This document shows, piece after piece, positions 1 through 64,000 of a DNA stretch of 64,000 nucleotides. How positions within the stretch are numbered: the stretch's first letter is position 1; every line of letters starts with the position of its first letter. The translations under genes were made by a program, and so were the position numbers. The notes below the pieces were generated by a model. That model did no database searches. It saw nothing but the letters and a program-made list of their open reading frames with translations, and was not told the DNA's origin. The stretch comes from a bacterium (GTDB lineage: Bacteria > Electryoneota > Electryoneia > Electryoneales > Electryoneaceae), in NCBI GenBank assembly GCA_963675295.2, contig CAXXKJ010000002.1, forward strand, positions 3,648,001 to 3,712,000. The letters are read 5' to 3'.

Positions 1-1820
<1,820 letters not shown>

Positions 1821-1939
1821 GAACCAGCCCCGGGATGAATGACGAAAGATACGCTCCCGGATGGTGCGATTGCTCGCTCGGAGCGTCAACAAGAAGTGCT
1901 CGGATGACAGGGTGAGGCAGGAGACGGGATAAGCCAACA

Positions 1940-1967
1940 CTCCCCCCGGACATCAGCCCGGGGGGAG
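1940..1967 (-). terminator. GC-rich hairpin downstream of the GNAT gene
   Basis: ctccccccgg-N8-ccggggggag inverted repeat; weak U-tract. Confidence 0.4.
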
Positions 1968-2012
1968 ATGAAACTAGAGCATTAAGGGAACCGAACTTTT
2001 TGCGGTTCGTGT

Positions 2013-2615
2013 TTACCCTGAATAGTCGCTGAAACTCGAGATGAGTTCTTCCATCGACTTGTGTGCACCTTCAAGATCGAGGGAATAGATGCGCATGTCG
2101 TAATAGCGGCCATACCGATCTTTGATATGATCTTTGAGGGTCGCTTCACGTGCGAATCCGAAGGTCTTCAGCATCTTGATGCCGTCAACATGGTCCTTCG
2201 TCAACTGAGCGTACAGTTTTTCGATCCCAAGCGACTGTGCGTAAGGGATCAATTCTTCGAAAAGTACAGTTGCGAGACCATAACGCCGATAGTCAGGGTG
2301 TGAGACGAAGATGACACGGCCAACATGACGCGTCCACAGCGCTTCCCCATGATAAAGGGCGAGGGAACCGATAATCTTACCATCATGCCAGGCAACGAGG
2401 AAGATGGCGCGATTGTCTTCGAGTTGACGCTTCAGGACCTGGGGGTAATGTTCGGAGTTGACGTCATAAGGCAATCGTGCAAGTGATTTGTCATCCAGGG
2501 CACTGTACATCTCCATCAGATCGTTGAGCTGGGAAGCATTCAGCAGGTTGATTTCAACTTCAAGATGCCTCCTGACCTTGATGGACAGTGGTAAGCGATT
2601 GTCTGTCTTTACCAT
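2013..2615 (-). CDS. GNAT family N-acetyltransferase
   Basis: Motif A (VSHPDYRRYGLAT) and C-terminal GFAREATLKDHI. Confidence 0.85.
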   Translation of the reverse strand: MVKTDNRLPLSIKVRRHLEVEINLLNASQLNDLMEMYSALDDKSLARLPYDVNSEHYPQVLKRQLEDNRAIFLVAWHDGKIIGSLALYHGEALWTRHVGRVIFVSHPDYRRYGLATVLFEELIPYAQSLGIEKLYAQLTKDHVDGIKMLKTFGFAREATLKDHIKDRYGRYYDMRIYSLDLEGAHKSMEELISSFSDYSG

Positions 2616-3276
2616 CGGTTCCTCCGATACTCGGCGGGATTACCACCGTAAAAGGGTTGCGCGAACGGTGCGTCAAAGATCCGGATGCGGCATGAACTTG
2701 AGGGGGTTAGCTGTTCTGTAACATCCGTCGTTTCATGCCTTAGCATCAGGATACGCGTTCCCGGCGCGTTTGTCAATCGAATGTGTGAAAATCTTCATTT
2801 TGACAGCGAACTGCTACTCAAATCCTGACTCCGGAGTCATCGAATGAAACTATTTCATGTTTGAAATCGTTTTGCATTGGAGTTCGGAATGTTGCATCTT
2901 GGTTAAGTCTTCAGGGGGATGCTCATGAAGATTGAACCGAACAAGAAGTCGACCGTTTGGGGATTCGCCTCACATCGACGGCCCACCCTGTGTCAATCCC
3001 TGCGTTCTCACGGATCAGCTTTTCTGAAATTCTGGATTCAAAGTGCTAGGTAATGAGTTAGGTTTTCCTTTAAGTATTGAAAAGTCATGAATTTGGCTTG
3101 TTGAGCATGGGAAAAGTTTGGTGTAGCTAATATTTGATATATAGTTGTCAAAGGTTTGCAAAGTGTTATGAAAAACGAAAAAGGCGATGAGTTGTAAATA
3201 CGTAAGTTAGCCTGCATAAACATTTTAAAGTGTTGTTTTTCAAAGAATAAGAGGGAGACACCCTGAGAGACAGCAC

Positions 3277-3305
3277 TTGACAGAGTGTAGGATAGAGGTT
3301 ATCTT
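3277..3305 (+). promoter_or_regulatory. sigma70-type promoter
   Basis: TTGACA (3277-3282), 17-nt spacer, TATCTT (3300-3305), upstream of the ORF at 3430. Confidence 0.6.
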
Positions 3306-3429
3306 TGCGGCCCCGAAGAGTAGATCACAGTTGCAGGCCGGGCAGCCCTGCAGTCAACCTTCGGTCAGCTTCGCGGTAGTGAAAGAGGCGCGAGTATCCA
3401 CAGCTGCCCCGACTTGGAGGAGAGATACC

Positions 3430-3777
3430 ATGAGCCCTACCGTAGAGATGTACGAACAGAGCATGCCGACTCTGGACGAGATTGAACGTGAGCTCGAGAC
3501 GTGGGAAGAGCGTATCAATAGCTGGGCGGATCGGATTCCGTGGAGTGAGCCGGAACAGCGTGGGAATGCGTTGACGACGGCGAAGTTCCTTCGCAAGTTG
3601 GTTGCGGAAGCGTGGATTCATCTCCTCGCCTGCCGTGCCCGTGGCGCGGACTTGATGGATCCGTCGGCCTTCCGTACCCGCCGGATTTTCCGTCAGCTGA
3701 ACGAATACGCCCCCGGGTTGATCGAGAAGATGGAATCTCGTCTGCCGGAATCTGTCCCGAGCATGGCGGCTGCCTGA
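3430..3777 (+). CDS. hypothetical helical protein
   Basis: ATG at 3430 with GGAGGAG RBS, upstream promoter and downstream terminator; no family recognised. Confidence 0.7.
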   Translation: MSPTVEMYEQSMPTLDEIERELETWEERINSWADRIPWSEPEQRGNALTTAKFLRKLVAEAWIHLLACRARGADLMDPSAFRTRRIFRQLNEYAPGLIEKMESRLPESVPSMAAA

Positions 3778-3813
3778 TCGATCTACGCAGCACGAGTGAC
3801 TTGCATTGACGAC

Positions 3814-3840
3814 AAAACCCCACGATTTCGTGGGGTTTTT
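3814..3840. terminator. bidirectional intrinsic terminator
   Basis: aaaaccccacga-tt-tcgtggggttttt between convergent genes. Confidence 0.8.
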
Positions 3841-3871
3841 ACTCTTTCTGGTCTGGTATCCTCGCTACGGT

Positions 3872-4918
3872 TCAGCGTTGCCGTTTCCGCACCTGTATCG
3901 GCTTCAGGAACTCGCGCTCAACATTGACCAGGGTATCCGCGAACTCCAGGTCGTCCCGCAGCTTGTAGCGCACCTGCCGCCGCATGTGTGCCATTGCGCT
4001 GCCGCTGATGTTCAACTTCTCCCCCAGTTCCCGGATGCCGCCATTCCCAATCAAGTGCCGCATCGCCAGTTCGACGAGGATCTTGCGTCCCGGGTGACGG
4101 GCACGTGCGCGCAGGAGGTCGTCCGGCGGGACTTCGTAGGTTCGGGCGACGGTGCGCACCAACCGGTTGAAGCGGACACGGATCTCGTTGCGGTTGACGC
4201 CATTTCCTTTTGCCGGTGAAGGAGATTGCGCGCCAGTGCGTCCGCGCGCGCGTTCGTAATGTTCCTCGATGAACTCCCTGCTGCCGAGCAGGCTCATCGC
4301 CTTGACCTGGTCGAACACATCGGGCTGCTTGCCGGCTTTTTTCGCACCCTGCATGATGTACCAGAACGGGGCCTCGTCGGGGCGTCCCGGCTGCAGATGC
4401 GCCAGCCGTCGCACGGCTTCGCGCCGGTTGAACCACGCCGGGCCATTTTCCTGCCCGCTGTAGATCGGCAGCGAGGTCCAGCGTGTCTTCAGGATCTCGC
4501 CGATCTTGCGCGCTTCGCTCTCGTTGGACCAGTGCCCGCCGATGATCGGTGCGAGGTGGATCCGTTGCAGCACGTCGGCGAACAACGGGCCGTCCTGCAC
4601 CAGGATCGCGCGGTGCCGGTCACGGATCTTGGGCAGATCGCGAAAATTCAGCGCCTTCAACCGGTTGAAATAACCAGCCTGGCAACGGTGAATGAAGCTG
4701 GACAACGGAAGCTGCCCGGAACGGACGAACAGCAGTGCGGAATGAGGCAGCAGCGCATACGCGAACAGGGTAACGCCGTACGCTTCGGTGGCGTCCCCGA
4801 GGGACGCGAGGAACAGGCCGCGTTCTTCTTCCGACACGAACAGGTCGGTATCAGGTCGAACGCGGATCTGCAGGATGTAGAGAGCGTCGGGGATGTGGAT
4901 GCGCACGGGTCGAGCCAT
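3872..4918 (-). CDS. REP-associated tyrosine transposase (RAYT/Y1)-like protein with C-terminal DnaA-like HTH; catalytic motifs degenerate
   Basis: MARPVRIHIPDALY...LFAYALLPHSALL...RHRAILV...QRIHLAPI follows the RAYT pattern MARPLR..YH...AYCLMxNHxHLL...RYKAILV...RYIHLNP. Confidence 0.75.
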   Translation of the reverse strand: MARPVRIHIPDALYILQIRVRPDTDLFVSEEERGLFLASLGDATEAYGVTLFAYALLPHSALLFVRSGQLPLSSFIHRCQAGYFNRLKALNFRDLPKIRDRHRAILVQDGPLFADVLQRIHLAPIIGGHWSNESEARKIGEILKTRWTSLPIYSGQENGPAWFNRREAVRRLAHLQPGRPDEAPFWYIMQGAKKAGKQPDVFDQVKAMSLLGSREFIEEHYERARGRTGAQSPSPAKGNGVNRNEIRVRFNRLVRTVARTYEVPPDDLLRARARHPGRKILVELAMRHLIGNGGIRELGEKLNISGSAMAHMRRQVRYKLRDDLEFADTLVNVEREFLKPIQVRKRQR

Positions 4919-5094
4919 GGCGCCCAAGGTAGAGAACAGGAAGTGCAGCAACAAGCGATCTCCGGGGCGGAGCGTACTATTTGTTTCTTGTTAGAGCGAA
5001 AACTAAAGCATTATGAATACGACAATAAACAACCCGCAGAGTCGCTCTACGGGTTTGATGCTTTCAGGTTGCTGACCCAGCCCACGGATACGCG

Positions 5095-6249
5095 TCAACC
5101 GGTAATCTCGAACATCCGTTCCAGTGCGATGTTGGAGAGGCGGCGGGTTTCGTCGTCGACAGTGATCTGCCAGCGGTACTCGCCGTTCACCAACGCCTTC
5201 ATGCTGTCGCGCAGGGCTTCCGGGCTGATGCGGAACATGGTCGAGCAGAGGCACGCGTACGGCGCCAGGCTGAACACTTCCTTGCCCTCTGCGGCCATCT
5301 CGGCGCCGAGACGGTTGACCAGGTGGTTTTCGGTGCCGACGGCCCACTTGGTTCCTGCGGGTGCCTCACGGATCGTCTTCAGAATCCCGCCGGTAGAACC
5401 GGAATAGTCGGCTTTCTGCACCACCTCAAAGCTGCACTCGGGGTGCACGATGACCTTGATTTCCGGGTCGCGTTTACGCCACACATCCACGTGTTCCGGC
5501 ACGAAGTGCTGGTGCACGCTGCAGTGTCCACGCCACAGCAGGATGCGGGAGTTGGTGATCGTGTCACGGTCATGCCCACCGAGATCCTCTTCCGGATCCC
5601 AGACAATCATGTCGTCCAGCGGTACGCCGAGGTCGTAGCTGGTGTTGCGTCCGAGGTGCTGATCCGGGAAGAAGAACAGCTTCTCGCCCCGTTCCAGCGC
5701 CCATTTGATGACCTTCTGCGCATTGGCTGACGTGCAGATCGTGCCGCCGTGTTTGCCGACGAACGCCTTGACCGCGGCGGTGGAATTGATGTACGTGACC
5801 GGCGTGATCTTCGTCGTGTCGTAGAACTGACCGATCTGCTCCCACGCGTCCTCGATGTCGTCAATCTCGGCCATGTCGGCCATTGTGCAGCCGGCACGTT
5901 TGTCCGGCAGAATGACGGTCACATCCTTCGGCGTCAGCATGTCGGCGGTTTCGGCCATGAAGTGCACGCCGAGGAAGATGACGTACTTCGCATCATCCAT
6001 CTTCGCCGCGTACTGGCTGAGTTTGAGGCTGTCGCCGCGTCTGTCGGCGAACTGGATGACTTCGTCCCGCTGGTAGTGGTGCCCGAGCAGGACCAGGTCC
6101 GATCCGAGCTGCGCACGCAGATCGCGGATTTCGTCTATCAGCTGCGGCGGAATGAGCGGATCACCCATCTTCGTGACATCGGCAATGGGCTGTTCCGGAT
6201 TCCAGCGGACTTCCATCTTGTCGGCAACACCTGGGGTCTTGATCGCCAT
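5095..6249 (-). CDS. nadA: quinolinate synthase
   Basis: LLGHHYQRDEV, GVHFMAET, AGCTMADMA, YINSTA, VHPEC, GTENHL and three Fe-S cysteines. Confidence 0.95.
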   Translation of the reverse strand: MAIKTPGVADKMEVRWNPEQPIADVTKMGDPLIPPQLIDEIRDLRAQLGSDLVLLGHHYQRDEVIQFADRRGDSLKLSQYAAKMDDAKYVIFLGVHFMAETADMLTPKDVTVILPDKRAGCTMADMAEIDDIEDAWEQIGQFYDTTKITPVTYINSTAAVKAFVGKHGGTICTSANAQKVIKWALERGEKLFFFPDQHLGRNTSYDLGVPLDDMIVWDPEEDLGGHDRDTITNSRILLWRGHCSVHQHFVPEHVDVWRKRDPEIKVIVHPECSFEVVQKADYSGSTGGILKTIREAPAGTKWAVGTENHLVNRLGAEMAAEGKEVFSLAPYACLCSTMFRISPEALRDSMKALVNGEYRWQITVDDETRRLSNIALERMFEITG

Positions 6250-6421
6250 GGCAACAGCATCCTTCGGGGCGGTTCAAACCAAACGTTTACGCGAATGAAC
6301 CGTGAATATAACAGCCTGATTCGGCCTCAACCCGGCTCGGCTCGGCGGGAATATCCATCGGTTAGCGTAGTCTAACTCTTTCACGTCTGCAAGGGGAAAA
6401 CGTTTCAAGGGTACGCGTGCC

Positions 6422-8035
6422 TCACGGGGCCGCGAACGGGCCGTATTCCGGTGCCTGCGGATGCTGCAGATCAGTCAGCCGCCACGCCTTCATCCGCACC
6501 CAACGGCCACGATGGCGCACTGAATCCAGCGGCAATGCTTCGACCGAGGCAAACCGGGGTGCGAAGTGCTTTTCCGGGTCGATGTCGTAACGTGCCTGCG
6601 TGATGAAGACGCCGGACCAGCGCTCGTACAGCGTTTCCGGTGCCCACCACGCGAACATGTGGATGTCGGCCGGATTGAGCAACACGATGGTGTGTTCGCC
6701 CTGATCCGCCCATGCCAATTCGCCAGCAGTGAACCATTTGTGCGCGAAGATGAGGTCGGTTTCGTCAAGATCGCCGGATTGTTCAAGCTCGTCCAGCGCC
6801 GCCCTCCACCCCGCCGGGTCGAGAGTCGGGTCGGATCGCGGTTCGAGCGGAATGAACCCGGTCGCCGCCTGGATCACGACCAGCGCCACCAGCAGCAGGT
6901 TGACACCGATTGCGATCGCGGTGTTGCGTTGCACGCGCGTTGTCCACGCAAATCCGCCTGCCGCCAGCACGAACGCCGCGGCGTACCCGGGCATGGTCCA
7001 ATGGGGCAGGATGCCTCGTGTCAGGCCGATCAGTGTGATCCCGATGACCGGCGTCAGGAAGAATGCGACGAGCCAGCGGTCGGTTCGCGAGGTATGAGGA
7101 ACACCATCACTCTCGCCACTCTTACCACGGACTAAAGTCCGTGGTAATGTTGTGGCATGCCCGCCTGCGTCACTTTTACCACGGACTTTAGTCCGTGGTC
7201 CTCTGCGGAACACACCCCAGAACAGCACCACCGCCACCCACGGTGTCAGGTAGCCGATTTGCCCGCCGATTGCCTGCCCGATGAGATCGAAACGCAGCCG
7301 CAGTTCGCCGCTGGTGCCCTTGCCGAACTGTTCAGCGAACGAGATCCAGTGGTTGTTCGCGTTCCACCAGATCGTCGGCGCGAACACCAGCAACGCGATT
7401 ACCAGCGCGAAATACAGCCGCCAGTCCAACCACCAGCGCCGCAGCTGCTTGTCGTAAATCGACGCGATCACCAGCGACGCCGGCAACAACACGGCGTGGT
7501 ACTTGGCGAGCAGCGCCAGTCCGGTGCAGACACCGAGCAGGGCAAACAGCAAGGTTCTGCGGACAAAGTCCAGTTCCCCATTCCGCAACCGTTCCGCGAC
7601 GACCAGCGCCCAGACCCAGGCGAGCAGCAGGGCGTTATCGGGGATGACAAACGCGCCCGCGCCGACGAGGAAGTAGGGGGACGCGTGGAGCAGGAGCACC
7701 GCGAATCGTGCGGCGTCCCGGTTGTATACTCGTCCCGCGAGCAGGTAAACTCCGGGCAGGGTGAGGGTGAAGGCCAGCACCGCGCCGAGACGCAGAGTCA
7801 GCGGGGTCCACAGTCCGGTCAGCCAGGTACCGAGACCGGCGACGATCGCCACCGCTGGCGGATGGTCGAAATAGCCCCACGCGAGGTTGCGGGCGAAGAG
7901 ATGGTAGTAGGCTTCGTCAAAGCCCGGCCCGATCATGCCGGACAGCGCGAGGCGCACGGCGAACGAGACGGCGAGCGTGACCCAGAAGACACGATCACGG
8001 ACCAGGGTGGCGAAGGTGACGGATTCCGAAAGCAT
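6422..8035 (-). CDS. GT-C fold glycosyltransferase (family 39/ArnT-like), multi-TM
   Basis: FDEAYY...WGYFDHPP, IPDNALL, LAKYHAVLL, PHW motifs; start codon uncertain. Confidence 0.85.
   Translation of the reverse strand: MLSESVTFATLVRDRVFWVTLAVSFAVRLALSGMIGPGFDEAYYHLFARNLAWGYFDHPPAVAIVAGLGTWLTGLWTPLTLRLGAVLAFTLTLPGVYLLAGRVYNRDAARFAVLLLHASPYFLVGAGAFVIPDNALLLAWVWALVVAERLRNGELDFVRRTLLFALLGVCTGLALLAKYHAVLLPASLVIASIYDKQLRRWWLDWRLYFALVIALLVFAPTIWWNANNHWISFAEQFGKGTSGELRLRFDLIGQAIGGQIGYLTPWVAVVLFWGVFRRGPRTKVRGKSDAGGHATTLPRTLVRGKSGESDGVPHTSRTDRWLVAFFLTPVIGITLIGLTRGILPHWTMPGYAAAFVLAAGGFAWTTRVQRNTAIAIGVNLLLVALVVIQAATGFIPLEPRSDPTLDPAGWRAALDELEQSGDLDETDLIFAHKWFTAGELAWADQGEHTIVLLNPADIHMFAWWAPETLYERWSGVFITQARYDIDPEKHFAPRFASVEALPLDSVRHRGRWVRMKAWRLTDLQHPQAPEYGPFAAP
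7122..7199. repeat. pair of REP-like palindromes inside the glycosyltransferase CDS
   Basis: ttaccacggact-aa-agtccgtggtaa (7122-7147) and accacggact-tt-agtccgtggt (7178-7199). Confidence 0.85.
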
Positions 8036-8546
8036 GGCGAAAGGTACAGCATCCAGTGGCGGGCCGGAAGGCGGACGGTTCAAACAGGGCCCGCAACCGG
8101 GGTCGCTGAACCGTGTGCTGCTGGTCGACGATAACGACCGTTACGCCACGTCGTTAACCGAGGATCTGCACCGTCGCGGGGTCACAGATGTCGTGCGCGC
8201 GGTGAACGCAAAGGAAGGCGTGGAGCTGCTACGTGAGCGTGGCGACGAGTTCGACGGTGTCGTCTCCGACATTTCGATGGAGCATCAGATCAGCGGCTTG
8301 CGTGTGCTGCGAGTCGCGCGTGGGCTGGACAAACAACGACGGGCAAATGAAGACGGCACTGGTTCAGGCCGTCCCCTGATGGTTGCATGCGCTACCACCG
8401 GCCTCGACACGCAGATCGGTTACTGGTTCAATAAATTCCTGCTCGGCACATTGTACCGTTGCGACTTCCTGATCCCGAAACGCCCGATCAAACGGGACGG
8501 GAAGGTGTTCTGGATTCGTGGGGCGAAGGTGTGGGAAGCTGGTTAA
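8034..8546 (+). CDS. single-domain response regulator (receiver)
   Basis: VLLVDDND, VVSDISME (phospho-Asp), ATT and PK receiver motifs. Confidence 0.75.
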   Translation: MAKGTASSGGPEGGRFKQGPQPGSLNRVLLVDDNDRYATSLTEDLHRRGVTDVVRAVNAKEGVELLRERGDEFDGVVSDISMEHQISGLRVLRVARGLDKQRRANEDGTGSGRPLMVACATTGLDTQIGYWFNKFLLGTLYRCDFLIPKRPIKRDGKVFWIRGAKVWEAG

Positions 8547-8631
8547 GTTGGTACCGAATAATCGTACTAGTAGAAAGGAGTTGTTGTTCGATTGTACATT
8601 CCTATATTGATACTGAAACTTGGAGCAGCTC

Positions 8632-10086
8632 ATGAAAACAACATCCAATATCATCCTGTTGCTGCTACTGTCTTACTCTGTCATACCTTCCTTCGCTCAA
8701 CCTCCGCAGCGAGAGTGGAGAAGGAATTGGGGATTCCCTTACACAAATGAAGCCGCCTACTCCGTGGCAAACCTTCAAGGGAATGGCTTTGTCGTGGGTG
8801 CAAGTACGCGCATCTTTAGTAATTCTGGCTTATTGCTTGGATTCACCCCAGCTGGCAATGTGATTGGATATCAGCCAGAGCTGCCTACTGGACGGATCTA
8901 CTCGATTGCCACTCTACCTGAAACAGGCACGGCATGGATTAGTAATGGCAACAGCATCATCCTGGGTTTCACACAGTTTTCAGGTGAAACAACCTGGAGC
9001 CACGAGCTTCCAGGGTTTTCTCGTGTCGTAACAAATAGTGACAATGAAGTCGTTGCTGCTGTATCTACTGATAACATGATCGGATCACCAGTTGAGCTAA
9101 GAACTTATGACGAAACAGGCGTTTTGCTATCAGTAGAAAACTTCTATTTGAGCAATATCGGCGAACCAGCAATTTCTTCTTTGTCAATTACTAGTTCGGG
9201 ACATTATCTAGTTAGTGGGGTGATTTCTTTTAATGATGAACTACAAGGATGGACCTTACGACTTTCTGAAAATGGAGATTCATTAAATGTTATCTACTAT
9301 AGCACATACATGAACTCCTGTCCCTCACATGATAATGGTTTTTATACTTTTTCTCTCTTGACCGATGAACTTGCGAGATTCAGTGCCACAGATGAGCTCC
9401 TCTGGGAGACCAGCGTCAACCATTTTCATGATACAAACGCCCCAATCCCAACCGCCGATGGTGGAGTAATTGTACTTGGTTTTACAGGTGATGGACCGTC
9501 TTCAGCCGTAGCGGACAAGTTCGATGCTGCTGGTAATGCACTTTGGAGTTATCAGACTCAAGGGCCTTGGTTTGAGGATACGTACGCCTATGACGGGATC
9601 GGTCTTGAAGATGGCTACCTGTTGGTCGGAAAGACTGATTGGCCGCAACAGGACTACAATTATTCGCAAATCTGGGTCGAACGACTCGGTTTGGACATCA
9701 CGGATCAACGGATTCTCGCCTGGCCAGCTCAGGATAGTGTTGTCGTCGTGCCGGGGGAATCGTTCCGTTGGAATGGCCGGCTTAAAAATAACCTTTCTGA
9801 ACCAGTAACCACTGATGTCTGGGTTCAGGTGTTAACGCCTGGTGGCACACTCACGGACCCGGTTCACCTTTGGGAAGATGTTGCTTTGTCTGCCGATGAG
9901 GTGATTCAGGTTTCCCCATTCCAATATGTACCGATGTGGGTTGAATCGGGAACGTATCACTATCTCGTCCGGATCGGTGACTATCCGCAGGAGAGGTTTG
10001 AGGATGTACTTCAATTCACTGTGGCCAGCACCAGTTCAACCAGTAGCCCTTCAGAACCTGCCGATTGGCGGCTTCGGCTGCGTTAA
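8632..10086 (+). CDS. secreted beta-propeller-like protein with C-terminal Ig-like domain
   Basis: Signal peptide, repeated 'D..G..LW' blades, visibly lower GC than neighbours. Confidence 0.7.
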   Translation: MKTTSNIILLLLLSYSVIPSFAQPPQREWRRNWGFPYTNEAAYSVANLQGNGFVVGASTRIFSNSGLLLGFTPAGNVIGYQPELPTGRIYSIATLPETGTAWISNGNSIILGFTQFSGETTWSHELPGFSRVVTNSDNEVVAAVSTDNMIGSPVELRTYDETGVLLSVENFYLSNIGEPAISSLSITSSGHYLVSGVISFNDELQGWTLRLSENGDSLNVIYYSTYMNSCPSHDNGFYTFSLLTDELARFSATDELLWETSVNHFHDTNAPIPTADGGVIVLGFTGDGPSSAVADKFDAAGNALWSYQTQGPWFEDTYAYDGIGLEDGYLLVGKTDWPQQDYNYSQIWVERLGLDITDQRILAWPAQDSVVVVPGESFRWNGRLKNNLSEPVTTDVWVQVLTPGGTLTDPVHLWEDVALSADEVIQVSPFQYVPMWVESGTYHYLVRIGDYPQERFEDVLQFTVASTSSTSSPSEPADWRLRLR

Positions 10087-10159
10087 GGGTGATTCACAAT
10101 CATACCCGGCGACCGCTTTGGCAACACCGTAACTCACCAGCCCGCAGCCCGCAGCCCGC

Positions 10160-11911
10160 TCAGTCGTAATCCCTCACCAGCCGGATCCCGCCGACGTCGT
10201 AATCGCCGCCGTTGGGTGTGCCACGGTTGGCAATACGTAGCCGGCTGCCCGGGTTGTGCCAGCAGCCGCCGCGCAGCACGTGGACGGTGCCGAGGTTTGG
10301 GCCCTGCGGATCGACGACCGGGCTGTTGCGGTAGTAGCCGGCGCCGTACCAGTCGGAGCAGCGTTCCCACGCGTTCCCGAGCACGTCATACAGCCCCCAG
10401 GGGTTCGGCAGCTTCTGACCCACAGCTTTTGGACGCGGGGGATCGTTGTTCTCGTCGAACCACGCGTACAGCTCCAGCTCGGAATAGTCCGGATCGTCGC
10501 CCCACCAGAACCGTGTGCTGTCGTTGCCTGCGCGCGCGAACAGCTCCCACTCTGCTTCGGTCGGGAGACGCCACGGGTTGTTCGGCAGGTCGGCGTTTAA
10601 CGCCGGCAGCAGATCCTGGTCGACAAACTCGCTGGTCACCTGCGTCACCGGATAGTCCGGGCCGACAAACACGGACGGATTGTAGCCGGTCAACGCTTCC
10701 CACTGGGCCTGCGTCAGCTCGAACTTGCCAACGTAGAATCCCTGGCTGATGGTAACCGGATGGCGCGGGTACTCGTCGGATTGCCCGTCCAGTTCGTCGA
10801 TCTGCGCGCCCATCATGTACGATCCGGCCGGAATATACGCCATGTCGTACATCAGGCCGGTGTTGCCCAATTCGAATTCCTGGTCGCCCGGGGGCGGCGG
10901 TGCGGCGACGATGGTAAATTTCTTCAGATAGTTGCTGTTGTAGTTGAGCAGACGCCGGGTCTGGCTGGCCGCTTCGCCCTGGGCACCGAAGGCGTAGCCG
11001 TTGGATGGCATCGGCGTTACGAACAGATCCTCGGCGGACAGGCCCTCGTTGGGATACAGGAACCAGTCGCCGGCGGGTAACGATTGAGTGCCGGCCTGAA
11101 TCGGTGTCAGCTGGTTGTTCGCATCAAGCAGGCCGATCTCCGTCGTCACCGCCATCCGGATGGTGGTGGTGATGGTTACACCCGGAAAGATGAATTCGTT
11201 TGTGGTCCAGTCGGTTTTCATCATGTGAATGCCGAGCTGAGCGTTCCATTGGGTCGGGAACGACCAGTGATAGGTGTAGGTTCCGAACAGGACGTTGTTC
11301 GGATAAGCGCCGAGACCGGCGGAGATCGCGGCTTCGTTGATGAAGTTTTCGAAGGTTGCCGTCTGATCAATGAAAACCGCCTGCAACACTTCCGGCGAAC
11401 GGCACTCGATGTAATTCAACGCCGTGTACTGGTCCTCAAGCTGCTGATTGTTCCACAGCGACACTTGTATCTGCTGGCGAACAACATTCTGCATCAGGTT
11501 GTTGTCGAGAAAGGCCGTCAGCCAGTTATAGATCGGGGAACCGGATCCGTCCAGCATGTTGCTGACACGGTTGAACATCCGTATTTCTTCGCTGGTGAAC
11601 TGGGATGCGAAGTAGACGGCGAACGTATTCCAGCCCATCATATCATCGTCGGCGACTACACGTTCGACATAGTTGACCGAGGCGTTGGTGATCGCCGCTG
11701 AGACCAGCGTACCCAGTGACAACTCTTCCAGGTTGCTCGTACTCGGCTGGCCGACAGCGGTAAAGGCATCGGTTTCGATGGTTGTGAAAGCTGGACGGGC
11801 GGCTGCATTGGGGGAGTGGTTCCGTGCCTCATCGGCGAATGCCAACCAGGGCAACAGCAGAACCATCAGGGGGACAAAAAGTGACAGACCGGAGGACCGG
11901 GTCATTTCCAT
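10160..11911 (-). CDS. secreted protein with C-terminal FGE-sulfatase (SUMF1-like) domain
   Basis: IPAGSYMMG, FELTQAQW, RLPTEAEWE, PNPWGLYDVLGNAWE, VLRGGCW, GIRLVR. Confidence 0.9.
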   Translation of the reverse strand: MEMTRSSGLSLFVPLMVLLLPWLAFADEARNHSPNAAARPAFTTIETDAFTAVGQPSTSNLEELSLGTLVSAAITNASVNYVERVVADDDMMGWNTFAVYFASQFTSEEIRMFNRVSNMLDGSGSPIYNWLTAFLDNNLMQNVVRQQIQVSLWNNQQLEDQYTALNYIECRSPEVLQAVFIDQTATFENFINEAAISAGLGAYPNNVLFGTYTYHWSFPTQWNAQLGIHMMKTDWTTNEFIFPGVTITTTIRMAVTTEIGLLDANNQLTPIQAGTQSLPAGDWFLYPNEGLSAEDLFVTPMPSNGYAFGAQGEAASQTRRLLNYNSNYLKKFTIVAAPPPPGDQEFELGNTGLMYDMAYIPAGSYMMGAQIDELDGQSDEYPRHPVTISQGFYVGKFELTQAQWEALTGYNPSVFVGPDYPVTQVTSEFVDQDLLPALNADLPNNPWRLPTEAEWELFARAGNDSTRFWWGDDPDYSELELYAWFDENNDPPRPKAVGQKLPNPWGLYDVLGNAWERCSDWYGAGYYRNSPVVDPQGPNLGTVHVLRGGCWHNPGSRLRIANRGTPNGGDYDVGGIRLVRDYD

Positions 11912-12049
11912 GTTCCTCGTTCAATGAAACGTCGCTCGCATTCACTCGTGCCGGGTACCCGTCTTTGCGACACCCTGTCGTGTCCCTTGCCCGGACCCAT
12001 AGCTTTGTAATGTACGAACGGCGATAAAGTTTGACAAGAACATGAAAAA

Positions 12050-12805
12050 TCAGAAATCAGCGGTGCGCTCGAGAGCAGCTTTGGTGAAATCGTCCTCGGA
12101 GTAAGGCACGTCGAACTCGATTCCGGTAATCTCGAACCGGGTCCATTTGTCCTCGGTGATGTGACTGCGGATCATGGTGCTGGTGGCGAACCAGCGGTCG
12201 CCGAACTGTTGGATCTTCTCGACGCTCATCTCCTTGATCGGATATTGGGACGCGTCAAAGTTGAGCACCCGTGTCGCGACGTTCCGCGACTTATCGATGG
12301 TAATCTCGCGGAACGGGTAGGAGACGGTCATGTCTTTCGCCTCCATCCGGATCTCAACGGTGCTGTCGGTTTCGGCGGTGATGGACGCGTTGTACTTGTC
12401 TGCCCAGGACGAGGATTGTGTCATGTCCTCATACGACATGTCGCTGCCCTGCACACCCTCGCGCAGCATGTGGCCCTGCACCAGCATCGTGCGATCCACG
12501 CGCGGGAAATAAATCCACAGTTGATCATCGCGGCGAAGGTAGCGGGTGCCGGCGTCCCGCGGTGGCTCGAGGTATTCCATCAGCGCGTACTGATCGCCGA
12601 CGACATGCCCGCGCATCTTGAACACACGTTCCTGCCCGGCCGGGAGGTGCACGGTCATCACGGCGGTGTATTTCGCCGATTCCATCACCTGGTTACGGTC
12701 GAGCGCGTTCAGCCAGTCGAAGGCGGATTTCTTGGCTGCAGCCGTCCCGGGGAGGACTACGCTGAGTAGTATCACAAGAAGAATCGAGTTTCGTAGCAGC
12801 TTCAT
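12050..12805 (-). CDS. outer-membrane lipoprotein-sorting (LolA-like) protein
   Basis: EPPRDAGTRYL, LWIYFP, GSDMSYED; adjacent to the ABC permeases. Confidence 0.85.
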   Translation of the reverse strand: MKLLRNSILLVILLSVVLPGTAAAKKSAFDWLNALDRNQVMESAKYTAVMTVHLPAGQERVFKMRGHVVGDQYALMEYLEPPRDAGTRYLRRDDQLWIYFPRVDRTMLVQGHMLREGVQGSDMSYEDMTQSSSWADKYNASITAETDSTVEIRMEAKDMTVSYPFREITIDKSRNVATRVLNFDASQYPIKEMSVEKIQQFGDRWFATSTMIRSHITEDKWTRFEITGIEFDVPYSEDDFTKAALERTADF

Positions 12806-12808
12806 GTC

Positions 12809-14044
12809 CTATACACTCCGCAATGCATTTGCGGGTTCTAAGCGGGCTGCGACCCGTGCCGGATACCACGCCGCGACCACCGCTATCACCAGTCCGAGCA
12901 AACTCGCCTTCATTGCCGTGGCGAGGCTTGGATCGGGATAGAAGACGGTGTTCATCGGCAGATCCATCGTCTTGACGATCTCGCTGAAATCGAGGCCGAC
13001 GTGACTCAGCCAGATCGAAATCGCCATCCCGATGATCAAGCCGAGCACCGTTCCGACAAATCCAACAAGTGCCGATTCGGTCATCACCAGCCGGATCACG
13101 GTCCGCCGGTCGAACCCCATCGCGCGCAGCGCACCGATTTCACGGGTCCGCTCCATCACCGACATCAGCACGGTATTGACCACGGTAACCAGCGCGATGA
13201 TGCCGAGCAGACTCATCAGCACAGCGGTAAACACCCGCGCGGGGGCCATCATCTCGTACATCGACCCCTGTTGCTGCCACGGAACCGCTTGGACATGCTC
13301 GAACCCGGCGTCGTCGATGGCCTGCTGAATCTGCGCCGCAACCGGGATCGCGTTTTCCATGCCGCCGTCGATCATCAACGTGATGTTGAGCGCGCGATCC
13401 TCCATCGCCAACTGATACTGCGCGGGTGCGAGGGGGACGTAAAATGCGCGCCGGTCAAGCTGCGAAATGCCGCTCTTAAACGTTCCGGTCAGGGTATACA
13501 CTCCCGGCCCGAGGCCACCGTATGAGGTCGACGCGACGAAGAACAGTTCATCGCCGATGGAAAGCCCGAGTTTATCCGCAAGTTCGTACCCGATCAGGAT
13601 CTCGTCGGCGCTGTCGGCGGGGACACGTCCCTCGCTGACCCAGTCGTCCAGCTCGATCAGACCGTGCTCGCGGGACGGTGTCAGCGCGGTACCGTACGCG
13701 GGGATTGCGCCGTCCGGTCCGTCGAGGAGCACGCCGAAGCGGATGCGCGGGCTGGCCTGTTTCACCGCCGGGATGGTTTCGAGCACGTACAGCAAGCTGT
13801 CAACGCCGGTCAGTCCCTGGTCGAGTGGCAGCAAACGGACCCGATCCACCGCCGCTTCCGGCATGATCTTGACGTGCCCGGCCTCGATGCGGACGTACGA
13901 TTCGAAGAAACCGTCCACCGCGCCTTCGACATACGCATCCGTAAATGTCGCGGCAGCCACCGCCAATGCAATGGCGAGAGTGGTCAGCAGGCTGCGCCCG
14001 GGACGGCGGCGGGTGTTGCGGAATGCGAGATGCGTGATGCTCAC
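12809..14044 (-). CDS. LolE/FtsX-like ABC transporter permease
   Basis: AFRNTRRRPGRSLLT, ERTREIGALRAMG; GTG start overlaps the upstream TGA. Confidence 0.9.
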   Translation of the reverse strand: MSITHLAFRNTRRRPGRSLLTTLAIALAVAAATFTDAYVEGAVDGFFESYVRIEAGHVKIMPEAAVDRVRLLPLDQGLTGVDSLLYVLETIPAVKQASPRIRFGVLLDGPDGAIPAYGTALTPSREHGLIELDDWVSEGRVPADSADEILIGYELADKLGLSIGDELFFVASTSYGGLGPGVYTLTGTFKSGISQLDRRAFYVPLAPAQYQLAMEDRALNITLMIDGGMENAIPVAAQIQQAIDDAGFEHVQAVPWQQQGSMYEMMAPARVFTAVLMSLLGIIALVTVVNTVLMSVMERTREIGALRAMGFDRRTVIRLVMTESALVGFVGTVLGLIIGMAISIWLSHVGLDFSEIVKTMDLPMNTVFYPDPSLATAMKASLLGLVIAVVAAWYPARVAARLEPANALRSV

Positions 14045-15276
14045 AGTCGCCCCTCCCGCAGGGCACGGACGACTTCGCCCCGCTGCGCCCGGTAGGCCGC
14101 GGTCCAACTCGCCAGCGCAGTCAGGATCAGACCGAATGACAGAGTGATGATCGGATTGGACGCGTGCAGACTGGGATAGAACGCGGTGTTGATCGGGATG
14201 CCGGATTGCACATCCTCATACGCTTCAAGGCTGATCCCGACGTTGTGCAGCCACATCACGATCGCGCTGCCGAAGATCAGCGCCAGGATTCCCGCCAACA
14301 ACCCGATGCTGAGGCCCTCGAACAGAAACAGACGGCCAATCATCGACCGTTCGAAGCCCAGCGCGCGCAACGCACCGATCTCCTGCGTGCGTTCGTGCAC
14401 CGCCATGATCATCGTGTTCGACACCGCAACCGCCGCGATCAGTGCCAGGATGGCGACGACGACGCTCATCGAGATCCGGCGGAATTGCATCACGTAGAGG
14501 AATCCAGACGCCGCCTCCTCCCACGTCTGCCATTCAAGGTCGGTGCCATGGGCGATGATCTGCTGACGTAGCGTGCCGGCGTCCTTGCGGTTGCTACCGA
14601 GAATGGCGAGTTCGTTGCCGGAATCGTTGACCAACGCGAGCTGTTGTGCGTCGGCGAGGCTGACGTACGCGCTCTGCCCGTCCACGGCCGGGTGGCCCGT
14701 GTTGAGAATGCCGATGATTGGCAGCCGCAGCGAGTTCAATGCGCCCGGCGCACTGCGGGCGAACAGCGTCGGCCGGTCGCCAACCTTGAGCTGCATGTCC
14801 TTCGCCAGCTTGCGCCCGATCAGCACACCATGCTGGTGGTCGAGTGATTCGCCGCTCTGCAGTTGGTCGAGGGTGGCGTACACGGTGCGGTCGCGATCCG
14901 GATCGACGCCGACGATTTCGATGAACGCTTCCTCGGTGCCGACGATCAGTTGGCCGGGAATGTGCAGCCGGACGGTGGTCTGGACGTCGAACTCATCTGC
15001 CAGCGCGTCGCGTAACGAATCAGCGCTGCTGAACAGCTTGTCGAGGGTGCGGAACGTGTCGTCGTTGAGGTACCCCTGCGGGAAGCCGCGCAGGTGCGCG
15101 GTTTCGTACTTGACGTAGCTATCCAGCGCCTGGTCGGTAAGACCGTCCAGCATGGCGTAGGCGACGATCATCACGATCAGGCCCATGGTGAGGCCGGAGA
15201 CGGTCAGCGCGGTGCGGCGTTTCTGCCGCCGCAAATTGCGCAACGCAAGTCGGATGGCGATCAGCGTGTTACGCAT
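14041..15276 (-). CDS. LolC/FtsX-like ABC transporter permease
   Basis: ALRNLRRQKRRTALT, ERTQEIGALRALG. Confidence 0.9.
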   Translation of the reverse strand: MRNTLIAIRLALRNLRRQKRRTALTVSGLTMGLIVMIVAYAMLDGLTDQALDSYVKYETAHLRGFPQGYLNDDTFRTLDKLFSSADSLRDALADEFDVQTTVRLHIPGQLIVGTEEAFIEIVGVDPDRDRTVYATLDQLQSGESLDHQHGVLIGRKLAKDMQLKVGDRPTLFARSAPGALNSLRLPIIGILNTGHPAVDGQSAYVSLADAQQLALVNDSGNELAILGSNRKDAGTLRQQIIAHGTDLEWQTWEEAASGFLYVMQFRRISMSVVVAILALIAAVAVSNTMIMAVHERTQEIGALRALGFERSMIGRLFLFEGLSIGLLAGILALIFGSAIVMWLHNVGISLEAYEDVQSGIPINTAFYPSLHASNPIITLSFGLILTALASWTAAYRAQRGEVVRALREGRL

Positions 15277-15595
15277 CCACGCGTCGCATTATCGGATAGA
15301 TATTCATCGTGATGACTAGAGGTGTGTTGTCCCGTTTGTCCGATCCTGTCACTCTGTAAAGATCGTAAATCAACAGGGCAGAATAAACCCGGTTGCCGGC
15401 TGAACTACTTCTGGAGATGCATGAAAAACTGGAATGCACCAGTTGGCGAATCGCGGGTGTCTGTTTATGACGGCATACTTGTCCGAGCTTGGTTCAATGT
15501 TGATTAATTGTGAATCCACGCTTCCCGAATGCGTGGTTTGATTGTACCTTTCAGCTACCAATCAGTTGCCGGCACGCGAACGGGGGACTTGCATC

Positions 15596-17263
15596 ATGCG
15601 CCGTAATCTGCTCTGCCTCTCCATTGTATCCCTTTTGTTGACACCATCCCTGCTACCTGCCGACCCGGTGTATTGCTGGAGCACTGAATTTGACCTGACA
15701 CCCGGCTTCATCCGTGATGGTTTCCTCGCCTGGACTGAAACATCAGGTGGTCAGGTTGTGATTGGCGCTGCTTCCGGCGTTCGGGTAGCTCTGTTCAACA
15801 TGCAAGGCGACACTTTGCCCGGTTGGCCAACCACGGAGACCGAGGACTGGTGGGTCACTGCAGGTCCACGATTAGGCGATGTGACCGGCGACGGCGAGCT
15901 CAACGTCGTGGTCATGATGCGCAGCTACTATGCGAATCACGCTCAGCTCCGCGTTTATAATTTCGACGGGACATTACGTGACGAGTTCACGCGTTCATGG
16001 TATGAGGCTCCTCTCCCGACGGCTGGCCATGTGGTACTTGCAGATCTCAACAATGACGGGGTCGACAATGTCGTTTACGCCATGGACAGCGTCTATGCGG
16101 TCGACACGGCGGGACAACAATTACCTGGTTTTCCTCTCCCGATTGCCGGAGCGCGCGGCGGGTTCATGCGCCTCGCCGTCATTCCTGACGATCTCGAACC
16201 CGGCAAAGCGATTGTCACAACCAGCCTGGATTCGATCAATGTGATTGACCTCTCCACGGGACAGAACCTACCCGGCTGGCCGCAACCATTCGAAGATTCG
16301 GGTGGCTTGCAGTCCGCGCCGCTGGTGCTGCCCTATGAGGATGCCTGGGCAATTGCGATGCACACGCCGATGGACGGCCTGCACTTGTGGAACAGCGCGG
16401 GAGACCTGGTCCCACCGTTTCCACGAACCGTCGGCAGTCAACAGGTGTTGGTAGGTGGTTTGTCAGCCACCGACGTCGACGTTGATGGAATCCCCGAAAT
16501 CGTTGCCCAATGGTCAACACTTGATTTGTATGTGGTTCGGCTTACGGGGCAGGATGTGATCGGCTATCCGTGGGAATGGGAAAACCCTTACCATGGCAGC
16601 GGCGTGGATGTTTCCTCGCTTCATGTCGAAGACGAGGCAGCGGTCCGCTTCTTCTTCCCCATCAGTCGTGAGATTGGGGATTATGAGTTTGAGACGGGTG
16701 TGATGTCGTTGGAAGGAAACAACCCGAGTAGCGGTTTTCCAGTGTATTACGACCGGATTGAGCCGTTGCGGACTTTCAATACCACGGCTTTGGTTTGGAC
16801 GGATCGGTCTGATACACTTAGTATTCTGCACATGATGTCGTATGGGCATCTCAGCCGATTTGACCTTGTGTTGCCGGAGGCAGCCGTGAAAGCCCTCTGG
16901 CCGATGCCCTGCGGCAACTCGAAGGGTAACCGGATCTACACGCCACAGCAGTATGTAGATGTGCCAGAGAATACAGCTTCCTCAGTGCAACCGCCACCAA
17001 CGCCCGCGATTCATCAGATCTATCCCAATCCAGCCAACGCTGCAGTGCGGATTGAATTGGAACCGTTCCGGCAGGCTACGGTGACTTTACGCATTTGCAA
17101 TCTGCTGGGTCAGGAAGTTTGGAGTCGGACGGTGCAGAAAAGCGACTTGCTGCTAACCTGGCCGGGGATAGATCTGTCGGGCGCGCCGGTTGCGTCGGGC
17201 CGGTATTTCGCCGTGCTGGCAGGGCAACCCAATAAACCGGTACCATTCACGATACTGCGATAA
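15596..17263 (+). CDS. secreted FG-GAP-repeat protein with T9SS/FlgD-like C-terminal domain
   Basis: Signal peptide, DVTGDG/DLNNDG/DVDVDG repeats with LPGWP, C-terminal IYPNPAN...NLLGQEV...ASGRYF. Confidence 0.85.
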   Translation: MRRNLLCLSIVSLLLTPSLLPADPVYCWSTEFDLTPGFIRDGFLAWTETSGGQVVIGAASGVRVALFNMQGDTLPGWPTTETEDWWVTAGPRLGDVTGDGELNVVVMMRSYYANHAQLRVYNFDGTLRDEFTRSWYEAPLPTAGHVVLADLNNDGVDNVVYAMDSVYAVDTAGQQLPGFPLPIAGARGGFMRLAVIPDDLEPGKAIVTTSLDSINVIDLSTGQNLPGWPQPFEDSGGLQSAPLVLPYEDAWAIAMHTPMDGLHLWNSAGDLVPPFPRTVGSQQVLVGGLSATDVDVDGIPEIVAQWSTLDLYVVRLTGQDVIGYPWEWENPYHGSGVDVSSLHVEDEAAVRFFFPISREIGDYEFETGVMSLEGNNPSSGFPVYYDRIEPLRTFNTTALVWTDRSDTLSILHMMSYGHLSRFDLVLPEAAVKALWPMPCGNSKGNRIYTPQQYVDVPENTASSVQPPPTPAIHQIYPNPANAAVRIELEPFRQATVTLRICNLLGQEVWSRTVQKSDLLLTWPGIDLSGAPVASGRYFAVLAGQPNKPVPFTILR

Positions 17264-17290
17264 CTGGCTTAGGCTTTATCAGACCTGCTG

Positions 17291-17965
17291 CTAGACCTGC
17301 ACTTTTCCATCCACCATTTCGACGACGGTATCGACCCGTTCGAGCAACCGTGGGTCGTGGGATGCGAAGACGAACGACACGCCGAGTTCATTGCGCATCT
17401 CGTTCATCAGGTCGACAATCGCCATCCCGGTGGACCCGTCGAGATTGGCGGTGGGCTCATCCGCGAGCACGATCGGCGGATCTTTCACAAGGGCGCGCGC
17501 GACGGCAATCCGTTGCTGCTGCCCGCCGGAAAGCTGGGTCGGATTCCGATCTTCCATGCCTTTGAGACCAACGCGGCGAAGCATCTCGTACGCACGTTTT
17601 CTTCGTTGCTGAGCGTCAATGTGCGGCAGAATCTCGAGTGGCAACGCGACATTTTCGGCAGCGGTCAACACCGGCACGAGGTTGAACTGCTGGAAGATGA
17701 AGCCGATGCGTTCCCGGCGCAGACGGGTGCGTTCCTTGTCGGACAGGTCGTTCAAGCGTTGCCCGGCGACGGTCACCTCGCCCTGGTCCGGCACATCGAG
17801 TGCGCCGATCATGTTGAGCAGCGTTGTCTTACCTGACCCGGACGGTCCGGCGAGCGCGAGGAACGATGCCGGCGCGATGTCGAGGGTGACATCCCGCAGC
17901 GCCTTCACCCGGCCCTGGTTGTAGGATTTGCTGACATCGTGGACCTGTACCACGGGGCTCTTCAC
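17291..17965 (-). CDS. LolD-like ABC transporter ATP-binding protein
   Basis: [26 protein letters not shown]. Confidence 0.95.
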
Positions 17966-18735
17966 GCGTCTTCGTCCTCCTCGTCCCGGTACTTCATCTC
18001 ATCGAGGCGTTTCTTGATCAACCCTTCGATGTCGAGCATCTGCACGCTGCCGTCCACATAGCTGATCGTGTTCTCACGGATCTGTTCCTTAAGATCCTCG
18101 ATCGCGCGGACGGTCGCGCTGATCACCCGGCACTGACGGCGGGTGACGTCCTTCAGTTTCGCGACCATTTCCGGGTTGTCCACCGGCGTAATCTGCGCGC
18201 CCATTTCGATGCTCGCGACGGCGTTGTTGATGTAATGCGAGATGGTGATCAGCAGGGTTTCGTAGGTACGACGCCGTTCCTGTTCTCCAAGTTTCTCACG
18301 CGCCTCTTGTTCCAACCGTTGCAGCTTGAGCGTGTTGCGGACGCGCGCCACCAGCTCGTTCGGGTTGTACGGCTTGGTGATATAATCGACAGCACCCAGC
18401 TCGAGACCCGCCATCTTCGATTCGATGTCGCTGCTGGCAGTGACGAAAATGACCGGCAGTTCCTCGAATTCCGGCTCCTTGCGCAACTGCTCGAACATGG
18501 TGAAGCCGTCGATGTCCGGCATGCGGATGTCAAGCAGCAACAGGTCCGGCTTGTTCTCGACGACTTTCGCAATGCCCTCGCGTCCGCCACGCGCGGTGAT
18601 GGTGCGATAGCCGGTGCGTTGCAGCGACCGTTCGGCGAGTTCCAGGGCCAACGGTTCGTCATCCACGGCGAGAATGAGTGCGTCTTCCGGAGCGTCCAGG
18701 TTCGGGTTCTGGGTGCGCGGTTGTCCTGTCGTCAT
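17962..18735 (-). CDS. response regulator with C-terminal HisKA-like helical domain
   Basis: AVDDE, LLDIRMP, DYITKP receiver; then SHYINN helix; no HATPase. Confidence 0.85.
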   Translation of the reverse strand: MTTGQPRTQNPNLDAPEDALILAVDDEPLALELAERSLQRTGYRTITARGGREGIAKVVENKPDLLLLDIRMPDIDGFTMFEQLRKEPEFEELPVIFVTASSDIESKMAGLELGAVDYITKPYNPNELVARVRNTLKLQRLEQEAREKLGEQERRRTYETLLITISHYINNAVASIEMGAQITPVDNPEMVAKLKDVTRRQCRVISATVRAIEDLKEQIRENTISYVDGSVQMLDIEGLIKKRLDEMKYRDEEDEDA

Positions 18736-18978
18736 GCGGCCTCAAGAGGTGTGGTGGTCCACAGTTGTCTGAACAGTTATTACCAGGAGGAAGGTAGGCG
18801 AAACGGCCGGAGAAGACAAGGATAGCGCCCTTGCTTCGGTGCTGGGTTGGTACGTTAAAACAGGGTCAACCGCACCGCCGTCCCGTCTTCTTCCGACCCA
18901 ACTTGACTGATAACCTTGCATTCGGCACACACCTGACGCTACACTCCATGCAGGGACACCGTCCAGGGGGACATCGCT

Positions 18979-20199
18979 ATGAAGCGGATCGCCAGCCTCA
19001 CGCTCTTCGGCCTGCTTGCATTTGCCTTCGCCGCATTCGCCACACCCCCTGTAGCCACTCCTTCGTTCGGTCAGACATGGGAAGACACCGAAGGCGAAGT
19101 GGTCCTCAACTACCACGACGACGACGGTGACCTTGCCACGGAATGCAATGTGTTCCTCGTGGACGGCGGAACGGTGCTCGAAACGTCGGTTGTGGAGGGT
19201 GTCTGCACGGTCACGATCATGCCTGACCTGAACAACGATGTGAACGTGACCGGTCTATTCAATGTGGTCGCGGGTGGCGAGGTGTCCAATGATGCCACGT
19301 TCACACTTGACCTTATCGATGTGAACGATCCGCCGGTGATTATTTCTGAACCGCCATTGACTGGCCAGTTTGGAGAGTTCTGGATTTATCAGTTGATCGT
19401 TGATGATCCGGAAGATGACTACCTCCATTATGAGTTGAGGAGCGATGTTTATTGGGGACCTGATATGGGTGATATTGATCAGGAGGGTCTTATTGAATGG
19501 GGTGCCACAGTTCGTGGTCCTATTGAAGTGACGGTTACAGTCACAGATGATGGCTGGACAAATGACATACCTGAACCGCAATTCACTCAGCAGGTGTTTA
19601 CGATTATTATTCAACCCTGTATCACGTACTATGAGTTTGACAACTCTGACCCGCAGTTCGGGGTCTTGAGTGGCTGGTGGGGTACAATTGACCTGCCTCT
19701 GGCTATTAATGGTTCAGTTCGATTTCACCCACCTGCTTATCACCTGCGCGCTGGCTGGCGTGTCGACCAGGTGGTTGAACCTGGCATTTATGATATCTAT
19801 ACCTGGCGCTTCCCCACCGGTCATGATCAGATTCTGGCAGAGATATTTTGTTATGGGTATTATTATGCACTTGGTTATGTTGCATTCTGTGGTCATCCTC
19901 AGGATATGACGCACGGTCAATGGATGTGCATTGGCAGACTGCCAATTGATCCCACCATTCCGCAGGGCGTAGTCTTGATGAGCATGATTGGCGGTTATGT
20001 CTACATCGATGCTGTAAGATATATCAAGGTGAATGAGTGGCCGACGACAGATGATTCAATTCTCGACGAGATCGGTTTTGATGGCATCCCCGGCGGCGTC
20101 GTTGAATCTGATTCGCTGGCGATACCCAATGAGCTACTTCTTATCAATCCCACTGCTGCCGACAAAAAGTTTGTCAAGCCAGTGAAGTCGAACGATTAG
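18979..20199 (+). CDS. secreted protein with cadherin/Ig-like repeats and a C-terminal beta-sandwich domain
   Basis: Signal peptide, DVNDPPVI, VDDPEDD, VTVTDDG, VYIDAVRY. Confidence 0.7.
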   Translation: MKRIASLTLFGLLAFAFAAFATPPVATPSFGQTWEDTEGEVVLNYHDDDGDLATECNVFLVDGGTVLETSVVEGVCTVTIMPDLNNDVNVTGLFNVVAGGEVSNDATFTLDLIDVNDPPVIISEPPLTGQFGEFWIYQLIVDDPEDDYLHYELRSDVYWGPDMGDIDQEGLIEWGATVRGPIEVTVTVTDDGWTNDIPEPQFTQQVFTIIIQPCITYYEFDNSDPQFGVLSGWWGTIDLPLAINGSVRFHPPAYHLRAGWRVDQVVEPGIYDIYTWRFPTGHDQILAEIFCYGYYYALGYVAFCGHPQDMTHGQWMCIGRLPIDPTIPQGVVLMSMIGGYVYIDAVRYIKVNEWPTTDDSILDEIGFDGIPGGVVESDSLAIPNELLLINPTAADKKFVKPVKSND

Positions 20200-20211
20200 G
20201 GTCGGAATCCA

Positions 20212-21456
20212 CTACGCCGCAAACAACGAATACACGCGTTGCAGGGAATCGGCGAGGGCGTCGATGTCGTCGGTGGTGTTGTAGAGGTAGGCGCTGGCGC
20301 GGACGGTGGACGAGCAACCGAACGCTTCGACCAGCGGTTGCGCGCAGTGGTGGCCGGTGCGGACGGCGATCCCGTCGGCGTCGAGCATCTGCGCGATGTC
20401 GTCCGGGTAGACGCCGTGCACGTTGAACGAAAACACGGCGGTGCGGTTGCCGGCGTCCGGCGGACCGTACAGGGTGAGGAAGGGTAGCGCGCCCAGTTTT
20501 GTCAGGGCGTATTCGGACAGCTCACGTTCATGCGCGGCAATGGCATCCATGCCGACGGCGTCGAGATAGTCGAGCGCCTTGTGGAAGGCGATGACGCCGG
20601 CGATGTGCGGCGTGCCCGCCTCGAACTTGTGCGGCAGGCCGGCGTAGGAGACGTCGAACCAACTGACGTGCTGAATCATCTCGCCGCCGGTCATCCACGG
20701 TTCCATCGAATCCAGCAGATCGTACTTGCCGTACAGCACCCCGACCCCGGTCGGTCCGCACATCTTGTGCGCGGAAAAAGCGTAGAAGTCAGCGTCGAGA
20801 TCCTGCATATCAACGGGCAGGTGTGGCGCGGCCTGGGCGCCGTCGACAACGACTTTCGCTCCGATTGCATGCGCACGCTGGGCGATCTCACGGATCGGGT
20901 TCACGGTTCCCAGCACATTCGACGCATGCCCCACCGCAACCAGCTTCGTGTTCGGCGTCAGGGACTTCTCAAGTGACTTGAAGTCAAGCCGGTACTCGGA
21001 GTCATAGTCGATGTATGCGAGCTCGATACCGTGCGATTTCGCTAAACGAATCCATGGAACCAGGTTCGCGTGATGTTCCATCCGTGTCACGACAATCCGG
21101 TCGCCCTTGCCGACATTCTGCTCCGCCCAGCAACGGGCGACAATGTTCAACGCCTCAGTGGTGCCACGAGTAAAAACGATCTCCTCCCGGCGGTTCGCGT
21201 TGATCCAGCTTGCGACACGATTACGGGTGCGTTCGAATGCAGCGGTGGTTTCGTTGGCGAGGGTATGCGCGGACCGGTGGACATTGGCGTGCAGAGTCTG
21301 CCCGACTTCACGTTCCCGGTCGATCACCTGCCGGGGCCGTTGCGCCGACGCCGCGCTGTCGAGATAGACGAGCGGATTCCCGTGCACCTGCCGCTGCAGG
21401 ATCGGGAAATCCTCACGCAGGACGCGCGGATCGAATGTCAGGGTTTCAGTCTGCAT
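20212..21456 (-). CDS. sufS: SufS cysteine desulfurase
   Basis: VYLDSAAS, FSAHKMCGPTG, FEAGTP, RTGHHCAQPL. Confidence 0.95.
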   Translation of the reverse strand: MQTETLTFDPRVLREDFPILQRQVHGNPLVYLDSAASAQRPRQVIDREREVGQTLHANVHRSAHTLANETTAAFERTRNRVASWINANRREEIVFTRGTTEALNIVARCWAEQNVGKGDRIVVTRMEHHANLVPWIRLAKSHGIELAYIDYDSEYRLDFKSLEKSLTPNTKLVAVGHASNVLGTVNPIREIAQRAHAIGAKVVVDGAQAAPHLPVDMQDLDADFYAFSAHKMCGPTGVGVLYGKYDLLDSMEPWMTGGEMIQHVSWFDVSYAGLPHKFEAGTPHIAGVIAFHKALDYLDAVGMDAIAAHERELSEYALTKLGALPFLTLYGPPDAGNRTAVFSFNVHGVYPDDIAQMLDADGIAVRTGHHCAQPLVEAFGCSSTVRASAYLYNTTDDIDALADSLQRVYSLFAA

Positions 21457-21471
21457 CACACACTCTCTCTC

Positions 21472-21734
21472 AACCACGGAATACACGGAATAAACGGAAA
21501 ACAGAGAAAGACTTTTGAACCGCGAAAGAAGCGAAAGGGACGAAAAACACTTTTTTGGCTAAAGGATTAACTGCAAAACCAATCATGGTAGTAGACTAGG
21601 TTTATAATCATATACAATCATTATATTCTTCTTTTTTAGCATTTATTTCGCTCTTTTCGCTGCTTTCGCGGTTCCAAATAAGTGTCTTTTGCAGTTTCCA
21701 ATCAGTTTCCGTGTTTTCCGTGTATTCCGTGGTT
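21472..21734. repeat. nested inverted repeats with 9-nt internal periodicity around an AT-rich core
   Basis: Outer pair 21472-21500/21706-21734 (29 bp, 2 mismatches); inner pair 21517-21545/21646-21674 (about 4 mismatches). Confidence 0.85.
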
Positions 21735-21745
21735 CAACAAGTAGT

Positions 21746-22057
21746 TCACACCGCGACGAAGATGCGGCCGTTCTCGACCTTGGTTTCGAACGTGCTCAGG
21801 CCGAAGACAGCGGGCATGCGGGTCACCGACCCATCGCGCAGGTCGAACCGGGCGCCGTGACGGTGGCAGATGATCTCGTGATCGTCCACCTCTTCCCCGT
21901 CCAAGTCGCCGCCGTCATGCGTACAGTACGGGCTGACCGCACGGATTTCGCCTTCGTCGTTGGCCAGCAGTACACGCTTGCTGCCGGCTTCCACAATCAT
22001 CGTCTTGTTTTCCGGCAGGTCGTCAACTGCCATCACATCCACGAATTCAGCCGCCAT
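21746..22057 (-). CDS. Rieske-type [2Fe-2S] ferredoxin
   Basis: CTHD...CHRHGARFD. Confidence 0.9.
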   Translation of the reverse strand: MAAEFVDVMAVDDLPENKTMIVEAGSKRVLLANDEGEIRAVSPYCTHDGGDLDGEEVDDHEIICHRHGARFDLRDGSVTRMPAVFGLSTFETKVENGRIFVAV

Positions 22058-23273
22058 GACGGCTATCCCCCATCAGTTTGTTCAACAAGGCCTCGCGGCC
22101 GGTTTCGACATATCCCTTCGGCAGGCGCTCGAGCACTGCCTCGTAATACCCGGCGAGGATGATGCGCATCGCTTCATCCCGGTTGATGCCACGGCTTTCG
22201 AAGTAGAACAACTGCTCTTCCTCGAGCGGGCCGACAGTCACCCCGTGCGAGCATTTGACGTCATCGTTAACGATTTCCAGTTCCGGGATCGACTCAACGT
22301 GCGCCGTATCGCTCAGCAGCAGGTTTCGGTTCTCCTGGTACGCTTCGCAGATGGCGGCGTCTTCGTCGATGGCGATCAGGCCGGTGTAGGCGGACATCGA
22401 CGAATCGCGCAACGCCACCTTGTATAGCAGGTCGGAGAAGGATTCACCAGACGTGTGCTGGTGGCGGGTGTGCATATCGAAGTGCTGCTCTTTGTCGCCC
22501 AGCAGCAGGCCGGACCAGCGGCTCGACGCGCCACGTCCCGACAGCAGTGTCGACCAGTTGATCTTGGCGATGCCGGCGTTCAACGACAGCCCGGTGCTCT
22601 GCAGATCGACATCGCGGCCGACCTTGTTCCGCTGTGTCAGGAACAACGTCTGGTTGTCCGGCAGATTGACGGTCGTCGCGAACTTGACACGCGCGGCGTC
22701 TTTGGCGATCACCTCGACCACAGAGTTGATCTGGCCGTGAATGCCGGACTCACCGGTGTATTCGTCCACAATCGACACTTCGGCGTTCTTGCCGGCGATG
22801 ACCAGCAGCCGTGTAGCGAACAGACCGCCGTCGGTAGAACGGCGCAGGTGGATCGGCGCCTCGAACTCGGCGTTGTCCGGGATGATCAGCACCCAGCCAA
22901 GCCGTGAGGCGGCGAAGTTGAACGCTTCGAACGTGTCAAAGGTCGGGCCGACCAACGAGCCGAGATGCTGCTGCAGCAGGTCGGCATGGGTGTCGGCGGC
23001 TTCCTCGAGCTCGAGCAACTGTACGCCGGCATCAGTCGCCTCGGCGGGCAGATCGCCCTCGAGCGAACCGGTGATCGCGGCAGAATCAAACTCTTCTGTC
23101 GGCACGAACACTCGCGGATCGGTGTAGCGCCAGAGGTGCTTTACCCGGTCCGGCAGCGGCATCGTGGCATAGGATTCCCACGCCAGCTTGCGCTGTTGGT
23201 ACAGCCAGTTCGCTTCACCGTCCAACGGGAGGCGGAACTCGGCGGTCCTGGTATCTATCGTTGTGTTGTTCAT
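22047..23273 (-). CDS. sufD: Fe-S cluster assembly protein SufD
   Basis: WRYTD, NRNLLLS, PELEIVNDDVKCSHG, FYFESRGI. Confidence 0.9.
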   Translation of the reverse strand: MNNTTIDTRTAEFRLPLDGEANWLYQQRKLAWESYATMPLPDRVKHLWRYTDPRVFVPTEEFDSAAITGSLEGDLPAEATDAGVQLLELEEAADTHADLLQQHLGSLVGPTFDTFEAFNFAASRLGWVLIIPDNAEFEAPIHLRRSTDGGLFATRLLVIAGKNAEVSIVDEYTGESGIHGQINSVVEVIAKDAARVKFATTVNLPDNQTLFLTQRNKVGRDVDLQSTGLSLNAGIAKINWSTLLSGRGASSRWSGLLLGDKEQHFDMHTRHQHTSGESFSDLLYKVALRDSSMSAYTGLIAIDEDAAICEAYQENRNLLLSDTAHVESIPELEIVNDDVKCSHGVTVGPLEEEQLFYFESRGINRDEAMRIILAGYYEAVLERLPKGYVETGREALLNKLMGDSRHGG

Positions 23274-23299
23274 GGTCTCAGTTCTGTTGTGTATCAGTT

Positions 23300-23361
23300 G
23301 GGACAGTTACTCCGTTAAGTGTCCCTTCTACTCGGGGACACTTTGGGGACAAAGTGTCCCC
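23300..23361. repeat. REP-like palindrome doublet (type A + type B)
   Basis: gggacagttactccgttaagtgtccc followed by ggggacactttggggacaaagtgtcccc. Confidence 0.85.
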
Positions 23362-23401
23362 AGTGTGTTGCAACAGTCCGCCGCCCGCAGTCCGCAGTCC
23401 G

Positions 23402-24880
23402 TTACCCGACACTCCCTTCCATCTCGAGTTCGATCAGGCGGTTGAGTTCGACGGCGTATTCCATCGGCAATTCCTTGACGAACGGGTTGAGGAAGCCGTT
23501 AACGATCAACAGGCGCGCCTCATCCTCGCTCAGCCCACGGCTGGTCAGGTAGAACACCTGTTCTTCCGCGACCTTGGACACCGACGCCTCGTGCTCGATG
23601 GAAACCTTCTCATTGTCGATTTCCATCGTCGGATAGGTGTCCGTGCGCGACTTGTCATCCAGCAGCAGCGCGTCACACTCGACGTTCACCTTGCTGTTGA
23701 TCGCATTCGGGTACGCCTTGACGAGACCGCGATAAGACGACCGTCCGCCATCCTTGGAGATGGACTTCGCGGTGATGCGGCTGGACGTGTTCGGCGCAGC
23801 GTGGATTACCTTGGCACCGCTGTCCTGATGCTGGCCGTTGCCAGCGAACGCGACAGTCAGAATCTCACCCTTCGCGCCCTCACCAACGAGGTTGATGCAC
23901 GGGAACTTCATCGTCAGCTTCGAGCCGATGTTGCCGTCTACCCATTCAACGACAGAATTCTTGTGCGCCATCGCGCGTTTGGTCACCAGGTTGTAGATGT
24001 TCGGTGCCCAGTTCTGGATAGTGGTGTAACGGATGTAAGCATCATCCAGCGAAATCAGCTCAACGACCGCCGAATGGAGCGAGTTCGAAGTGTATACCGG
24101 CGCGGTGCAGCCCTCGATGTAGTGAACACGCGCGCCCTTGTCGGCGATGATCAACGTGCGCTCGAACTGGCCCATGTTCTCCGCGTTGATGCGGAAATAG
24201 GCCTGCAGCGGGACCGAGACGTCCACACCCGGTGGCACGTAGATGAACGATCCGCCGGACCAGACGGCCGAGTTTAGCGCGGAGAATTTGTTGTCCTCCG
24301 GCGGAATCACGGTCGCGAAGTACTTTTTCACGATGTCTTCGTGCTCACGCAGGCCGGAGTCCATATCCATGAAGATGACGCCCATGTCCGTGAGCTCCTG
24401 CTTCACGTTGTGGTACACCACCTCGGATTCGTACTGCGCCGACACACCCGCGAGGAATTTGCGTTCCGCTTCTGGAACACCGAGCCGGTCGAACGTTTTC
24501 TTGATGTTCTCCGGGACATCATCCCAGGTTCGGCCCTGGAATTCCGCCGGCTTGATGTAGTAGTAGATGTCATCGAAGTCGATCTCGTTGAGCAGCTTGG
24601 TGTTGCCCCAACGTGGCATCGGCTTGGCGTAGAAGGTGTCGAGAGCCTTGTGACGGAAGTCCCGCATCCACTGCGGTTCCTTCTTCATCAGGCTCATCAT
24701 CTCGACCACCTCATGATTCAGGCCCTTCGCGCCCTTGTGGAAGTATTCTTCCGGGTCGTGGAAACCGTACTTCGTGAGGTAGTCCGATCCGATCTGGCGC
24801 AATTCGGCGTTCTGTTCCGGCTCGCCGGGCTTCGCGCCGTTTTCGGTCTGTATCGTATCTGGATGCAGTAGTTCTGCCAT
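23402..24880 (-). CDS. sufB: Fe-S cluster assembly protein SufB
   Basis: [43 protein letters not shown]. Confidence 0.97.
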
Positions 24881-24900
24881 GGTAAATTCCTCAAAGTCAG

Positions 24901-25010
24901 TTTTGAGTTGTGAGTTGTGAGCTGTGAGTCAGAACCCGATGACGCCCAGTAAATCCAGCAATCACAGTACAGGTTTTCAACTCACCACTCATCACTCGTT
25001 ACTCACAACT
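24901..25010. repeat. inverted heptamer arrays (GAGTTGT)n...(ACTCACA)n
   Basis: Degenerate 7-nt tandem units in opposite orientations between sufC and sufB. Confidence 0.65.
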
Positions 25011-25015
25011 GAAGC

Positions 25016-25780
25016 TCACGCCGCGACGGCTTCTTCCTTGAGCCAGTCGTAGCCGAGATCTTCCAGCTTGTGCGCGAGTTCCGGGCCACCGCTCTGCACG
25101 ATCCTACCGTTCATCAGCACGTGCACATGGTCCGGCTTGACGTAGTTCAGGATGCGCTGGTAGTGGGTGACCATCAGGACGGCATTGTCGTCCCCGGCGA
25201 CCGCGTTGACACCCTTGCTGACAATCTTCAGCGCGTCGATGTCGAGGCCGGAGTCGGTTTCGTCGAGGATCGCGACCTTCGGCTTCAGCATCGCCATCTG
25301 CAGGATTTCGAAACGCTTCTTCTCACCACCGGAAAAACCGTCGTTGACAAACCGGTCGGCGAATTCCTTCTTCATCTCGAGCAGCTCGAAGGCGGCGTTG
25401 AGATCCTTGCGGAACTGGCGCAACGCGTCCGCGGAATCACCGTGACGGGCCTTCATCGCGGAACGCATGAACGCGGTCACACTCACGCCCGGTACCGCCA
25501 TCGGATACTGGAACGCGAGGAACAGACCGGCGAGTGCACGCTCGGTGGCGTCCATCTCAAGCAGATCTTCGCCGTCGATCTTGACCGATCCGGAGGTGAT
25601 CTCGTAGGCCGGATGTCCGGCGATTGCGTTCGCCATGGACGATTTGCCGGACCCGTTCGGGCCCATGATCGCGTGCTTCTCACCACGGTTGAGCGTCAAC
25701 GAGACGCCCTTCAATACTTCCACCCCTTCGACCGTGACATGCAGGTCGTTGATCTCGAGCAGGGGGACCTTGTTACTCAT
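25016..25780 (-). CDS. sufC: Fe-S cluster assembly ATPase SufC
   Basis: GPNGSGKS, FLAFQYP, GFSGGEKKR, LDETDSGLDIDAL. Confidence 0.97.
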   Translation of the reverse strand: MSNKVPLLEINDLHVTVEGVEVLKGVSLTLNRGEKHAIMGPNGSGKSSMANAIAGHPAYEITSGSVKIDGEDLLEMDATERALAGLFLAFQYPMAVPGVSVTAFMRSAMKARHGDSADALRQFRKDLNAAFELLEMKKEFADRFVNDGFSGGEKKRFEILQMAMLKPKVAILDETDSGLDIDALKIVSKGVNAVAGDDNAVLMVTHYQRILNYVKPDHVHVLMNGRIVQSGGPELAHKLEDLGYDWLKEEAVAA

Positions 25781-25829
25781 GCTGCGTACTCCGTTCTATC
25801 GTTATCGTTTTGATGTTTAAGCCTCTTAC

Positions 25830-25945
25830 GGGGACACTTACTCCGTTAAGTGTCCCCGTTTGAAACCGTTCCCCGGGAAACTATGGAGACGACGTGTCAC
25901 CGGGTAAATCCATGATTGGGGACACTTTGGGGACGAAGTGTCCCC
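25830..25945. repeat. REP-like palindrome doublet (type A + type B)
   Basis: ggggacacttactccgttaagtgtcccc (25830-25857) and ggggacactttggggacgaagtgtcccc (25918-25945). Confidence 0.85.
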
Positions 25946-25955
25946 TCTCTCAGCT

Positions 25956-26441
25956 TCACCCCATCTGCGCCTTGGCCAGCTGCTGCTTCGCCAGATCGAC
26001 GATGCTCATCCCGGCTCCGTCGCTGGCGCGGACGACATCCTCCAACGTTACCTGGCTGAGCAGGCCGTTGATCAAATGGTTCATCCCGGCCCAGACTCCG
26101 CGTACCGAACAGTCGTCGCTGTGGACACAGTTCTGGTCGCTGGCCGGACTGCCGTATCGGTCGCAGTGGGACGGTCCGAACAACGGTTCGCCGAGCGCCT
26201 CAAATGCTTCGGTTAACCGGATCGCCTCGGGCGTTTTCGCGAGGATGTAGCCTCCGTTGCGTCCACGCATCGAATCCACCAGACCCGCCTGCCGCAACAG
26301 GTTCATGATCTTCGCGGCGTACGGCTGGCTGAGGCCTTCATCCCCACCGATGTCAGCGAGGGTGAGCGGCACTCCCGGTCCCTTCTTCGCAAGCAGGACC
26401 AGGCAACGGAGCCCGTATTCTTCAGTGGCGGTGATTCTCAT
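25956..26441 (-). CDS. Rrf2 family transcriptional regulator (IscR/SufR-like, 3 Cys)
   Basis: EEYGLRCL, LVDSMRGRNGGYIL, C-x10-C-x5-C; heads the suf operon. Confidence 0.9.
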   Translation of the reverse strand: MRITATEEYGLRCLVLLAKKGPGVPLTLADIGGDEGLSQPYAAKIMNLLRQAGLVDSMRGRNGGYILAKTPEAIRLTEAFEALGEPLFGPSHCDRYGSPASDQNCVHSDDCSVRGVWAGMNHLINGLLSQVTLEDVVRASDGAGMSIVDLAKQQLAKAQMG

Positions 26442-26705
26442 GGCGGTTGCCGGTGACCGGTTCCCGTGTTGGTTCGACCTTAAAGAGCTACAAAAAAGTA
26501 CAGATTATCGGCAAAGAAAAAGGCGTCGTTTCGTCGCCTTGACTTTCCGTATCCGTTTGATGCGTCACGCGGCCCGAAGTTCCATCGGAGCGCTCCGGGG
26601 CATCTGTCGCTCAAATCCGATACAAGAAAGTATAGATTTAAACCGTCCAAGTCGAGGGCCGGGCTCTGTTGATCTCTCCTGTCCGAGATGTCGGCCCCGG
26701 TGTAG

Positions 26706-27062
26706 TCACGACTCGTCCGCCGTGTCGAGCTGCTCCCAGCGTGCGAAGGCACGGCGCAGGTGCGGCACGACAATCGAACCACCGACGATGTACGCGATGG
26801 TCATCGCCTCCTCGTACTCCTCGGCGGTGACTCCCAGTTCGTGGCACTGGACGGTGTGGTAGCTGATGCAATCGTCACAGCGCAGGACCGTGGACGCGAC
26901 CAGTCCGAGCAGCTCCTTGGTCTTGCCGTCGAGCGCGCCGTCCTTGTACGCCATCACGTCCAGGTTCATCAACCGCTTCATCGAGGTGCCGGCGTGCTTG
27001 AGAATCCGCTCGTTGCCCTCCTCGCGATCCTTGTGGTACTGATCCAGCGATGCGATATCCAT
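26706..27062 (-). CDS. carboxymuconolactone decarboxylase / AhpD-like protein
   Basis: GALDGKTKELLGLVAS..LRCDDCISYH. Confidence 0.9.
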   Translation of the reverse strand: MDIASLDQYHKDREEGNERILKHAGTSMKRLMNLDVMAYKDGALDGKTKELLGLVASTVLRCDDCISYHTVQCHELGVTAEEYEEAMTIAYIVGGSIVVPHLRRAFARWEQLDTADES

Positions 27063-27080
27063 AATCACCTCTCTCTCATC

Positions 27081-27553
27081 GTCCACGAAATACACGAAAA
27101 TAAACGAAAACTACTCTTCCTCAGCTACAAACCCAGTCCAAATCAACCGCTTTACTGTCACTTTCGGATAAGATCCAAAATTGACCAGCAGCCCCAGGGA
27201 TACTCCGGTTGCCTTTAGGTAATTTATCACCTGGGCCTGGTGCTGAGTTGTCAAGGAAGCAAGCGCTTTCAATTCAACGACAATACTGTCGTAACAAATG
27301 AAATCCGGTCGGTATGTTTGACTTAGCTCTTTTCCCTTATAGTGCAACCTAAGTTCTGGTTGAGCTACAAACGGAATCTTTCTTGCTGTGAATTCCTTTT
27401 CAAGACACTCCTGGTAGACTGATTCCAGGAATCCGCAACCCATTTGTTTGTATACTTCGAATAAAGCACCTTGTATCGAATACACCTCTTCCTTAAATAC
27501 CAGTGCCATCTTTCCCTCTTTTATTTTCGTTTATTTTCGTGTATTTCGTGGAC
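27081..27553. mobile_element. putative GxxExxY cassette bounded by perfect 30-bp inverted repeats
   Basis: gtccacgaaatacacgaaaataaacgaaaa (27081-27110) and its exact reverse complement (27524-27553) enclose a lower-GC gene. Confidence 0.65.
27111..27509 (-). CDS. GxxExxY protein (PD-(D/E)XK nuclease-like)
   Basis: GCGFLESVYQECL, YRPDFIC, VELKA, QVINYLKAT, GLLVNFG. Confidence 0.95.
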   Translation of the reverse strand: MALVFKEEVYSIQGALFEVYKQMGCGFLESVYQECLEKEFTARKIPFVAQPELRLHYKGKELSQTYRPDFICYDSIVVELKALASLTTQHQAQVINYLKATGVSLGLLVNFGSYPKVTVKRLIWTGFVAEEE

Positions 27554-27564
27554 ATCCTTTTATG

Positions 27565-28041
27565 TCAGTTCTTTGCCGGAGTCTTTTTCAGGATGCCGGA
27601 AACCTCGATCTTTTCCGCGGTGACAGTCATCGATTTCAATTCAGCCCACTGCTGAGCGCGTGGCGGGATGCGAGCGATGATACGTTTGCCATCCATCTGG
27701 ATCCGTTTATCACCCTTGGCACGCAGCATCAGTTCGATCGGTTTGCGCAGCAGGATCGACAGGTTGGTGTTGAACGAGACCCGGTCCGGATGCACCTGGA
27801 AATCGTCCAGCTTGATCCTCGCCTTGATCGGGTCGACGACACGCAGGTGGATCGCGCCGTGCTCGAGGTTTTCGACTTCCGCGCGGCCGTGTGCAGGCGT
27901 GCCCTGCATCAGCTCGGGGAATTCGTGTTTCTGGATAATGATGGTGAAACCGTCTTTGGCCGCTTCGAGGTCGAGCGGTTCACCAGCCTTGTGCTTGCGC
28001 TGGATCTCCTTGAGATCCGCGACAGTCAGGGTCATCGGCAT
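27565..28041 (-). CDS. hypothetical protein
   Basis: Host-like codon usage, directly downstream of mutS; no family recognised. Confidence 0.65.
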   Translation of the reverse strand: MPMTLTVADLKEIQRKHKAGEPLDLEAAKDGFTIIIQKHEFPELMQGTPAHGRAEVENLEHGAIHLRVVDPIKARIKLDDFQVHPDRVSFNTNLSILLRKPIELMLRAKGDKRIQMDGKRIIARIPPRAQQWAELKSMTVTAEKIEVSGILKKTPAKN

Positions 28042-28075
28042 GGAAAAAGTCCTTTGGTTACAAAAATGGTGGGTG

Positions 28076-30751
28076 TTACTCAGAACTGGATTCGTCAACA
28101 GCATCGCCGGTATCTTCGGTAGTACCGGACATGCCGTACTTGTCTTTCAGGTCCGCCAGCAGACGCAGGGCCTCCAGCGGGGTCATGTTGTTGAGGTCGA
28201 GCTTGCCGAGTTCGTCACGCACCGCGCGTTCTTCGACGGTGAACAGCTGCAGTTGCAACGGGTCGTGCTGGGGCGCGATGTCACGCGTTTTCGGTTTCGC
28301 CAGCCGTGGCAGGTTATCGTCGGTGAACTCGGTAGCTTCGAGGGTTTTCAGCACCTCGGCCGCGCGGTCGATAACGGGCCGTGGCACACCGGCCAGCCGG
28401 GCAACCTGGATGCCGTAGCTCGCGCCGGACCGTCCCGCCGACACCTTGCGCATGAAGATGATACGTTCACCCCATTCCCTTACCTGTACGTGCAGGTTGA
28501 AAACCCGTTCCAGCACTGACTCCAGCTCGGTGAGTTCGTGGTAATGGGTCGCGAACAGGACTTTCGGGCGCTCGCCATCCTCGGCAGCGGGGAACTGATG
28601 CAGGTATTCGACCATCGCCCACGCCAGCGACAGGCCGTCGAAGGTTGAGGTACCGCGTCCGATTTCGTCGAACAGGATCAGGCTGCGTCCGGTGCAGTTG
28701 TGCAGGATATTCGCGGCTTCGTGCATCTCGACGAGGAACGTCGATTCGCCGCCGGCGAGGTTGTCGGACGCGCCAACGCGGGTAAAGACACGATCCGTCA
28801 GGGGAACACGGGCTTCGTCGGCGGGGACATACAACCCGGCGTGCGCCATCAGCACAATCAATCCCACCTGCCGCAGGTACGTCGACTTGCCGCCCATGTT
28901 CGGACCGGTAACCAGGGCGATCTGACGGTGATCGTCGCCGATCTCGAGATCGTTGGCGATGAACGACTCTCCGGCGGGCAGCAGATTCTCGATCACCGGG
29001 TGGCGGCTGCGGACGAGACGCAGGCGTCCGTTCTGATGAATCGACGGGCGGGTGTATCTCTGCGCCACGGCGAGTTCGGCGGACGCCGCGAGCACATCCA
29101 GCAGCGCGAGCGAATGAGCGTCCTGCTGGATCGGGCCGGCGTGGGCCGCAACACGGTCGCAGATCTCGTCGAAGAGTTGCTTCTCGATCTCGAGGATTTC
29201 CTCTTCGGCGCGGGTGATCTTCTCTTCCCACACCTTGAGGTCGGGCGTGATGAAGCGTTCGGCGTTGACCAGCGTCTGCTTGCGGATGTAATCCTCAGGC
29301 ACGCGGTCAAGGTTCGCCTTGCTCACCTCAATGTAGTAGCCGAACACTTTGTTGTACCCGATGGAAAGGCTGTTGATGCCGGTACGCTGGCGTTCTTCCT
29401 CCTGCCGGGACTGAATGACGTCCTTGCCGCCCTTTGCGATAGTGCGAAGTTCGTCAAGACGTTCGTCGTAACCATCCGCGATCGCGCCACCGTTGGCCAG
29501 TGTCGCCGGCGGCGATTCCTTAATCGCACGCTTCAGCTCGTCCGCCAGCTCGTCCAGCGGATCGATCCGTTCACGGCAGAACTGGATCAGCGAGGCCTGC
29601 GCCTCGTCAATTACGATCAGGATGCCGGGCAGCGACAGCAGCGTGTCGCGTAATGCTGCCGCGTCACGCGGGGTACCGCGCCGGGTGGTCAGGCGCGCGG
29701 TCAGACGTTCGAGGTCGCCGAGTTGGCGCAGTCGTTGCCGCAATTGGTTCCGCAGGGTTTGCTGCTCGAATAATTCCTCGACGCCATCGAGCCGGACTTC
29801 GATCTGCTGCTTGTCGAGCAACGGACGCAGCACATGCTGCACCAGCAATCGCCGTCCGAACGGTGTCACCGTGCGGTCGATGTGCGCGAACAGGGTCGAG
29901 CCGGCGTCACCGGAACGTAGCGGTTCGACCAGTTCGAGGTTTCGACGGGTTGCGGCGTCGATGAGCAGAAAGTCATCCAGCGGCAGACGGCTCAGCCCCT
30001 GGATGTGTCCGGGATCGGCGCGGAGGTTCTCCTTGACGTAGTGGAGCGTCGCACCGGCGGCGCTGGACGCGGGTTCGTCGGATTCGAGCCCGAATCCTTT
30101 CAGGGTCTGGACCTTGAAGTGACCAGTGAGCGTGTCACGAGCGAAATCGGCATCGAAGATCCAGTCCGGCAAGGGAGTGAGCATCGTACTCGGCGGCAGT
30201 AAGGCACGAATGTCGTCACGATCCTCTTCTCGGCAGAGGATTTCCCGTGGACGGAGCAGATCGATGCGGTCCCGCACCTTGTCCGCCGGCATCGACCCGG
30301 CGGAGAATTCGCCGGTGGTGACATCACAGACCGCGAAGCCTGTGCGTTGCCCGTCCGGCATCAAGGCCGCGAGGTATTGATTCTCCGGGGCATCAAGGGC
30401 TTCTTCAGACAAGTTGGTGCCGGCGGTGACGATGCGGACGATGTCACGTTTAACCAGTCCTTTAGCCTGCTTCGGGTCTTCAACCTGCTCGACAACGACG
30501 ACTCGCTTGCCAGCACGGTTCATCCGTGCGAGGTAGGCCTCGAGCTGGTGGTGAGGGAATCCGGCGAGCGGAACCTCTGCGGTGCGGCCTTTTCCATGCG
30601 AACGTTTGGTGAGAGTAATGTTGAGGATGGAGTGCGCCTCGATGGCGTCTTCATGAAACATCTCGAAGAAGTCACCCATCCTGAAAAAGATGATATGGTC
30701 CGGATATTGTTGTTTAATCCGGTGGTATTGTTCCATCATCGGCGTCGCCAT
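28076..30751 (-). CDS. mutS: DNA mismatch repair protein MutS
   Basis: TPMMEQY, FFRMGDFFE, TGPNMGGKSTYLRQ, DEIGRGTSTFDG, SYGIQVARLAG. Confidence 0.98.
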   Translation of the reverse strand: MATPMMEQYHRIKQQYPDHIIFFRMGDFFEMFHEDAIEAHSILNITLTKRSHGKGRTAEVPLAGFPHHQLEAYLARMNRAGKRVVVVEQVEDPKQAKGLVKRDIVRIVTAGTNLSEEALDAPENQYLAALMPDGQRTGFAVCDVTTGEFSAGSMPADKVRDRIDLLRPREILCREEDRDDIRALLPPSTMLTPLPDWIFDADFARDTLTGHFKVQTLKGFGLESDEPASSAAGATLHYVKENLRADPGHIQGLSRLPLDDFLLIDAATRRNLELVEPLRSGDAGSTLFAHIDRTVTPFGRRLLVQHVLRPLLDKQQIEVRLDGVEELFEQQTLRNQLRQRLRQLGDLERLTARLTTRRGTPRDAAALRDTLLSLPGILIVIDEAQASLIQFCRERIDPLDELADELKRAIKESPPATLANGGAIADGYDERLDELRTIAKGGKDVIQSRQEEERQRTGINSLSIGYNKVFGYYIEVSKANLDRVPEDYIRKQTLVNAERFITPDLKVWEEKITRAEEEILEIEKQLFDEICDRVAAHAGPIQQDAHSLALLDVLAASAELAVAQRYTRPSIHQNGRLRLVRSRHPVIENLLPAGESFIANDLEIGDDHRQIALVTGPNMGGKSTYLRQVGLIVLMAHAGLYVPADEARVPLTDRVFTRVGASDNLAGGESTFLVEMHEAANILHNCTGRSLILFDEIGRGTSTFDGLSLAWAMVEYLHQFPAAEDGERPKVLFATHYHELTELESVLERVFNLHVQVREWGERIIFMRKVSAGRSGASYGIQVARLAGVPRPVIDRAAEVLKTLEATEFTDDNLPRLAKPKTRDIAPQHDPLQLQLFTVEERAVRDELGKLDLNNMTPLEALRLLADLKDKYGMSGTTEDTGDAVDESSSE

Positions 30752-31170
30752 GCACGCCGTCTCCCTGTTATCCGCAAACAGTTTCGCAAGATAGTGAGGT
30801 GGGAAGAAAATGCCATCTCACCACCCGTGGAAAGTACGTCTCTCCAAACATCGATAACGAGGCTGAAAAGGGCTGGATCGCCGGAGGCTCGCTTGACTCG
30901 TTTCTAACAGGCTGATATCTTCGCTATCTACACTTTGTGCAATATCGTGCGAAGTGCATCGGGGGGAGTCACGGGCGTAGACTCCAGTTTTCTGGCAGTA
31001 CCTCTCACGATCCATTTATGTAAGTCTGTCGGGAGTATGTCAGTACAGATCTTCTCTCCTGTAGGTTGAGGAGTGTATTCATACCGGCTAGTGTCATCTG
31101 GATAGAACTGGGGCATAATCATGTTCTATTTGGAACATGAATGTCACCACAACATGTAAGGAGGTTTGGA

Positions 31171-32475
31171 ATGTCGAAGCTCTTCGAGCGTTTGCAGGAA
31201 CTGATCCCCCAGTGGCGCGCTGAACGTGCTGAGATGATCAAGAACCACGGCAGCATGGTTCTGTCAGAATGCACGGTTGCCCAGGCGTATGGCGGTATGC
31301 GCGGCGTCAAAGGGATGATCTGTGAAACGTCCCTCGTGGAACCGGACAAGGGCTTGATCATCCAGGGTCGTCCGTTACTGGACATCATGGATCTGTGGCC
31401 TGAGGAAACGTTCTACCTCCTGCTGACTGGTGACATCCCCGATGAAGAGACGAAGCAGGAATTGATTGCCGAATACGGCCGCCGGTCGCACGTTCCGGAT
31501 TACATCTGGGACATCCTCTACGCGATGCCGGAAGACTCCCACCCGATGACGATGCTTGACACGGCGATTCTCGCGATGCAGCGGGAAAGCGTCTTCGCCG
31601 CGCAGTACGCCAAGGGCATGACGAAGGATCAGTACTGGGTCTACACCCTGGAAGATGCGCTGAACATCCTCGCGCGTCTGCCGGGTATCGCGGCTGGTGT
31701 CTATCGCATCCGGTACAACAAGGGTGGCCTGATTCCGTGGACCCCGGGTCTTGACTGGGGCGCCAACTACGCGAACATGCTCGGCCTTCCGGATCCGGAC
31801 GGTTCCTTCGCCGAACTGATGCGTCTGTACCTGCACTTCCACTGCGACCATGAAGGTGGCAACGTCTCCGCGAACACGTGCCACACGGTTGGCTCCGCCC
31901 TGTCCGATCCGTACTACTCGGTTTCGGCCGGTCTGAACGGTCTCGCCGGGCCGCTTCACGGCCTCGCGAACCAGGAATGCCTCGGCTGGATCATCGAGAC
32001 GATGGAGAAGTTCGGCGGCGTCCCGACGGAAGACGAGATCCGTGAGTACGCGTTTGACACACTGCGCTCCGGCAAGGTCATCCCGGGCTACGGTCACGCC
32101 GTGCTGCGTGTCACCGACCCGCGCTTCACCGGCTTCAACATGTTCGGCAAGAAGCGTCTCCCGAACGATCCGGTGTTCCAGACCGTCGACCGCGTCTTCA
32201 CCGTCGTGCCGAAAGTGCTGGAAGAGTTCAGCGACGAACGCGTCAAGGCAGGCAAGAACCCGATCGCGAACTTCTGGCCGAACGTGGACGCCGGCTCCGG
32301 CGCACTGCTGTATCACTACGGCCTCACCGAGTTCCAGTACTACACGGTGCTCTTCAGTGTCAGCCGTTCGATGGGTATGCTTTCGCAACTCGTTTGGAAC
32401 CGGGCAGTTGGCACCGCGATCACCCGTCCGAAATCCGTTGGCTCCAAGTTTATCCGGGAATTGGCCGCAAAATAA
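31171..32475 (+). CDS. gltA: citrate (Si)-synthase, eukaryote-like type
   Basis: QAYGGMRG, DHEGGNVSA, LAGPLHGLANQE, PGYGHAVLR, WPNVDA. Confidence 0.92.
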   Translation: MSKLFERLQELIPQWRAERAEMIKNHGSMVLSECTVAQAYGGMRGVKGMICETSLVEPDKGLIIQGRPLLDIMDLWPEETFYLLLTGDIPDEETKQELIAEYGRRSHVPDYIWDILYAMPEDSHPMTMLDTAILAMQRESVFAAQYAKGMTKDQYWVYTLEDALNILARLPGIAAGVYRIRYNKGGLIPWTPGLDWGANYANMLGLPDPDGSFAELMRLYLHFHCDHEGGNVSANTCHTVGSALSDPYYSVSAGLNGLAGPLHGLANQECLGWIIETMEKFGGVPTEDEIREYAFDTLRSGKVIPGYGHAVLRVTDPRFTGFNMFGKKRLPNDPVFQTVDRVFTVVPKVLEEFSDERVKAGKNPIANFWPNVDAGSGALLYHYGLTEFQYYTVLFSVSRSMGMLSQLVWNRAVGTAITRPKSVGSKFIRELAAK

Positions 32476-32524
32476 CGGGCAACACCCTATTTCGGATTTC
32501 GAGAGTTTACATTACGTACACATG

Positions 32525-32556
32525 CAAGGCCGGGGCACATGCACCGGCCTTGTTTC
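32525..32556 (+). terminator. intrinsic terminator after citrate synthase
   Basis: caaggccgg-N10-ccggccttg followed by T-rich sequence. Confidence 0.55.
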
Positions 32557-32761
32557 TGGCTTTTGCTGGCCAAGGAAGAGGAGAAAGATTTTGGGATTTT
32601 GTTGATTGGAGCCATCAGAGCCAAAAGTTAATTATTACGAGTTATCATTTTTGACATTATCATAAACTTGGTTATATTTACCCGTGAGCACCAGGCGCGG
32701 AGCTCGGCTGCAAACGAGACGGCGAAAAGCCCGCCGTTCTGAGAAGCGAATCAGGAATCGT

Positions 32762-35554
32762 GTGATCAAGCCAACACACATAGTGCTGGTAGCCATCGCC
32801 CTGCTGTTGGGCATGAGCTGCGAACTAACCGCCTACGTTCCCACAGGCGAACTGGGCCTGCCGTACATCACGGTTTTCAAACCGGAAGATTACGACGGCA
32901 TGGGTCAGAACTGGGGGATTTCGCAAGCGGACAATGGCTTGTTCTATCTGGCGAACGGAGATGGCGTTTTTGAATACGATGGTGTGGACTGGACGTACCT
33001 GGAAGAAGGATTCAACCGCACCGCCCGTTCGATCGACACCGGCCCCGGACAGTCTGTCTACGTGGGCTACCACAACGAACTAGGCTTCTACCTGCCGGAT
33101 TCCACCGGCGAGCTCACCTATACCTCCCTGATGGAACGCATTCCGGAATCGCTGCGTGATTTCCGCGATGTATGGACGACCCTGGTCTTCAAGGACCGAG
33201 TTTACTTTGCCGCCATCGGCCACATGTTCAGCTGGCAGATCAACGAACAGGGTATCGTTAATGGTTCCCTGTCGATTCATGTTGCGGCCGGGGAAAGCCG
33301 GTATCAGGGCTTGACAATTGTGCGTGATCAAATGCTGTTCGTGGATCCGGCGAGCGGCTTGTTTGAGGTCAAGGGCAGCGAACTTGTCAAGATTCAAGAT
33401 GATGATGGCGCGAACCTTCGCCCGGTTTGGTCCATCCTGCCGTACCTCGAGGACCAGTATCTGCTGCTCGGGTACGAAGGCGTGTACGTTTCGGACGGTA
33501 AGAGCATCAAGCGGTGGCGTGCGGACGTTTCCGATCTTTGCCGTGAATCCGGTGCATACAACGCGACCGCCCTCGGTGACGGCTACTTTGCGCTCGGTAC
33601 GGATGACGAAGGCGTGGTGCTGTTCGACTCGACCGGCACCGTGCTGAAGGTTGTCGACCGTGACCTTGGCTTGCCGAACAACCAGGTGTTGACCTACCCA
33701 TATCTCGACAAAGAGGGCGGGGTCTGGGTGTGTCTCGACTACGGTCTGGCTCGTGTCGACCTGATTTCTCCGCTGCAACGTTTCAACCATTCTCTCGGTC
33801 TCGAAGGCGGCGTGGTTGCAATGCGCCGGTTCAAGGGGTCGCTGTATGTGGGCACGTCTCAGGGGATTTATGTCCCGCGTGAAGCGGATCAGTCAGGCCA
33901 TCCGGTTCAGTTTACCGAACTGGGATCGATGCTGTATTGCTGGGACATGCAGGAAGTCGCCGGGCAGTTGTTGATCGCTGGTGACGGGGATGTGCAAGTG
34001 ATCCGCGATGTCGGCCAGCGCCCCGAGATGGTCGCGGAAGGGGTGTATCCGTTCTCGATCGCGGTCGATTCGACGAACCAGCGAGCGTTCATCGGGTGCA
34101 CAGCTGGCCCGATCCGTTCGTATGCATTCCGCAACGGTGTCTGGCAGGACGAGGGCGAGCTTGCCTCGTTGGATGAAGATGTGATGTGGTTGACCCGGTC
34201 GCCCGACGGCGCGCTGTGGGCCACGTATGGCTTTGATTCGCTGAGTGTCGCACGAGTTGAAATCGAGCAGACGTGGGAATCGGTCGAGGTGTCCAATGTG
34301 CTACGTTTCAACGAAGCCAACGGCTACACCGAAATGGTCGCGGGCATGCCCTTCCTCTGGGGCGATGACTGGATGGTCAGCGGTTACGAGATGCTGTATC
34401 GTTGGGATGCTGTCCAGCAAGCTCTGGTTCCGGCCAGCGACACACCGCTGTTTGAATACGCGGTCAAGCACACGATCAGTATGCCGACCATGTCGTCTGA
34501 TCACAGCATCTGGTTCGAGGACAATGCTGGTATCTGCAACCATGCGATTCTGAAGGATGACGGATCGTTCGTGCTGGAAACGCCGTTGCGCCGTACTTCC
34601 ACGACCGGCTACAACTCGTTCTACACGGAAAACGGAACGTTGTGGGCCGGACTGGTTGGGCTTCACCTCGTCCGCTACGATTACGCTGCGGACAACGGCC
34701 CCGAGCAAGAACATACCACGCTGATCCGCGACGTTCGCATCGGCGTGAACGAATCACGGTTCAACGGGGCGACGCAGCACCTGACCCTGCTGCAGCAGCC
34801 GGTCAGCTGGTCGGACCGTACTGTCCGAATCAACTATGCGATGCCGTGCTACGAAGATGTGACGCGTAACGAGTACCAGGTCCGTCTTGTCGGTCTGTCG
34901 GAAACGTGGTCCGACTGGACGCAGGACACGCACCAATTGTACAACAACCTCGCTGCCGGCCAGTACCGGTTTGAGGTGCGTGGGCGCGATGTCCATGGCA
35001 GCCCCAGCAAAATCGCATCGGTTCGGTTCTTCGTCAGTCCGCCGTGGTATGCCACGTGGTGGGCGACGACGCTGTGGCTGGTGCTCGCGATCAGCCTGAC
35101 CTACGGCCTGATCAAGCTACGGTTGCGTGCGATCGAACTGCGCAGCAAGCGTCTGGACGAGCTTGTGAAACAGCGCACAGCGGAACTGGAACAGTTGCGT
35201 GAGGCGGAACGGGAAGCTGAGATCAAGGCGTCTCAGATGGAAACGGCGTACAAGATGGCGGCCACCATCGCGCACGAGTTCAACAACCCGCTGGCGATTA
35301 TCCAGGCTTCGTCACAGCTGATGCAGAAGGATGAGTTCGACGAGTACAAGCTGCGTGAATTTGCCGATAAGATTCCGCCGCAGGTGACCCGTCTGAAGGA
35401 ACTGCTGCACCGCATCCGGACCGTTGACGATCTGCGTGAAATCGACTACGCCGCCGGCATGAAGATCCTGGACATCCACCACGGCAAGCCGGGCAACGGT
35501 GTCCACCCCGAACGTGAAACCAACTCGCGATCCACTCGCGATCGACGGAATTGA
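32762..35554 (+). CDS. membrane sensor: beta-propeller + Y_Y_Y domain + TM + HisKA, lacking HATPase
   Basis: Propeller repeats, EYQVRLVG..WSDW..YNNLAAGQYRFEV, PPWYATWW, AHEFNNPL, then ends. Confidence 0.85.
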   Translation: MIKPTHIVLVAIALLLGMSCELTAYVPTGELGLPYITVFKPEDYDGMGQNWGISQADNGLFYLANGDGVFEYDGVDWTYLEEGFNRTARSIDTGPGQSVYVGYHNELGFYLPDSTGELTYTSLMERIPESLRDFRDVWTTLVFKDRVYFAAIGHMFSWQINEQGIVNGSLSIHVAAGESRYQGLTIVRDQMLFVDPASGLFEVKGSELVKIQDDDGANLRPVWSILPYLEDQYLLLGYEGVYVSDGKSIKRWRADVSDLCRESGAYNATALGDGYFALGTDDEGVVLFDSTGTVLKVVDRDLGLPNNQVLTYPYLDKEGGVWVCLDYGLARVDLISPLQRFNHSLGLEGGVVAMRRFKGSLYVGTSQGIYVPREADQSGHPVQFTELGSMLYCWDMQEVAGQLLIAGDGDVQVIRDVGQRPEMVAEGVYPFSIAVDSTNQRAFIGCTAGPIRSYAFRNGVWQDEGELASLDEDVMWLTRSPDGALWATYGFDSLSVARVEIEQTWESVEVSNVLRFNEANGYTEMVAGMPFLWGDDWMVSGYEMLYRWDAVQQALVPASDTPLFEYAVKHTISMPTMSSDHSIWFEDNAGICNHAILKDDGSFVLETPLRRTSTTGYNSFYTENGTLWAGLVGLHLVRYDYAADNGPEQEHTTLIRDVRIGVNESRFNGATQHLTLLQQPVSWSDRTVRINYAMPCYEDVTRNEYQVRLVGLSETWSDWTQDTHQLYNNLAAGQYRFEVRGRDVHGSPSKIASVRFFVSPPWYATWWATTLWLVLAISLTYGLIKLRLRAIELRSKRLDELVKQRTAELEQLREAEREAEIKASQMETAYKMAATIAHEFNNPLAIIQASSQLMQKDEFDEYKLREFADKIPPQVTRLKELLHRIRTVDDLREIDYAAGMKILDIHHGKPGNGVHPERETNSRSTRDRRN

Positions 35555-35591
35555 TGTAGTCACACGATCCAGCCATGGATCCGCGCCCCCA

Positions 35592-35628
35592 GATGCAGGC
35601 CAACCCTCAAGGCCTGCATCACTTTTTA
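35592..35628 (+). terminator. intrinsic terminator
   Basis: gatgcaggcc-N9-ggcctgcatc-acttttt. Confidence 0.75.
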
Positions 35629-35725
35629 TGTATCTCTCCGTGACTCTGCTCGTGCTGCCCGTCCGGCAAGCCACACCTGCAAACCTGTTATTTTCCTGCG
35701 AACGATATCACCAGCAGGGGGTTCC

Positions 35726-36460
35726 ATGGCGGACCGGCGGATTAACAGCAACGACGGCGGGCTTTTCTTTGTCGCGATCGCGATTGTGGTGGCGGCGTTT
35801 ATTGCGGGCAATGCGGTCAAGGCGGTGAAACGGGCCGGCGATACGATTCAGGTGACCGGTTCAGCGAAGATGAGCGTCGTCAGCGATTACATCGTCTGGC
35901 GTGGTGAGGTGCGTACCGACGCGCAAACCCTGAAGCAGTCCAGCCAGCAGTTGTTGCGCTACCGGCAGACGGTGGAAGCGTTCCTCACAGACCAGGGTGT
36001 CACCGATACCGAAGTCACGTGGCAGGCGCCGAATATCTGGGAGCAGCGCGAGTATGTGAATGGGCAGGACACCGGACGGATTCTCCGCTACAACGCGTCG
36101 CAGATGTTCATCATCCGTTCGTCCCGGGTCGATGCCATTGCCGAGGTCGCCAAAGCGGCGGAGCAATTGATGCGGGAAGGTGTTCCATTCAATCCGTACA
36201 CGCCGGAATTCACCTACAGCAAGCTCAACGAAGCACGCATCGAGTTGATGGAAGAGGCGACCCGTGACGCGCGAGCTCGTGCCGAAAAAATCGCCGCCGC
36301 TGCCGACAACGAGGTCGGTCCGATCCGTGAGGCACGGATGGGCGTGATTCAGGTGGTCGCGCCGAATTCGACCAATGTCAGCGACTACGGGATGTACGAC
36401 ACCACGACGAAGGAGAAGGATGTGATCGCGGTGGTCAAGGTGTCGTTCGCGGTGGAATGA
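35726..36460 (+). CDS. SIMPL (DUF541) domain protein
   Basis: TM anchor, IQVTGSA, ATRDARARAEKIA, KEKDVIAVVKVSFAVE. Confidence 0.85.
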   Translation: MADRRINSNDGGLFFVAIAIVVAAFIAGNAVKAVKRAGDTIQVTGSAKMSVVSDYIVWRGEVRTDAQTLKQSSQQLLRYRQTVEAFLTDQGVTDTEVTWQAPNIWEQREYVNGQDTGRILRYNASQMFIIRSSRVDAIAEVAKAAEQLMREGVPFNPYTPEFTYSKLNEARIELMEEATRDARARAEKIAAAADNEVGPIREARMGVIQVVAPNSTNVSDYGMYDTTTKEKDVIAVVKVSFAVE

Positions 36461-36670
36461 GGGCAGAGCTCAGGGCACAGTCCTCAGTCCACAGTGGACA
36501 GTGCTAAGTTGTCGGAAGCCGGAAGCCGGAAGCCGGAAGCCGGAAGTATTGAAGATAAATAAGTTGGGGACACTTACTCCGTTAAGTGTCCCCAACAATC
36601 GTCTTTACAACTTTCGCATCTGTTGCGTCTTTGGCGTCCTTTGCGTCTCTTGCGTCCGTTGCATCCGTCC
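36461..36670. repeat. composite intergenic repeat: heptamers, (CGGAAGC)4-5, REP type A palindrome, 9-mer array
   Basis: cggaagc tandem 36513-36547; ggggacacttactccgttaagtgtcccc 36566-36593; ttgcgtc-type 9-nt units ~36612-36670. Confidence 0.8.
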
Positions 36671-36675
36671 ACCGA

Positions 36676-37194
36676 TCACTGATGGATCAGCCGGGTGATC
36701 GCCGCCAGGTGATGATCGTCGTGCGACGCGGCGAAATCCATCAGATCGATCACATTCATCGGCTGCTTCAGGCGCGGGTGGAACGCTTCCCGTGTCCATT
36801 GCGGCTCGTCCATCGCTTCCAGCCGCTCAACAAACGCACCCCGTGCATAGCGCAACTCCCGCAACAACCGGATCACCGGCATCGAGTTGAAGTCCGCGTC
36901 CTCGGTGCGGGCGTTGGACATGTCGGCTGCGGTGAGTTCCTCGAGACCGGCGTCGTAATCATCCAACCGTTTCAGCCACAGCTCTTCCACCTTCACCAGG
37001 TGGCCAACGTTTTCCAGGATGGTCCACCCGTGTTCCGGTTTGCGGATGAGCTGCTCCGGATCGAGCTCGAGAATCCGGTCCTCGACCCGGGCCGGTGTTC
37101 CGCGCAACCGTTCCAGCAGCAGCGGAAACATCCAGGCAGGACGGCCATAATCGAATTCTCGTTCAACCCACAGCTTGCGCGGTCGTGTGTTCAT
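36676..37194 (-). CDS. DinB family protein
   Basis: WTILENVGHL...HDDHHLAAI. Confidence 0.9.
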   Translation of the reverse strand: MNTRPRKLWVEREFDYGRPAWMFPLLLERLRGTPARVEDRILELDPEQLIRKPEHGWTILENVGHLVKVEELWLKRLDDYDAGLEELTAADMSNARTEDADFNSMPVIRLLRELRYARGAFVERLEAMDEPQWTREAFHPRLKQPMNVIDLMDFAASHDDHHLAAITRLIHQ

Positions 37195-37353
37195 GGTGTG
37201 GCTTCCGGTGGTGGTTGGATTCCTACAGATTAGCTGGAACGGTCCGGTCTCTGAATGATGCTACAGGAAGATGGACAAATCGAACGCCATGCTCAATGAT
37301 GCCAGCATGACGTTCGCTCCGCCCCCCCTGGGACATGGACTCATCGTTGAGTT

Positions 37354-37845
37354 CTATTGCGCAACCTTGCGCACCTTCTCCGGCTTCACATCCTTCCACA
37401 TACCAGAATGCTGCGCGATCGCCTTCTTCTGAAGATTGTTGTAGTGTTCGGCGAACTCGGGCAGGTGTTCGGTGTCGACTTCCGCCAACCCCATGCTGAC
37501 CAGTTCGGCGCCAAAATCCTTGCGTTGCGGGCCATACTCGACGGTCGCGAAGGGTAAACCATCCTCACCGTAGACGATGCCGGCGGCGGTGTTGTCCTTC
37601 GTCCACGAGGAGAACGTGACGCGTTGGCCCTCGAGCGCTTGCTGCGCGTACTGGAACGCTTTCTGACCGTAGGGATCGTCAAGGTCAGCCGCACGCACTC
37701 CGACCAGCCGGGCTTTCCAGCCGCCTTCCAGTTCGACGATGTCTCCGCGATGAACTTTCACGATTGTGCGTTGGTTGGCGAGAACGGCGTGTGTGGTGAA
37801 CAGAATCAGCAGCATGCACACCGCCAGAACAACAGAACGTCTCAT
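37354..37845 (-). CDS. secreted thermonuclease (SNase)-fold protein
   Basis: Signal peptide, GDIVEL..ARLVGV, ELVSMGLA, AIAQHSGMW. Confidence 0.75.
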   Translation of the reverse strand: MRRSVVLAVCMLLILFTTHAVLANQRTIVKVHRGDIVELEGGWKARLVGVRAADLDDPYGQKAFQYAQQALEGQRVTFSSWTKDNTAAGIVYGEDGLPFATVEYGPQRKDFGAELVSMGLAEVDTEHLPEFAEHYNNLQKKAIAQHSGMWKDVKPEKVRKVAQ

Positions 37846-38033
37846 GATTCCCCCGAAAATCTTTTCGCGCCTGCACCACCCACGTCATGAGTACGAGTTA
37901 GCCTGTGTAAAAGTTTCACAAACCTCTGAAACTGTGCTCCAGGGGCCGGGTTGCACGAAAACGAAAGGCGCCATTCAGTTGATTCTGGTTTGAATCTTCC
38001 GAACCGCGCCTGTATTGCGAAAACCGGATCGTG

Positions 38034-39134
38034 CTACCGGATTCCTTCCTCGATATTGATCATGCCGTCGTCGGTCGACAGGTTGATCGGAACACCACCA
38101 CCGTTGCGCAGGATGCGCGCGGTAAACTGCTCGCCGATCTCTTTCTGTTCATCGACCGGGAAATCGCAGTGGAATTCGTGCTCGCCGTCGTAATCGTCAA
38201 TGGCGACATCAATGGTCGCGGCGAGGGATTCATACAGCTCGACGCTGATCGGTCCCGTGCCACTGTGCAGTGCCAGTCCGGTCAACTCACCCGAGCCGAG
38301 GTAACGCAACGACACTCCGCCGGTGTCAGTGCCCGCCCGAAGCTTCCCACTCAGGTCACGAACATCGATCCCGCCGGTATGGGTTTCCGCGACCAGGTTG
38401 TCATGATGGCCTCGAATGTCCAGCCCGCCGGTGGACAGCATCACGTCCAGCTCGCCGTAGGTATTATCGATCTCGGCCCCACCGGTGCTGGTCTGTACGG
38501 ACGAATGGTTGGTCACGCGCACGTCCCGGATCGACACACCGCCGGTCGATGTACGCACATTCAGCGTCCCCTCGACATCGCGCAGCGCGACGCCGCCGGT
38601 CTGGGTGCGGAGTTCGAAATCACCGTTGCAATTGTTCACGTGGATGCCGCCGGTGTCTGTTTCATAGTGCAGCGGACCGGTATAGTCATGCGCATCGAGA
38701 CCGCCGGTCAACACTTGCGCGTCAACCATCGCGCCCTCCGGCACAGTCACCTTGAGGTCGAGATACCAGGGACGGTGGTTCCAATTCGCCAGCTTTCGTT
38801 CGCCAGTAACTTCCCAGCTTTTCTTTCCGGTGTCGACGTCGATGTCGACCCGTTTCGACCACGTCTTGACATCTTTTTCGCTGGCATGTTTGATGCCACC
38901 AAGGGTGAACTCGAGGGTCGCCTGGCCGGTTTCTCCGCTGACCAGTTCGACATTGCCGGTAAACTCACGGATCAGCAACGCGGTGTTTTCGCTAAAATCC
39001 TCAGTAAGCACGGCGACGGCGACCGGTTCGCCGTCATCGTCTTCGCTGATCGTCCAGTCGAGGTCCTTTGCCAGAACCGTCGAACAGGTCACCACCAACA
39101 TCAGGACAAGCAGCAGGGACAGTCGTTGTACCAT
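38034..39134 (-). CDS. secreted DUF4097-type beta-strand repeat protein
   Basis: Signal peptide plus many TxTGGI/V repeats. Confidence 0.85.
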   Translation of the reverse strand: MVQRLSLLLVLMLVVTCSTVLAKDLDWTISEDDDGEPVAVAVLTEDFSENTALLIREFTGNVELVSGETGQATLEFTLGGIKHASEKDVKTWSKRVDIDVDTGKKSWEVTGERKLANWNHRPWYLDLKVTVPEGAMVDAQVLTGGLDAHDYTGPLHYETDTGGIHVNNCNGDFELRTQTGGVALRDVEGTLNVRTSTGGVSIRDVRVTNHSSVQTSTGGAEIDNTYGELDVMLSTGGLDIRGHHDNLVAETHTGGIDVRDLSGKLRAGTDTGGVSLRYLGSGELTGLALHSGTGPISVELYESLAATIDVAIDDYDGEHEFHCDFPVDEQKEIGEQFTARILRNGGGVPINLSTDDGMINIEEGIR

Positions 39135-39291
39135 GGTAGATCTCCGGGATCGGGTTTCGCACGGTGGCTGGGAACACCGTCGCGCGTTGTCACAGGTTCG
39201 TCTCACTGGTTAAGACGCAAACAGCCGGGACAGGGTTACAGTTTTACGTAGCACCCGGCCCGGCTTGACAGACTGTGGCAACCGCCCAGTG

Positions 39292-39669
39292 TTATTTCAG
39301 GAACACGAAGCTGTCGCTGAACACCAATGGCGGTGACACCGCCGGTACAGCCACTTTCGTTTCGAAGGTGTACGTTCCGGATGGTGCAACTCCGGGAATC
39401 TGATACGAGAACTGGACGGTTACATTCATGTACGGAGTTGCCATCATGTACACCGGCCCCCACATCATGTGGCGAGTCCCGTACGGATCGACGATGGTAT
39501 TCCAGAGGTAGAAGGGCACCTGATTGGCCGTGGGATTGATCAGGACGCAGTCAACGGTGAGTGTTCCCCCTCCCGGCGGAATCGTCGTGGACTGTGGCGT
39601 GAGCTGAACCTGCGCGGTGGCAATGGTAGCCGAAAACAGAATACAGAGTACGGCGACGGTAGTTCTCAT
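39292..39669 (-). CDS. small secreted single Ig-like domain protein
   Basis: GGGAG RBS, signal peptide, IPPGGGTL...IPGVAPSGTYTF. Confidence 0.75.
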   Translation of the reverse strand: MRTTVAVLCILFSATIATAQVQLTPQSTTIPPGGGTLTVDCVLINPTANQVPFYLWNTIVDPYGTRHMMWGPVYMMATPYMNVTVQFSYQIPGVAPSGTYTFETKVAVPAVSPPLVFSDSFVFLK

Positions 39670-39971
39670 GACATCTCCCCCCATGTTGATATCAACCTGT
39701 CAAAATGTAGTTACAATTTCGGACATCTTAAGCAATAGAACGCAGTTATCTTGACGTCTGGAGTCGCATTTGCAAACCTCAAGAGGGCAATAAACACGCA
39801 CCGTCCAAGCTGGCCTGACTTATTGGAGCGGCAGATTTAGCCTCCCCTAACAAAACGGTTGTTTCCTGTCGTCTCTCACTTGTCCGGGAATATTAGTTCG
39901 GACACCCTCACTTTCGTCCCGATTTCACTACGTTTTGCTACTACAGAACAGCAAGTCACTGCGAGACTGCC

Positions 39972-40715
39972 ATGACCATCGATCTTGACAGCTACCTGCT
40001 TGGCCGGCCGGAGAAATTCCGTGCGGCGGCACGTGACATTTTCCATTTCATACAGGCACGTGCGGGAAGTCTGAAACCGGAGATCTCCGGCGATTTGGTC
40101 GGGTGGGGCCGGGATCAGAACGATTGGTTCCTGCTGAGCCTCAGTGTGCGCAAGGGCGGAGTGATGCTGTACTGTGCCGCGCCGGTGCTGGATCCCTATG
40201 ACGACGTCCTGCGCAGCCGCCGTACCGGCATGACCTGTGTCAAGCTCAGCCGGGTGGGCACGTTGGACGAAAAGGTGCTTGACGACATTGTGACCAAGGC
40301 GTTGAATCCGCCCATGGACGGGAAGGAAAATGCCGGTAAGGCATACGCCGAACGGGCTTCGACGAAAACACAGTTGACCGATTTCGACGCCTACCTCGCT
40401 GACAAGCCGGCGAAAACGCACGATCTCGCTCTCAAGCTGTACACGCTGATCCGGTCGAAAATCGGTGAGGAACCGTACGCCTACGACGATCACATCCTCG
40501 GTTTCGGACGTCGGGACGACGGCTGGTACAAGGTGTTGATGGCCGCACGGGCATCTGGGGTGATGCTGTATACCTCAGGCAGGATTCTCGATCAGCATCA
40601 GGATCTGATCAAGAAGTCGTGGCGAACCGGCAAGAGTTGTCTCAAGTTGACGAGCTGGGATCAGCTGCCGGAAGAGGTCATTGAAGATATCGTGAATCAA
40701 TCTCTGGCGGGGTAG
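39972..40715 (+). CDS. tandem DUF1801-like domain protein
   Basis: Internal duplication: GVMLY..RTGMTCVKL and GVMLY..RTGKSCLKL. Confidence 0.7.
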   Translation: MTIDLDSYLLGRPEKFRAAARDIFHFIQARAGSLKPEISGDLVGWGRDQNDWFLLSLSVRKGGVMLYCAAPVLDPYDDVLRSRRTGMTCVKLSRVGTLDEKVLDDIVTKALNPPMDGKENAGKAYAERASTKTQLTDFDAYLADKPAKTHDLALKLYTLIRSKIGEEPYAYDDHILGFGRRDDGWYKVLMAARASGVMLYTSGRILDQHQDLIKKSWRTGKSCLKLTSWDQLPEEVIEDIVNQSLAG

Positions 40716-40749
40716 CAACGGGAGCGAGAATCGGCTTCATCTGGAAACG

Positions 40750-43700
40750 TCATGCTTCGCTTAGTACCTCGTTGATGCTTTCGATGAGGGATTTCAGAGT
40801 AATGGGCTTGTTGATAAACCGGATGCCGTCGTCCAGGATACCGTGATAGGAAATGATGTCGTTGTCGTAGCCGGACATGAAGATGACCTTCAACCCTTCG
40901 TTGCGTTCCTTTAACGATTTGTAGAGTTCACTCCCGTTGAGTCCTGGCATGATCACATCCGTCAGCAGCAAATCGATCGTGCTTCCCAGCTCTTTGTAGA
41001 TCTGGATCGCCTTTTCCCCGCTTTCGGCCGGGTAAACGGTGTGCCCCTGGAACTCGAGCATTTTCTTCGTCGTGCTGCGTACATCATCCTGGTCTTCCAC
41101 CAGCAGGATGGCAGCCGACCGCTGTTGACCTGCTGTCTCTGCAGGTGAGTCAACCGGCGTTTCCTGTTCGCCCTCAACCGCAGGGAAGTAAATCTTGAAA
41201 ACGGTTCCGGTACCGGGTTCGCTGTACACCCAGATGTGTCCGTTGTGCTGCTTGACGATACCGTAGACCGTCGACAATCCCAGTCCAGACCCTTGTCCGA
41301 CCTCTTTGGTGGTATAGAACGGATCAAAGATTTTCGCCTGAGTCTCTTCATCCATGCCATCGCCGGTGTCGCTGACGCTGAGCATGGTGTAGGTGCCGGG
41401 TTCAAAGTCAGCATGAGCCACGGCTGACTCACTGTCAAGTTTCACCGTGCTGGTTTCGATCATAATCCGGCCGCCATCCGGCATGGCGTCCTGCGCATTG
41501 ATCAACAGATTCATCAGGATTTGTTCGACCTGGGGCTTGTCCACGCGAATCATCATCACGTTGTCGTCATAGGCGAACTGGAGCTTGATGTCTTCGCGAA
41601 TCGTGCGGCGCAGAATCGTCTCAAATTCCCGGATCAGCCTGTTCAAATTCACCAGCGCAATGCTCAGGACCTGTTTCCGGCTGTACGCGAGGAGCTGCCG
41701 TGTCAGCTCCGCCGCTTTGGTTGCGGTAATGTTGATTTCCCGGATATCTTCATAGATTGGATTGTTTTCATCCATCGACATCATTGCCATTTCGGAGTTT
41801 CCGATGATTGGGGTCAGCAGGTTGTTGAAGTCGTGTGCGATCCCGCCGGCCAGGTGACCAATGGATTCAATCTTCTGGGATTGCAGCAGTTGCCGTTCGA
41901 GTTCCTTCTGGCTCGTGATATCACGCAGGATCCCGAGAATCGCGGTATCGTCACGATAATCAATTTCAGAGACTGACACTTGCACATCATGCTTTGAACC
42001 GTCTTTATGCAACACGGTAAATTCGTACATGTCGGACAAGTGTTCCCCTTTTTCTCTCATTTCAATTCGACTTTTAATCATGGGCCTGTCTTTGGGATCA
42101 ACATAGTCCATAAAGGTAAAATCAGGATCTGATGCATCTTTTGCAGTCACTCCCGTTAACTCTGTAAATTTATGATTGATAATATCAAATTTATTATTGT
42201 AGATAATGTAAATCGCATCATTAGACTGCTCGATAATTGTCCGTAACTTCATTTCGCTTGTTCGTAGCGCAGATTCAATCTGCATACGCTTGGTCACGTC
42301 GCGTACAAATTCCACAACCCCTATGATCTCTCCAGATTCACGGATGATCGGATAACTGAACACTTCAAACCATTCATGCTCTGTCCCGGGAACACCTCGG
42401 ACAATTGCTGTTTCCGTCTTCCTTGATATCATGCACCGTCGTGTCGCACACCCTTCGACTTCGTGCGTTCCATTGAAACAGGTTGCGCAACGTTTACCAG
42501 TCAGGACCGGTTCGTTTTCATACCACTTCTGCATCGTCCCATTGACCCACAACACGGTCAGGTTGGTGTCGAGCACCATGATGCCGTCCTGAATACTCTC
42601 ATAAATGTTGGTCAGGAAGGCTTCGTTATCCTTCAGCCGTTTCTGCAGCTGATATTCCTCGGTAACGTCGCGGAAAACGAGTACGACCCCTTCGAGGCTG
42701 CCATCCATTGCACGGATTGGAGCCGCCGAATCGGCGATTTGATACTCCTTCCCCCCTTTCGCTACCAGCATCGTGTCATTGCTCAATCCGATGATCTCGT
42801 TCTGTTCCAGTACGGCGTGTACCGGATTGTCAGCCGGTTTGCGTGTAATTGCATTGATAATCGTAAAGACGTCTTCCAAAGGCTTACCTTCTGCCGCGGT
42901 CTGCGTCCATCCGGTCAAGGTTTCCGCGACGGGATTCATGCGCGTAACGCGGCCTTCGGTATCCGTCGTGATGACTGCGTCCCCAATCGACATCAACGTA
43001 GTGCGCAGGTTCTGTTCGTTGCGGAACAGCTCCCGCCGGGACTGGTTGGTGCGCACGAGGCCATAGGTAACGCCTACCAGCGCCGTAGCAAGCATCAGGA
43101 ACGCCGCAGCCAGATTCCAGATCAGGGTTTTATACTGGCGGTAAAACGTGACCGGTCCGTAAAGAACTTCGGAGCCGTCCGGAAGTTGGGACTCGGATAT
43201 GTTGAATTTTTTCAGTTGACGGTAATCAAACTGATACGCCGTAGGGGTTTCGTAGCGAACCGGAATATCTCCGGCTGGAGTGCCGGCCAGCACCTCTTTC
43301 GCGATATCCGCAACAGCCAGACCCAGGTCATAGCCGTCCACCAGCAAGCCGCCAACGATGCCGTGTCCGAGTTCGAAATTCCACGTTCCGTAAACTGGCG
43401 CTGCGGAATGATCGCAGATCAACCTGGTTCCCTCATCGAACTCGAAGAACTGGCCCTTGTTGTCACGGGTGAATAAGGTGTGCAGAACGACGGTATTTGG
43501 GGTCAGATTTTCGAGACGGTCAATCAGCTCGTAGATGGTGACGTCGGAGATCTGTTCGATTTCAGGAAGTTCTGCGCCATTTTCGCGCACGATCCGGTCG
43601 ACCTCTTCCTGGATCCGTTTGCCCGTGTTCGTGATATCGGAGATGACCAAAATCCGGTTGACCGCAGGATGTAATTGCTTGATCAGTCTGAAATTATCAA

Positions 43701-44181
43701 CAAGATTCACCTCTTCGCTGATGCCGGTTGCATTTTTCAGCCGGTACATGTCGTTAAAGGTGAGGTAATTCACGCCGCAGCAGATCAGGGGGGAATCGCC
43801 GAAAATCTGTTCACCGTAGGACTTATAGAATTCGAAGGCGAAATTGTCCGTTGTAATGACGATGTCATAGCGGGTTTTGCGGTGTTTCGCGATCAGGATG
43901 TTGCGCAGCAGCACCTGGTAGTCGCTGCCAACGTGCCGCTTGCTGTCCATGTACTCGATATGTAGGCTGAGACTGTCGGAGGCGAGCCGGTCAATCAGGC
44001 CATCGGTGATCTGATCCGTCCACAGGTAGCCTTCATGGTAGGAGTTCAGCAGCAGGACACGCTTGTTCGAGGCCGATTCCCCGGACACAGGCCGTTTTTC
44101 CTGGCCAAAAACTGTTCCAGCCTGCCACAGCAGCAGCAGAAACAGGGAAAACAGAAGTGTAGCACGAAACCTCACGGGCAT
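40750..44181 (-). CDS. hybrid sensor histidine kinase (periplasmic SBP-like domain, 3 PAS, HisKA, HATPase, receiver)
   Basis: LLLNSYHEGYLWT, PAS motifs, GGIAHDFNNLL, GSGLGLS, TDVIMP. Confidence 0.93.
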   Translation of the reverse strand: MPVRFRATLLFSLFLLLLWQAGTVFGQEKRPVSGESASNKRVLLLNSYHEGYLWTDQITDGLIDRLASDSLSLHIEYMDSKRHVGSDYQVLLRNILIAKHRKTRYDIVITTDNFAFEFYKSYGEQIFGDSPLICCGVNYLTFNDMYRLKNATGISEEVNLVDNFRLIKQLHPAVNRILVISDITNTGKRIQEEVDRIVRENGAELPEIEQISDVTIYELIDRLENLTPNTVVLHTLFTRDNKGQFFEFDEGTRLICDHSAAPVYGTWNFELGHGIVGGLLVDGYDLGLAVADIAKEVLAGTPAGDIPVRYETPTAYQFDYRQLKKFNISESQLPDGSEVLYGPVTFYRQYKTLIWNLAAAFLMLATALVGVTYGLVRTNQSRRELFRNEQNLRTTLMSIGDAVITTDTEGRVTRMNPVAETLTGWTQTAAEGKPLEDVFTIINAITRKPADNPVHAVLEQNEIIGLSNDTMLVAKGGKEYQIADSAAPIRAMDGSLEGVVLVFRDVTEEYQLQKRLKDNEAFLTNIYESIQDGIMVLDTNLTVLWVNGTMQKWYENEPVLTGKRCATCFNGTHEVEGCATRRCMISRKTETAIVRGVPGTEHEWFEVFSYPIIRESGEIIGVVEFVRDVTKRMQIESALRTSEMKLRTIIEQSNDAIYIIYNNKFDIINHKFTELTGVTAKDASDPDFTFMDYVDPKDRPMIKSRIEMREKGEHLSDMYEFTVLHKDGSKHDVQVSVSEIDYRDDTAILGILRDITSQKELERQLLQSQKIESIGHLAGGIAHDFNNLLTPIIGNSEMAMMSMDENNPIYEDIREINITATKAAELTRQLLAYSRKQVLSIALVNLNRLIREFETILRRTIREDIKLQFAYDDNVMMIRVDKPQVEQILMNLLINAQDAMPDGGRIMIETSTVKLDSESAVAHADFEPGTYTMLSVSDTGDGMDEETQAKIFDPFYTTKEVGQGSGLGLSTVYGIVKQHNGHIWVYSEPGTGTVFKIYFPAVEGEQETPVDSPAETAGQQRSAAILLVEDQDDVRSTTKKMLEFQGHTVYPAESGEKAIQIYKELGSTIDLLLTDVIMPGLNGSELYKSLKERNEGLKVIFMSGYDNDIISYHGILDDGIRFINKPITLKSLIESINEVLSEA

Positions 44182-44770
44182 CTGCGGACCCTTTGACCAA
44201 GATTCAGGTTCGGATTTTGGCCAGGCACGATTCTGATCGGGGTACTGGAGATTGACGGATACGCTCGATTCTCATCGTACTTATGATTCTTCTTATCCGC
44301 ATCACGATTTTGGCAAGGTAGTCAAGCCGGTCTTGGTCCGCAAGTACTTTCTTCTGCACCGGTTGGACAAGTCGTACGGCTCTGATTCCTGCGTGCCGCC
44401 TCGTTGACAGATGTACACAAACCAGTGCTGGCAAGTCACGTTTTATACTCAGAGTACATGGGCGCGGTATTTGAGTATCAGGGGAGTTGCGGCGTTTCGG
44501 GAGTGTAGATTCGGCCTGTTTCTTGCTCTCGCAACTTGTGTCATGCGCGGTTGTCCTCAAATGAAACTACCGTCTCCTACCGCAAGTTATCAGTTTTTGG
44601 GGTGCAGATATGCTGGAGGGAATCAGTTTTTGGCTTGCTATTCCCTAGATTTTTATGTAAATATCAGATTTACTATAAGAATAGAAGGCGTCGCAGATGT
44701 CGGCGTCACTCAGACTCATTACCGATACCCAGGAGTCGGTCGAGTATTTCGGGTCCTTAACAGGCACAAC

Positions 44771-47464
44771 ATGAAGCTTCGGTCAAAAACAGTTCTGCTT
44801 GCATTTCTACTCGGTCTATTGATTTGGATCATCGACGGAACAGTAGATTATCTAGCCTTTTACGAAGGAACGTGGTGGGAGGTCGTGTTCCTTGAGGTCA
44901 GCGGCAGCGAACTGTTTGATCGTGTGTTTGATGTCATCCTCGTTGTCGGAATCGCGTTGTATTTCGGCCGTTTTCTCGAATCCTACCTCGCCAGCCGGAA
45001 AGCTGCACTACTCAGCCAGTCCCGTTACGACAACCTGTACAATAACATGTTGGACGCCGTGATTCTCACCGATGGCCAGCGGAACTTGCGTCAATGCAAC
45101 CGGGCGTTCACACAGTTGTTCGGGTATGAGCCGGACGAATATATCGGGCAGAACATCCGGGTTTTATACAACAACGAAGCACAGTACGAGGAGATCGGTC
45201 AGAGAATCAGTCAGGCAGAGGGTCCGACGGAACTATTTGAAACGATTGTCTTCCGCAGGAAGGACGGGTCAACGTTTCCAGGCGAAGTGAGCGTCTTCTC
45301 GGAACACGATGAACGTGGGTTATTGACTTCGTCTGTCGGTGTAATCCGCGATATTTCGGAACGTGTTGAATTTGAGCACAAGCTCAATCACTTGAACAGC
45401 GTGCTCTTTGCCATCCGTCAGATCGACCAGTTGATCACCCGGGTCAGGGAACCGAATGAGCTACTCGACAAATCCTGTGAGATTCTTGAGAACAGCCGCA
45501 GCTACAAGAGCGTGTGGATCGTTCGTGTCGATGGTGAAGGCAATGCGATTCACATTTCCGGGAGAAACAGTGAACCCGGTTTCGTGGCCCGTTACAACGA
45601 ACTTCTTGGCCAAGCGCTTCCCCCCTGTGTCATTCAAGCTTTCCGTGACAAGTCACTAGTAAATATCAGCGCCAATCCCGACATCTGTGAACTTTGCAGG
45701 TTGCGCAAAGATGCAAAATCGCATTGCACCACGGCATTACGGATTCAGTATGAAGACACCACGTATGCAATCATGGTTCTCTCCGGCCCGGAGAAGTACA
45801 TCCACACCGAGGAAGAAACCGCGCTGATCCAGGAGCTGGCGGACGATATCGCGTACGCGATGCACATGATCGAAATGGAAAGAAAGCGTGCCGAATCGGA
45901 AGAACAGGTTCGCATCGCACAGAACCGCATGCAGAGTTTGTTCGGTGTCATGCCGGTCGGTGTCGGCTTGATTGACTCCGACCGGAATATCATCGAGATC
46001 AACGACTACATCACGCGCGAGTTCGGCTACACGCGTGAGGAATTGATCGGAAAAAACACGCACGATCTCTACATCAATGAAGACGAGTACAACCGGGTCC
46101 GGGTCGAGATCAACGAAAAGATTGACCGGCAGGGGCTGGGTTCGATACAGACCTACTGGAAGCATAAAAACGGAAACGCCGTCCCAATTCTTCTTGCCTC
46201 GCGTTGGATCAATCCGGATGATCACAGCCAGGGCTCAACATTCTCCGTGCTGGACATCTCCGAACGTCTCGCGGACGTTGAGGAACGCGAAAAGCTGCGC
46301 GCCCAGGTGCACCAGGCGCAGAAGATGGAGGCGATCGGACGTCTCGCTGGTGGTGTCGCCCACGACTTCAACAACATGCTGAGCGTCATCCTCGGCAATG
46401 TCGAAATCGTACTTGACACCCTCCCGGAAGGGTTGGACGTCGAGGTAGAATTGACTGAAATCCAGCAAGCCGCTGAACGCTCGGCAGCGTTGACCCGCCA
46501 GTTGCTGATGTTCTCACGCAAACAGATCTCTTCCCCGCGCACCATCAACTTGAACGAAGTAATCTACAACCAGTCGCAGATGTTGATCCGGCTGATCGGT
46601 GAAAATATCAAATTCGAATTCCAGGCTGAGCCGGAGCTTGGCAACATCTTCCTCGACCCGGCGCAGGCGGACCAGATATTTGCCAACTTGACGGTCAACG
46701 CGCGTGATGCGATCAACGGCACCGGCGAAATTCGGGTCCGCACCCGCAACGTCACCCTGAATGACAAGGTTGACGGGATTCAGCCGGAACCTCTGTCAGG
46801 CAAGTTTGTCGAGGTCATGTTTGCGGATAACGGTTCCGGGATGGACAGGGAAACGGCTGCTCGGATCTTTGAGCCCTTCTTCACGACCAAAGACCTCGAA
46901 TCAGGCACCGGACTTGGCCTGGCAACGGTCTACGGTATCGTTTCGCAGGCTCATGGCGGTGTCCGTGTGGTCAGCCGTCCCGATACTGGAACGACCTTCT
47001 ACCTCTACTTCCCGATGGTGACGGAAGAAGCCGTTTCACTTATTTCGGAACCGGAACCGGTCAATTCTGCCACCCCGGCAGCGGTGCTGGTGGTCGAAGA
47101 TGAGGAAAAGGTCCGTAACCTGGCGTGCCGGCTGCTCGAACAGTGTGGGCATAAGGTTTACAGCGCCGCGTTGCCCAGTTCAGCGTTGAAAATCGTCGAG
47201 GAACACGGATCAGAAATCGAATTGGTTCTGACCGATGTGATCATGCCGGAGATGAACGGACGGGACCTGGTGGCTGAGATTACAAAGCGCCATCCTCAGG
47301 TCCGTTCGCTGTACAGGTCCGCCTTCGAAGCTGAAACCATCGCGCATGAAGGCGTATTGGATCCCGGTGTCCCCTTCCTGCCAAAACCCTTCACCATCAA
47401 CGAGTTCAAGACGAAGATCGTTGAAGCGTTGAGTGAGGAAACCCAGCCCCTCGGTACAAAGTAG
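44771..47464 (+). CDS. hybrid sensor histidine kinase (TM, PAS, GAF, PAS, HisKA, HATPase, receiver)
   Basis: GGVAHDFNNML, GTGLGLA, TDVIMP; probable start at 44771. Confidence 0.93.
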   Translation: MKLRSKTVLLAFLLGLLIWIIDGTVDYLAFYEGTWWEVVFLEVSGSELFDRVFDVILVVGIALYFGRFLESYLASRKAALLSQSRYDNLYNNMLDAVILTDGQRNLRQCNRAFTQLFGYEPDEYIGQNIRVLYNNEAQYEEIGQRISQAEGPTELFETIVFRRKDGSTFPGEVSVFSEHDERGLLTSSVGVIRDISERVEFEHKLNHLNSVLFAIRQIDQLITRVREPNELLDKSCEILENSRSYKSVWIVRVDGEGNAIHISGRNSEPGFVARYNELLGQALPPCVIQAFRDKSLVNISANPDICELCRLRKDAKSHCTTALRIQYEDTTYAIMVLSGPEKYIHTEEETALIQELADDIAYAMHMIEMERKRAESEEQVRIAQNRMQSLFGVMPVGVGLIDSDRNIIEINDYITREFGYTREELIGKNTHDLYINEDEYNRVRVEINEKIDRQGLGSIQTYWKHKNGNAVPILLASRWINPDDHSQGSTFSVLDISERLADVEEREKLRAQVHQAQKMEAIGRLAGGVAHDFNNMLSVILGNVEIVLDTLPEGLDVEVELTEIQQAAERSAALTRQLLMFSRKQISSPRTINLNEVIYNQSQMLIRLIGENIKFEFQAEPELGNIFLDPAQADQIFANLTVNARDAINGTGEIRVRTRNVTLNDKVDGIQPEPLSGKFVEVMFADNGSGMDRETAARIFEPFFTTKDLESGTGLGLATVYGIVSQAHGGVRVVSRPDTGTTFYLYFPMVTEEAVSLISEPEPVNSATPAAVLVVEDEEKVRNLACRLLEQCGHKVYSAALPSSALKIVEEHGSEIELVLTDVIMPEMNGRDLVAEITKRHPQVRSLYRSAFEAETIAHEGVLDPGVPFLPKPFTINEFKTKIVEALSEETQPLGTK

Positions 47465-47582
47465 CCCTTGGTTCTGCATCCGGACCTCCCGCGGAGTCCT
47501 TGAGCTGTCTCGCTCATGAGTTAGCCCGTTTCAGGGTCGTATACTCCTGCCGCTGACGAGTGATAGATCTGGAGGACTGACC

Positions 47583-48329
47583 ATGTATACCGTAGTGTTG
47601 CTCCGTCACGGCGAATCGGTCTGGAACAAGGAAAACCGGTTTACCGGTTGGACCGATGTCACGCTGTCGGAAAAGGGCATTGAGGAAGCAAAGGCCGCGG
47701 GCCGCACGCTGGCCGAAAAAGGATACGATTTCGACGTCGTTTATACGTCCGTCTTGCAGCGCGCGCTGTTGACCACCAACTACGCGCTGACCGAGATGGA
47801 CCGTCTCTGGCTTCCGGTGAACAAGCACTGGCGGCTCAACGAACGTCATTACGGCGCGTTGCAGGGCCTGAACAAGGCCGAGATGGCGGCGAAGTATGGC
47901 GACGAACAGGTTCACATCTGGCGCCGTAGCTACGACACCCGTCCCCCCGCACTGGAATGGGACGACGAGCGCAATCCGCGCAACGACCGCCGCTACGCCG
48001 ATCTCACGGACGAACAGATCCCACTGGCGGAATGCCTCAAGGATACGGTTGACCGCTTCGTGCCGTATTGGAAGGACACCTTGGCGCCGGCAATCAAGTC
48101 GGGCAAGCGTGTGCTGATCTCCGCTCATGGTAACAGCTTGCGCGCGCTGGTCAAGTACCTTGACAAGATCAGTGACGACGAGATCACCGGCCTGAATATT
48201 CCGACCGGGATTCCGTTGGTGTACAAGCTGGACGAGAACCTGCAGCCGACCGAACACTTCTACCTCGGCGATGAAGACACGGTGAAAAAGGCGCAGGCCG
48301 CAGTTGCTGCCCAGGGCAAGGCGAAGTAA
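47583..48329 (+). CDS. gpmA: 2,3-bisphosphoglycerate-dependent phosphoglycerate mutase
   Basis: [36 protein letters not shown]. Confidence 0.98.
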
Positions 48330-48355
48330 GCCGGACCGGGTCCGTATGAGTTTCC

Positions 48356-48385
48356 ACCCCCGATCCGTACTGGGTCGGGGGTTTC
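48356..48385 (+). terminator. intrinsic terminator after gpmA
   Basis: acccccgatcc-gtact-gggtcgggggt-ttc. Confidence 0.65.
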
Positions 48386-48548
48386 GTATCTCCAACCGGT
48401 TGTTTTCCGGCGTGGTTACCGGGTTCCCGCAACTCTGCGGATCGGGTCTCGTGATTCCGTTCAAGTTGTCTTACATTAGCGTAGTGTGAATCGTGTAGCC
48501 GCCAGCGTTTGCGGCGACAATTCCAGCTATCCCGTACCACGGCAGGCC

Positions 48549-50018
48549 ATGATCCCAATTGACCCGGCACAGGCTGGCAATACGGGACTGATCCAACTGG
48601 CGGATCAGACCTATACGACGATTCAGTCCGCGTTTTCGCGTCTGATTCGGTCGCTGGAATTGGCTGCCGCGGCGACTGAGCGATACACGGAGTATGAGCG
48701 TGCGGAGATGTCCGTTGCGTCCGAATTCTGGCAATCGCGTCAGGAACGGTTCAACGCCATCCTTTCCGCCAACGAACGGCTCCGCCAGCCGGTTCTCGAT
48801 CGTCTGGCTGCCACCTTACCGCCGAACCGGGCGATCCTGCGCTTTAGCCTCGAACGCCTGAACAACGACTTCTTCCAGTTGTTTTCCGAATACGGACCGG
48901 ATCGTCTCGACGTGCTCGGCACGGTCATCTCGTCGTTCAATCAGCAGGACCCGTCGGTCAACCTGAATCTGCTTTCGCATGTGCTTGAGGGCGCGCCGAA
49001 TTTCTATGTGCCGTTGATGTTGAAGGGATCGTTGCTGCTGGAGTCGGGGATCTCCATCTCGGAAGCGCCGGCGTTGCTCGAACGTGCGGCCGACAATCCG
49101 CCCCAGGCCGATAATCCGAACCGGTACCGCATCCTCGCACTGGAGCTGCTTGGGGAAGCGTTGGTGCGCAACAACCGGGAGAGTGATGCCGCCCGTGCCT
49201 ATCGCCGAGCGCACAAGCTCGACCTCGAAAACCCGCTGTTCCATTACCTTACTGCCCGCGCCCTCGCTCATGGGCGGAAATCGTCAGACGCGTTGGAAGC
49301 CTTTGACCGCGCGGTGAAGGTCGATTCGTCCTACTATCCACTGGCACTGTTGGACGACAGCTTCGAGGTCATCCGGGACGTGATCAAAGATCGTTTGACC
49401 GATCGCACCTTGCAGTGGGCCGATACGATCGAGTCAGTGTTACGCATGGCGGACACCGTCCATGTGATCGCGGAAGACTACGGCCTGATTGACCACCCGA
49501 CCGTCGCCCGTGGATCGCAGGAACTGATCCAGATCAAGGACAAAGTCACCACGCAATCGTATACGCTCTACCGTGAACTCGGCCTGGTCCAGCTGCCCGA
49601 ATGGATCAAGAGCTGGGTGGGGCATGTGCAGGACACACTGCAGAATTCGCTGAAAGCCCGCTATGAGTCGATCCAGGCCTACAACCACGCGCTGCTCGAC
49701 ACAGTCAAAGACTACCGCAAGCACTGGGTGAAAACCTGGGGGATCGGCTGGTTTGCGGTCGGCTTCCTGCTGATGGTCGTCCTCGTACTCGCCCGTCAGC
49801 CGGTACTCGCCGCGATCTATTTTTACGTGATGTGGATTCTGTCGGGCTACTTCCTGCGGCTGTTCCTCGACAGCCGGAAACGTTCCCAGCTGCTCGATCA
49901 ACGCAAGAATCCGGCGATGCTGCAACCGGTTGAGGACGATATCGACCTCATCGGACGTATTCGTTCCGAGATGCTGGTGCTGCTGGAGAAGCAAACAGAT
50001 ATCGAGCAGGAGTTGTAG
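48549..50018 (+). CDS. TPR-containing protein with two C-terminal TM helices
   Basis: TPR-like helices (ALELLGEAL...AYRRAHKLD; HYLTARAL...AFDRAVKVD) and a hydrophobic hairpin. Confidence 0.7.
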   Translation: MIPIDPAQAGNTGLIQLADQTYTTIQSAFSRLIRSLELAAAATERYTEYERAEMSVASEFWQSRQERFNAILSANERLRQPVLDRLAATLPPNRAILRFSLERLNNDFFQLFSEYGPDRLDVLGTVISSFNQQDPSVNLNLLSHVLEGAPNFYVPLMLKGSLLLESGISISEAPALLERAADNPPQADNPNRYRILALELLGEALVRNNRESDAARAYRRAHKLDLENPLFHYLTARALAHGRKSSDALEAFDRAVKVDSSYYPLALLDDSFEVIRDVIKDRLTDRTLQWADTIESVLRMADTVHVIAEDYGLIDHPTVARGSQELIQIKDKVTTQSYTLYRELGLVQLPEWIKSWVGHVQDTLQNSLKARYESIQAYNHALLDTVKDYRKHWVKTWGIGWFAVGFLLMVVLVLARQPVLAAIYFYVMWILSGYFLRLFLDSRKRSQLLDQRKNPAMLQPVEDDIDLIGRIRSEMLVLLEKQTDIEQEL

Positions 50019-50035
50019 CGGACATCAAGCGGCGT

Positions 50036-51085
50036 TCAGTCTTCGGGCGCGGCCGGCAGGTACACGGTGAATGTGCTGCCTTCCCCTTCGGAGCTGTCCA
50101 GATCAACCCACCCGCCGTGCTGTTTCACAATGCTGTGCACATTCGGCAGGCCGAGGCCGGTGCCCTTGCCGGTAGATTTTGTCGTGAAGAACGGTTCGAA
50201 GATGCGATCCTGCACCTCGCGCGGAATCCCAACGCCGGTATCCTTCACCGCGATCAGCAGGTACGTTCCCGGTTCTACGCCGGCCTGCGGAAGTTCACTC
50301 GGTGTCAGGAAATTCCGTCGTTGCACGACAACCGACAGCGTTCCACCCTCGGGCATCGCGTCGCGCGCGTTAACGAACAGGTTGACCAGGACCTGGCTCA
50401 AACGGTTGGCGTCGCCCTTGACTGTCGGCAGGTCCGGTTCCATTTCGGTCTCGACCTGCACCCGTTCCCAGTCCGCGTGGCTGACCAGCGACATGGTTTC
50501 GTCAACCAGGTTCGCAATGTCAAGCGGGTACGGTGTGAATGGCTGCGGTTTGCTGAACGTCAGCAGCCGGTTGATCATCGCGGCACCCTTCTGCGTCGCC
50601 TTGATCACCGATTCGGCCACACTGCGCTGCTTGTCGACCAACGTTTCATCGTTGCGCAACACCAGCGCGTTCCCACGGATGATGGTCAGGATGTTGTTGA
50701 AATCGTGCGCGATCCCTCCCGCGAGGCGCCCGAGCGATTCCATCCGTTGCTGATGGATGTAGCGATCCGTATGCTGCTTGCGACGGCTCATGTCGCTGAT
50801 GTGCACGATGCACGCACTGCCGAATTCCTTGAGGCGAACCCGATACGCTACCAGCTGGACTTCCCGTGGCTTGCTCTTGATCGCGATTTCGGAAATGGAT
50901 TCAAACGTGGGCTGCGCAGCGGTTTCGAGCAACAGGTCAGGCCAGTCACCGGGGAGTTCGTCGTAGACGTGCCCAAGAACCTCGTCCTCTTTGATCCCCG
51001 TCAGGTTGAGCATGCCGCGGTTCCACATCGCAATCCTGCCAGCCGGATCGAGAATGAACGTCGGCAGCAGACCGCTACGCATCAC
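50036..51085 (-). CDS. PAS sensor histidine kinase
   Basis: GGIAHDFNNIL, NLFVNARDAMP, GTGLGL; start uncertain. Confidence 0.9.
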   Translation of the reverse strand: MMRSGLLPTFILDPAGRIAMWNRGMLNLTGIKEDEVLGHVYDELPGDWPDLLLETAAQPTFESISEIAIKSKPREVQLVAYRVRLKEFGSACIVHISDMSRRKQHTDRYIHQQRMESLGRLAGGIAHDFNNILTIIRGNALVLRNDETLVDKQRSVAESVIKATQKGAAMINRLLTFSKPQPFTPYPLDIANLVDETMSLVSHADWERVQVETEMEPDLPTVKGDANRLSQVLVNLFVNARDAMPEGGTLSVVVQRRNFLTPSELPQAGVEPGTYLLIAVKDTGVGIPREVQDRIFEPFFTTKSTGKGTGLGLPNVHSIVKQHGGWVDLDSSEGEGSTFTVYLPAAPED

Positions 51086-51531
51086 CTGGTCGAGGTGTTC
51101 GGAAGATATGGGCAGCAGGTCAGTGATTGTGTTCTCCTGGCCTGTTTGGTGGAAGTTTTGTGTAACGCTGTGTTTGCCAGCCCCGCCGTCGATTCAAGTA
51201 ACGGCGTCCCCTGGGCCGAGTAAAGCACAGCGACCCATGCCATCAGTGCGAATGGAGCCCGTGGATCGGATTGCCCAAAGGTGCATCACTGAGAGGCCCA
51301 ATCGCAAGGTTTGATCGTAGATTCGCGTGTACTATAATTGTCCATTCGCTCGTGGGGAACTCTTCTTGTTGAGTTCGTATTTGGTCCCTTTTGCGAATTT
51401 ATGTTTTTTGGGAAAAGCCGCAACCGTTGGGATTTTAAGGAATTGTACGGTATTAGGCTTCAAGGGAAACAGGTTAAAAATTTGTCGCAATGAGCGAGCG
51501 CGGATTGGACCGTGCTCCGGAGACTCTCGAC

Positions 51532-51861
51532 ATGCAGAAAATGTACTACAGCATCAAGGAGGCGTCTGAGCTACTCGACCTGCCGGCTCATGTGCTCCGG
51601 TATTGGGAAACGGAGTTCAAGGAGTTGAGTCCCCGGAAGAACCGGGGAGGGAACCGAATTTATCGTGAAAATGACATTCAGCTGTTGCATGAACTGAAGG
51701 AATTGCTGCACGAGCGCCGGTTTACCATCGAAGGCGCGCGCAATGAACTGAAACGCCGGCGTTCAGACTCAAGTAGTGAAGACACGGTAGAACAACGATC
51801 ACAGGTACTGCGGGAAGCACGACAGACGATTCGTGAGGTGCTCGAGCTGCTGGACGCGTAA
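51532..51861 (+). CDS. MerR family HTH transcriptional regulator
   Basis: YYSIKEASELLDLPAHVLRYWETEF..RGGNRIY..FTIEGAR; this subfamily commonly precedes tRNA-Pro(GGG). Confidence 0.92.
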   Translation: MQKMYYSIKEASELLDLPAHVLRYWETEFKELSPRKNRGGNRIYRENDIQLLHELKELLHERRFTIEGARNELKRRRSDSSSEDTVEQRSQVLREARQTIREVLELLDA

Positions 51862-52102
51862 ACGCACGCTCACTGCCACCGTGGTCGCTACGACCCCGCT
51901 GACAGACCGCCTCCCGTATCGCTTGCCCGGTCAACCGGATCGGCCTATCTTCATCGTCGCCTCGCGACGGGCGGGAGAAGTGTCTTCCGGCGGCGGGGTG
52001 ACGTGTTTTGCTGGTGACCGCATGGTGTGAGCGGGTCGATGTGGACGGACTGGCCCGGAATCATGTCGTACACCAATGTACAGTCTGGATGCACAGTCAA
52101 TT

Positions 52103-52176
52103 CGGAGCGTGGCGCAGCCCGGTAGCGCACCTGACTGGGGGTCAGGGGGTCGCTGGTTCAAATCCAGTCGCTCCGA
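52103..52176 (+). tRNA. tRNA-Pro(GGG)
   Basis: CGGAGCG/CGCTCCG acceptor stem, CCTGA-ctGGGgg-TCAGG anticodon arm, GGTTCAAATCC T-arm; CCA not encoded. Confidence 0.97.
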
Positions 52177-52223
52177 CATTGGATAGTAAGGGGTTAGCAG
52201 AAATGCTGATCCCTTTTCTCTGT

Positions 52224-52343
52224 CCATGGGGCACTGGTGGGGCAGAAACCGCCAAAATCCTCAGCTGGTAGCAGCCATTCACCCTCTGCCTTTTTTCCCA
52301 GATTCCTGCATATTTACACGCTGAGTGCCCCGTGAGTGCCCCA
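52224..52343. promoter_or_regulatory. putative integrase arm-type sites (TGGGGCACTCA-like repeats)
   Basis: ccatggggcactggtggggcag (52224-52245) and tgagtgccccgtgagtgcccca (52322-52343); a matching ccatggggcactcatggggcag lies at 61809-61830. Confidence 0.65.
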
Positions 52344-52519
52344 CATAAAAAGAGTCTGCCGGAAATCTCAAGATTTATAAGGTTTTCAGCAGGCTGTTCT
52401 TCTGAATACTAATCAGGTGTTGACTTCGTTCGGGGTGTTTGTTGCTTGAGGAGGTTGCTGGTGGGGGTCGTGTTAGACACGGCATGATTTCACCGGCAGC
52501 GAAGCCCGGGAGAGGCACC

Positions 52520-53047
52520 ATGGCGAATATCGAACGCAGGAAAGCGAAAGACGGTTCAACGTCCTACCGTGTGAAGATTCGTCATCAGGGGCACTCTAAC
52601 GAAACAAATACATTCGGCAAGCCGACAGAAGCCCGGGATTGGGCACAGGAAACCGAAGCCAGCATTCAGGCGGGACGGTATCTCCCCTCCATGGAAGCAC
52701 GGAAGCACACCCTTAGCGATCTGGTGGATCGGTACCTCAAGAACGTGATCCCGGAAAAGAAGAGCGGCAAGGATCAGGTGTACCAGCTTGAATGGTGGCG
52801 TGATCGAATCGGAACGTATCCGCTCGCCAGTGTAACGGCTGCTCTGATTTCCGAATGCCGGGACGAATTGAAGCAGAGCGGCAAGAGCAATGCAACGGTA
52901 AATCGGTTCCTTGCCGTGCTAAGCCATGCGTTCACCCTTGCCGAGCGTGAATGGGAGTGGATCGATCAGAACCCGTTCCGCAAAGTGTCCAAGCTGAAAG
53001 AGCCACGAGGGCGCGTACGTTTCCTCCTGCCGGGAATCACCGAATGA
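52520..53047 (+). pseudogene. truncated tyrosine recombinase/integrase (arm-binding and core-binding domains only)
   Basis: MANIERRK..YRVKIR, SNATVNRFLAVLSHAF..A.REWEWIDQNP, ends at RVRFL before the catalytic domain. Confidence 0.9.
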
Positions 53048-53145
53048 CGTTTGACTCATCCGACTTTGCGAGCGCTTTGTATTTCATCCGTGCAACGGTA
53101 TCCGGTCAAATGGACCAGGTGCAAAAAATGATGTTGGTGAGGTGA
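53026..53145 (+). pseudogene. orphan fragment of a secreted-protein C-terminal sorting domain
   Basis: Alternative frame reads AGNHRMTFDSSDFASALYFIRATVSGQMDQVQKMMLVR*, resembling T9SS/FlgD-like tails. Confidence 0.65.
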
Positions 53146-53611
53146 CCGCCAAGGGTACCGACCAGAAAACTCAAGAGCTTAAAGTAGCATTCGGTTCATT
53201 TTGTCGAAATAAACCAACCTGTGCGGTTACGTGGATCGTAGAGGGTGTTTGACCTCAAAAGATAGACTCCGCTAACATTTAGATATTGTTAGCTTTGCCG
53301 AAAAGATGATCGTCACACTAGACTGATGCAAAACCAGTTCCTAAGATTAATTTGACAGAATTGCAGGTTTGGTCGCCTTCAATAATCAGAATCTGACTAG
53401 ACATATAACAATAGTTGTAATTTAGATAGATTCAATGTTGAATGATCGCAGTTAGTGAGAGACAGGATAGGGGGATGAGTATGTCAAGTCTTGCGAATTT
53501 TGATTTTTTGGATTATTTTTAGGCCGATGTCAAGAGATGCAAGTGGTGCTTACTTAGGGGGAAACACCACTTTCCGTGACGCCCCTCCGGGACAACCGAT
53601 GAATTGAGGTT

Positions 53612-54292
53612 GTGGTGGCGCTGCACAATGTAACCAGGTTCTTGGCAATCTGGATGATCGTATCGTTATCGTTTTTGTCCGTGGGTTTTGCATCTGAGAA
53701 ACCCGCGTCGCCAGCCTCTGTTCAACCCAAGGTTCGCCCTCAACAGCCAGTTTCTGAACGGATGAAACTCAATTCGTCCGAATGGTCGCAGCCCTCTCTG
53801 CAGCTCCACGCTCGCACCCTGCCGGACAGCCTCGATGTTCAACGCGGAAAGCAGGATCAGGGGAAGAGTATCAGCACTGGCGTCCCGACCTTCGATTTCG
53901 AGATTCAGACGGATCCGGTGATCTACTACGAGGTCCCCGGCGCACCCGGCGAATACCAGGGCCAGCAACCGATCCACCTTCAGATCACCAGCAACGCGAG
54001 CCAGTTTGAGCTTGACGATATCACCTGGCGTCTTCACTGCCGGATGGACTCGCTCCGTTCGTCTGACGACACATTCGACCTTGAACGCTTCCAGGTACGT
54101 GTCGCAGGCCAGGGGGAGTATGCACCGTTGAGCCAACCGCTGGTAGTGTTGCAGCAGACGGGAATGCAGAATCCACAGCAGGTGGATTTAGATGTGAAAT
54201 TCCTCGTCAGCCTGGGGGATCGTGCCGGAGATTACAACGGCGGGTTGACGTTTGAGCTTGAGTTGGTGGATGAAGTAGTGGAAGTTGAGTAG
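53612..54292 (+). CDS. secreted pilin/WxL-like beta-sandwich protein
   Basis: Signal peptide, linker, C-terminal AGDYNGGLTFELEL strand. Confidence 0.65.
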   Translation: MVALHNVTRFLAIWMIVSLSFLSVGFASEKPASPASVQPKVRPQQPVSERMKLNSSEWSQPSLQLHARTLPDSLDVQRGKQDQGKSISTGVPTFDFEIQTDPVIYYEVPGAPGEYQGQQPIHLQITSNASQFELDDITWRLHCRMDSLRSSDDTFDLERFQVRVAGQGEYAPLSQPLVVLQQTGMQNPQQVDLDVKFLVSLGDRAGDYNGGLTFELELVDEVVEVE

Positions 54293-54729
54293 GCAGGACA
54301 ATTGATCGCGGCGAAGTGTCCGCGAGCCGTAAAGACATGAATATGGGCCGGTCTCCAGCCGCCAAAGCGAAGAACCGGCCCACACGGGCACCCCAGAAGA
54401 AGGGTATGGCACCGTTTCGTCTAAACTAACTGTAGCCGGGCGGTCAGGTCAAGCAGTTTCTATCAGCGCTGTTAGACAAGCGTGCTATGGCCGGAACATC
54501 GCCCACACCCGGAAGGCTGCAGTATGGCGATACGGTGCCCGGGCCCGTGATACTGATGAGGTTTGAGTTTTATAACGAAGCCGTTCATTGACAAGACACA
54601 CGCCGTTGCCCGAGCCGCCAGCTCATATGCCGGGCCACGTTGTGAAACAAAACAGAAATCGGTCAGGGAAGGCCGATGAATCGGTCACCGGTCAGATTTG
54701 ACCGGGGCAACCCCAGAAAAAGGAGAAGG

Positions 54730-55212
54730 ATGATGAAGAAGCTCATGTTGATCGCCATTGCGATGCTCGTCGCGGTGGGCGCATTCGCGCAGAACGACCT
54801 TGGGAATCCCGAAGCGATCGCTGACGTAACTCTCGCGATTTCCCCATATGCTGAAGTTAGCTCTTTGTACCCAACGATTGGCTATCAGACGAATTTCCAT
54901 GGTGCCTCGTTGCCCTTGGATATTCCTGTGGTCGGTGGTGTAACCATCAGCACCAACGACGACGTTACAGCCACGGTTGCCTTTGAAGCACTGAACATGA
55001 ACCTGACAGTTTGGGACGCGCTTGTCTTTACCGGTTTGTTCGACGATGATTCCGCCAGCAAATCGTTCATTAACGGAGTGCACAATCCGGGCGTGAAGCT
55101 GCACATGGACTACACCCAGGCATACAACGACGGCTCGGTTACCTGGACCGATATCCCCGCTGAAAATCTTGGAACGGTTGGTTCGATTGTTGTTACGGTG
55201 ACGAGCAATTAA
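54730..55212 (+). CDS. pilin-like secreted subunit 1
   Basis: MMKKLMLIAIAMLVAVGAFAQ signal, DVTLAISPYAEV, C-terminal GSIVVTVTSN. Confidence 0.75.
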   Translation: MMKKLMLIAIAMLVAVGAFAQNDLGNPEAIADVTLAISPYAEVSSLYPTIGYQTNFHGASLPLDIPVVGGVTISTNDDVTATVAFEALNMNLTVWDALVFTGLFDDDSASKSFINGVHNPGVKLHMDYTQAYNDGSVTWTDIPAENLGTVGSIVVTVTSN

Positions 55213-55416
55213 AGACTTGTTGCGATAGACTGGCATGCTCTGCTGAACCTAGGCCCCGCAGAAACTTCAGCAGAGCATGTTTGAATTTGTGCAGTTGAAC
55301 GTTGCCCGAGCCGCCAGCTCAATAGCCGGGCAGAAGCTTGAAGTAACAATCGGTCGTTGCCGGCCGATCACACGGCCACCGGTAAAGAGGCCGGGAGACC
55401 CAGAAGAAGGAGAAGG

Positions 55417-55854
55417 ATGATGAAGAAGCTTATACTGATCGCTCTCGCGATGCTCGTCGCGGTGGGCGCGTTTGCGCAAATGACAGCAGACAAAGACGTT
55501 ACCCTTACGATCTTACCGTATGCACAGGTGACGGCACCTCCCGCAGCAATTGAACTGGAGTATGATCCGGCATGGGGATTCTCCGACTGGGCTTTGGGCG
55601 GAAACGCTTATAGTTGGAGCATTGACACAAACTTTGACATCGACGCCACGATGACGTATACGGACAATGGTGTCACTGGTGTCACGATTACCAATGCCGG
55701 CTTCTTCCTGAACCCGGGCGTACAGCAGGTGCTGTCCCTTACGGCGGGTCAACATCAGTACGGAACATTTGTTGATCTCGACATCGTCGATTGGACACCT
55801 GCGGCTGAGGATCTTGCCATCGGCACGCTCACTGTGACGCTTTCCGCTCAGTGA
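55417..55854 (+). CDS. pilin-like secreted subunit 2
   Basis: Same signal, DVTLTILPYAQV, C-terminal GTLTVTLSAQ. Confidence 0.75.
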   Translation: MMKKLILIALAMLVAVGAFAQMTADKDVTLTILPYAQVTAPPAAIELEYDPAWGFSDWALGGNAYSWSIDTNFDIDATMTYTDNGVTGVTITNAGFFLNPGVQQVLSLTAGQHQYGTFVDLDIVDWTPAAEDLAIGTLTVTLSAQ

Positions 55855-56018
55855 AAAAATGCACTCAACCCGGCATCTAATAGGATGCCGGGTTGAGTGA
55901 CTTATGCCCGAGCCGCCAGCTCAATAGCCGGGCATAAGCTTGAAGTAACAATCGGTCGTTGCCGGCCGATCACACGAGCACCGGTCCAAGACCGGGGTAC
56001 CCCAGAAGAAGGAGCAGG

Positions 56019-56474
56019 ATGATGAAGAAGCTTATGCTGATCGCTCTCGCGATGCTCGTCGCGGTGGGCGCGTTTGCGCAGCCGTACCAAGCCAATACCC
56101 TTCCGTTGGATGTTAACCTTACCATCAGTCCCTATGCAGAGCTTGCCTGGGTTACGGGCCAAGCTCCATTGGCGCTTGTATTGGAGCATCCTACCTGGTC
56201 GGACAACGAAACTGCGTATTTTAATTGCGCTTCCAACTTTGGCTTCATCATTGCGCAGACCTTGTCCGCGCCTTGGGGATCGGGATTTATGTCTGGAGCG
56301 TCGGTCGATCCTAACAATGATTTCGGGTTAAATGACGGTAACGGTGATGCCGGCAGTTACACCAACGTACCTGTAAGAGTAACTGCCATGATCTCCGGTT
56401 CGTATGAATGGTATGAAAAACAAGAGGGTAACTACGGAAACGGCACCCTTACGTTGACGATTATCCAGCAGTGA
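56019..56474 (+). CDS. pilin-like secreted subunit 3
   Basis: Same signal, DVNLTISPYAEL, C-terminal GNYGNGTLTLTII. Confidence 0.75.
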   Translation: MMKKLMLIALAMLVAVGAFAQPYQANTLPLDVNLTISPYAELAWVTGQAPLALVLEHPTWSDNETAYFNCASNFGFIIAQTLSAPWGSGFMSGASVDPNNDFGLNDGNGDAGSYTNVPVRVTAMISGSYEWYEKQEGNYGNGTLTLTIIQQ

Positions 56475-56727
56475 GTTAGCCAGTCATTTTTTTCGTGGAA
56501 GATTGACAAGCCGTTCAGGTCCAGAAGTATTAATACGGAATAGCGACAGCGGCTGTAGAAGACAGGAAAACACATTCACGGAGCCTGAACCTGGCTCCGT
56601 GAATGTCCACTGCCCGAGCCGCCAAAAGGATACGCCGGGCAGCTAGGTCTAGAAGAAAATCGGTCAGGGAAGGCCGATCACACGGCCACCGGTCCAAAGA
56701 CCGTGGTACCCCAGAAGAAGGAGAAGG

Positions 56728-57213
56728 ATGATGAAGAAACTTATGTTGATTGCTCTCGCGATGCTCGTCGCGGTGGGCGCGTTTGCGCAGCCGCCTGATT
56801 TCCAAGAAACGATTGACGTTTCGGTCACTATTGATTCGTATTGCTCTTTCTCCCTGGATGATGGTAGCCTGAGCATTGCGATGACTGGTGGCGATACGGA
56901 AGAGGAATCGGGTGTGATTCAGGGTTCATTCGCCAGCAACGACATGGCTATGCTTGTCTTTTCGTACGAGGGTTTAGGGACAGATTACATGACGAACGTA
57001 GCTGGGTATTCCTGGTTGCGGTATTTTGATGCAACAGTTGGGACTGTGTATGCTGGCTATAATGTCGGTCTCAATGAATTTATGAACTATCCGCTGATTA
57101 ACACGGAATCCAGAGACTTTACAGTCGGCATTAAAGTTTCAATGCCACAGTTTACGGATATTCCGGCTGGCACGTATTCAGAAGTTCTTGTAGTGTCAGT
57201 TTATTGCCTGTAA
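56728..57213 (+). CDS. pilin-like secreted subunit 4
   Basis: Same signal, DVSVTIDSYCSF, C-terminal PAGTYSEVLVVSV. Confidence 0.75.
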   Translation: MMKKLMLIALAMLVAVGAFAQPPDFQETIDVSVTIDSYCSFSLDDGSLSIAMTGGDTEEESGVIQGSFASNDMAMLVFSYEGLGTDYMTNVAGYSWLRYFDATVGTVYAGYNVGLNEFMNYPLINTESRDFTVGIKVSMPQFTDIPAGTYSEVLVVSVYCL

Positions 57214-57411
57214 TGATGTGGCGCAGCAAGTATTGATCGCTACAGATTGAACCCTCCACAGAGCATTGGTCTTGCTTCGTGGAAGCATGGTTGCCCGAGC
57301 CGCCAGCTCACATGCCGGGCGATGGACTGAAACGAAACAGAAATCGGTCAGGGAAGGCCGATCACACGGCCACCGGTCCAAAGGCCGGGGTACCCCAGAA
57401 GAAGGAGAAGG

Positions 57412-57864
57412 ATGATGAAGAAGCTTATGCTGATCGCTCTCGCGATGCTCGTCGCGGTGGGCGCGTTTGCGCAGTCGGATGCTAACGATGTCGCAGATCT
57501 GATTGTCACTATCGAACCGTACGCCTACGTTGAAGTGACTTCGGATGCTGTTGGTGTGACAATTACGCCACCAAATTGGGTGGCGACTTCTGAAGATCCC
57601 ATCGTTTTTAATTGCTGTGCAAACTACGGTTACTATCTCGAATACACAGCCAATAGCATGATAGCGAACCCATACTACATCTTTGTGTCACCTGTTGATC
57701 CAACTCTCGCAGCTTACGACGTAACTTCTGGTGAGCACATTGGCTTGGAGCTATATGCTCAGGTAGAGGTCTGGGATCAGGAGGGTTACCAGAATCCGTA
57801 TGATGTGCCGTTTGGTGAGTACACAGGCATGAACATAAACGTGCAGATCTATCCTGCGCCTTAA
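57412..57864 (+). CDS. pilin-like secreted subunit 5
   Basis: Same signal, DLIVTIEPYAYV, C-terminal PFGEYTGMNINVQI. Confidence 0.75.
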   Translation: MMKKLMLIALAMLVAVGAFAQSDANDVADLIVTIEPYAYVEVTSDAVGVTITPPNWVATSEDPIVFNCCANYGYYLEYTANSMIANPYYIFVSPVDPTLAAYDVTSGEHIGLELYAQVEVWDQEGYQNPYDVPFGEYTGMNINVQIYPAP

Positions 57865-57891
57865 GGTTACATAACCATTGATAGGAAAGAC

Positions 57892-58392
57892 ATGAAGCCA
57901 ACACTGGCTGTATTTATCGTTTTACTGCTGTTGTTGACTACAGCGGGTTACAGCCAGACGGACACGGCAAGCATTCCCGTGAATCTGACCATCGAGCCGT
58001 ATACGGAAATCGATATCGCAAACGATATCATCATGACAACCGTGGAAGGCTGGTGGTTCAGTTCCGGGATGGAGATGGAAAGTGTTGGATCGACCAGTGT
58101 GCAGGTTGGAACCAACACCAACGCGACCCTTGTCTGTCCGGCGACCTTGGATATGCAGTTGATCGATCCTCCGGGACCGGAGATTATGACAGTGCGGACG
58201 GCTGTTTCCTACATGTACCCCGGGCACCCGCAGTATTATGCCCAGGGCGGGCAAGTCATCTGCATTGATCTCGAACCGGGCCTGCACACGGCGATCTCAC
58301 TTGAGGCATCGTTGTCGAAGGTGTGGAACGTCGGTGAGGATCTGGCTGGCACGTACCAGGGGACATTGACAGTGACTGTCACAGAGAACTAG
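57892..58392 (+). CDS. pilin-like secreted subunit 6 (own signal peptide, no shared leader)
   Basis: PVNLTIEPYTEI, C-terminal AGTYQGTLTVTVTEN. Confidence 0.75.
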   Translation: MKPTLAVFIVLLLLLTTAGYSQTDTASIPVNLTIEPYTEIDIANDIIMTTVEGWWFSSGMEMESVGSTSVQVGTNTNATLVCPATLDMQLIDPPGPEIMTVRTAVSYMYPGHPQYYAQGGQVICIDLEPGLHTAISLEASLSKVWNVGEDLAGTYQGTLTVTVTEN

Positions 58393-58423
58393 TTTGTGGC
58401 CTCGCTGTTGAACTTTGTAACGG

Positions 58424-58454
58424 GTGAAAAGCCGGAGATCCTCCGGCTTTTCAC
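58424..58454 (+). terminator. terminator/attenuator-like hairpin between the subunit array and assembly genes
   Basis: gtgaaaagccggag-atc-ctccggcttttcac, a 14-bp stem. Confidence 0.65.
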
Positions 58455-58480
58455 TCGATTGATCTCATTGTGAGGACGTC

Positions 58481-60100
58481 ATGCGTACCATTCTGATCAC
58501 ACTTTTGGTGATTTCTGCATTCATGGTCTGTGATTCCGTCCAGGCTCAGGGCTTCATGGTTAAACCGATGCGAATCGAGATGGCCGGGACTCCCGGGCAG
58601 CAGGTGCAGGTCGACCTCCAGATCAACAACACCAGTGCGGACAAGGCACCGGAAGTCCTGGTTGGGAAATGGTACCTCGATCAGGGAAATAACGGCAGCT
58701 ATCAGCCGTTGGCGACGGATGAAGTACCGTCTGAGCGCAAACAAATGATGCAGAGTTGTTTCGACTGGATGACGGTATCGGAAAACACTCTGATCGTACC
58801 ACCCCTGCAACAGGGACTAGTCACGGTTTCTGTGCGTATTCCCAGTGATGCAACGGGTACTTATTCTGCGCTACTGACGGTTGAAAATGTCCCGGAACGC
58901 CGCCCCGGAACCATTGGGATGGTGATGCGGTTCGTAGTCCCCGTAATTGTCGATGTGCGTGGCCGTTCCGCTCGCACGGAAATCGATCTTGCAGGCGTCT
59001 CGCTGAACTACGTGGAGTCAGAACAGAATGCGTCAGGAGAAAGTACACCCGCCGTGGACAACCTGCACGTTTCTGTCGCCAATGAAGGCAAGATTCGTGG
59101 TAAAGTCAGCGGTGATGTGACCATCTTGCGCAAGGCCGGCACGGGCTGGCGCCAGGTGACGGTTGTGGAATTCCCTGAGAAGACGGTCATGCCCGGAACG
59201 AGCTGGGATTTCGTGCAACCTTCCCCGCGCAGATTGGCAAGCGGCACCTACCGGCTGAGCACGAATTTCCTGCTGGATGGCCGGAAGATGCGTCCAATGA
59301 ATGAGATCGTTGAATACAAAGGTGATCCGTCGGTGACGACGGTGCAGGAAGATGTTTCGTTAATGATCGAGCCGCGTGTGGCTGAGATCGAGGGTGTACC
59401 GGGCGCGCGCCGCACGGCTCGCATTCGAATCCAGAATCCCAGCGAACAGCAGCTTTCTGTCAGTATCAGCAGCATGACGCCGAAAACATTGCAGGGCGTG
59501 GCAATGGGTGACGTAAAGGGCGAGGAGTATGCTTGTAACGAATGGCTGAATCCGAATCCGGCTGAGTTTACCCTTCGTGGTGGCGGCGAACGTACGGTGG
59601 CTGTCAGAGTCAGTTTTCCCGAAGAAAATTCGGACAAACCCTTCCATTATGGCAGTCTGGTGATTACGGCCACCTATGCAAACGGCGAAACCGCCAGTTC
59701 GGAAGAGGTGCTCGTGGTGGCGAAAAACCGTGAACTGGAAGCGGCACCGCACTTGTATCCGTACACGGTTTCAATCTCGCAGGTTGAGGGCAAGCAGTAC
59801 GCCGTGTCTGGTAAGTTTGGCAATGTCGGCAACGTGCACCTCTACCCTACCTGCCGGGCAACGTTATCCAATACGTCCGGCACACAGGTTTTCAAGCAGG
59901 CCGATCTGAATGCCGACATGGATCTTGTGTTGCCAATGGGTACACCGGTTTACAACGGCGTGCTTGACCTGGACGGTGTTAATGACGGCACGTACAAGCT
60001 GACGGTGGCTGCAACGTACGGTGAGCATGTGGCGAATAAGGATCTCGCGCTGCGTGTGACTACGAATGGCAACGGCAAGCAGGTTGAAGTGCTTGACTGA
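58481..60100 (+). CDS. periplasmic chaperone-like multi-Ig protein (PapD/DUF916-like, internally duplicated)
   Basis: Signal peptide; two repeats of 'V.P.RIE..G.PG...I.N...SC.DW...' each followed by a 'N.G....' Ig domain. Confidence 0.65.
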   Translation: MRTILITLLVISAFMVCDSVQAQGFMVKPMRIEMAGTPGQQVQVDLQINNTSADKAPEVLVGKWYLDQGNNGSYQPLATDEVPSERKQMMQSCFDWMTVSENTLIVPPLQQGLVTVSVRIPSDATGTYSALLTVENVPERRPGTIGMVMRFVVPVIVDVRGRSARTEIDLAGVSLNYVESEQNASGESTPAVDNLHVSVANEGKIRGKVSGDVTILRKAGTGWRQVTVVEFPEKTVMPGTSWDFVQPSPRRLASGTYRLSTNFLLDGRKMRPMNEIVEYKGDPSVTTVQEDVSLMIEPRVAEIEGVPGARRTARIRIQNPSEQQLSVSISSMTPKTLQGVAMGDVKGEEYACNEWLNPNPAEFTLRGGGERTVAVRVSFPEENSDKPFHYGSLVITATYANGETASSEEVLVVAKNRELEAAPHLYPYTVSISQVEGKQYAVSGKFGNVGNVHLYPTCRATLSNTSGTQVFKQADLNADMDLVLPMGTPVYNGVLDLDGVNDGTYKLTVAATYGEHVANKDLALRVTTNGNGKQVEVLD

Positions 60101-60149
60101 CGTCTCCCGACAACCTCCTCACTATCGTTTTGAGCAAAGGGATGCTGTG

Positions 60150-61772
60150 ATGCGTGTTATCCGATATGCCTTGCTTTCTCTCGCGCTGATCGTACTTTTT
60201 TCAGGATGTACGGCGAACAAGCAGTTTGACGAACGGCTGGCTGTTCCGCAGCAGCAGGCGAACGAGATTGACTTCGCGTTGGAAACGGTGGCAAATGCGC
60301 ACCAGGCGCAGAACTACCAGCGCATGGTGGATGTGCTCAAGGATGTTGTCGCGAACGGGTATGTGTATCACCGTGCGGATGAAATCCTGTATTGGATCGG
60401 GGTGGCGCGGGTGAACATGCTGCATGCCGATCAGGCGATGCAGGCGTTTGCCACGCTCCGTGACTACTATCCGTGGATTGAGGGCAAGTACCCGGACCTC
60501 GTTGAATGGGAGGAGTTGGCCCAACGGATGATACGCGATCGACAGGAGGCTGCCAGCGATGCGGACGAGATTATCAATTCGCTGGACGATTCCGCCTGGT
60601 CGGACGACGGTACGCCGCTGGTGTCAAACTCGTTCTTCGATTCCGATCTTCGGATGGTGCTCGCAGATTTAACAGCAGACACAGGTGTCCGCATTATCGC
60701 CGACCCGCAGGTCAGCGGATTTGTGACGGCTGATTTTTACGATGTACCGCTGGAAGAGGTACTGGAGCAAATCCTGCTGCCGAATGGGTTCACTTACCGC
60801 AACATGGGCGACTACTATCTCGTTGGGGATGCATCAACAAGCAGCCCGTCTTTCGCTACGATGTCTGAAACACGTCGATTCCCGCTTCGCTACCTCCGCA
60901 CCAGCCAGCTCGAGGCATTGTTGCCCGACGTCTTCATTGATTATGTCCGTTTTGACCATACCTCGAATACGATTACGATCACCGCCTCGCCGATCATGGT
61001 TGATCGGTTGAGTATCATCCTTGACGAAATCGACGTCCTCCCCACCCAGTTCCTGATCGAGGTGGAAGTGCTCGAGATGAGCAAGGAGCTTGAACGTTCG
61101 CTGGGGCTGAACTGGGATTTTATCGGAACAAAGAGCGATCAGAGCTTTGTCTTTTCGCAGCTGGCGCCGGATTCTCTGGTGGCGTCTCTGCTCGGTGAGG
61201 TCATCGCAACAGGCGAATCAGGACCGGAAGGGTTTACTGTTGACCGTCGCACCGCCATTAACGCGTTGGCGGACAATGGGCTGGTGAAGGTACTGGCCAA
61301 TCCCCGCCTGAGCACGCAACAGGGACAGGCCGCGACAATCCGTGTCGGAAAGGAAGCCTACTTCAACCTGCTGGGTAATTCTGGGACCTATATCACGTCG
61401 AATGCGCTGGAGAAGATCTCCACCGGTGTCACGCTCAGCATTGTCCCGTTCCGCGGAGAAAATGCGCAGATCACCACCGATCTGGATGTGGAAGTCAGTG
61501 ATGTCCTTGATCCTGGAACTGGTGGATTGCCTGTAACCAGCGTACGCCAGGTAACCACACGGTCTACGGTTGCTAATGGCAATACGCTTGGTGTTGGTGG
61601 ATTGTTGCTTGAGAACGACCGGAAGAGCCGAAGCGGAATTCCAGGACTGAGTGAAATTCCTGTTCTTGGGTATCTCTTCGGTCAAACGACGACAGAATCT
61701 GTCACCACCGAGGTGGTTATCCTGATTACACCACATGTTCTCTTGCCGCCAGATTTGTTTCGAGATCTCTGA
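60150..61772 (+). CDS. lipoprotein secretin with N-terminal TPR-like domain, N domains and secretin C domain
   Basis: Lipobox LFSGC, DLRMVLADL..GVRIIADPQVSG, KVLANPRL, TGVTLSIVP, GIPGLSEIPVLGYLFG, EVVILITP. Confidence 0.92.
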   Translation: MRVIRYALLSLALIVLFSGCTANKQFDERLAVPQQQANEIDFALETVANAHQAQNYQRMVDVLKDVVANGYVYHRADEILYWIGVARVNMLHADQAMQAFATLRDYYPWIEGKYPDLVEWEELAQRMIRDRQEAASDADEIINSLDDSAWSDDGTPLVSNSFFDSDLRMVLADLTADTGVRIIADPQVSGFVTADFYDVPLEEVLEQILLPNGFTYRNMGDYYLVGDASTSSPSFATMSETRRFPLRYLRTSQLEALLPDVFIDYVRFDHTSNTITITASPIMVDRLSIILDEIDVLPTQFLIEVEVLEMSKELERSLGLNWDFIGTKSDQSFVFSQLAPDSLVASLLGEVIATGESGPEGFTVDRRTAINALADNGLVKVLANPRLSTQQGQAATIRVGKEAYFNLLGNSGTYITSNALEKISTGVTLSIVPFRGENAQITTDLDVEVSDVLDPGTGGLPVTSVRQVTTRSTVANGNTLGVGGLLLENDRKSRSGIPGLSEIPVLGYLFGQTTTESVTTEVVILITPHVLLPPDLFRDL

Positions 61773-61945
61773 TACACACTCGATCTAACAACGCAGCTGC
61801 TACTAATTCCATGGGGCACTCATGGGGCAGTGTCCCCAAGAAATCCCCGTAAATCACAATAACATGAGGCAGGAGATAACCGGCTATCTAGCAATTATTC
61901 CTATCGTTAACGCTTGTAGAGTGTTGTGATTGTTGCGCTGGATAG

Positions 61946-62030
61946 GACTGGGGGTCAGGGGGTCGCTGGTTCAAATCCAGTCGCTCCGACACTGGAAAGT
62001 AAGGGGTTAGCAGAAATGCTGATCCCTTTT
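61946..62030 (+). repeat. att site: duplicated 3' half of tRNA-Pro plus terminator hairpin
   Basis: Matches 52133-52217 with 2 mismatches. Confidence 0.95.
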
Positions 62031-62122
62031 TTTCGATTCGGTAGATTGGCAGAAATTTTTTCGCAGAAACAGCGAGCCACAAGGTGTTATACAAATTCTA
62101 TCGGCGCTATGACCTGGAGAAG

Positions 62123-63346
62123 CTACTCTGATCTTAAGGCAGTGATTGGAAATAGCAACGAAGCCCGGCGGGCCGGGTAGATACCTGAGATTAATCCAAG
62201 TGACAGGGATACCAGCAGCGCCAGGGCGAGGTAGTCCAAGGGTACCACAGTGTGCCATTGTGTTGTCAATCCGATGATTAGTGCTCCCGAAACGCCTAAG
62301 GCGACGCCGATCGCTCCCCCTGCGAAGCCTTGAAGCAGGGCTTCAATCAGAAATTGAATCAGTATATCTCTACGTCGCGCACCTACCGCCATCCGTAAAC
62401 CGATTTCGATCTTCCTTTCTCCGACCGCAATCCACATGATCGCCAATATGCCAATCCCTCCAACCAGCAGCGATACAGCAGCGATAGCAGAAATCAGCAG
62501 TGTAAAGGATTCCGACGTGTCTTTTTCGGCTTCGATTGTTGTGAGTTGATTCTGAATGCTGAAATCATCGGGGCGGTCCCTTAGAACCAGTTGGTGGCTT
62601 TCACGCAGTACATGTCGGATCTGTTTTTCGGTGCTGTACATGGCATCTTGATCAGTCGCTTGAACATAGATGGTACTCAGGTGATTCAGGTTGAAAACTC
62701 GGCGTAGTGCTGTGCTTAAGGGAATCAGGATCTGATCGTCTTCATTGGAACCTTCAGCCGTGATTCCCCGAGGCTTCAGGACGCCGATAACCTCGAATGG
62801 GATCCTTTCAATTCGTATGATTTCGCCGATTGCATTCATTGATCCAAATAAATCCGTAGCGACTCCAGCCCCCAGTACGGCCACTCGCCTAGCGGCCTTT
62901 TCTTCGTCATGGGTAAAGAAATCACCGGTAATAATGCTGGCGTTTCGAATCAGCTGGTACTCGGGAGTTGTGCCAAGGACCTTCGTTTGCAATGAACTCC
63001 TTCCATACCGGACTTCCAGTCGTTTGTACTGGGCAGGCGCTACTCGGACCACAGAGGGGCATTTAGCGAGAATCGCCGCACTGTCTGATCGTTTCAGTGT
63101 CACGATCTCAGTGTTTGCAAAACGGCTGTTTCCAAAAACCTGGGTGGGTTCTGCGCTAACCACCAGCAGATTGGTACCCATTTCCCGAATCAAACGCAAG
63201 ACTTCAGATTGTGCACCTTGTCCAATCGAAACCATCACAATTACGGCGCTGACCCCAACAGTTATCCCCGACAGGGCTAACGCGGTTCGGAGCTTATTTG
63301 CAAACAGTGTTCGACGAGTGATCAGGATGTTGCGAACGAACTTCAT
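62123..63346 (-). CDS. MacB-like ABC transporter permease
   Basis: NKLRTALALSGITVGV, SLLVGGIGI, ERKIEIGLRMAVGA. Confidence 0.92.
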   Translation of the reverse strand: MKFVRNILITRRTLFANKLRTALALSGITVGVSAVIVMVSIGQGAQSEVLRLIREMGTNLLVVSAEPTQVFGNSRFANTEIVTLKRSDSAAILAKCPSVVRVAPAQYKRLEVRYGRSSLQTKVLGTTPEYQLIRNASIITGDFFTHDEEKAARRVAVLGAGVATDLFGSMNAIGEIIRIERIPFEVIGVLKPRGITAEGSNEDDQILIPLSTALRRVFNLNHLSTIYVQATDQDAMYSTEKQIRHVLRESHQLVLRDRPDDFSIQNQLTTIEAEKDTSESFTLLISAIAAVSLLVGGIGILAIMWIAVGERKIEIGLRMAVGARRRDILIQFLIEALLQGFAGGAIGVALGVSGALIIGLTTQWHTVVPLDYLALALLVSLSLGLISGIYPARRASLLFPITALRSE

Positions 63347-64000
63347 CGCAACGCCTCAACAGGGTTGAGTAAAGCGGCCCTTCTAGCAGGAATCAATCCG
63401 GCGACGACACCGATCAAAGAGGGTACTACCAAGGCAAGCAGAACTGCAATGAACGGAATTTTTACAGGGATCTTCATCATGCCGGCTACCATTTGAACCC
63501 CGCCCAGACCCGCAACCAGTCCGACAACGCCACCAACGAACGCGATCAGCATGGACTCCATCAGAAACTGGAGTAGAATATCCCTGGATCGTGCACCAAC
63601 AGCTTTGCGTAATCCGATTTCGGCCTTTCGTTCACTCACGGAGATCAACATTAAATTGGCCACAACGCTTCCACCCGCCAACAAGGATATTCCAGCCAGA
63701 ATGGGTAGAAACAGATTGAACACTCGCAGTGCTCCTCTGATCATTTCCATGACTTCAATTGGGGTCAGGATCGAGAAATCGTCCGTTTCTCCCTCAGTAA
63801 GATTGTGTCTCGACCTGAGAATGCCCTGGATTTGTTTTTCCACGGATTCCACTTGTCCCGGATCGTGGACCAGCAGTTTCCCAGCGGATATGTAGTCGAC
63901 ATTGAGTACACGGCTCATGGCGGTCGTGATCGGTATATAGATCTCAAGATCGCGGTTCATACCGTGGGGATCAGGGCCCACCAGGTCCAGGACACCAATC
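63343..64000 (-). CDS. MacB-like ABC transporter permease, 3' part (5' end outside the window)
   Basis: ERKAEIGLRKAVGARSRDILLQFL, PARRAALLNPVEALR. Confidence 0.9.
   Translation of the reverse strand, partial: IGVLDLVGPDPHGMNRDLEIYIPITTAMSRVLNVDYISAGKLLVHDPGQVESVEKQIQGILRSRHNLTEGETDDFSILTPIEVMEMIRGALRVFNLFLPILAGISLLAGGSVVANLMLISVSERKAEIGLRKAVGARSRDILLQFLMESMLIAFVGGVVGLVAGLGGVQMVAGMMKIPVKIPFIAVLLALVVPSLIGVVAGLIPARRAALLNPVEALR

Follow-up and report, generated by a model that had tools for sequence, protein, structure and literature searches.

A leader module repeated before five secreted-subunit genes on a tRNA-Pro island: a possible RNA-level cis-element

A block of 115-124 nt was found in five copies (c1-c5), each directly 5' of one secreted-subunit gene, in the window (the whole stretch of 64,000 nucleotides that was analysed). 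Each copy carried three inverted repeats, the motif GAGCCGCCA and a strong Shine-Dalgarno (SD) sequence. An RNA-level cis-element that would give the five subunit cistrons one common leader remains the best reading of the block. Rather than a new and widespread RNA family, the element is probably an mRNA leader peculiar to a single gene island acquired by horizontal transfer.

The repeated module

The 12-mer GCCCGAGCCGCC started at 54608, 55304, 55906, 56612, and 57293 (5 matches vs 0.53 expected; at least 5 in 0 of 100 shuffles), and the start codons behind c1-c5 were located at 54730, 55417, 56019, 56728, and 57412. The conserved block crossed the ATG, covered 63 nt of signal-peptide codons, and stopped exactly at the cleavage site; the whole module (approximately 180-187 nt) comprised the untranslated leader and these codons. 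The modules are listed with their covariance-model scores (129-152 bits), which are high by construction, as the model was built from these same five copies:

54606-54792, + strand: module 1, leader 54606-54729 (hairpins 1-3, A-rich linker, SD), signal-peptide codons 54730-54792; 133.3 bits
55302-55479, + strand: module 2, leader 55302-55416, signal-peptide codons 55417-55479; 129.2 bits
55904-56081, + strand: module 3, leader 55904-56018, signal-peptide codons 56019-56081; 138.1 bits
56610-56790, + strand: module 4, leader 56610-56727, signal-peptide codons 56728-56790; 133.5 bits
57291-57474, + strand: module 5, leader 57291-57411, signal-peptide codons 57412-57474; 151.7 bits

Hairpin 1 had the form GCCCG-(18-19 nt)-CGGGC, hairpin 2 ATCGGTC-(6-nt loop)-GGCCGAT, with the loop AGGGAA in c1, c4, and c5 and GTTGCC in c2 and c3, and hairpin 3 CCGGT(C)-(3-8 nt)-(G/A)CCGG. 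The stem of hairpin 1 was longer in module 3 (TTATGCCCG/CGGGCATAA), and its loop in module 4 had one additional base and a distal half unlike that of the other copies. The linker occurred in three unrelated versions, every one A-rich (A fraction 0.44-0.50), and c1 carried AATCGGTCA twice, 22 nt apart. Leader identity was 79-84% over the full length (97% between c4 and c5 over the 3' 75 nt), and that of leader and signal-peptide codons together was 85-96%. The hairpin-2 arms were unchanged around the two unrelated loop versions, as was the hairpin-1 core around two unrelated distal loops. Variable columns made up 13 of 48 paired and 41 of 56 unpaired columns (Fisher p = 4e-6, the structure being derived from the same sequences as tested). 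A pattern of conserved stems and variable loops is equally expected of palindromic protein sites in DNA.

The sequence-only reading had described five copies before five subunit genes, a three-hairpin layout, and stems kept between varying loops and linkers, and all of these were recovered with the positions and hairpin sequences claimed. It had also named an invariant loop motif and a ribosome site; GAGCCGCCA, in the hairpin-1 loop, and AGAAGAAGGAGAAGG-ATG were present, c1 and c3 showing single changes. It overlooked the conserved 63 nt of coding sequence, a degenerate sixth copy (see below), the exchange of segments between copies by recombination, and the tRNA-Pro island of 9.8 kb, bearing a truncated integrase, on which the locus lies.

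Subunit genes and the tRNA-Pro island

The genes and flanking repeats of the island are as follows:

52133-52197, + strand: attL-like repeat, tRNA-Pro 3' part (gene 52103-52177) and about 20 nt, partner of 61946-62010
52439-53047, + strand: truncated tyrosine-integrase gene, N-terminal domains only (Int_N, SAM-like)
53612-54292, + strand: 226-aa gene heading the locus
54730-55212, 55417-55854, 56019-56474, 56728-57213, and 57412-57864, + strand: five paralogous secreted subunit genes, no Pfam family
57892-58392, + strand: sixth subunit gene, without module
58481-60100, + strand: gene for a 539-aa Ig-like protein
60066-61772, + strand: STN-secretin gene (PF00263 127.4 bits; STN 31.9 bits)
61946-62010, + strand: direct repeat, attR-like, of the tRNA-Pro 3' part, matching the tRNA of congener G001 at 100% identity over 46 nt

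All six subunit genes were on the + strand. The signal peptides of the paralogues were near-identical and the mature parts 15-31% identical; judged from their sequences, the five module-bearing genes are anciently diverged, pilin-like subunits. The gene set around the module recurs in Planctomycetota, and no sequence relatives of the pilin-like subunits were detectable. BTAD-type regulators adjoined the paralogous and orthologous loci; one was located 4 kb upstream here, outside the island. No integrase catalytic domain was present downstream in any frame, and since att-like repeats flank the island, the truncated integrase was interpreted as a remnant of the island's own integration.

Intergenic hairpins and promoter scans

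The genome's promoter consensus, TTG(ACA/CAT/CGY)-N17-TAnnTT, was derived from tRNA upstream regions. A strict scan of 53000-58600 gave nine + strand matches, of which those 5' of genes were at 53491 and 58366, and none fell in the leaders or intergenic spacers. A sigma-54-like scan returned background-level matches only. The promoter-like sites and the non-conserved hairpins between the genes are as follows:

53491-53519, + strand: best promoter-like site, TTGCGA-N17-TATTTT, upstream of the 226-aa gene
55232-55281, + strand: 16-bp hairpin after gene 1, centroid -26.2 kcal/mol, then TTTGAATTTGTG
55862-55899, + strand: 17-bp perfect hairpin after gene 2, -33.6 kcal/mol, z -10.05, 0 of 200 shuffles
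56572-56606, + strand: hairpin of 14 bp after gene 3, ending 3-4 nt ahead of module 4
58366-58395, + strand: second promoter-like site, TTGACA-N18-TAGTTT, shortly upstream of the 539-aa gene

The hairpins after genes 1-3 had centroid or MFE values between -26 and -34 kcal/mol, the z-score reaching -10, and the hairpin after gene 4 was weak (z -0.75). That of gene 1 had a T-rich tail; behind those of genes 2 and 3, no T-run was present on the + strand. The gene-2 hairpin was separated by 2 nt from the extended stem of hairpin 1 in module 3.

Structure of the leader and level of action

Two-sided changes were observed in 2 of 28 predicted pairs. Both were located at the base of hairpin 1, just outside its conserved core: column pair 3/35 read U-A, U-G, A-U, C-G, and U-A across the copies, and column pair 2/36 was changed on both sides too. 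Hairpin 2 (7 pairs) showed zero variation among the copies. The alifold covariation term was +1.64, and the shuffle controls were marginal (covariation score reached in 31 of 500, paired cells in 18 of 500). The stems held 11 G-U cells and 1 A-C cell. The arm spacing of hairpin 3 ranged from 3 to 8 nt, the hairpin-1 loop was 18 or 19 nt long, and hairpin 3 of c1 had one additional A-U pair.

The leaders had + strand MFE z-scores between -0.8 and -2.1, and some copies gave similar values on the - strand. The three-hairpin fold was predicted to be dominant in two of the five copies, c3 and c4, where helix probabilities were high; for c1, c2, and c5, they were 0-0.27 (hairpin 1) and 0.02-0.39 (hairpin 2). 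A competing hairpin, GGCCG-AUCACA-CGGCC, was equal in stability to hairpin 2. The ribosome site was predicted to be mostly unpaired in all five copies (probability 0.54-0.90), and hairpin 3 was not followed by a T-run.

When the genome itself was searched with copy 5 (blastn), five copies were found and otherwise just matches of 22 nt or less. The leader was not found in a further 78 genomes from the phylum (covariance model), 60 relatives (blastn), 401 Planctomycetota genomes, or 80 metagenome loci (covariance model scan). Against Rfam 15, the sole match at gathering score in the whole window was tRNA-Pro; a permissive search of 54200-58000 gave 10 matches, all at or below 19.2 bits with E of at least 1.4, far below gathering scores.

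The tolerance of the stems for G-U pairs, pointed out in the sequence-only reading, and its view that the leader is not a known riboswitch both agreed with these results, and the search of other genomes that it had proposed yielded no copies. The covariation check gave a mixed answer: the two pairs at the hairpin-1 base are compensatory, but they are few, hairpin 2 is invariant, and the controls are marginal. An RNA cis-element coordinating the subunits is favored by these pairs, the variation in loop length, the excess of G-U over A-C cells, the additional A-U pair of c1, the loop retained in another stem in the degenerate copy, the lack of a promoter consensus in the copies, and the very stable hairpins behind the upstream genes, but the conservation of the copies is in part concerted evolution (see below). 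The term candidate new cis-regulatory RNA exceeds the evidence, given how few pairs covary, a fold dominant in two copies, weak MFE z-scores, and no homologue in the genomes and contigs searched.

On thin evidence, RNA is better supported than DNA as the level of action, and an internal promoter or operator is a serious rival. The block would then be mainly DNA, each gene forming its own unit with a promoter, a short 5' UTR, and a terminator hairpin; the promoter would be unconventional or activator-dependent, the inverted repeats and CGG(T/C)C motifs would serve as operator or activator sites, and the transcribed part would be hairpin 3 and the SD only. This arrangement, considered rather unlikely, is in line with the fact that tandem duplication units normally bring their own promoter, with a strong hairpin behind each gene as a possible terminator (T-rich tail in gene 1), with the doubled AATCGGTCA in c1, with the BTAD-type regulators nearby, and with a conservation pattern that suits half-sites with free spacers. 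If the post-gene hairpins were real terminators, each copy would need its own unrecognised promoter. Against the DNA reading, no copy matches the genome's sigma-70-type consensus or the sigma-54 pattern, and the hairpins of genes 2 and 3 lack a + strand T-run. The spacers of hairpins 1 and 3 differ in length between copies, a variation incompatible with a rigid dimer, and the compensatory changes outside the hairpin-1 core and the 11 to 1 asymmetry likewise argue against DNA.

The sigma-28 -10 consensus is GCCGATAA, and, in line with the DNA reading, the 3' arm of hairpin 2, GCCGATCA (GCCGATGA in c1), matches it at 7 of 8 positions. Compared with the reference TAAA-N15/16-(G/T)CCGATAA, the -35 place reads TAAC in c2 and c3, 15 nt upstream of GCCGATCA, but CAGA in c1 and c5 and AGAA in c4. 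FliA (247.5 bits, cut-off 189.6) is encoded in the genome, as are three flagellins, and tandem flagellin paralogues with individual sigma-28 promoters resemble the locus in having filament-subunit paralogues in a row with similar upstream regions. However, two of the three flagellin genes, flaA and flaC, have TAAAG-N16-TCCGATA(A/G) upstream; the leaders differ from these in a poor -35 in three of five copies and in C for A in the -10. GCCGAT has 5521 occurrences in the genome.

Selection and exchange between copies

In the signal-peptide codons, synonymous sites were conserved too: the 23-nt run GCGATGCTCGTCGCGGTGGGCGC was invariant, and c3 and c5 were identical over all 63 nt. Homology ended abruptly at column 191, right behind the last signal-peptide codon. 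Columns 24-68 grouped c2 and c3 against c1, c4, and c5, and columns 92-107 grouped c1 and c2 against c3, c4, and c5; because these site patterns are incompatible (four-gamete violation), recombination between the copies is indicated. Since the copies exchange segments in this way, what appears conserved is partly the result of concerted evolution.

All of this, together with the confinement of the element to one locus in the genomes and contigs searched, would also be expected if the hairpins had no dedicated function and an ancestral 5' UTR and signal peptide were kept alike by gene conversion between tandem paralogues, with tracts ending at the cleavage site. Such an origin is quite unlikely. 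Conversion tracts would level the 6-nt loop of hairpin 2 with its 14 stem nt, yet two unrelated loops are found inside identical stems; the hairpin-1 loop likewise has unrelated versions, the linkers stay A-rich despite differing sequence, and the variable columns are concentrated outside the stems. As gene conversion alone would make the loops uniform along with the stems, the stems are regarded as being under selection, and the low identity of the mature proteins argues that the module is held by selection on stems and motif. Tentatively, and jointly with the mechanism proposed below, the uniformity of the module is attributed to purifying selection on stems, motif, and SD, aided by segmental gene conversion.

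By analogy with Vpma/Vsp of Mycoplasma, DNA recombination could instead vary the fibre: with one promoter, exchange between the modules, which are direct repeats, would by deletion, duplication, or gene conversion change the subunit genes expressed. The conserved 5' UTRs and signal-peptide codons, the adjoining tRNA-Pro and integrase gene, the single promoter-like site upstream, and the evident past exchange between modules are compatible with this scheme, which nevertheless has a slim chance of being correct. The integrase has no catalytic domain, and the att-like repeats explain it as an island-integration remnant; as the modules are direct repeats throughout, site-specific recombination would lead to deletion, not inversion. 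More weakly, no joints or rearranged forms were found in contigs of 3 DNA runs, where such contigs break at repeats.

Integron attC sites have a GTTRRRY core, lie 3' in promoterless cassettes, and have an IntI integrase nearby. The repeat was rejected as attC: the ribosome site and signal-peptide codons of the gene behind it are part of the repeat, GTTGCCC departs from GTTRRRY, and the sole integrase is truncated and phage-type.

Proposed mechanism

The most likely function, advanced tentatively, is that of an intercistronic leader setting mRNA processing, stability, and translation. One long mRNA of the subunit genes would start from the promoter-like site at 53491; the absence of a promoter consensus between the genes and the 2-nt distance between hairpin 55862-55899 and module 3 are consistent with such a transcript. 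Each cistron would close with a highly stable, non-conserved hairpin, and the conserved leader would open the cistron behind it. An endonuclease (RNase E/G or RNase Y, which the genome encodes at 336.8 and 136.6 bits, respectively) might cut in the single-stranded junction or the A-rich linker, leaving units with a protective 3' hairpin at the end and protective 5' hairpins at the start. With the strong ribosome site AAGGAGAAGG left unpaired by the leader, translation would be initiated at an equally high rate on all paralogues, each with a defined stability. For recognition by a protein or nuclease, the best candidate site would be the invariant GAGCCGCCA in the loop of hairpin 1.

In an extended version, the module would be a self-contained RNA expression cassette, in which a dedicated protein or nuclease at the GAGCCGCCA loop and the preceding 3' hairpins divide one long transcript into five mRNAs of equal stability and translation, programming the subunit ratio of an undescribed secretin-dependent pilin-like fibre, and the repeats allow cassette exchange by recombination. 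This is a long shot. A ligand-sensing riboswitch or RNA thermometer gating translation, suggested by alternative pairings of hairpin 2 with the CGGCC segment that follows, is barely credible with a ribosome site predicted unpaired in all copies, no multi-helix junction, freely replaceable loops, no terminator behind the leader, no Rfam match, and a single locus without an aptamer core across the other genomes searched.

A CsrA-bound leader was also considered (GGA loop in three of five copies) and rejected, as PF02599 was not found in the organism's own genome (92.8% complete, controls responded).

Comparison with known systems

In papBA and daa, the major-subunit mRNA is cut from a longer fimbrial transcript and is long-lived owing to protective hairpins at its ends, and a strong ribosome site is exposed; the ompA 5' UTR is an example of a 5' stabiliser hairpin. 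These sites are single and proteobacterial, with known RNase E dependence, whereas here five paralogues share one leader, which has no sequence similarity to them.

In the cip-cel operon of Clostridium cellulolyticum, intergenic processing sites and stem-loops set subunit stoichiometry (PMC4423207). The locus resembles this case of selective RNA processing and stabilisation (SRPS) in having subunit genes of one extracellular assembly, stem-loops at cistron 3' ends, structured intergenic regions, and a proposed role in setting transcript stability, and hence subunit ratios, when a single primary transcript is made. The stable 3' stem-loops of upstream cistrons that are typical of SRPS are present here in genes 1-3 (weak in gene 4). 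The processing sites were mapped in cip-cel, while here they are putative, and the cip-cel stem-loops are gene-specific, unlike the one conserved module used five times here and running into coding sequence.

The vpma genes have a conserved 5' UTR and signal-peptide region, recombination sites in the 5' UTR, and a unique promoter, and their locus is flanked by a tyrosine recombinase and a tRNA gene (PMC2268961). Shared with Vpma/Vsp (Mycoplasma agalactiae, M. bovis) are a conserved 5' UTR and signal peptide on divergent genes, a flanking tRNA and tyrosine recombinase gene, and few promoters. Switching in Vpma needs intact Xer1 and inversions of opposed genes, in contrast to the integrase without catalytic domain and the co-directional genes found here.

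If the block does act as RNA, near-unrecognisably diverged paralogues would share a leader and signal peptide, so that expression and export signals stay constant and the exposed part varies. This would be a clean natural example of a rule hard to see elsewhere, and would help to understand how fibre stoichiometry and surface variation are encoded in little-studied Bacteroidota relatives. The value is limited by the element being private to one horizontally acquired island, and hence no broadly distributed RNA family. The surrounding gene set (pilin-like subunits, 539-aa Ig-like protein, secretin), with its recurrence in Planctomycetota, may be more interesting than the leader.

The degenerate copy

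A further copy was located upstream of c1:

54338-54412, + strand: c0, degenerate sixth copy, with a stem of its own (GGGCCGGT/ACCGGCCC) enclosing the shared AGCCGCCAAA loop motif, followed by ACACGG..CCCCAGAAGAAGG

This copy headed merely a 7-codon ORF. It was matched by the covariance model at 15.3 bits (E 0.23), had an MFE of -34.5 kcal/mol (z -2.39), and retained the AGCCGCCA loop inside its different stem.

Content and extent of the leader module

The sequence from 54000 to 58200 was read and the upstream regions of the subunit genes were aligned. A block of 115-124 nt was found five times (copies c1-c5), directly 5' of the five genes, as the sequence-only reading had claimed.

Start codons and degenerate copy of the leader module
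54730, 55417, 56019, 56728, 57412: start codons of the five subunit genes
54338-54412: c0, degenerate sixth copy, with the ...CCCCAGAAGAAGG end and the AGCCGCCAAA loop both kept, the loop on another stem, then only a 7-codon ORF

The 12-mer GCCCGAGCCGCC occurred five times in the window (0.53 expected), and five or more occurrences were obtained in none of 100 shuffles. Hairpin 1 has the arms GCCCG and CGGGC in each copy, and its 18-19-nt loop starts with invariant AGCCGCCA. The linker that follows is A-rich (A fraction 0.44-0.50) and exists in three unrelated versions. Hairpin 2 pairs ATCGGTC with GGCCGAT around AGGGAA or GTTGCC, hairpin 3 has the form CCGGT(C)...(G/A)CCGG with 3-8 nt separating the arms, and the ribosome site AGAAGAAGGAGAAGG lies upstream of ATGATG. 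The earlier description of all these elements was accurate, and it was extended here. The conserved block runs past the ATG for 63 nt, which code for the signal peptide MMKKLMLIALAMLVAVGAFAQ and are 90-100% identical, synonymous sites included. Homology ends abruptly after the final signal-peptide codon, and the mature subunit proteins share only 15-31% identity. The covariance model of the leader (R1), built from the five copies, scored them at 129-152 bits and picked up c0 at 15.3 bits.

An upstream ORF across the leader was considered and rejected. The lengths from GCCCG to ATG (122, 113, 113, 116, and 119) are all equal modulo 3, and c2-c5 have ORFs that end at an ATGA overlap. Since c1 has no such ORF, the hairpin-2 reading frame of c2 and c3 differs from that of c4 and c5, and the start codons are not alike, there is no conserved peptide in the leader.

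Evidence for and against RNA structure

The interpretation of the leader as RNA, proposed in the sequence-only reading, was found plausible but unproven. For hairpins in + strand RNA, columns 3/35, which lie at the foot of hairpin 1 immediately outside its invariant core, read U-A, U-G, A-U, C-G, and U-A, and columns 2/36 likewise showed two-sided change. The inter-arm spacing of hairpins 1 and 3 varied among copies, c1 had an extra A-U pair, G-U cells numbered 11 vs a single A-C cell, and c0 carried the common loop motif on another stem.

Against RNA, or neutral to it, covariation was seen in only 2 of 28 pairs, and hairpin 2 was invariant. The covariation score was reached by 31 of 500 shuffles and the number of paired cells by 18 of 500. 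Minimum free energies had z-scores of -0.8 to -2.1, with similar values for the opposite strand in two of the five copies. The three-hairpin fold was dominant in the predicted ensembles of c3 and c4 only, and a rival GGCCG/CGGCC hairpin was equally stable.

Long-range pairing between the leader and the signal-peptide codons was rejected: the duplex (-38 to -43 kcal/mol) was not stronger than those formed with shuffled codons (z -0.5 to +0.3). The candidate binders CsrA and Hfq were not found in the genome.

Promoters and transcript processing

The promoter consensus TTG(ACA/CAT/CGY)-N17-TAnnTT was obtained from the tRNA upstream regions of the genome. In this uncultured-type lineage, housekeeping promoters have the ordinary TTGnnn-N17-TAnnTT form and are not of the Bacteroidota type. 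A strict consensus scan of 53000-58600 gave nine matches on the + strand, none of them in the leaders or the intergenic spacers, and two of the nine, at 53491 (5' of the 226-aa first gene) and 58366 (5' of the 539-aa gene), fall at gene 5' ends. The sole sigma-54 candidate (8/11, at 57280) was rejected as background, with 1374 sites of equal quality genome-wide. Only 2 nt separate the 17-bp hairpin that follows gene 2 from the extended hairpin-1 stem of module 3, too little for a promoter there.

Genes 1-3 are each followed by a very stable hairpin (-26 to -34 kcal/mol, with z as low as -10), and those after genes 2 and 3 have no + strand T-run. At 55862-55899 and 56572-56606, a + strand A-run precedes the hairpin, and both hairpins are scored as intrinsic terminators of minus-strand transcription and could serve as stops to antisense transcription across the leaders.

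Processing of a long transcript into units has been reported for the cip-cel operon (PMC4423207), and the promoter and hairpin pattern here fits a transcript cut in such a way. One long transcript would be produced and then cleaved into units; genes for RNase E/G and RNase Y are present in the genome. The ribosome site is predicted to be open, which suggests a leader that acts as a stabiliser and provides a uniform start of translation rather than one that works as a switch. The best explanation, which we hold tentatively, is an intercistronic leader that serves mRNA processing, stability, and translation.

The main rival is that the module carries an internal promoter or operator acting as DNA. 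We consider this unlikely, but it keeps substantial weight, because every module needs some promoter if the gene-end hairpins are true terminators. The 3' arm of hairpin 2, GCCGATCA, resembles the sigma-28 -10 element, and the genome encodes FliA and three flagellins.

Flagellin genes (contig C2 of the same genome)
C2:2208302, 2209846, 2876272: flagellin genes, with a clear sigma-28-type promoter in two of the three (flaA and flaC)

For flaA and flaC, the promoter is TAAAG-N16-TCCGATA(A/G); in the leaders, the -35 is matched only by TAAC, in c2 and c3.

Selection and exchange between copies

It is rather improbable that the module is a by-product of gene conversion, even though exchange has left traces. 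Leader columns 24-68 separate {c2,c3} from {c1,c4,c5}, and columns 92-107 separate {c1,c2} from {c3,c4,c5}; these incompatible site patterns require segment exchange between copies. Synonymous-site conservation in the signal-peptide codons is also consistent with conversion. Conversion alone does not explain two unrelated 6-nt loops within 14 invariant stem bases, and it is likewise insufficient for the hairpin-1 loop, whose distal half exists in two unrelated forms, and for the linker, found in three unrelated versions between invariant hairpins. Variation was present in 13 of 48 paired vs 41 of 56 unpaired positions (p = 4e-6, with the structure derived from the same sequences), and this concentration in unpaired positions indicates purifying selection on the stems, the GAGCCGCCA motif, and the ribosome site. 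Judged from the alignment, both selection and concerted evolution shape the module.

The island and recombination

The fibre locus is flanked by the following features.

Island features
52103-52177: tRNA-Pro
52439-53047: tyrosine-integrase gene, catalytic domain lost
61946-62010: 65-nt direct repeat of the tRNA-Pro 3' part

The tRNA, the repeat, and the truncated integrase mark the locus as an integrated island of roughly 9.8 kb, and the whole fibre locus lies inside it (52103-62010). In the congener genome G001, the MerR-tRNA-Pro flank is present (92-93% identity over the MerR part), and no island sequence was found within 20 kb of it.

The locus has a hallmark in common with the Vpma system (PMC2268961), a conserved 5' UTR and signal peptide beside a tRNA and a recombinase gene. 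Recombinational variation of this type is improbable here, as the integrase is truncated and gene orientation is uniform. Neither variants nor joints were found in contigs from three DNA runs, which were broken at the repeats. In run X4, a 1060-nt contig with 5x the depth of other X4 pieces was identical to 54304-54754 and had unrelated sequence before 54304; c0 and module 1 may have a second genomic context in that sample. That the leader is a riboswitch or thermometer is very improbable.

Distribution of the leader

With blastn, only the five copies were found in the own genome, every other match being at most 22 nt, and in 60 relatives no match covered the leader part. A blastn match in the relative G027 was rejected, as it covered only the ribosome site and codons for a generic MKKLML stretch in an unrelated protein of 489 aa. 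When R1 was run over 78 genomes of the phylum, the top foreign match (29.7 bits, in G006) was inside a 926-aa ORF, AAA+ chaperone-like by eye, and was rejected because it matched only via the purine-rich AAGAAGGAGAAGGATGA run. Eight of 401 Planctomycetota genomes had matches, and in all of these nothing of the query was covered beyond its ribosome site and signal-peptide portion.

Metagenomes were scanned with the pattern GCCCGAGCCGCC-N8-14-CGGGC-N10-40-TCGGTC, which gave at least 120 single-match stretches, mostly on high-GC contigs; 80 of these were listed as loci. Over the 80 listed loci and 5 others, the top R1 score was 23 bits, and none was 5' of a comparable gene. The orthologous loci (L045 in genome G009, L191, and L192) had no homologous leader. 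The leader was without a match in Rfam, the check proposed together with the idea of a new cis-regulatory RNA. By these searches, the element is private to this island. It is a leader module confined to one lineage and does not amount to a new RNA family open to validation by comparison.

The fibre locus and its relatives

The locus is co-directional and comprises the five subunits, a sixth subunit without the module (57892-58392), the 539-aa Ig-like protein, and an STN-secretin (PF00263, 127.4 bits). No Pfam family matched any of the 12 subunit family members. Subunit 2 (55417-55854), compared by phmmer with 1.84 billion representatives, retrieved five proteins, of which one was the query, one was subunit 3, and the remaining three were giant repeat proteins. 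On this search, the subunit proteins are essentially without sequence relatives. The AF2 subunit model was of low confidence (mean pLDDT 63.6), and its top Foldseek rows were the chaperone-usher pilins CfaB and CsuA/B (E 7e-3 or worse, TM at most 0.44). In the Atlas, the subunit had SCPU/DUF4402 neighbours, and the 539-aa protein had a PapD-like cluster as neighbour. A chaperone-usher-type, "pilin-like" nature of the subunits is taken from these comparisons as a lead only. Nothing relevant was found in the literature on DUF4402 with secretin.

For the 539-aa protein, one of 78 other phylum genomes (G009, 35% identity) and two Planctomycetota MAGs had full-length relatives. Their loci (L045, L191, and L192) have a similar gene order with only one or two subunit genes. 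A gene set of a secreted 226-325-aa protein, pilin-like subunit(s), an Ig-like protein of ~540 aa, and a secretin recurs at 53612-61772, in L045/L190, L191, and L192, and in the paralogous locus L046. Both this phylum and Planctomycetota MAGs have the set, and the own genome holds a second copy, divergent from the first, at C2:158000-172000. The small subunits have an N-terminal DVxLxIxPY strand and a C-terminal AGxYxGxLTVTV strand. The set may represent an undescribed secretin-dependent fibre system with chaperone-usher-like subunits.

Regulators whose C-terminal region is of the BTAD type, with the common motif WRSKKA..LL....PV.K..L..FLWP, adjoin the orthologous and paralogous fibre loci (L046 716-2284 and 9699-11096; L045 7533-8984), and the BTAD/TPR protein of the window (48486-50018) is outside the island. 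The BTAD assignment was by Pfam for the window protein and by eye for those of L046 and L045.

In L192, from a Sedimentisphaerales MAG, a recent 1.5-kb tandem duplication (4537-7511) includes the subunit gene and its entire upstream region. A TTGACA-N17-TATATT sequence ~640 nt upstream of the ATG hints at a very long 5' UTR of this gene. The locus has its own hairpins just 5' of the ribosome site, and its copies differ there by compensatory changes (CATTAG/CTAATG vs TGTCAG/CTGACA).
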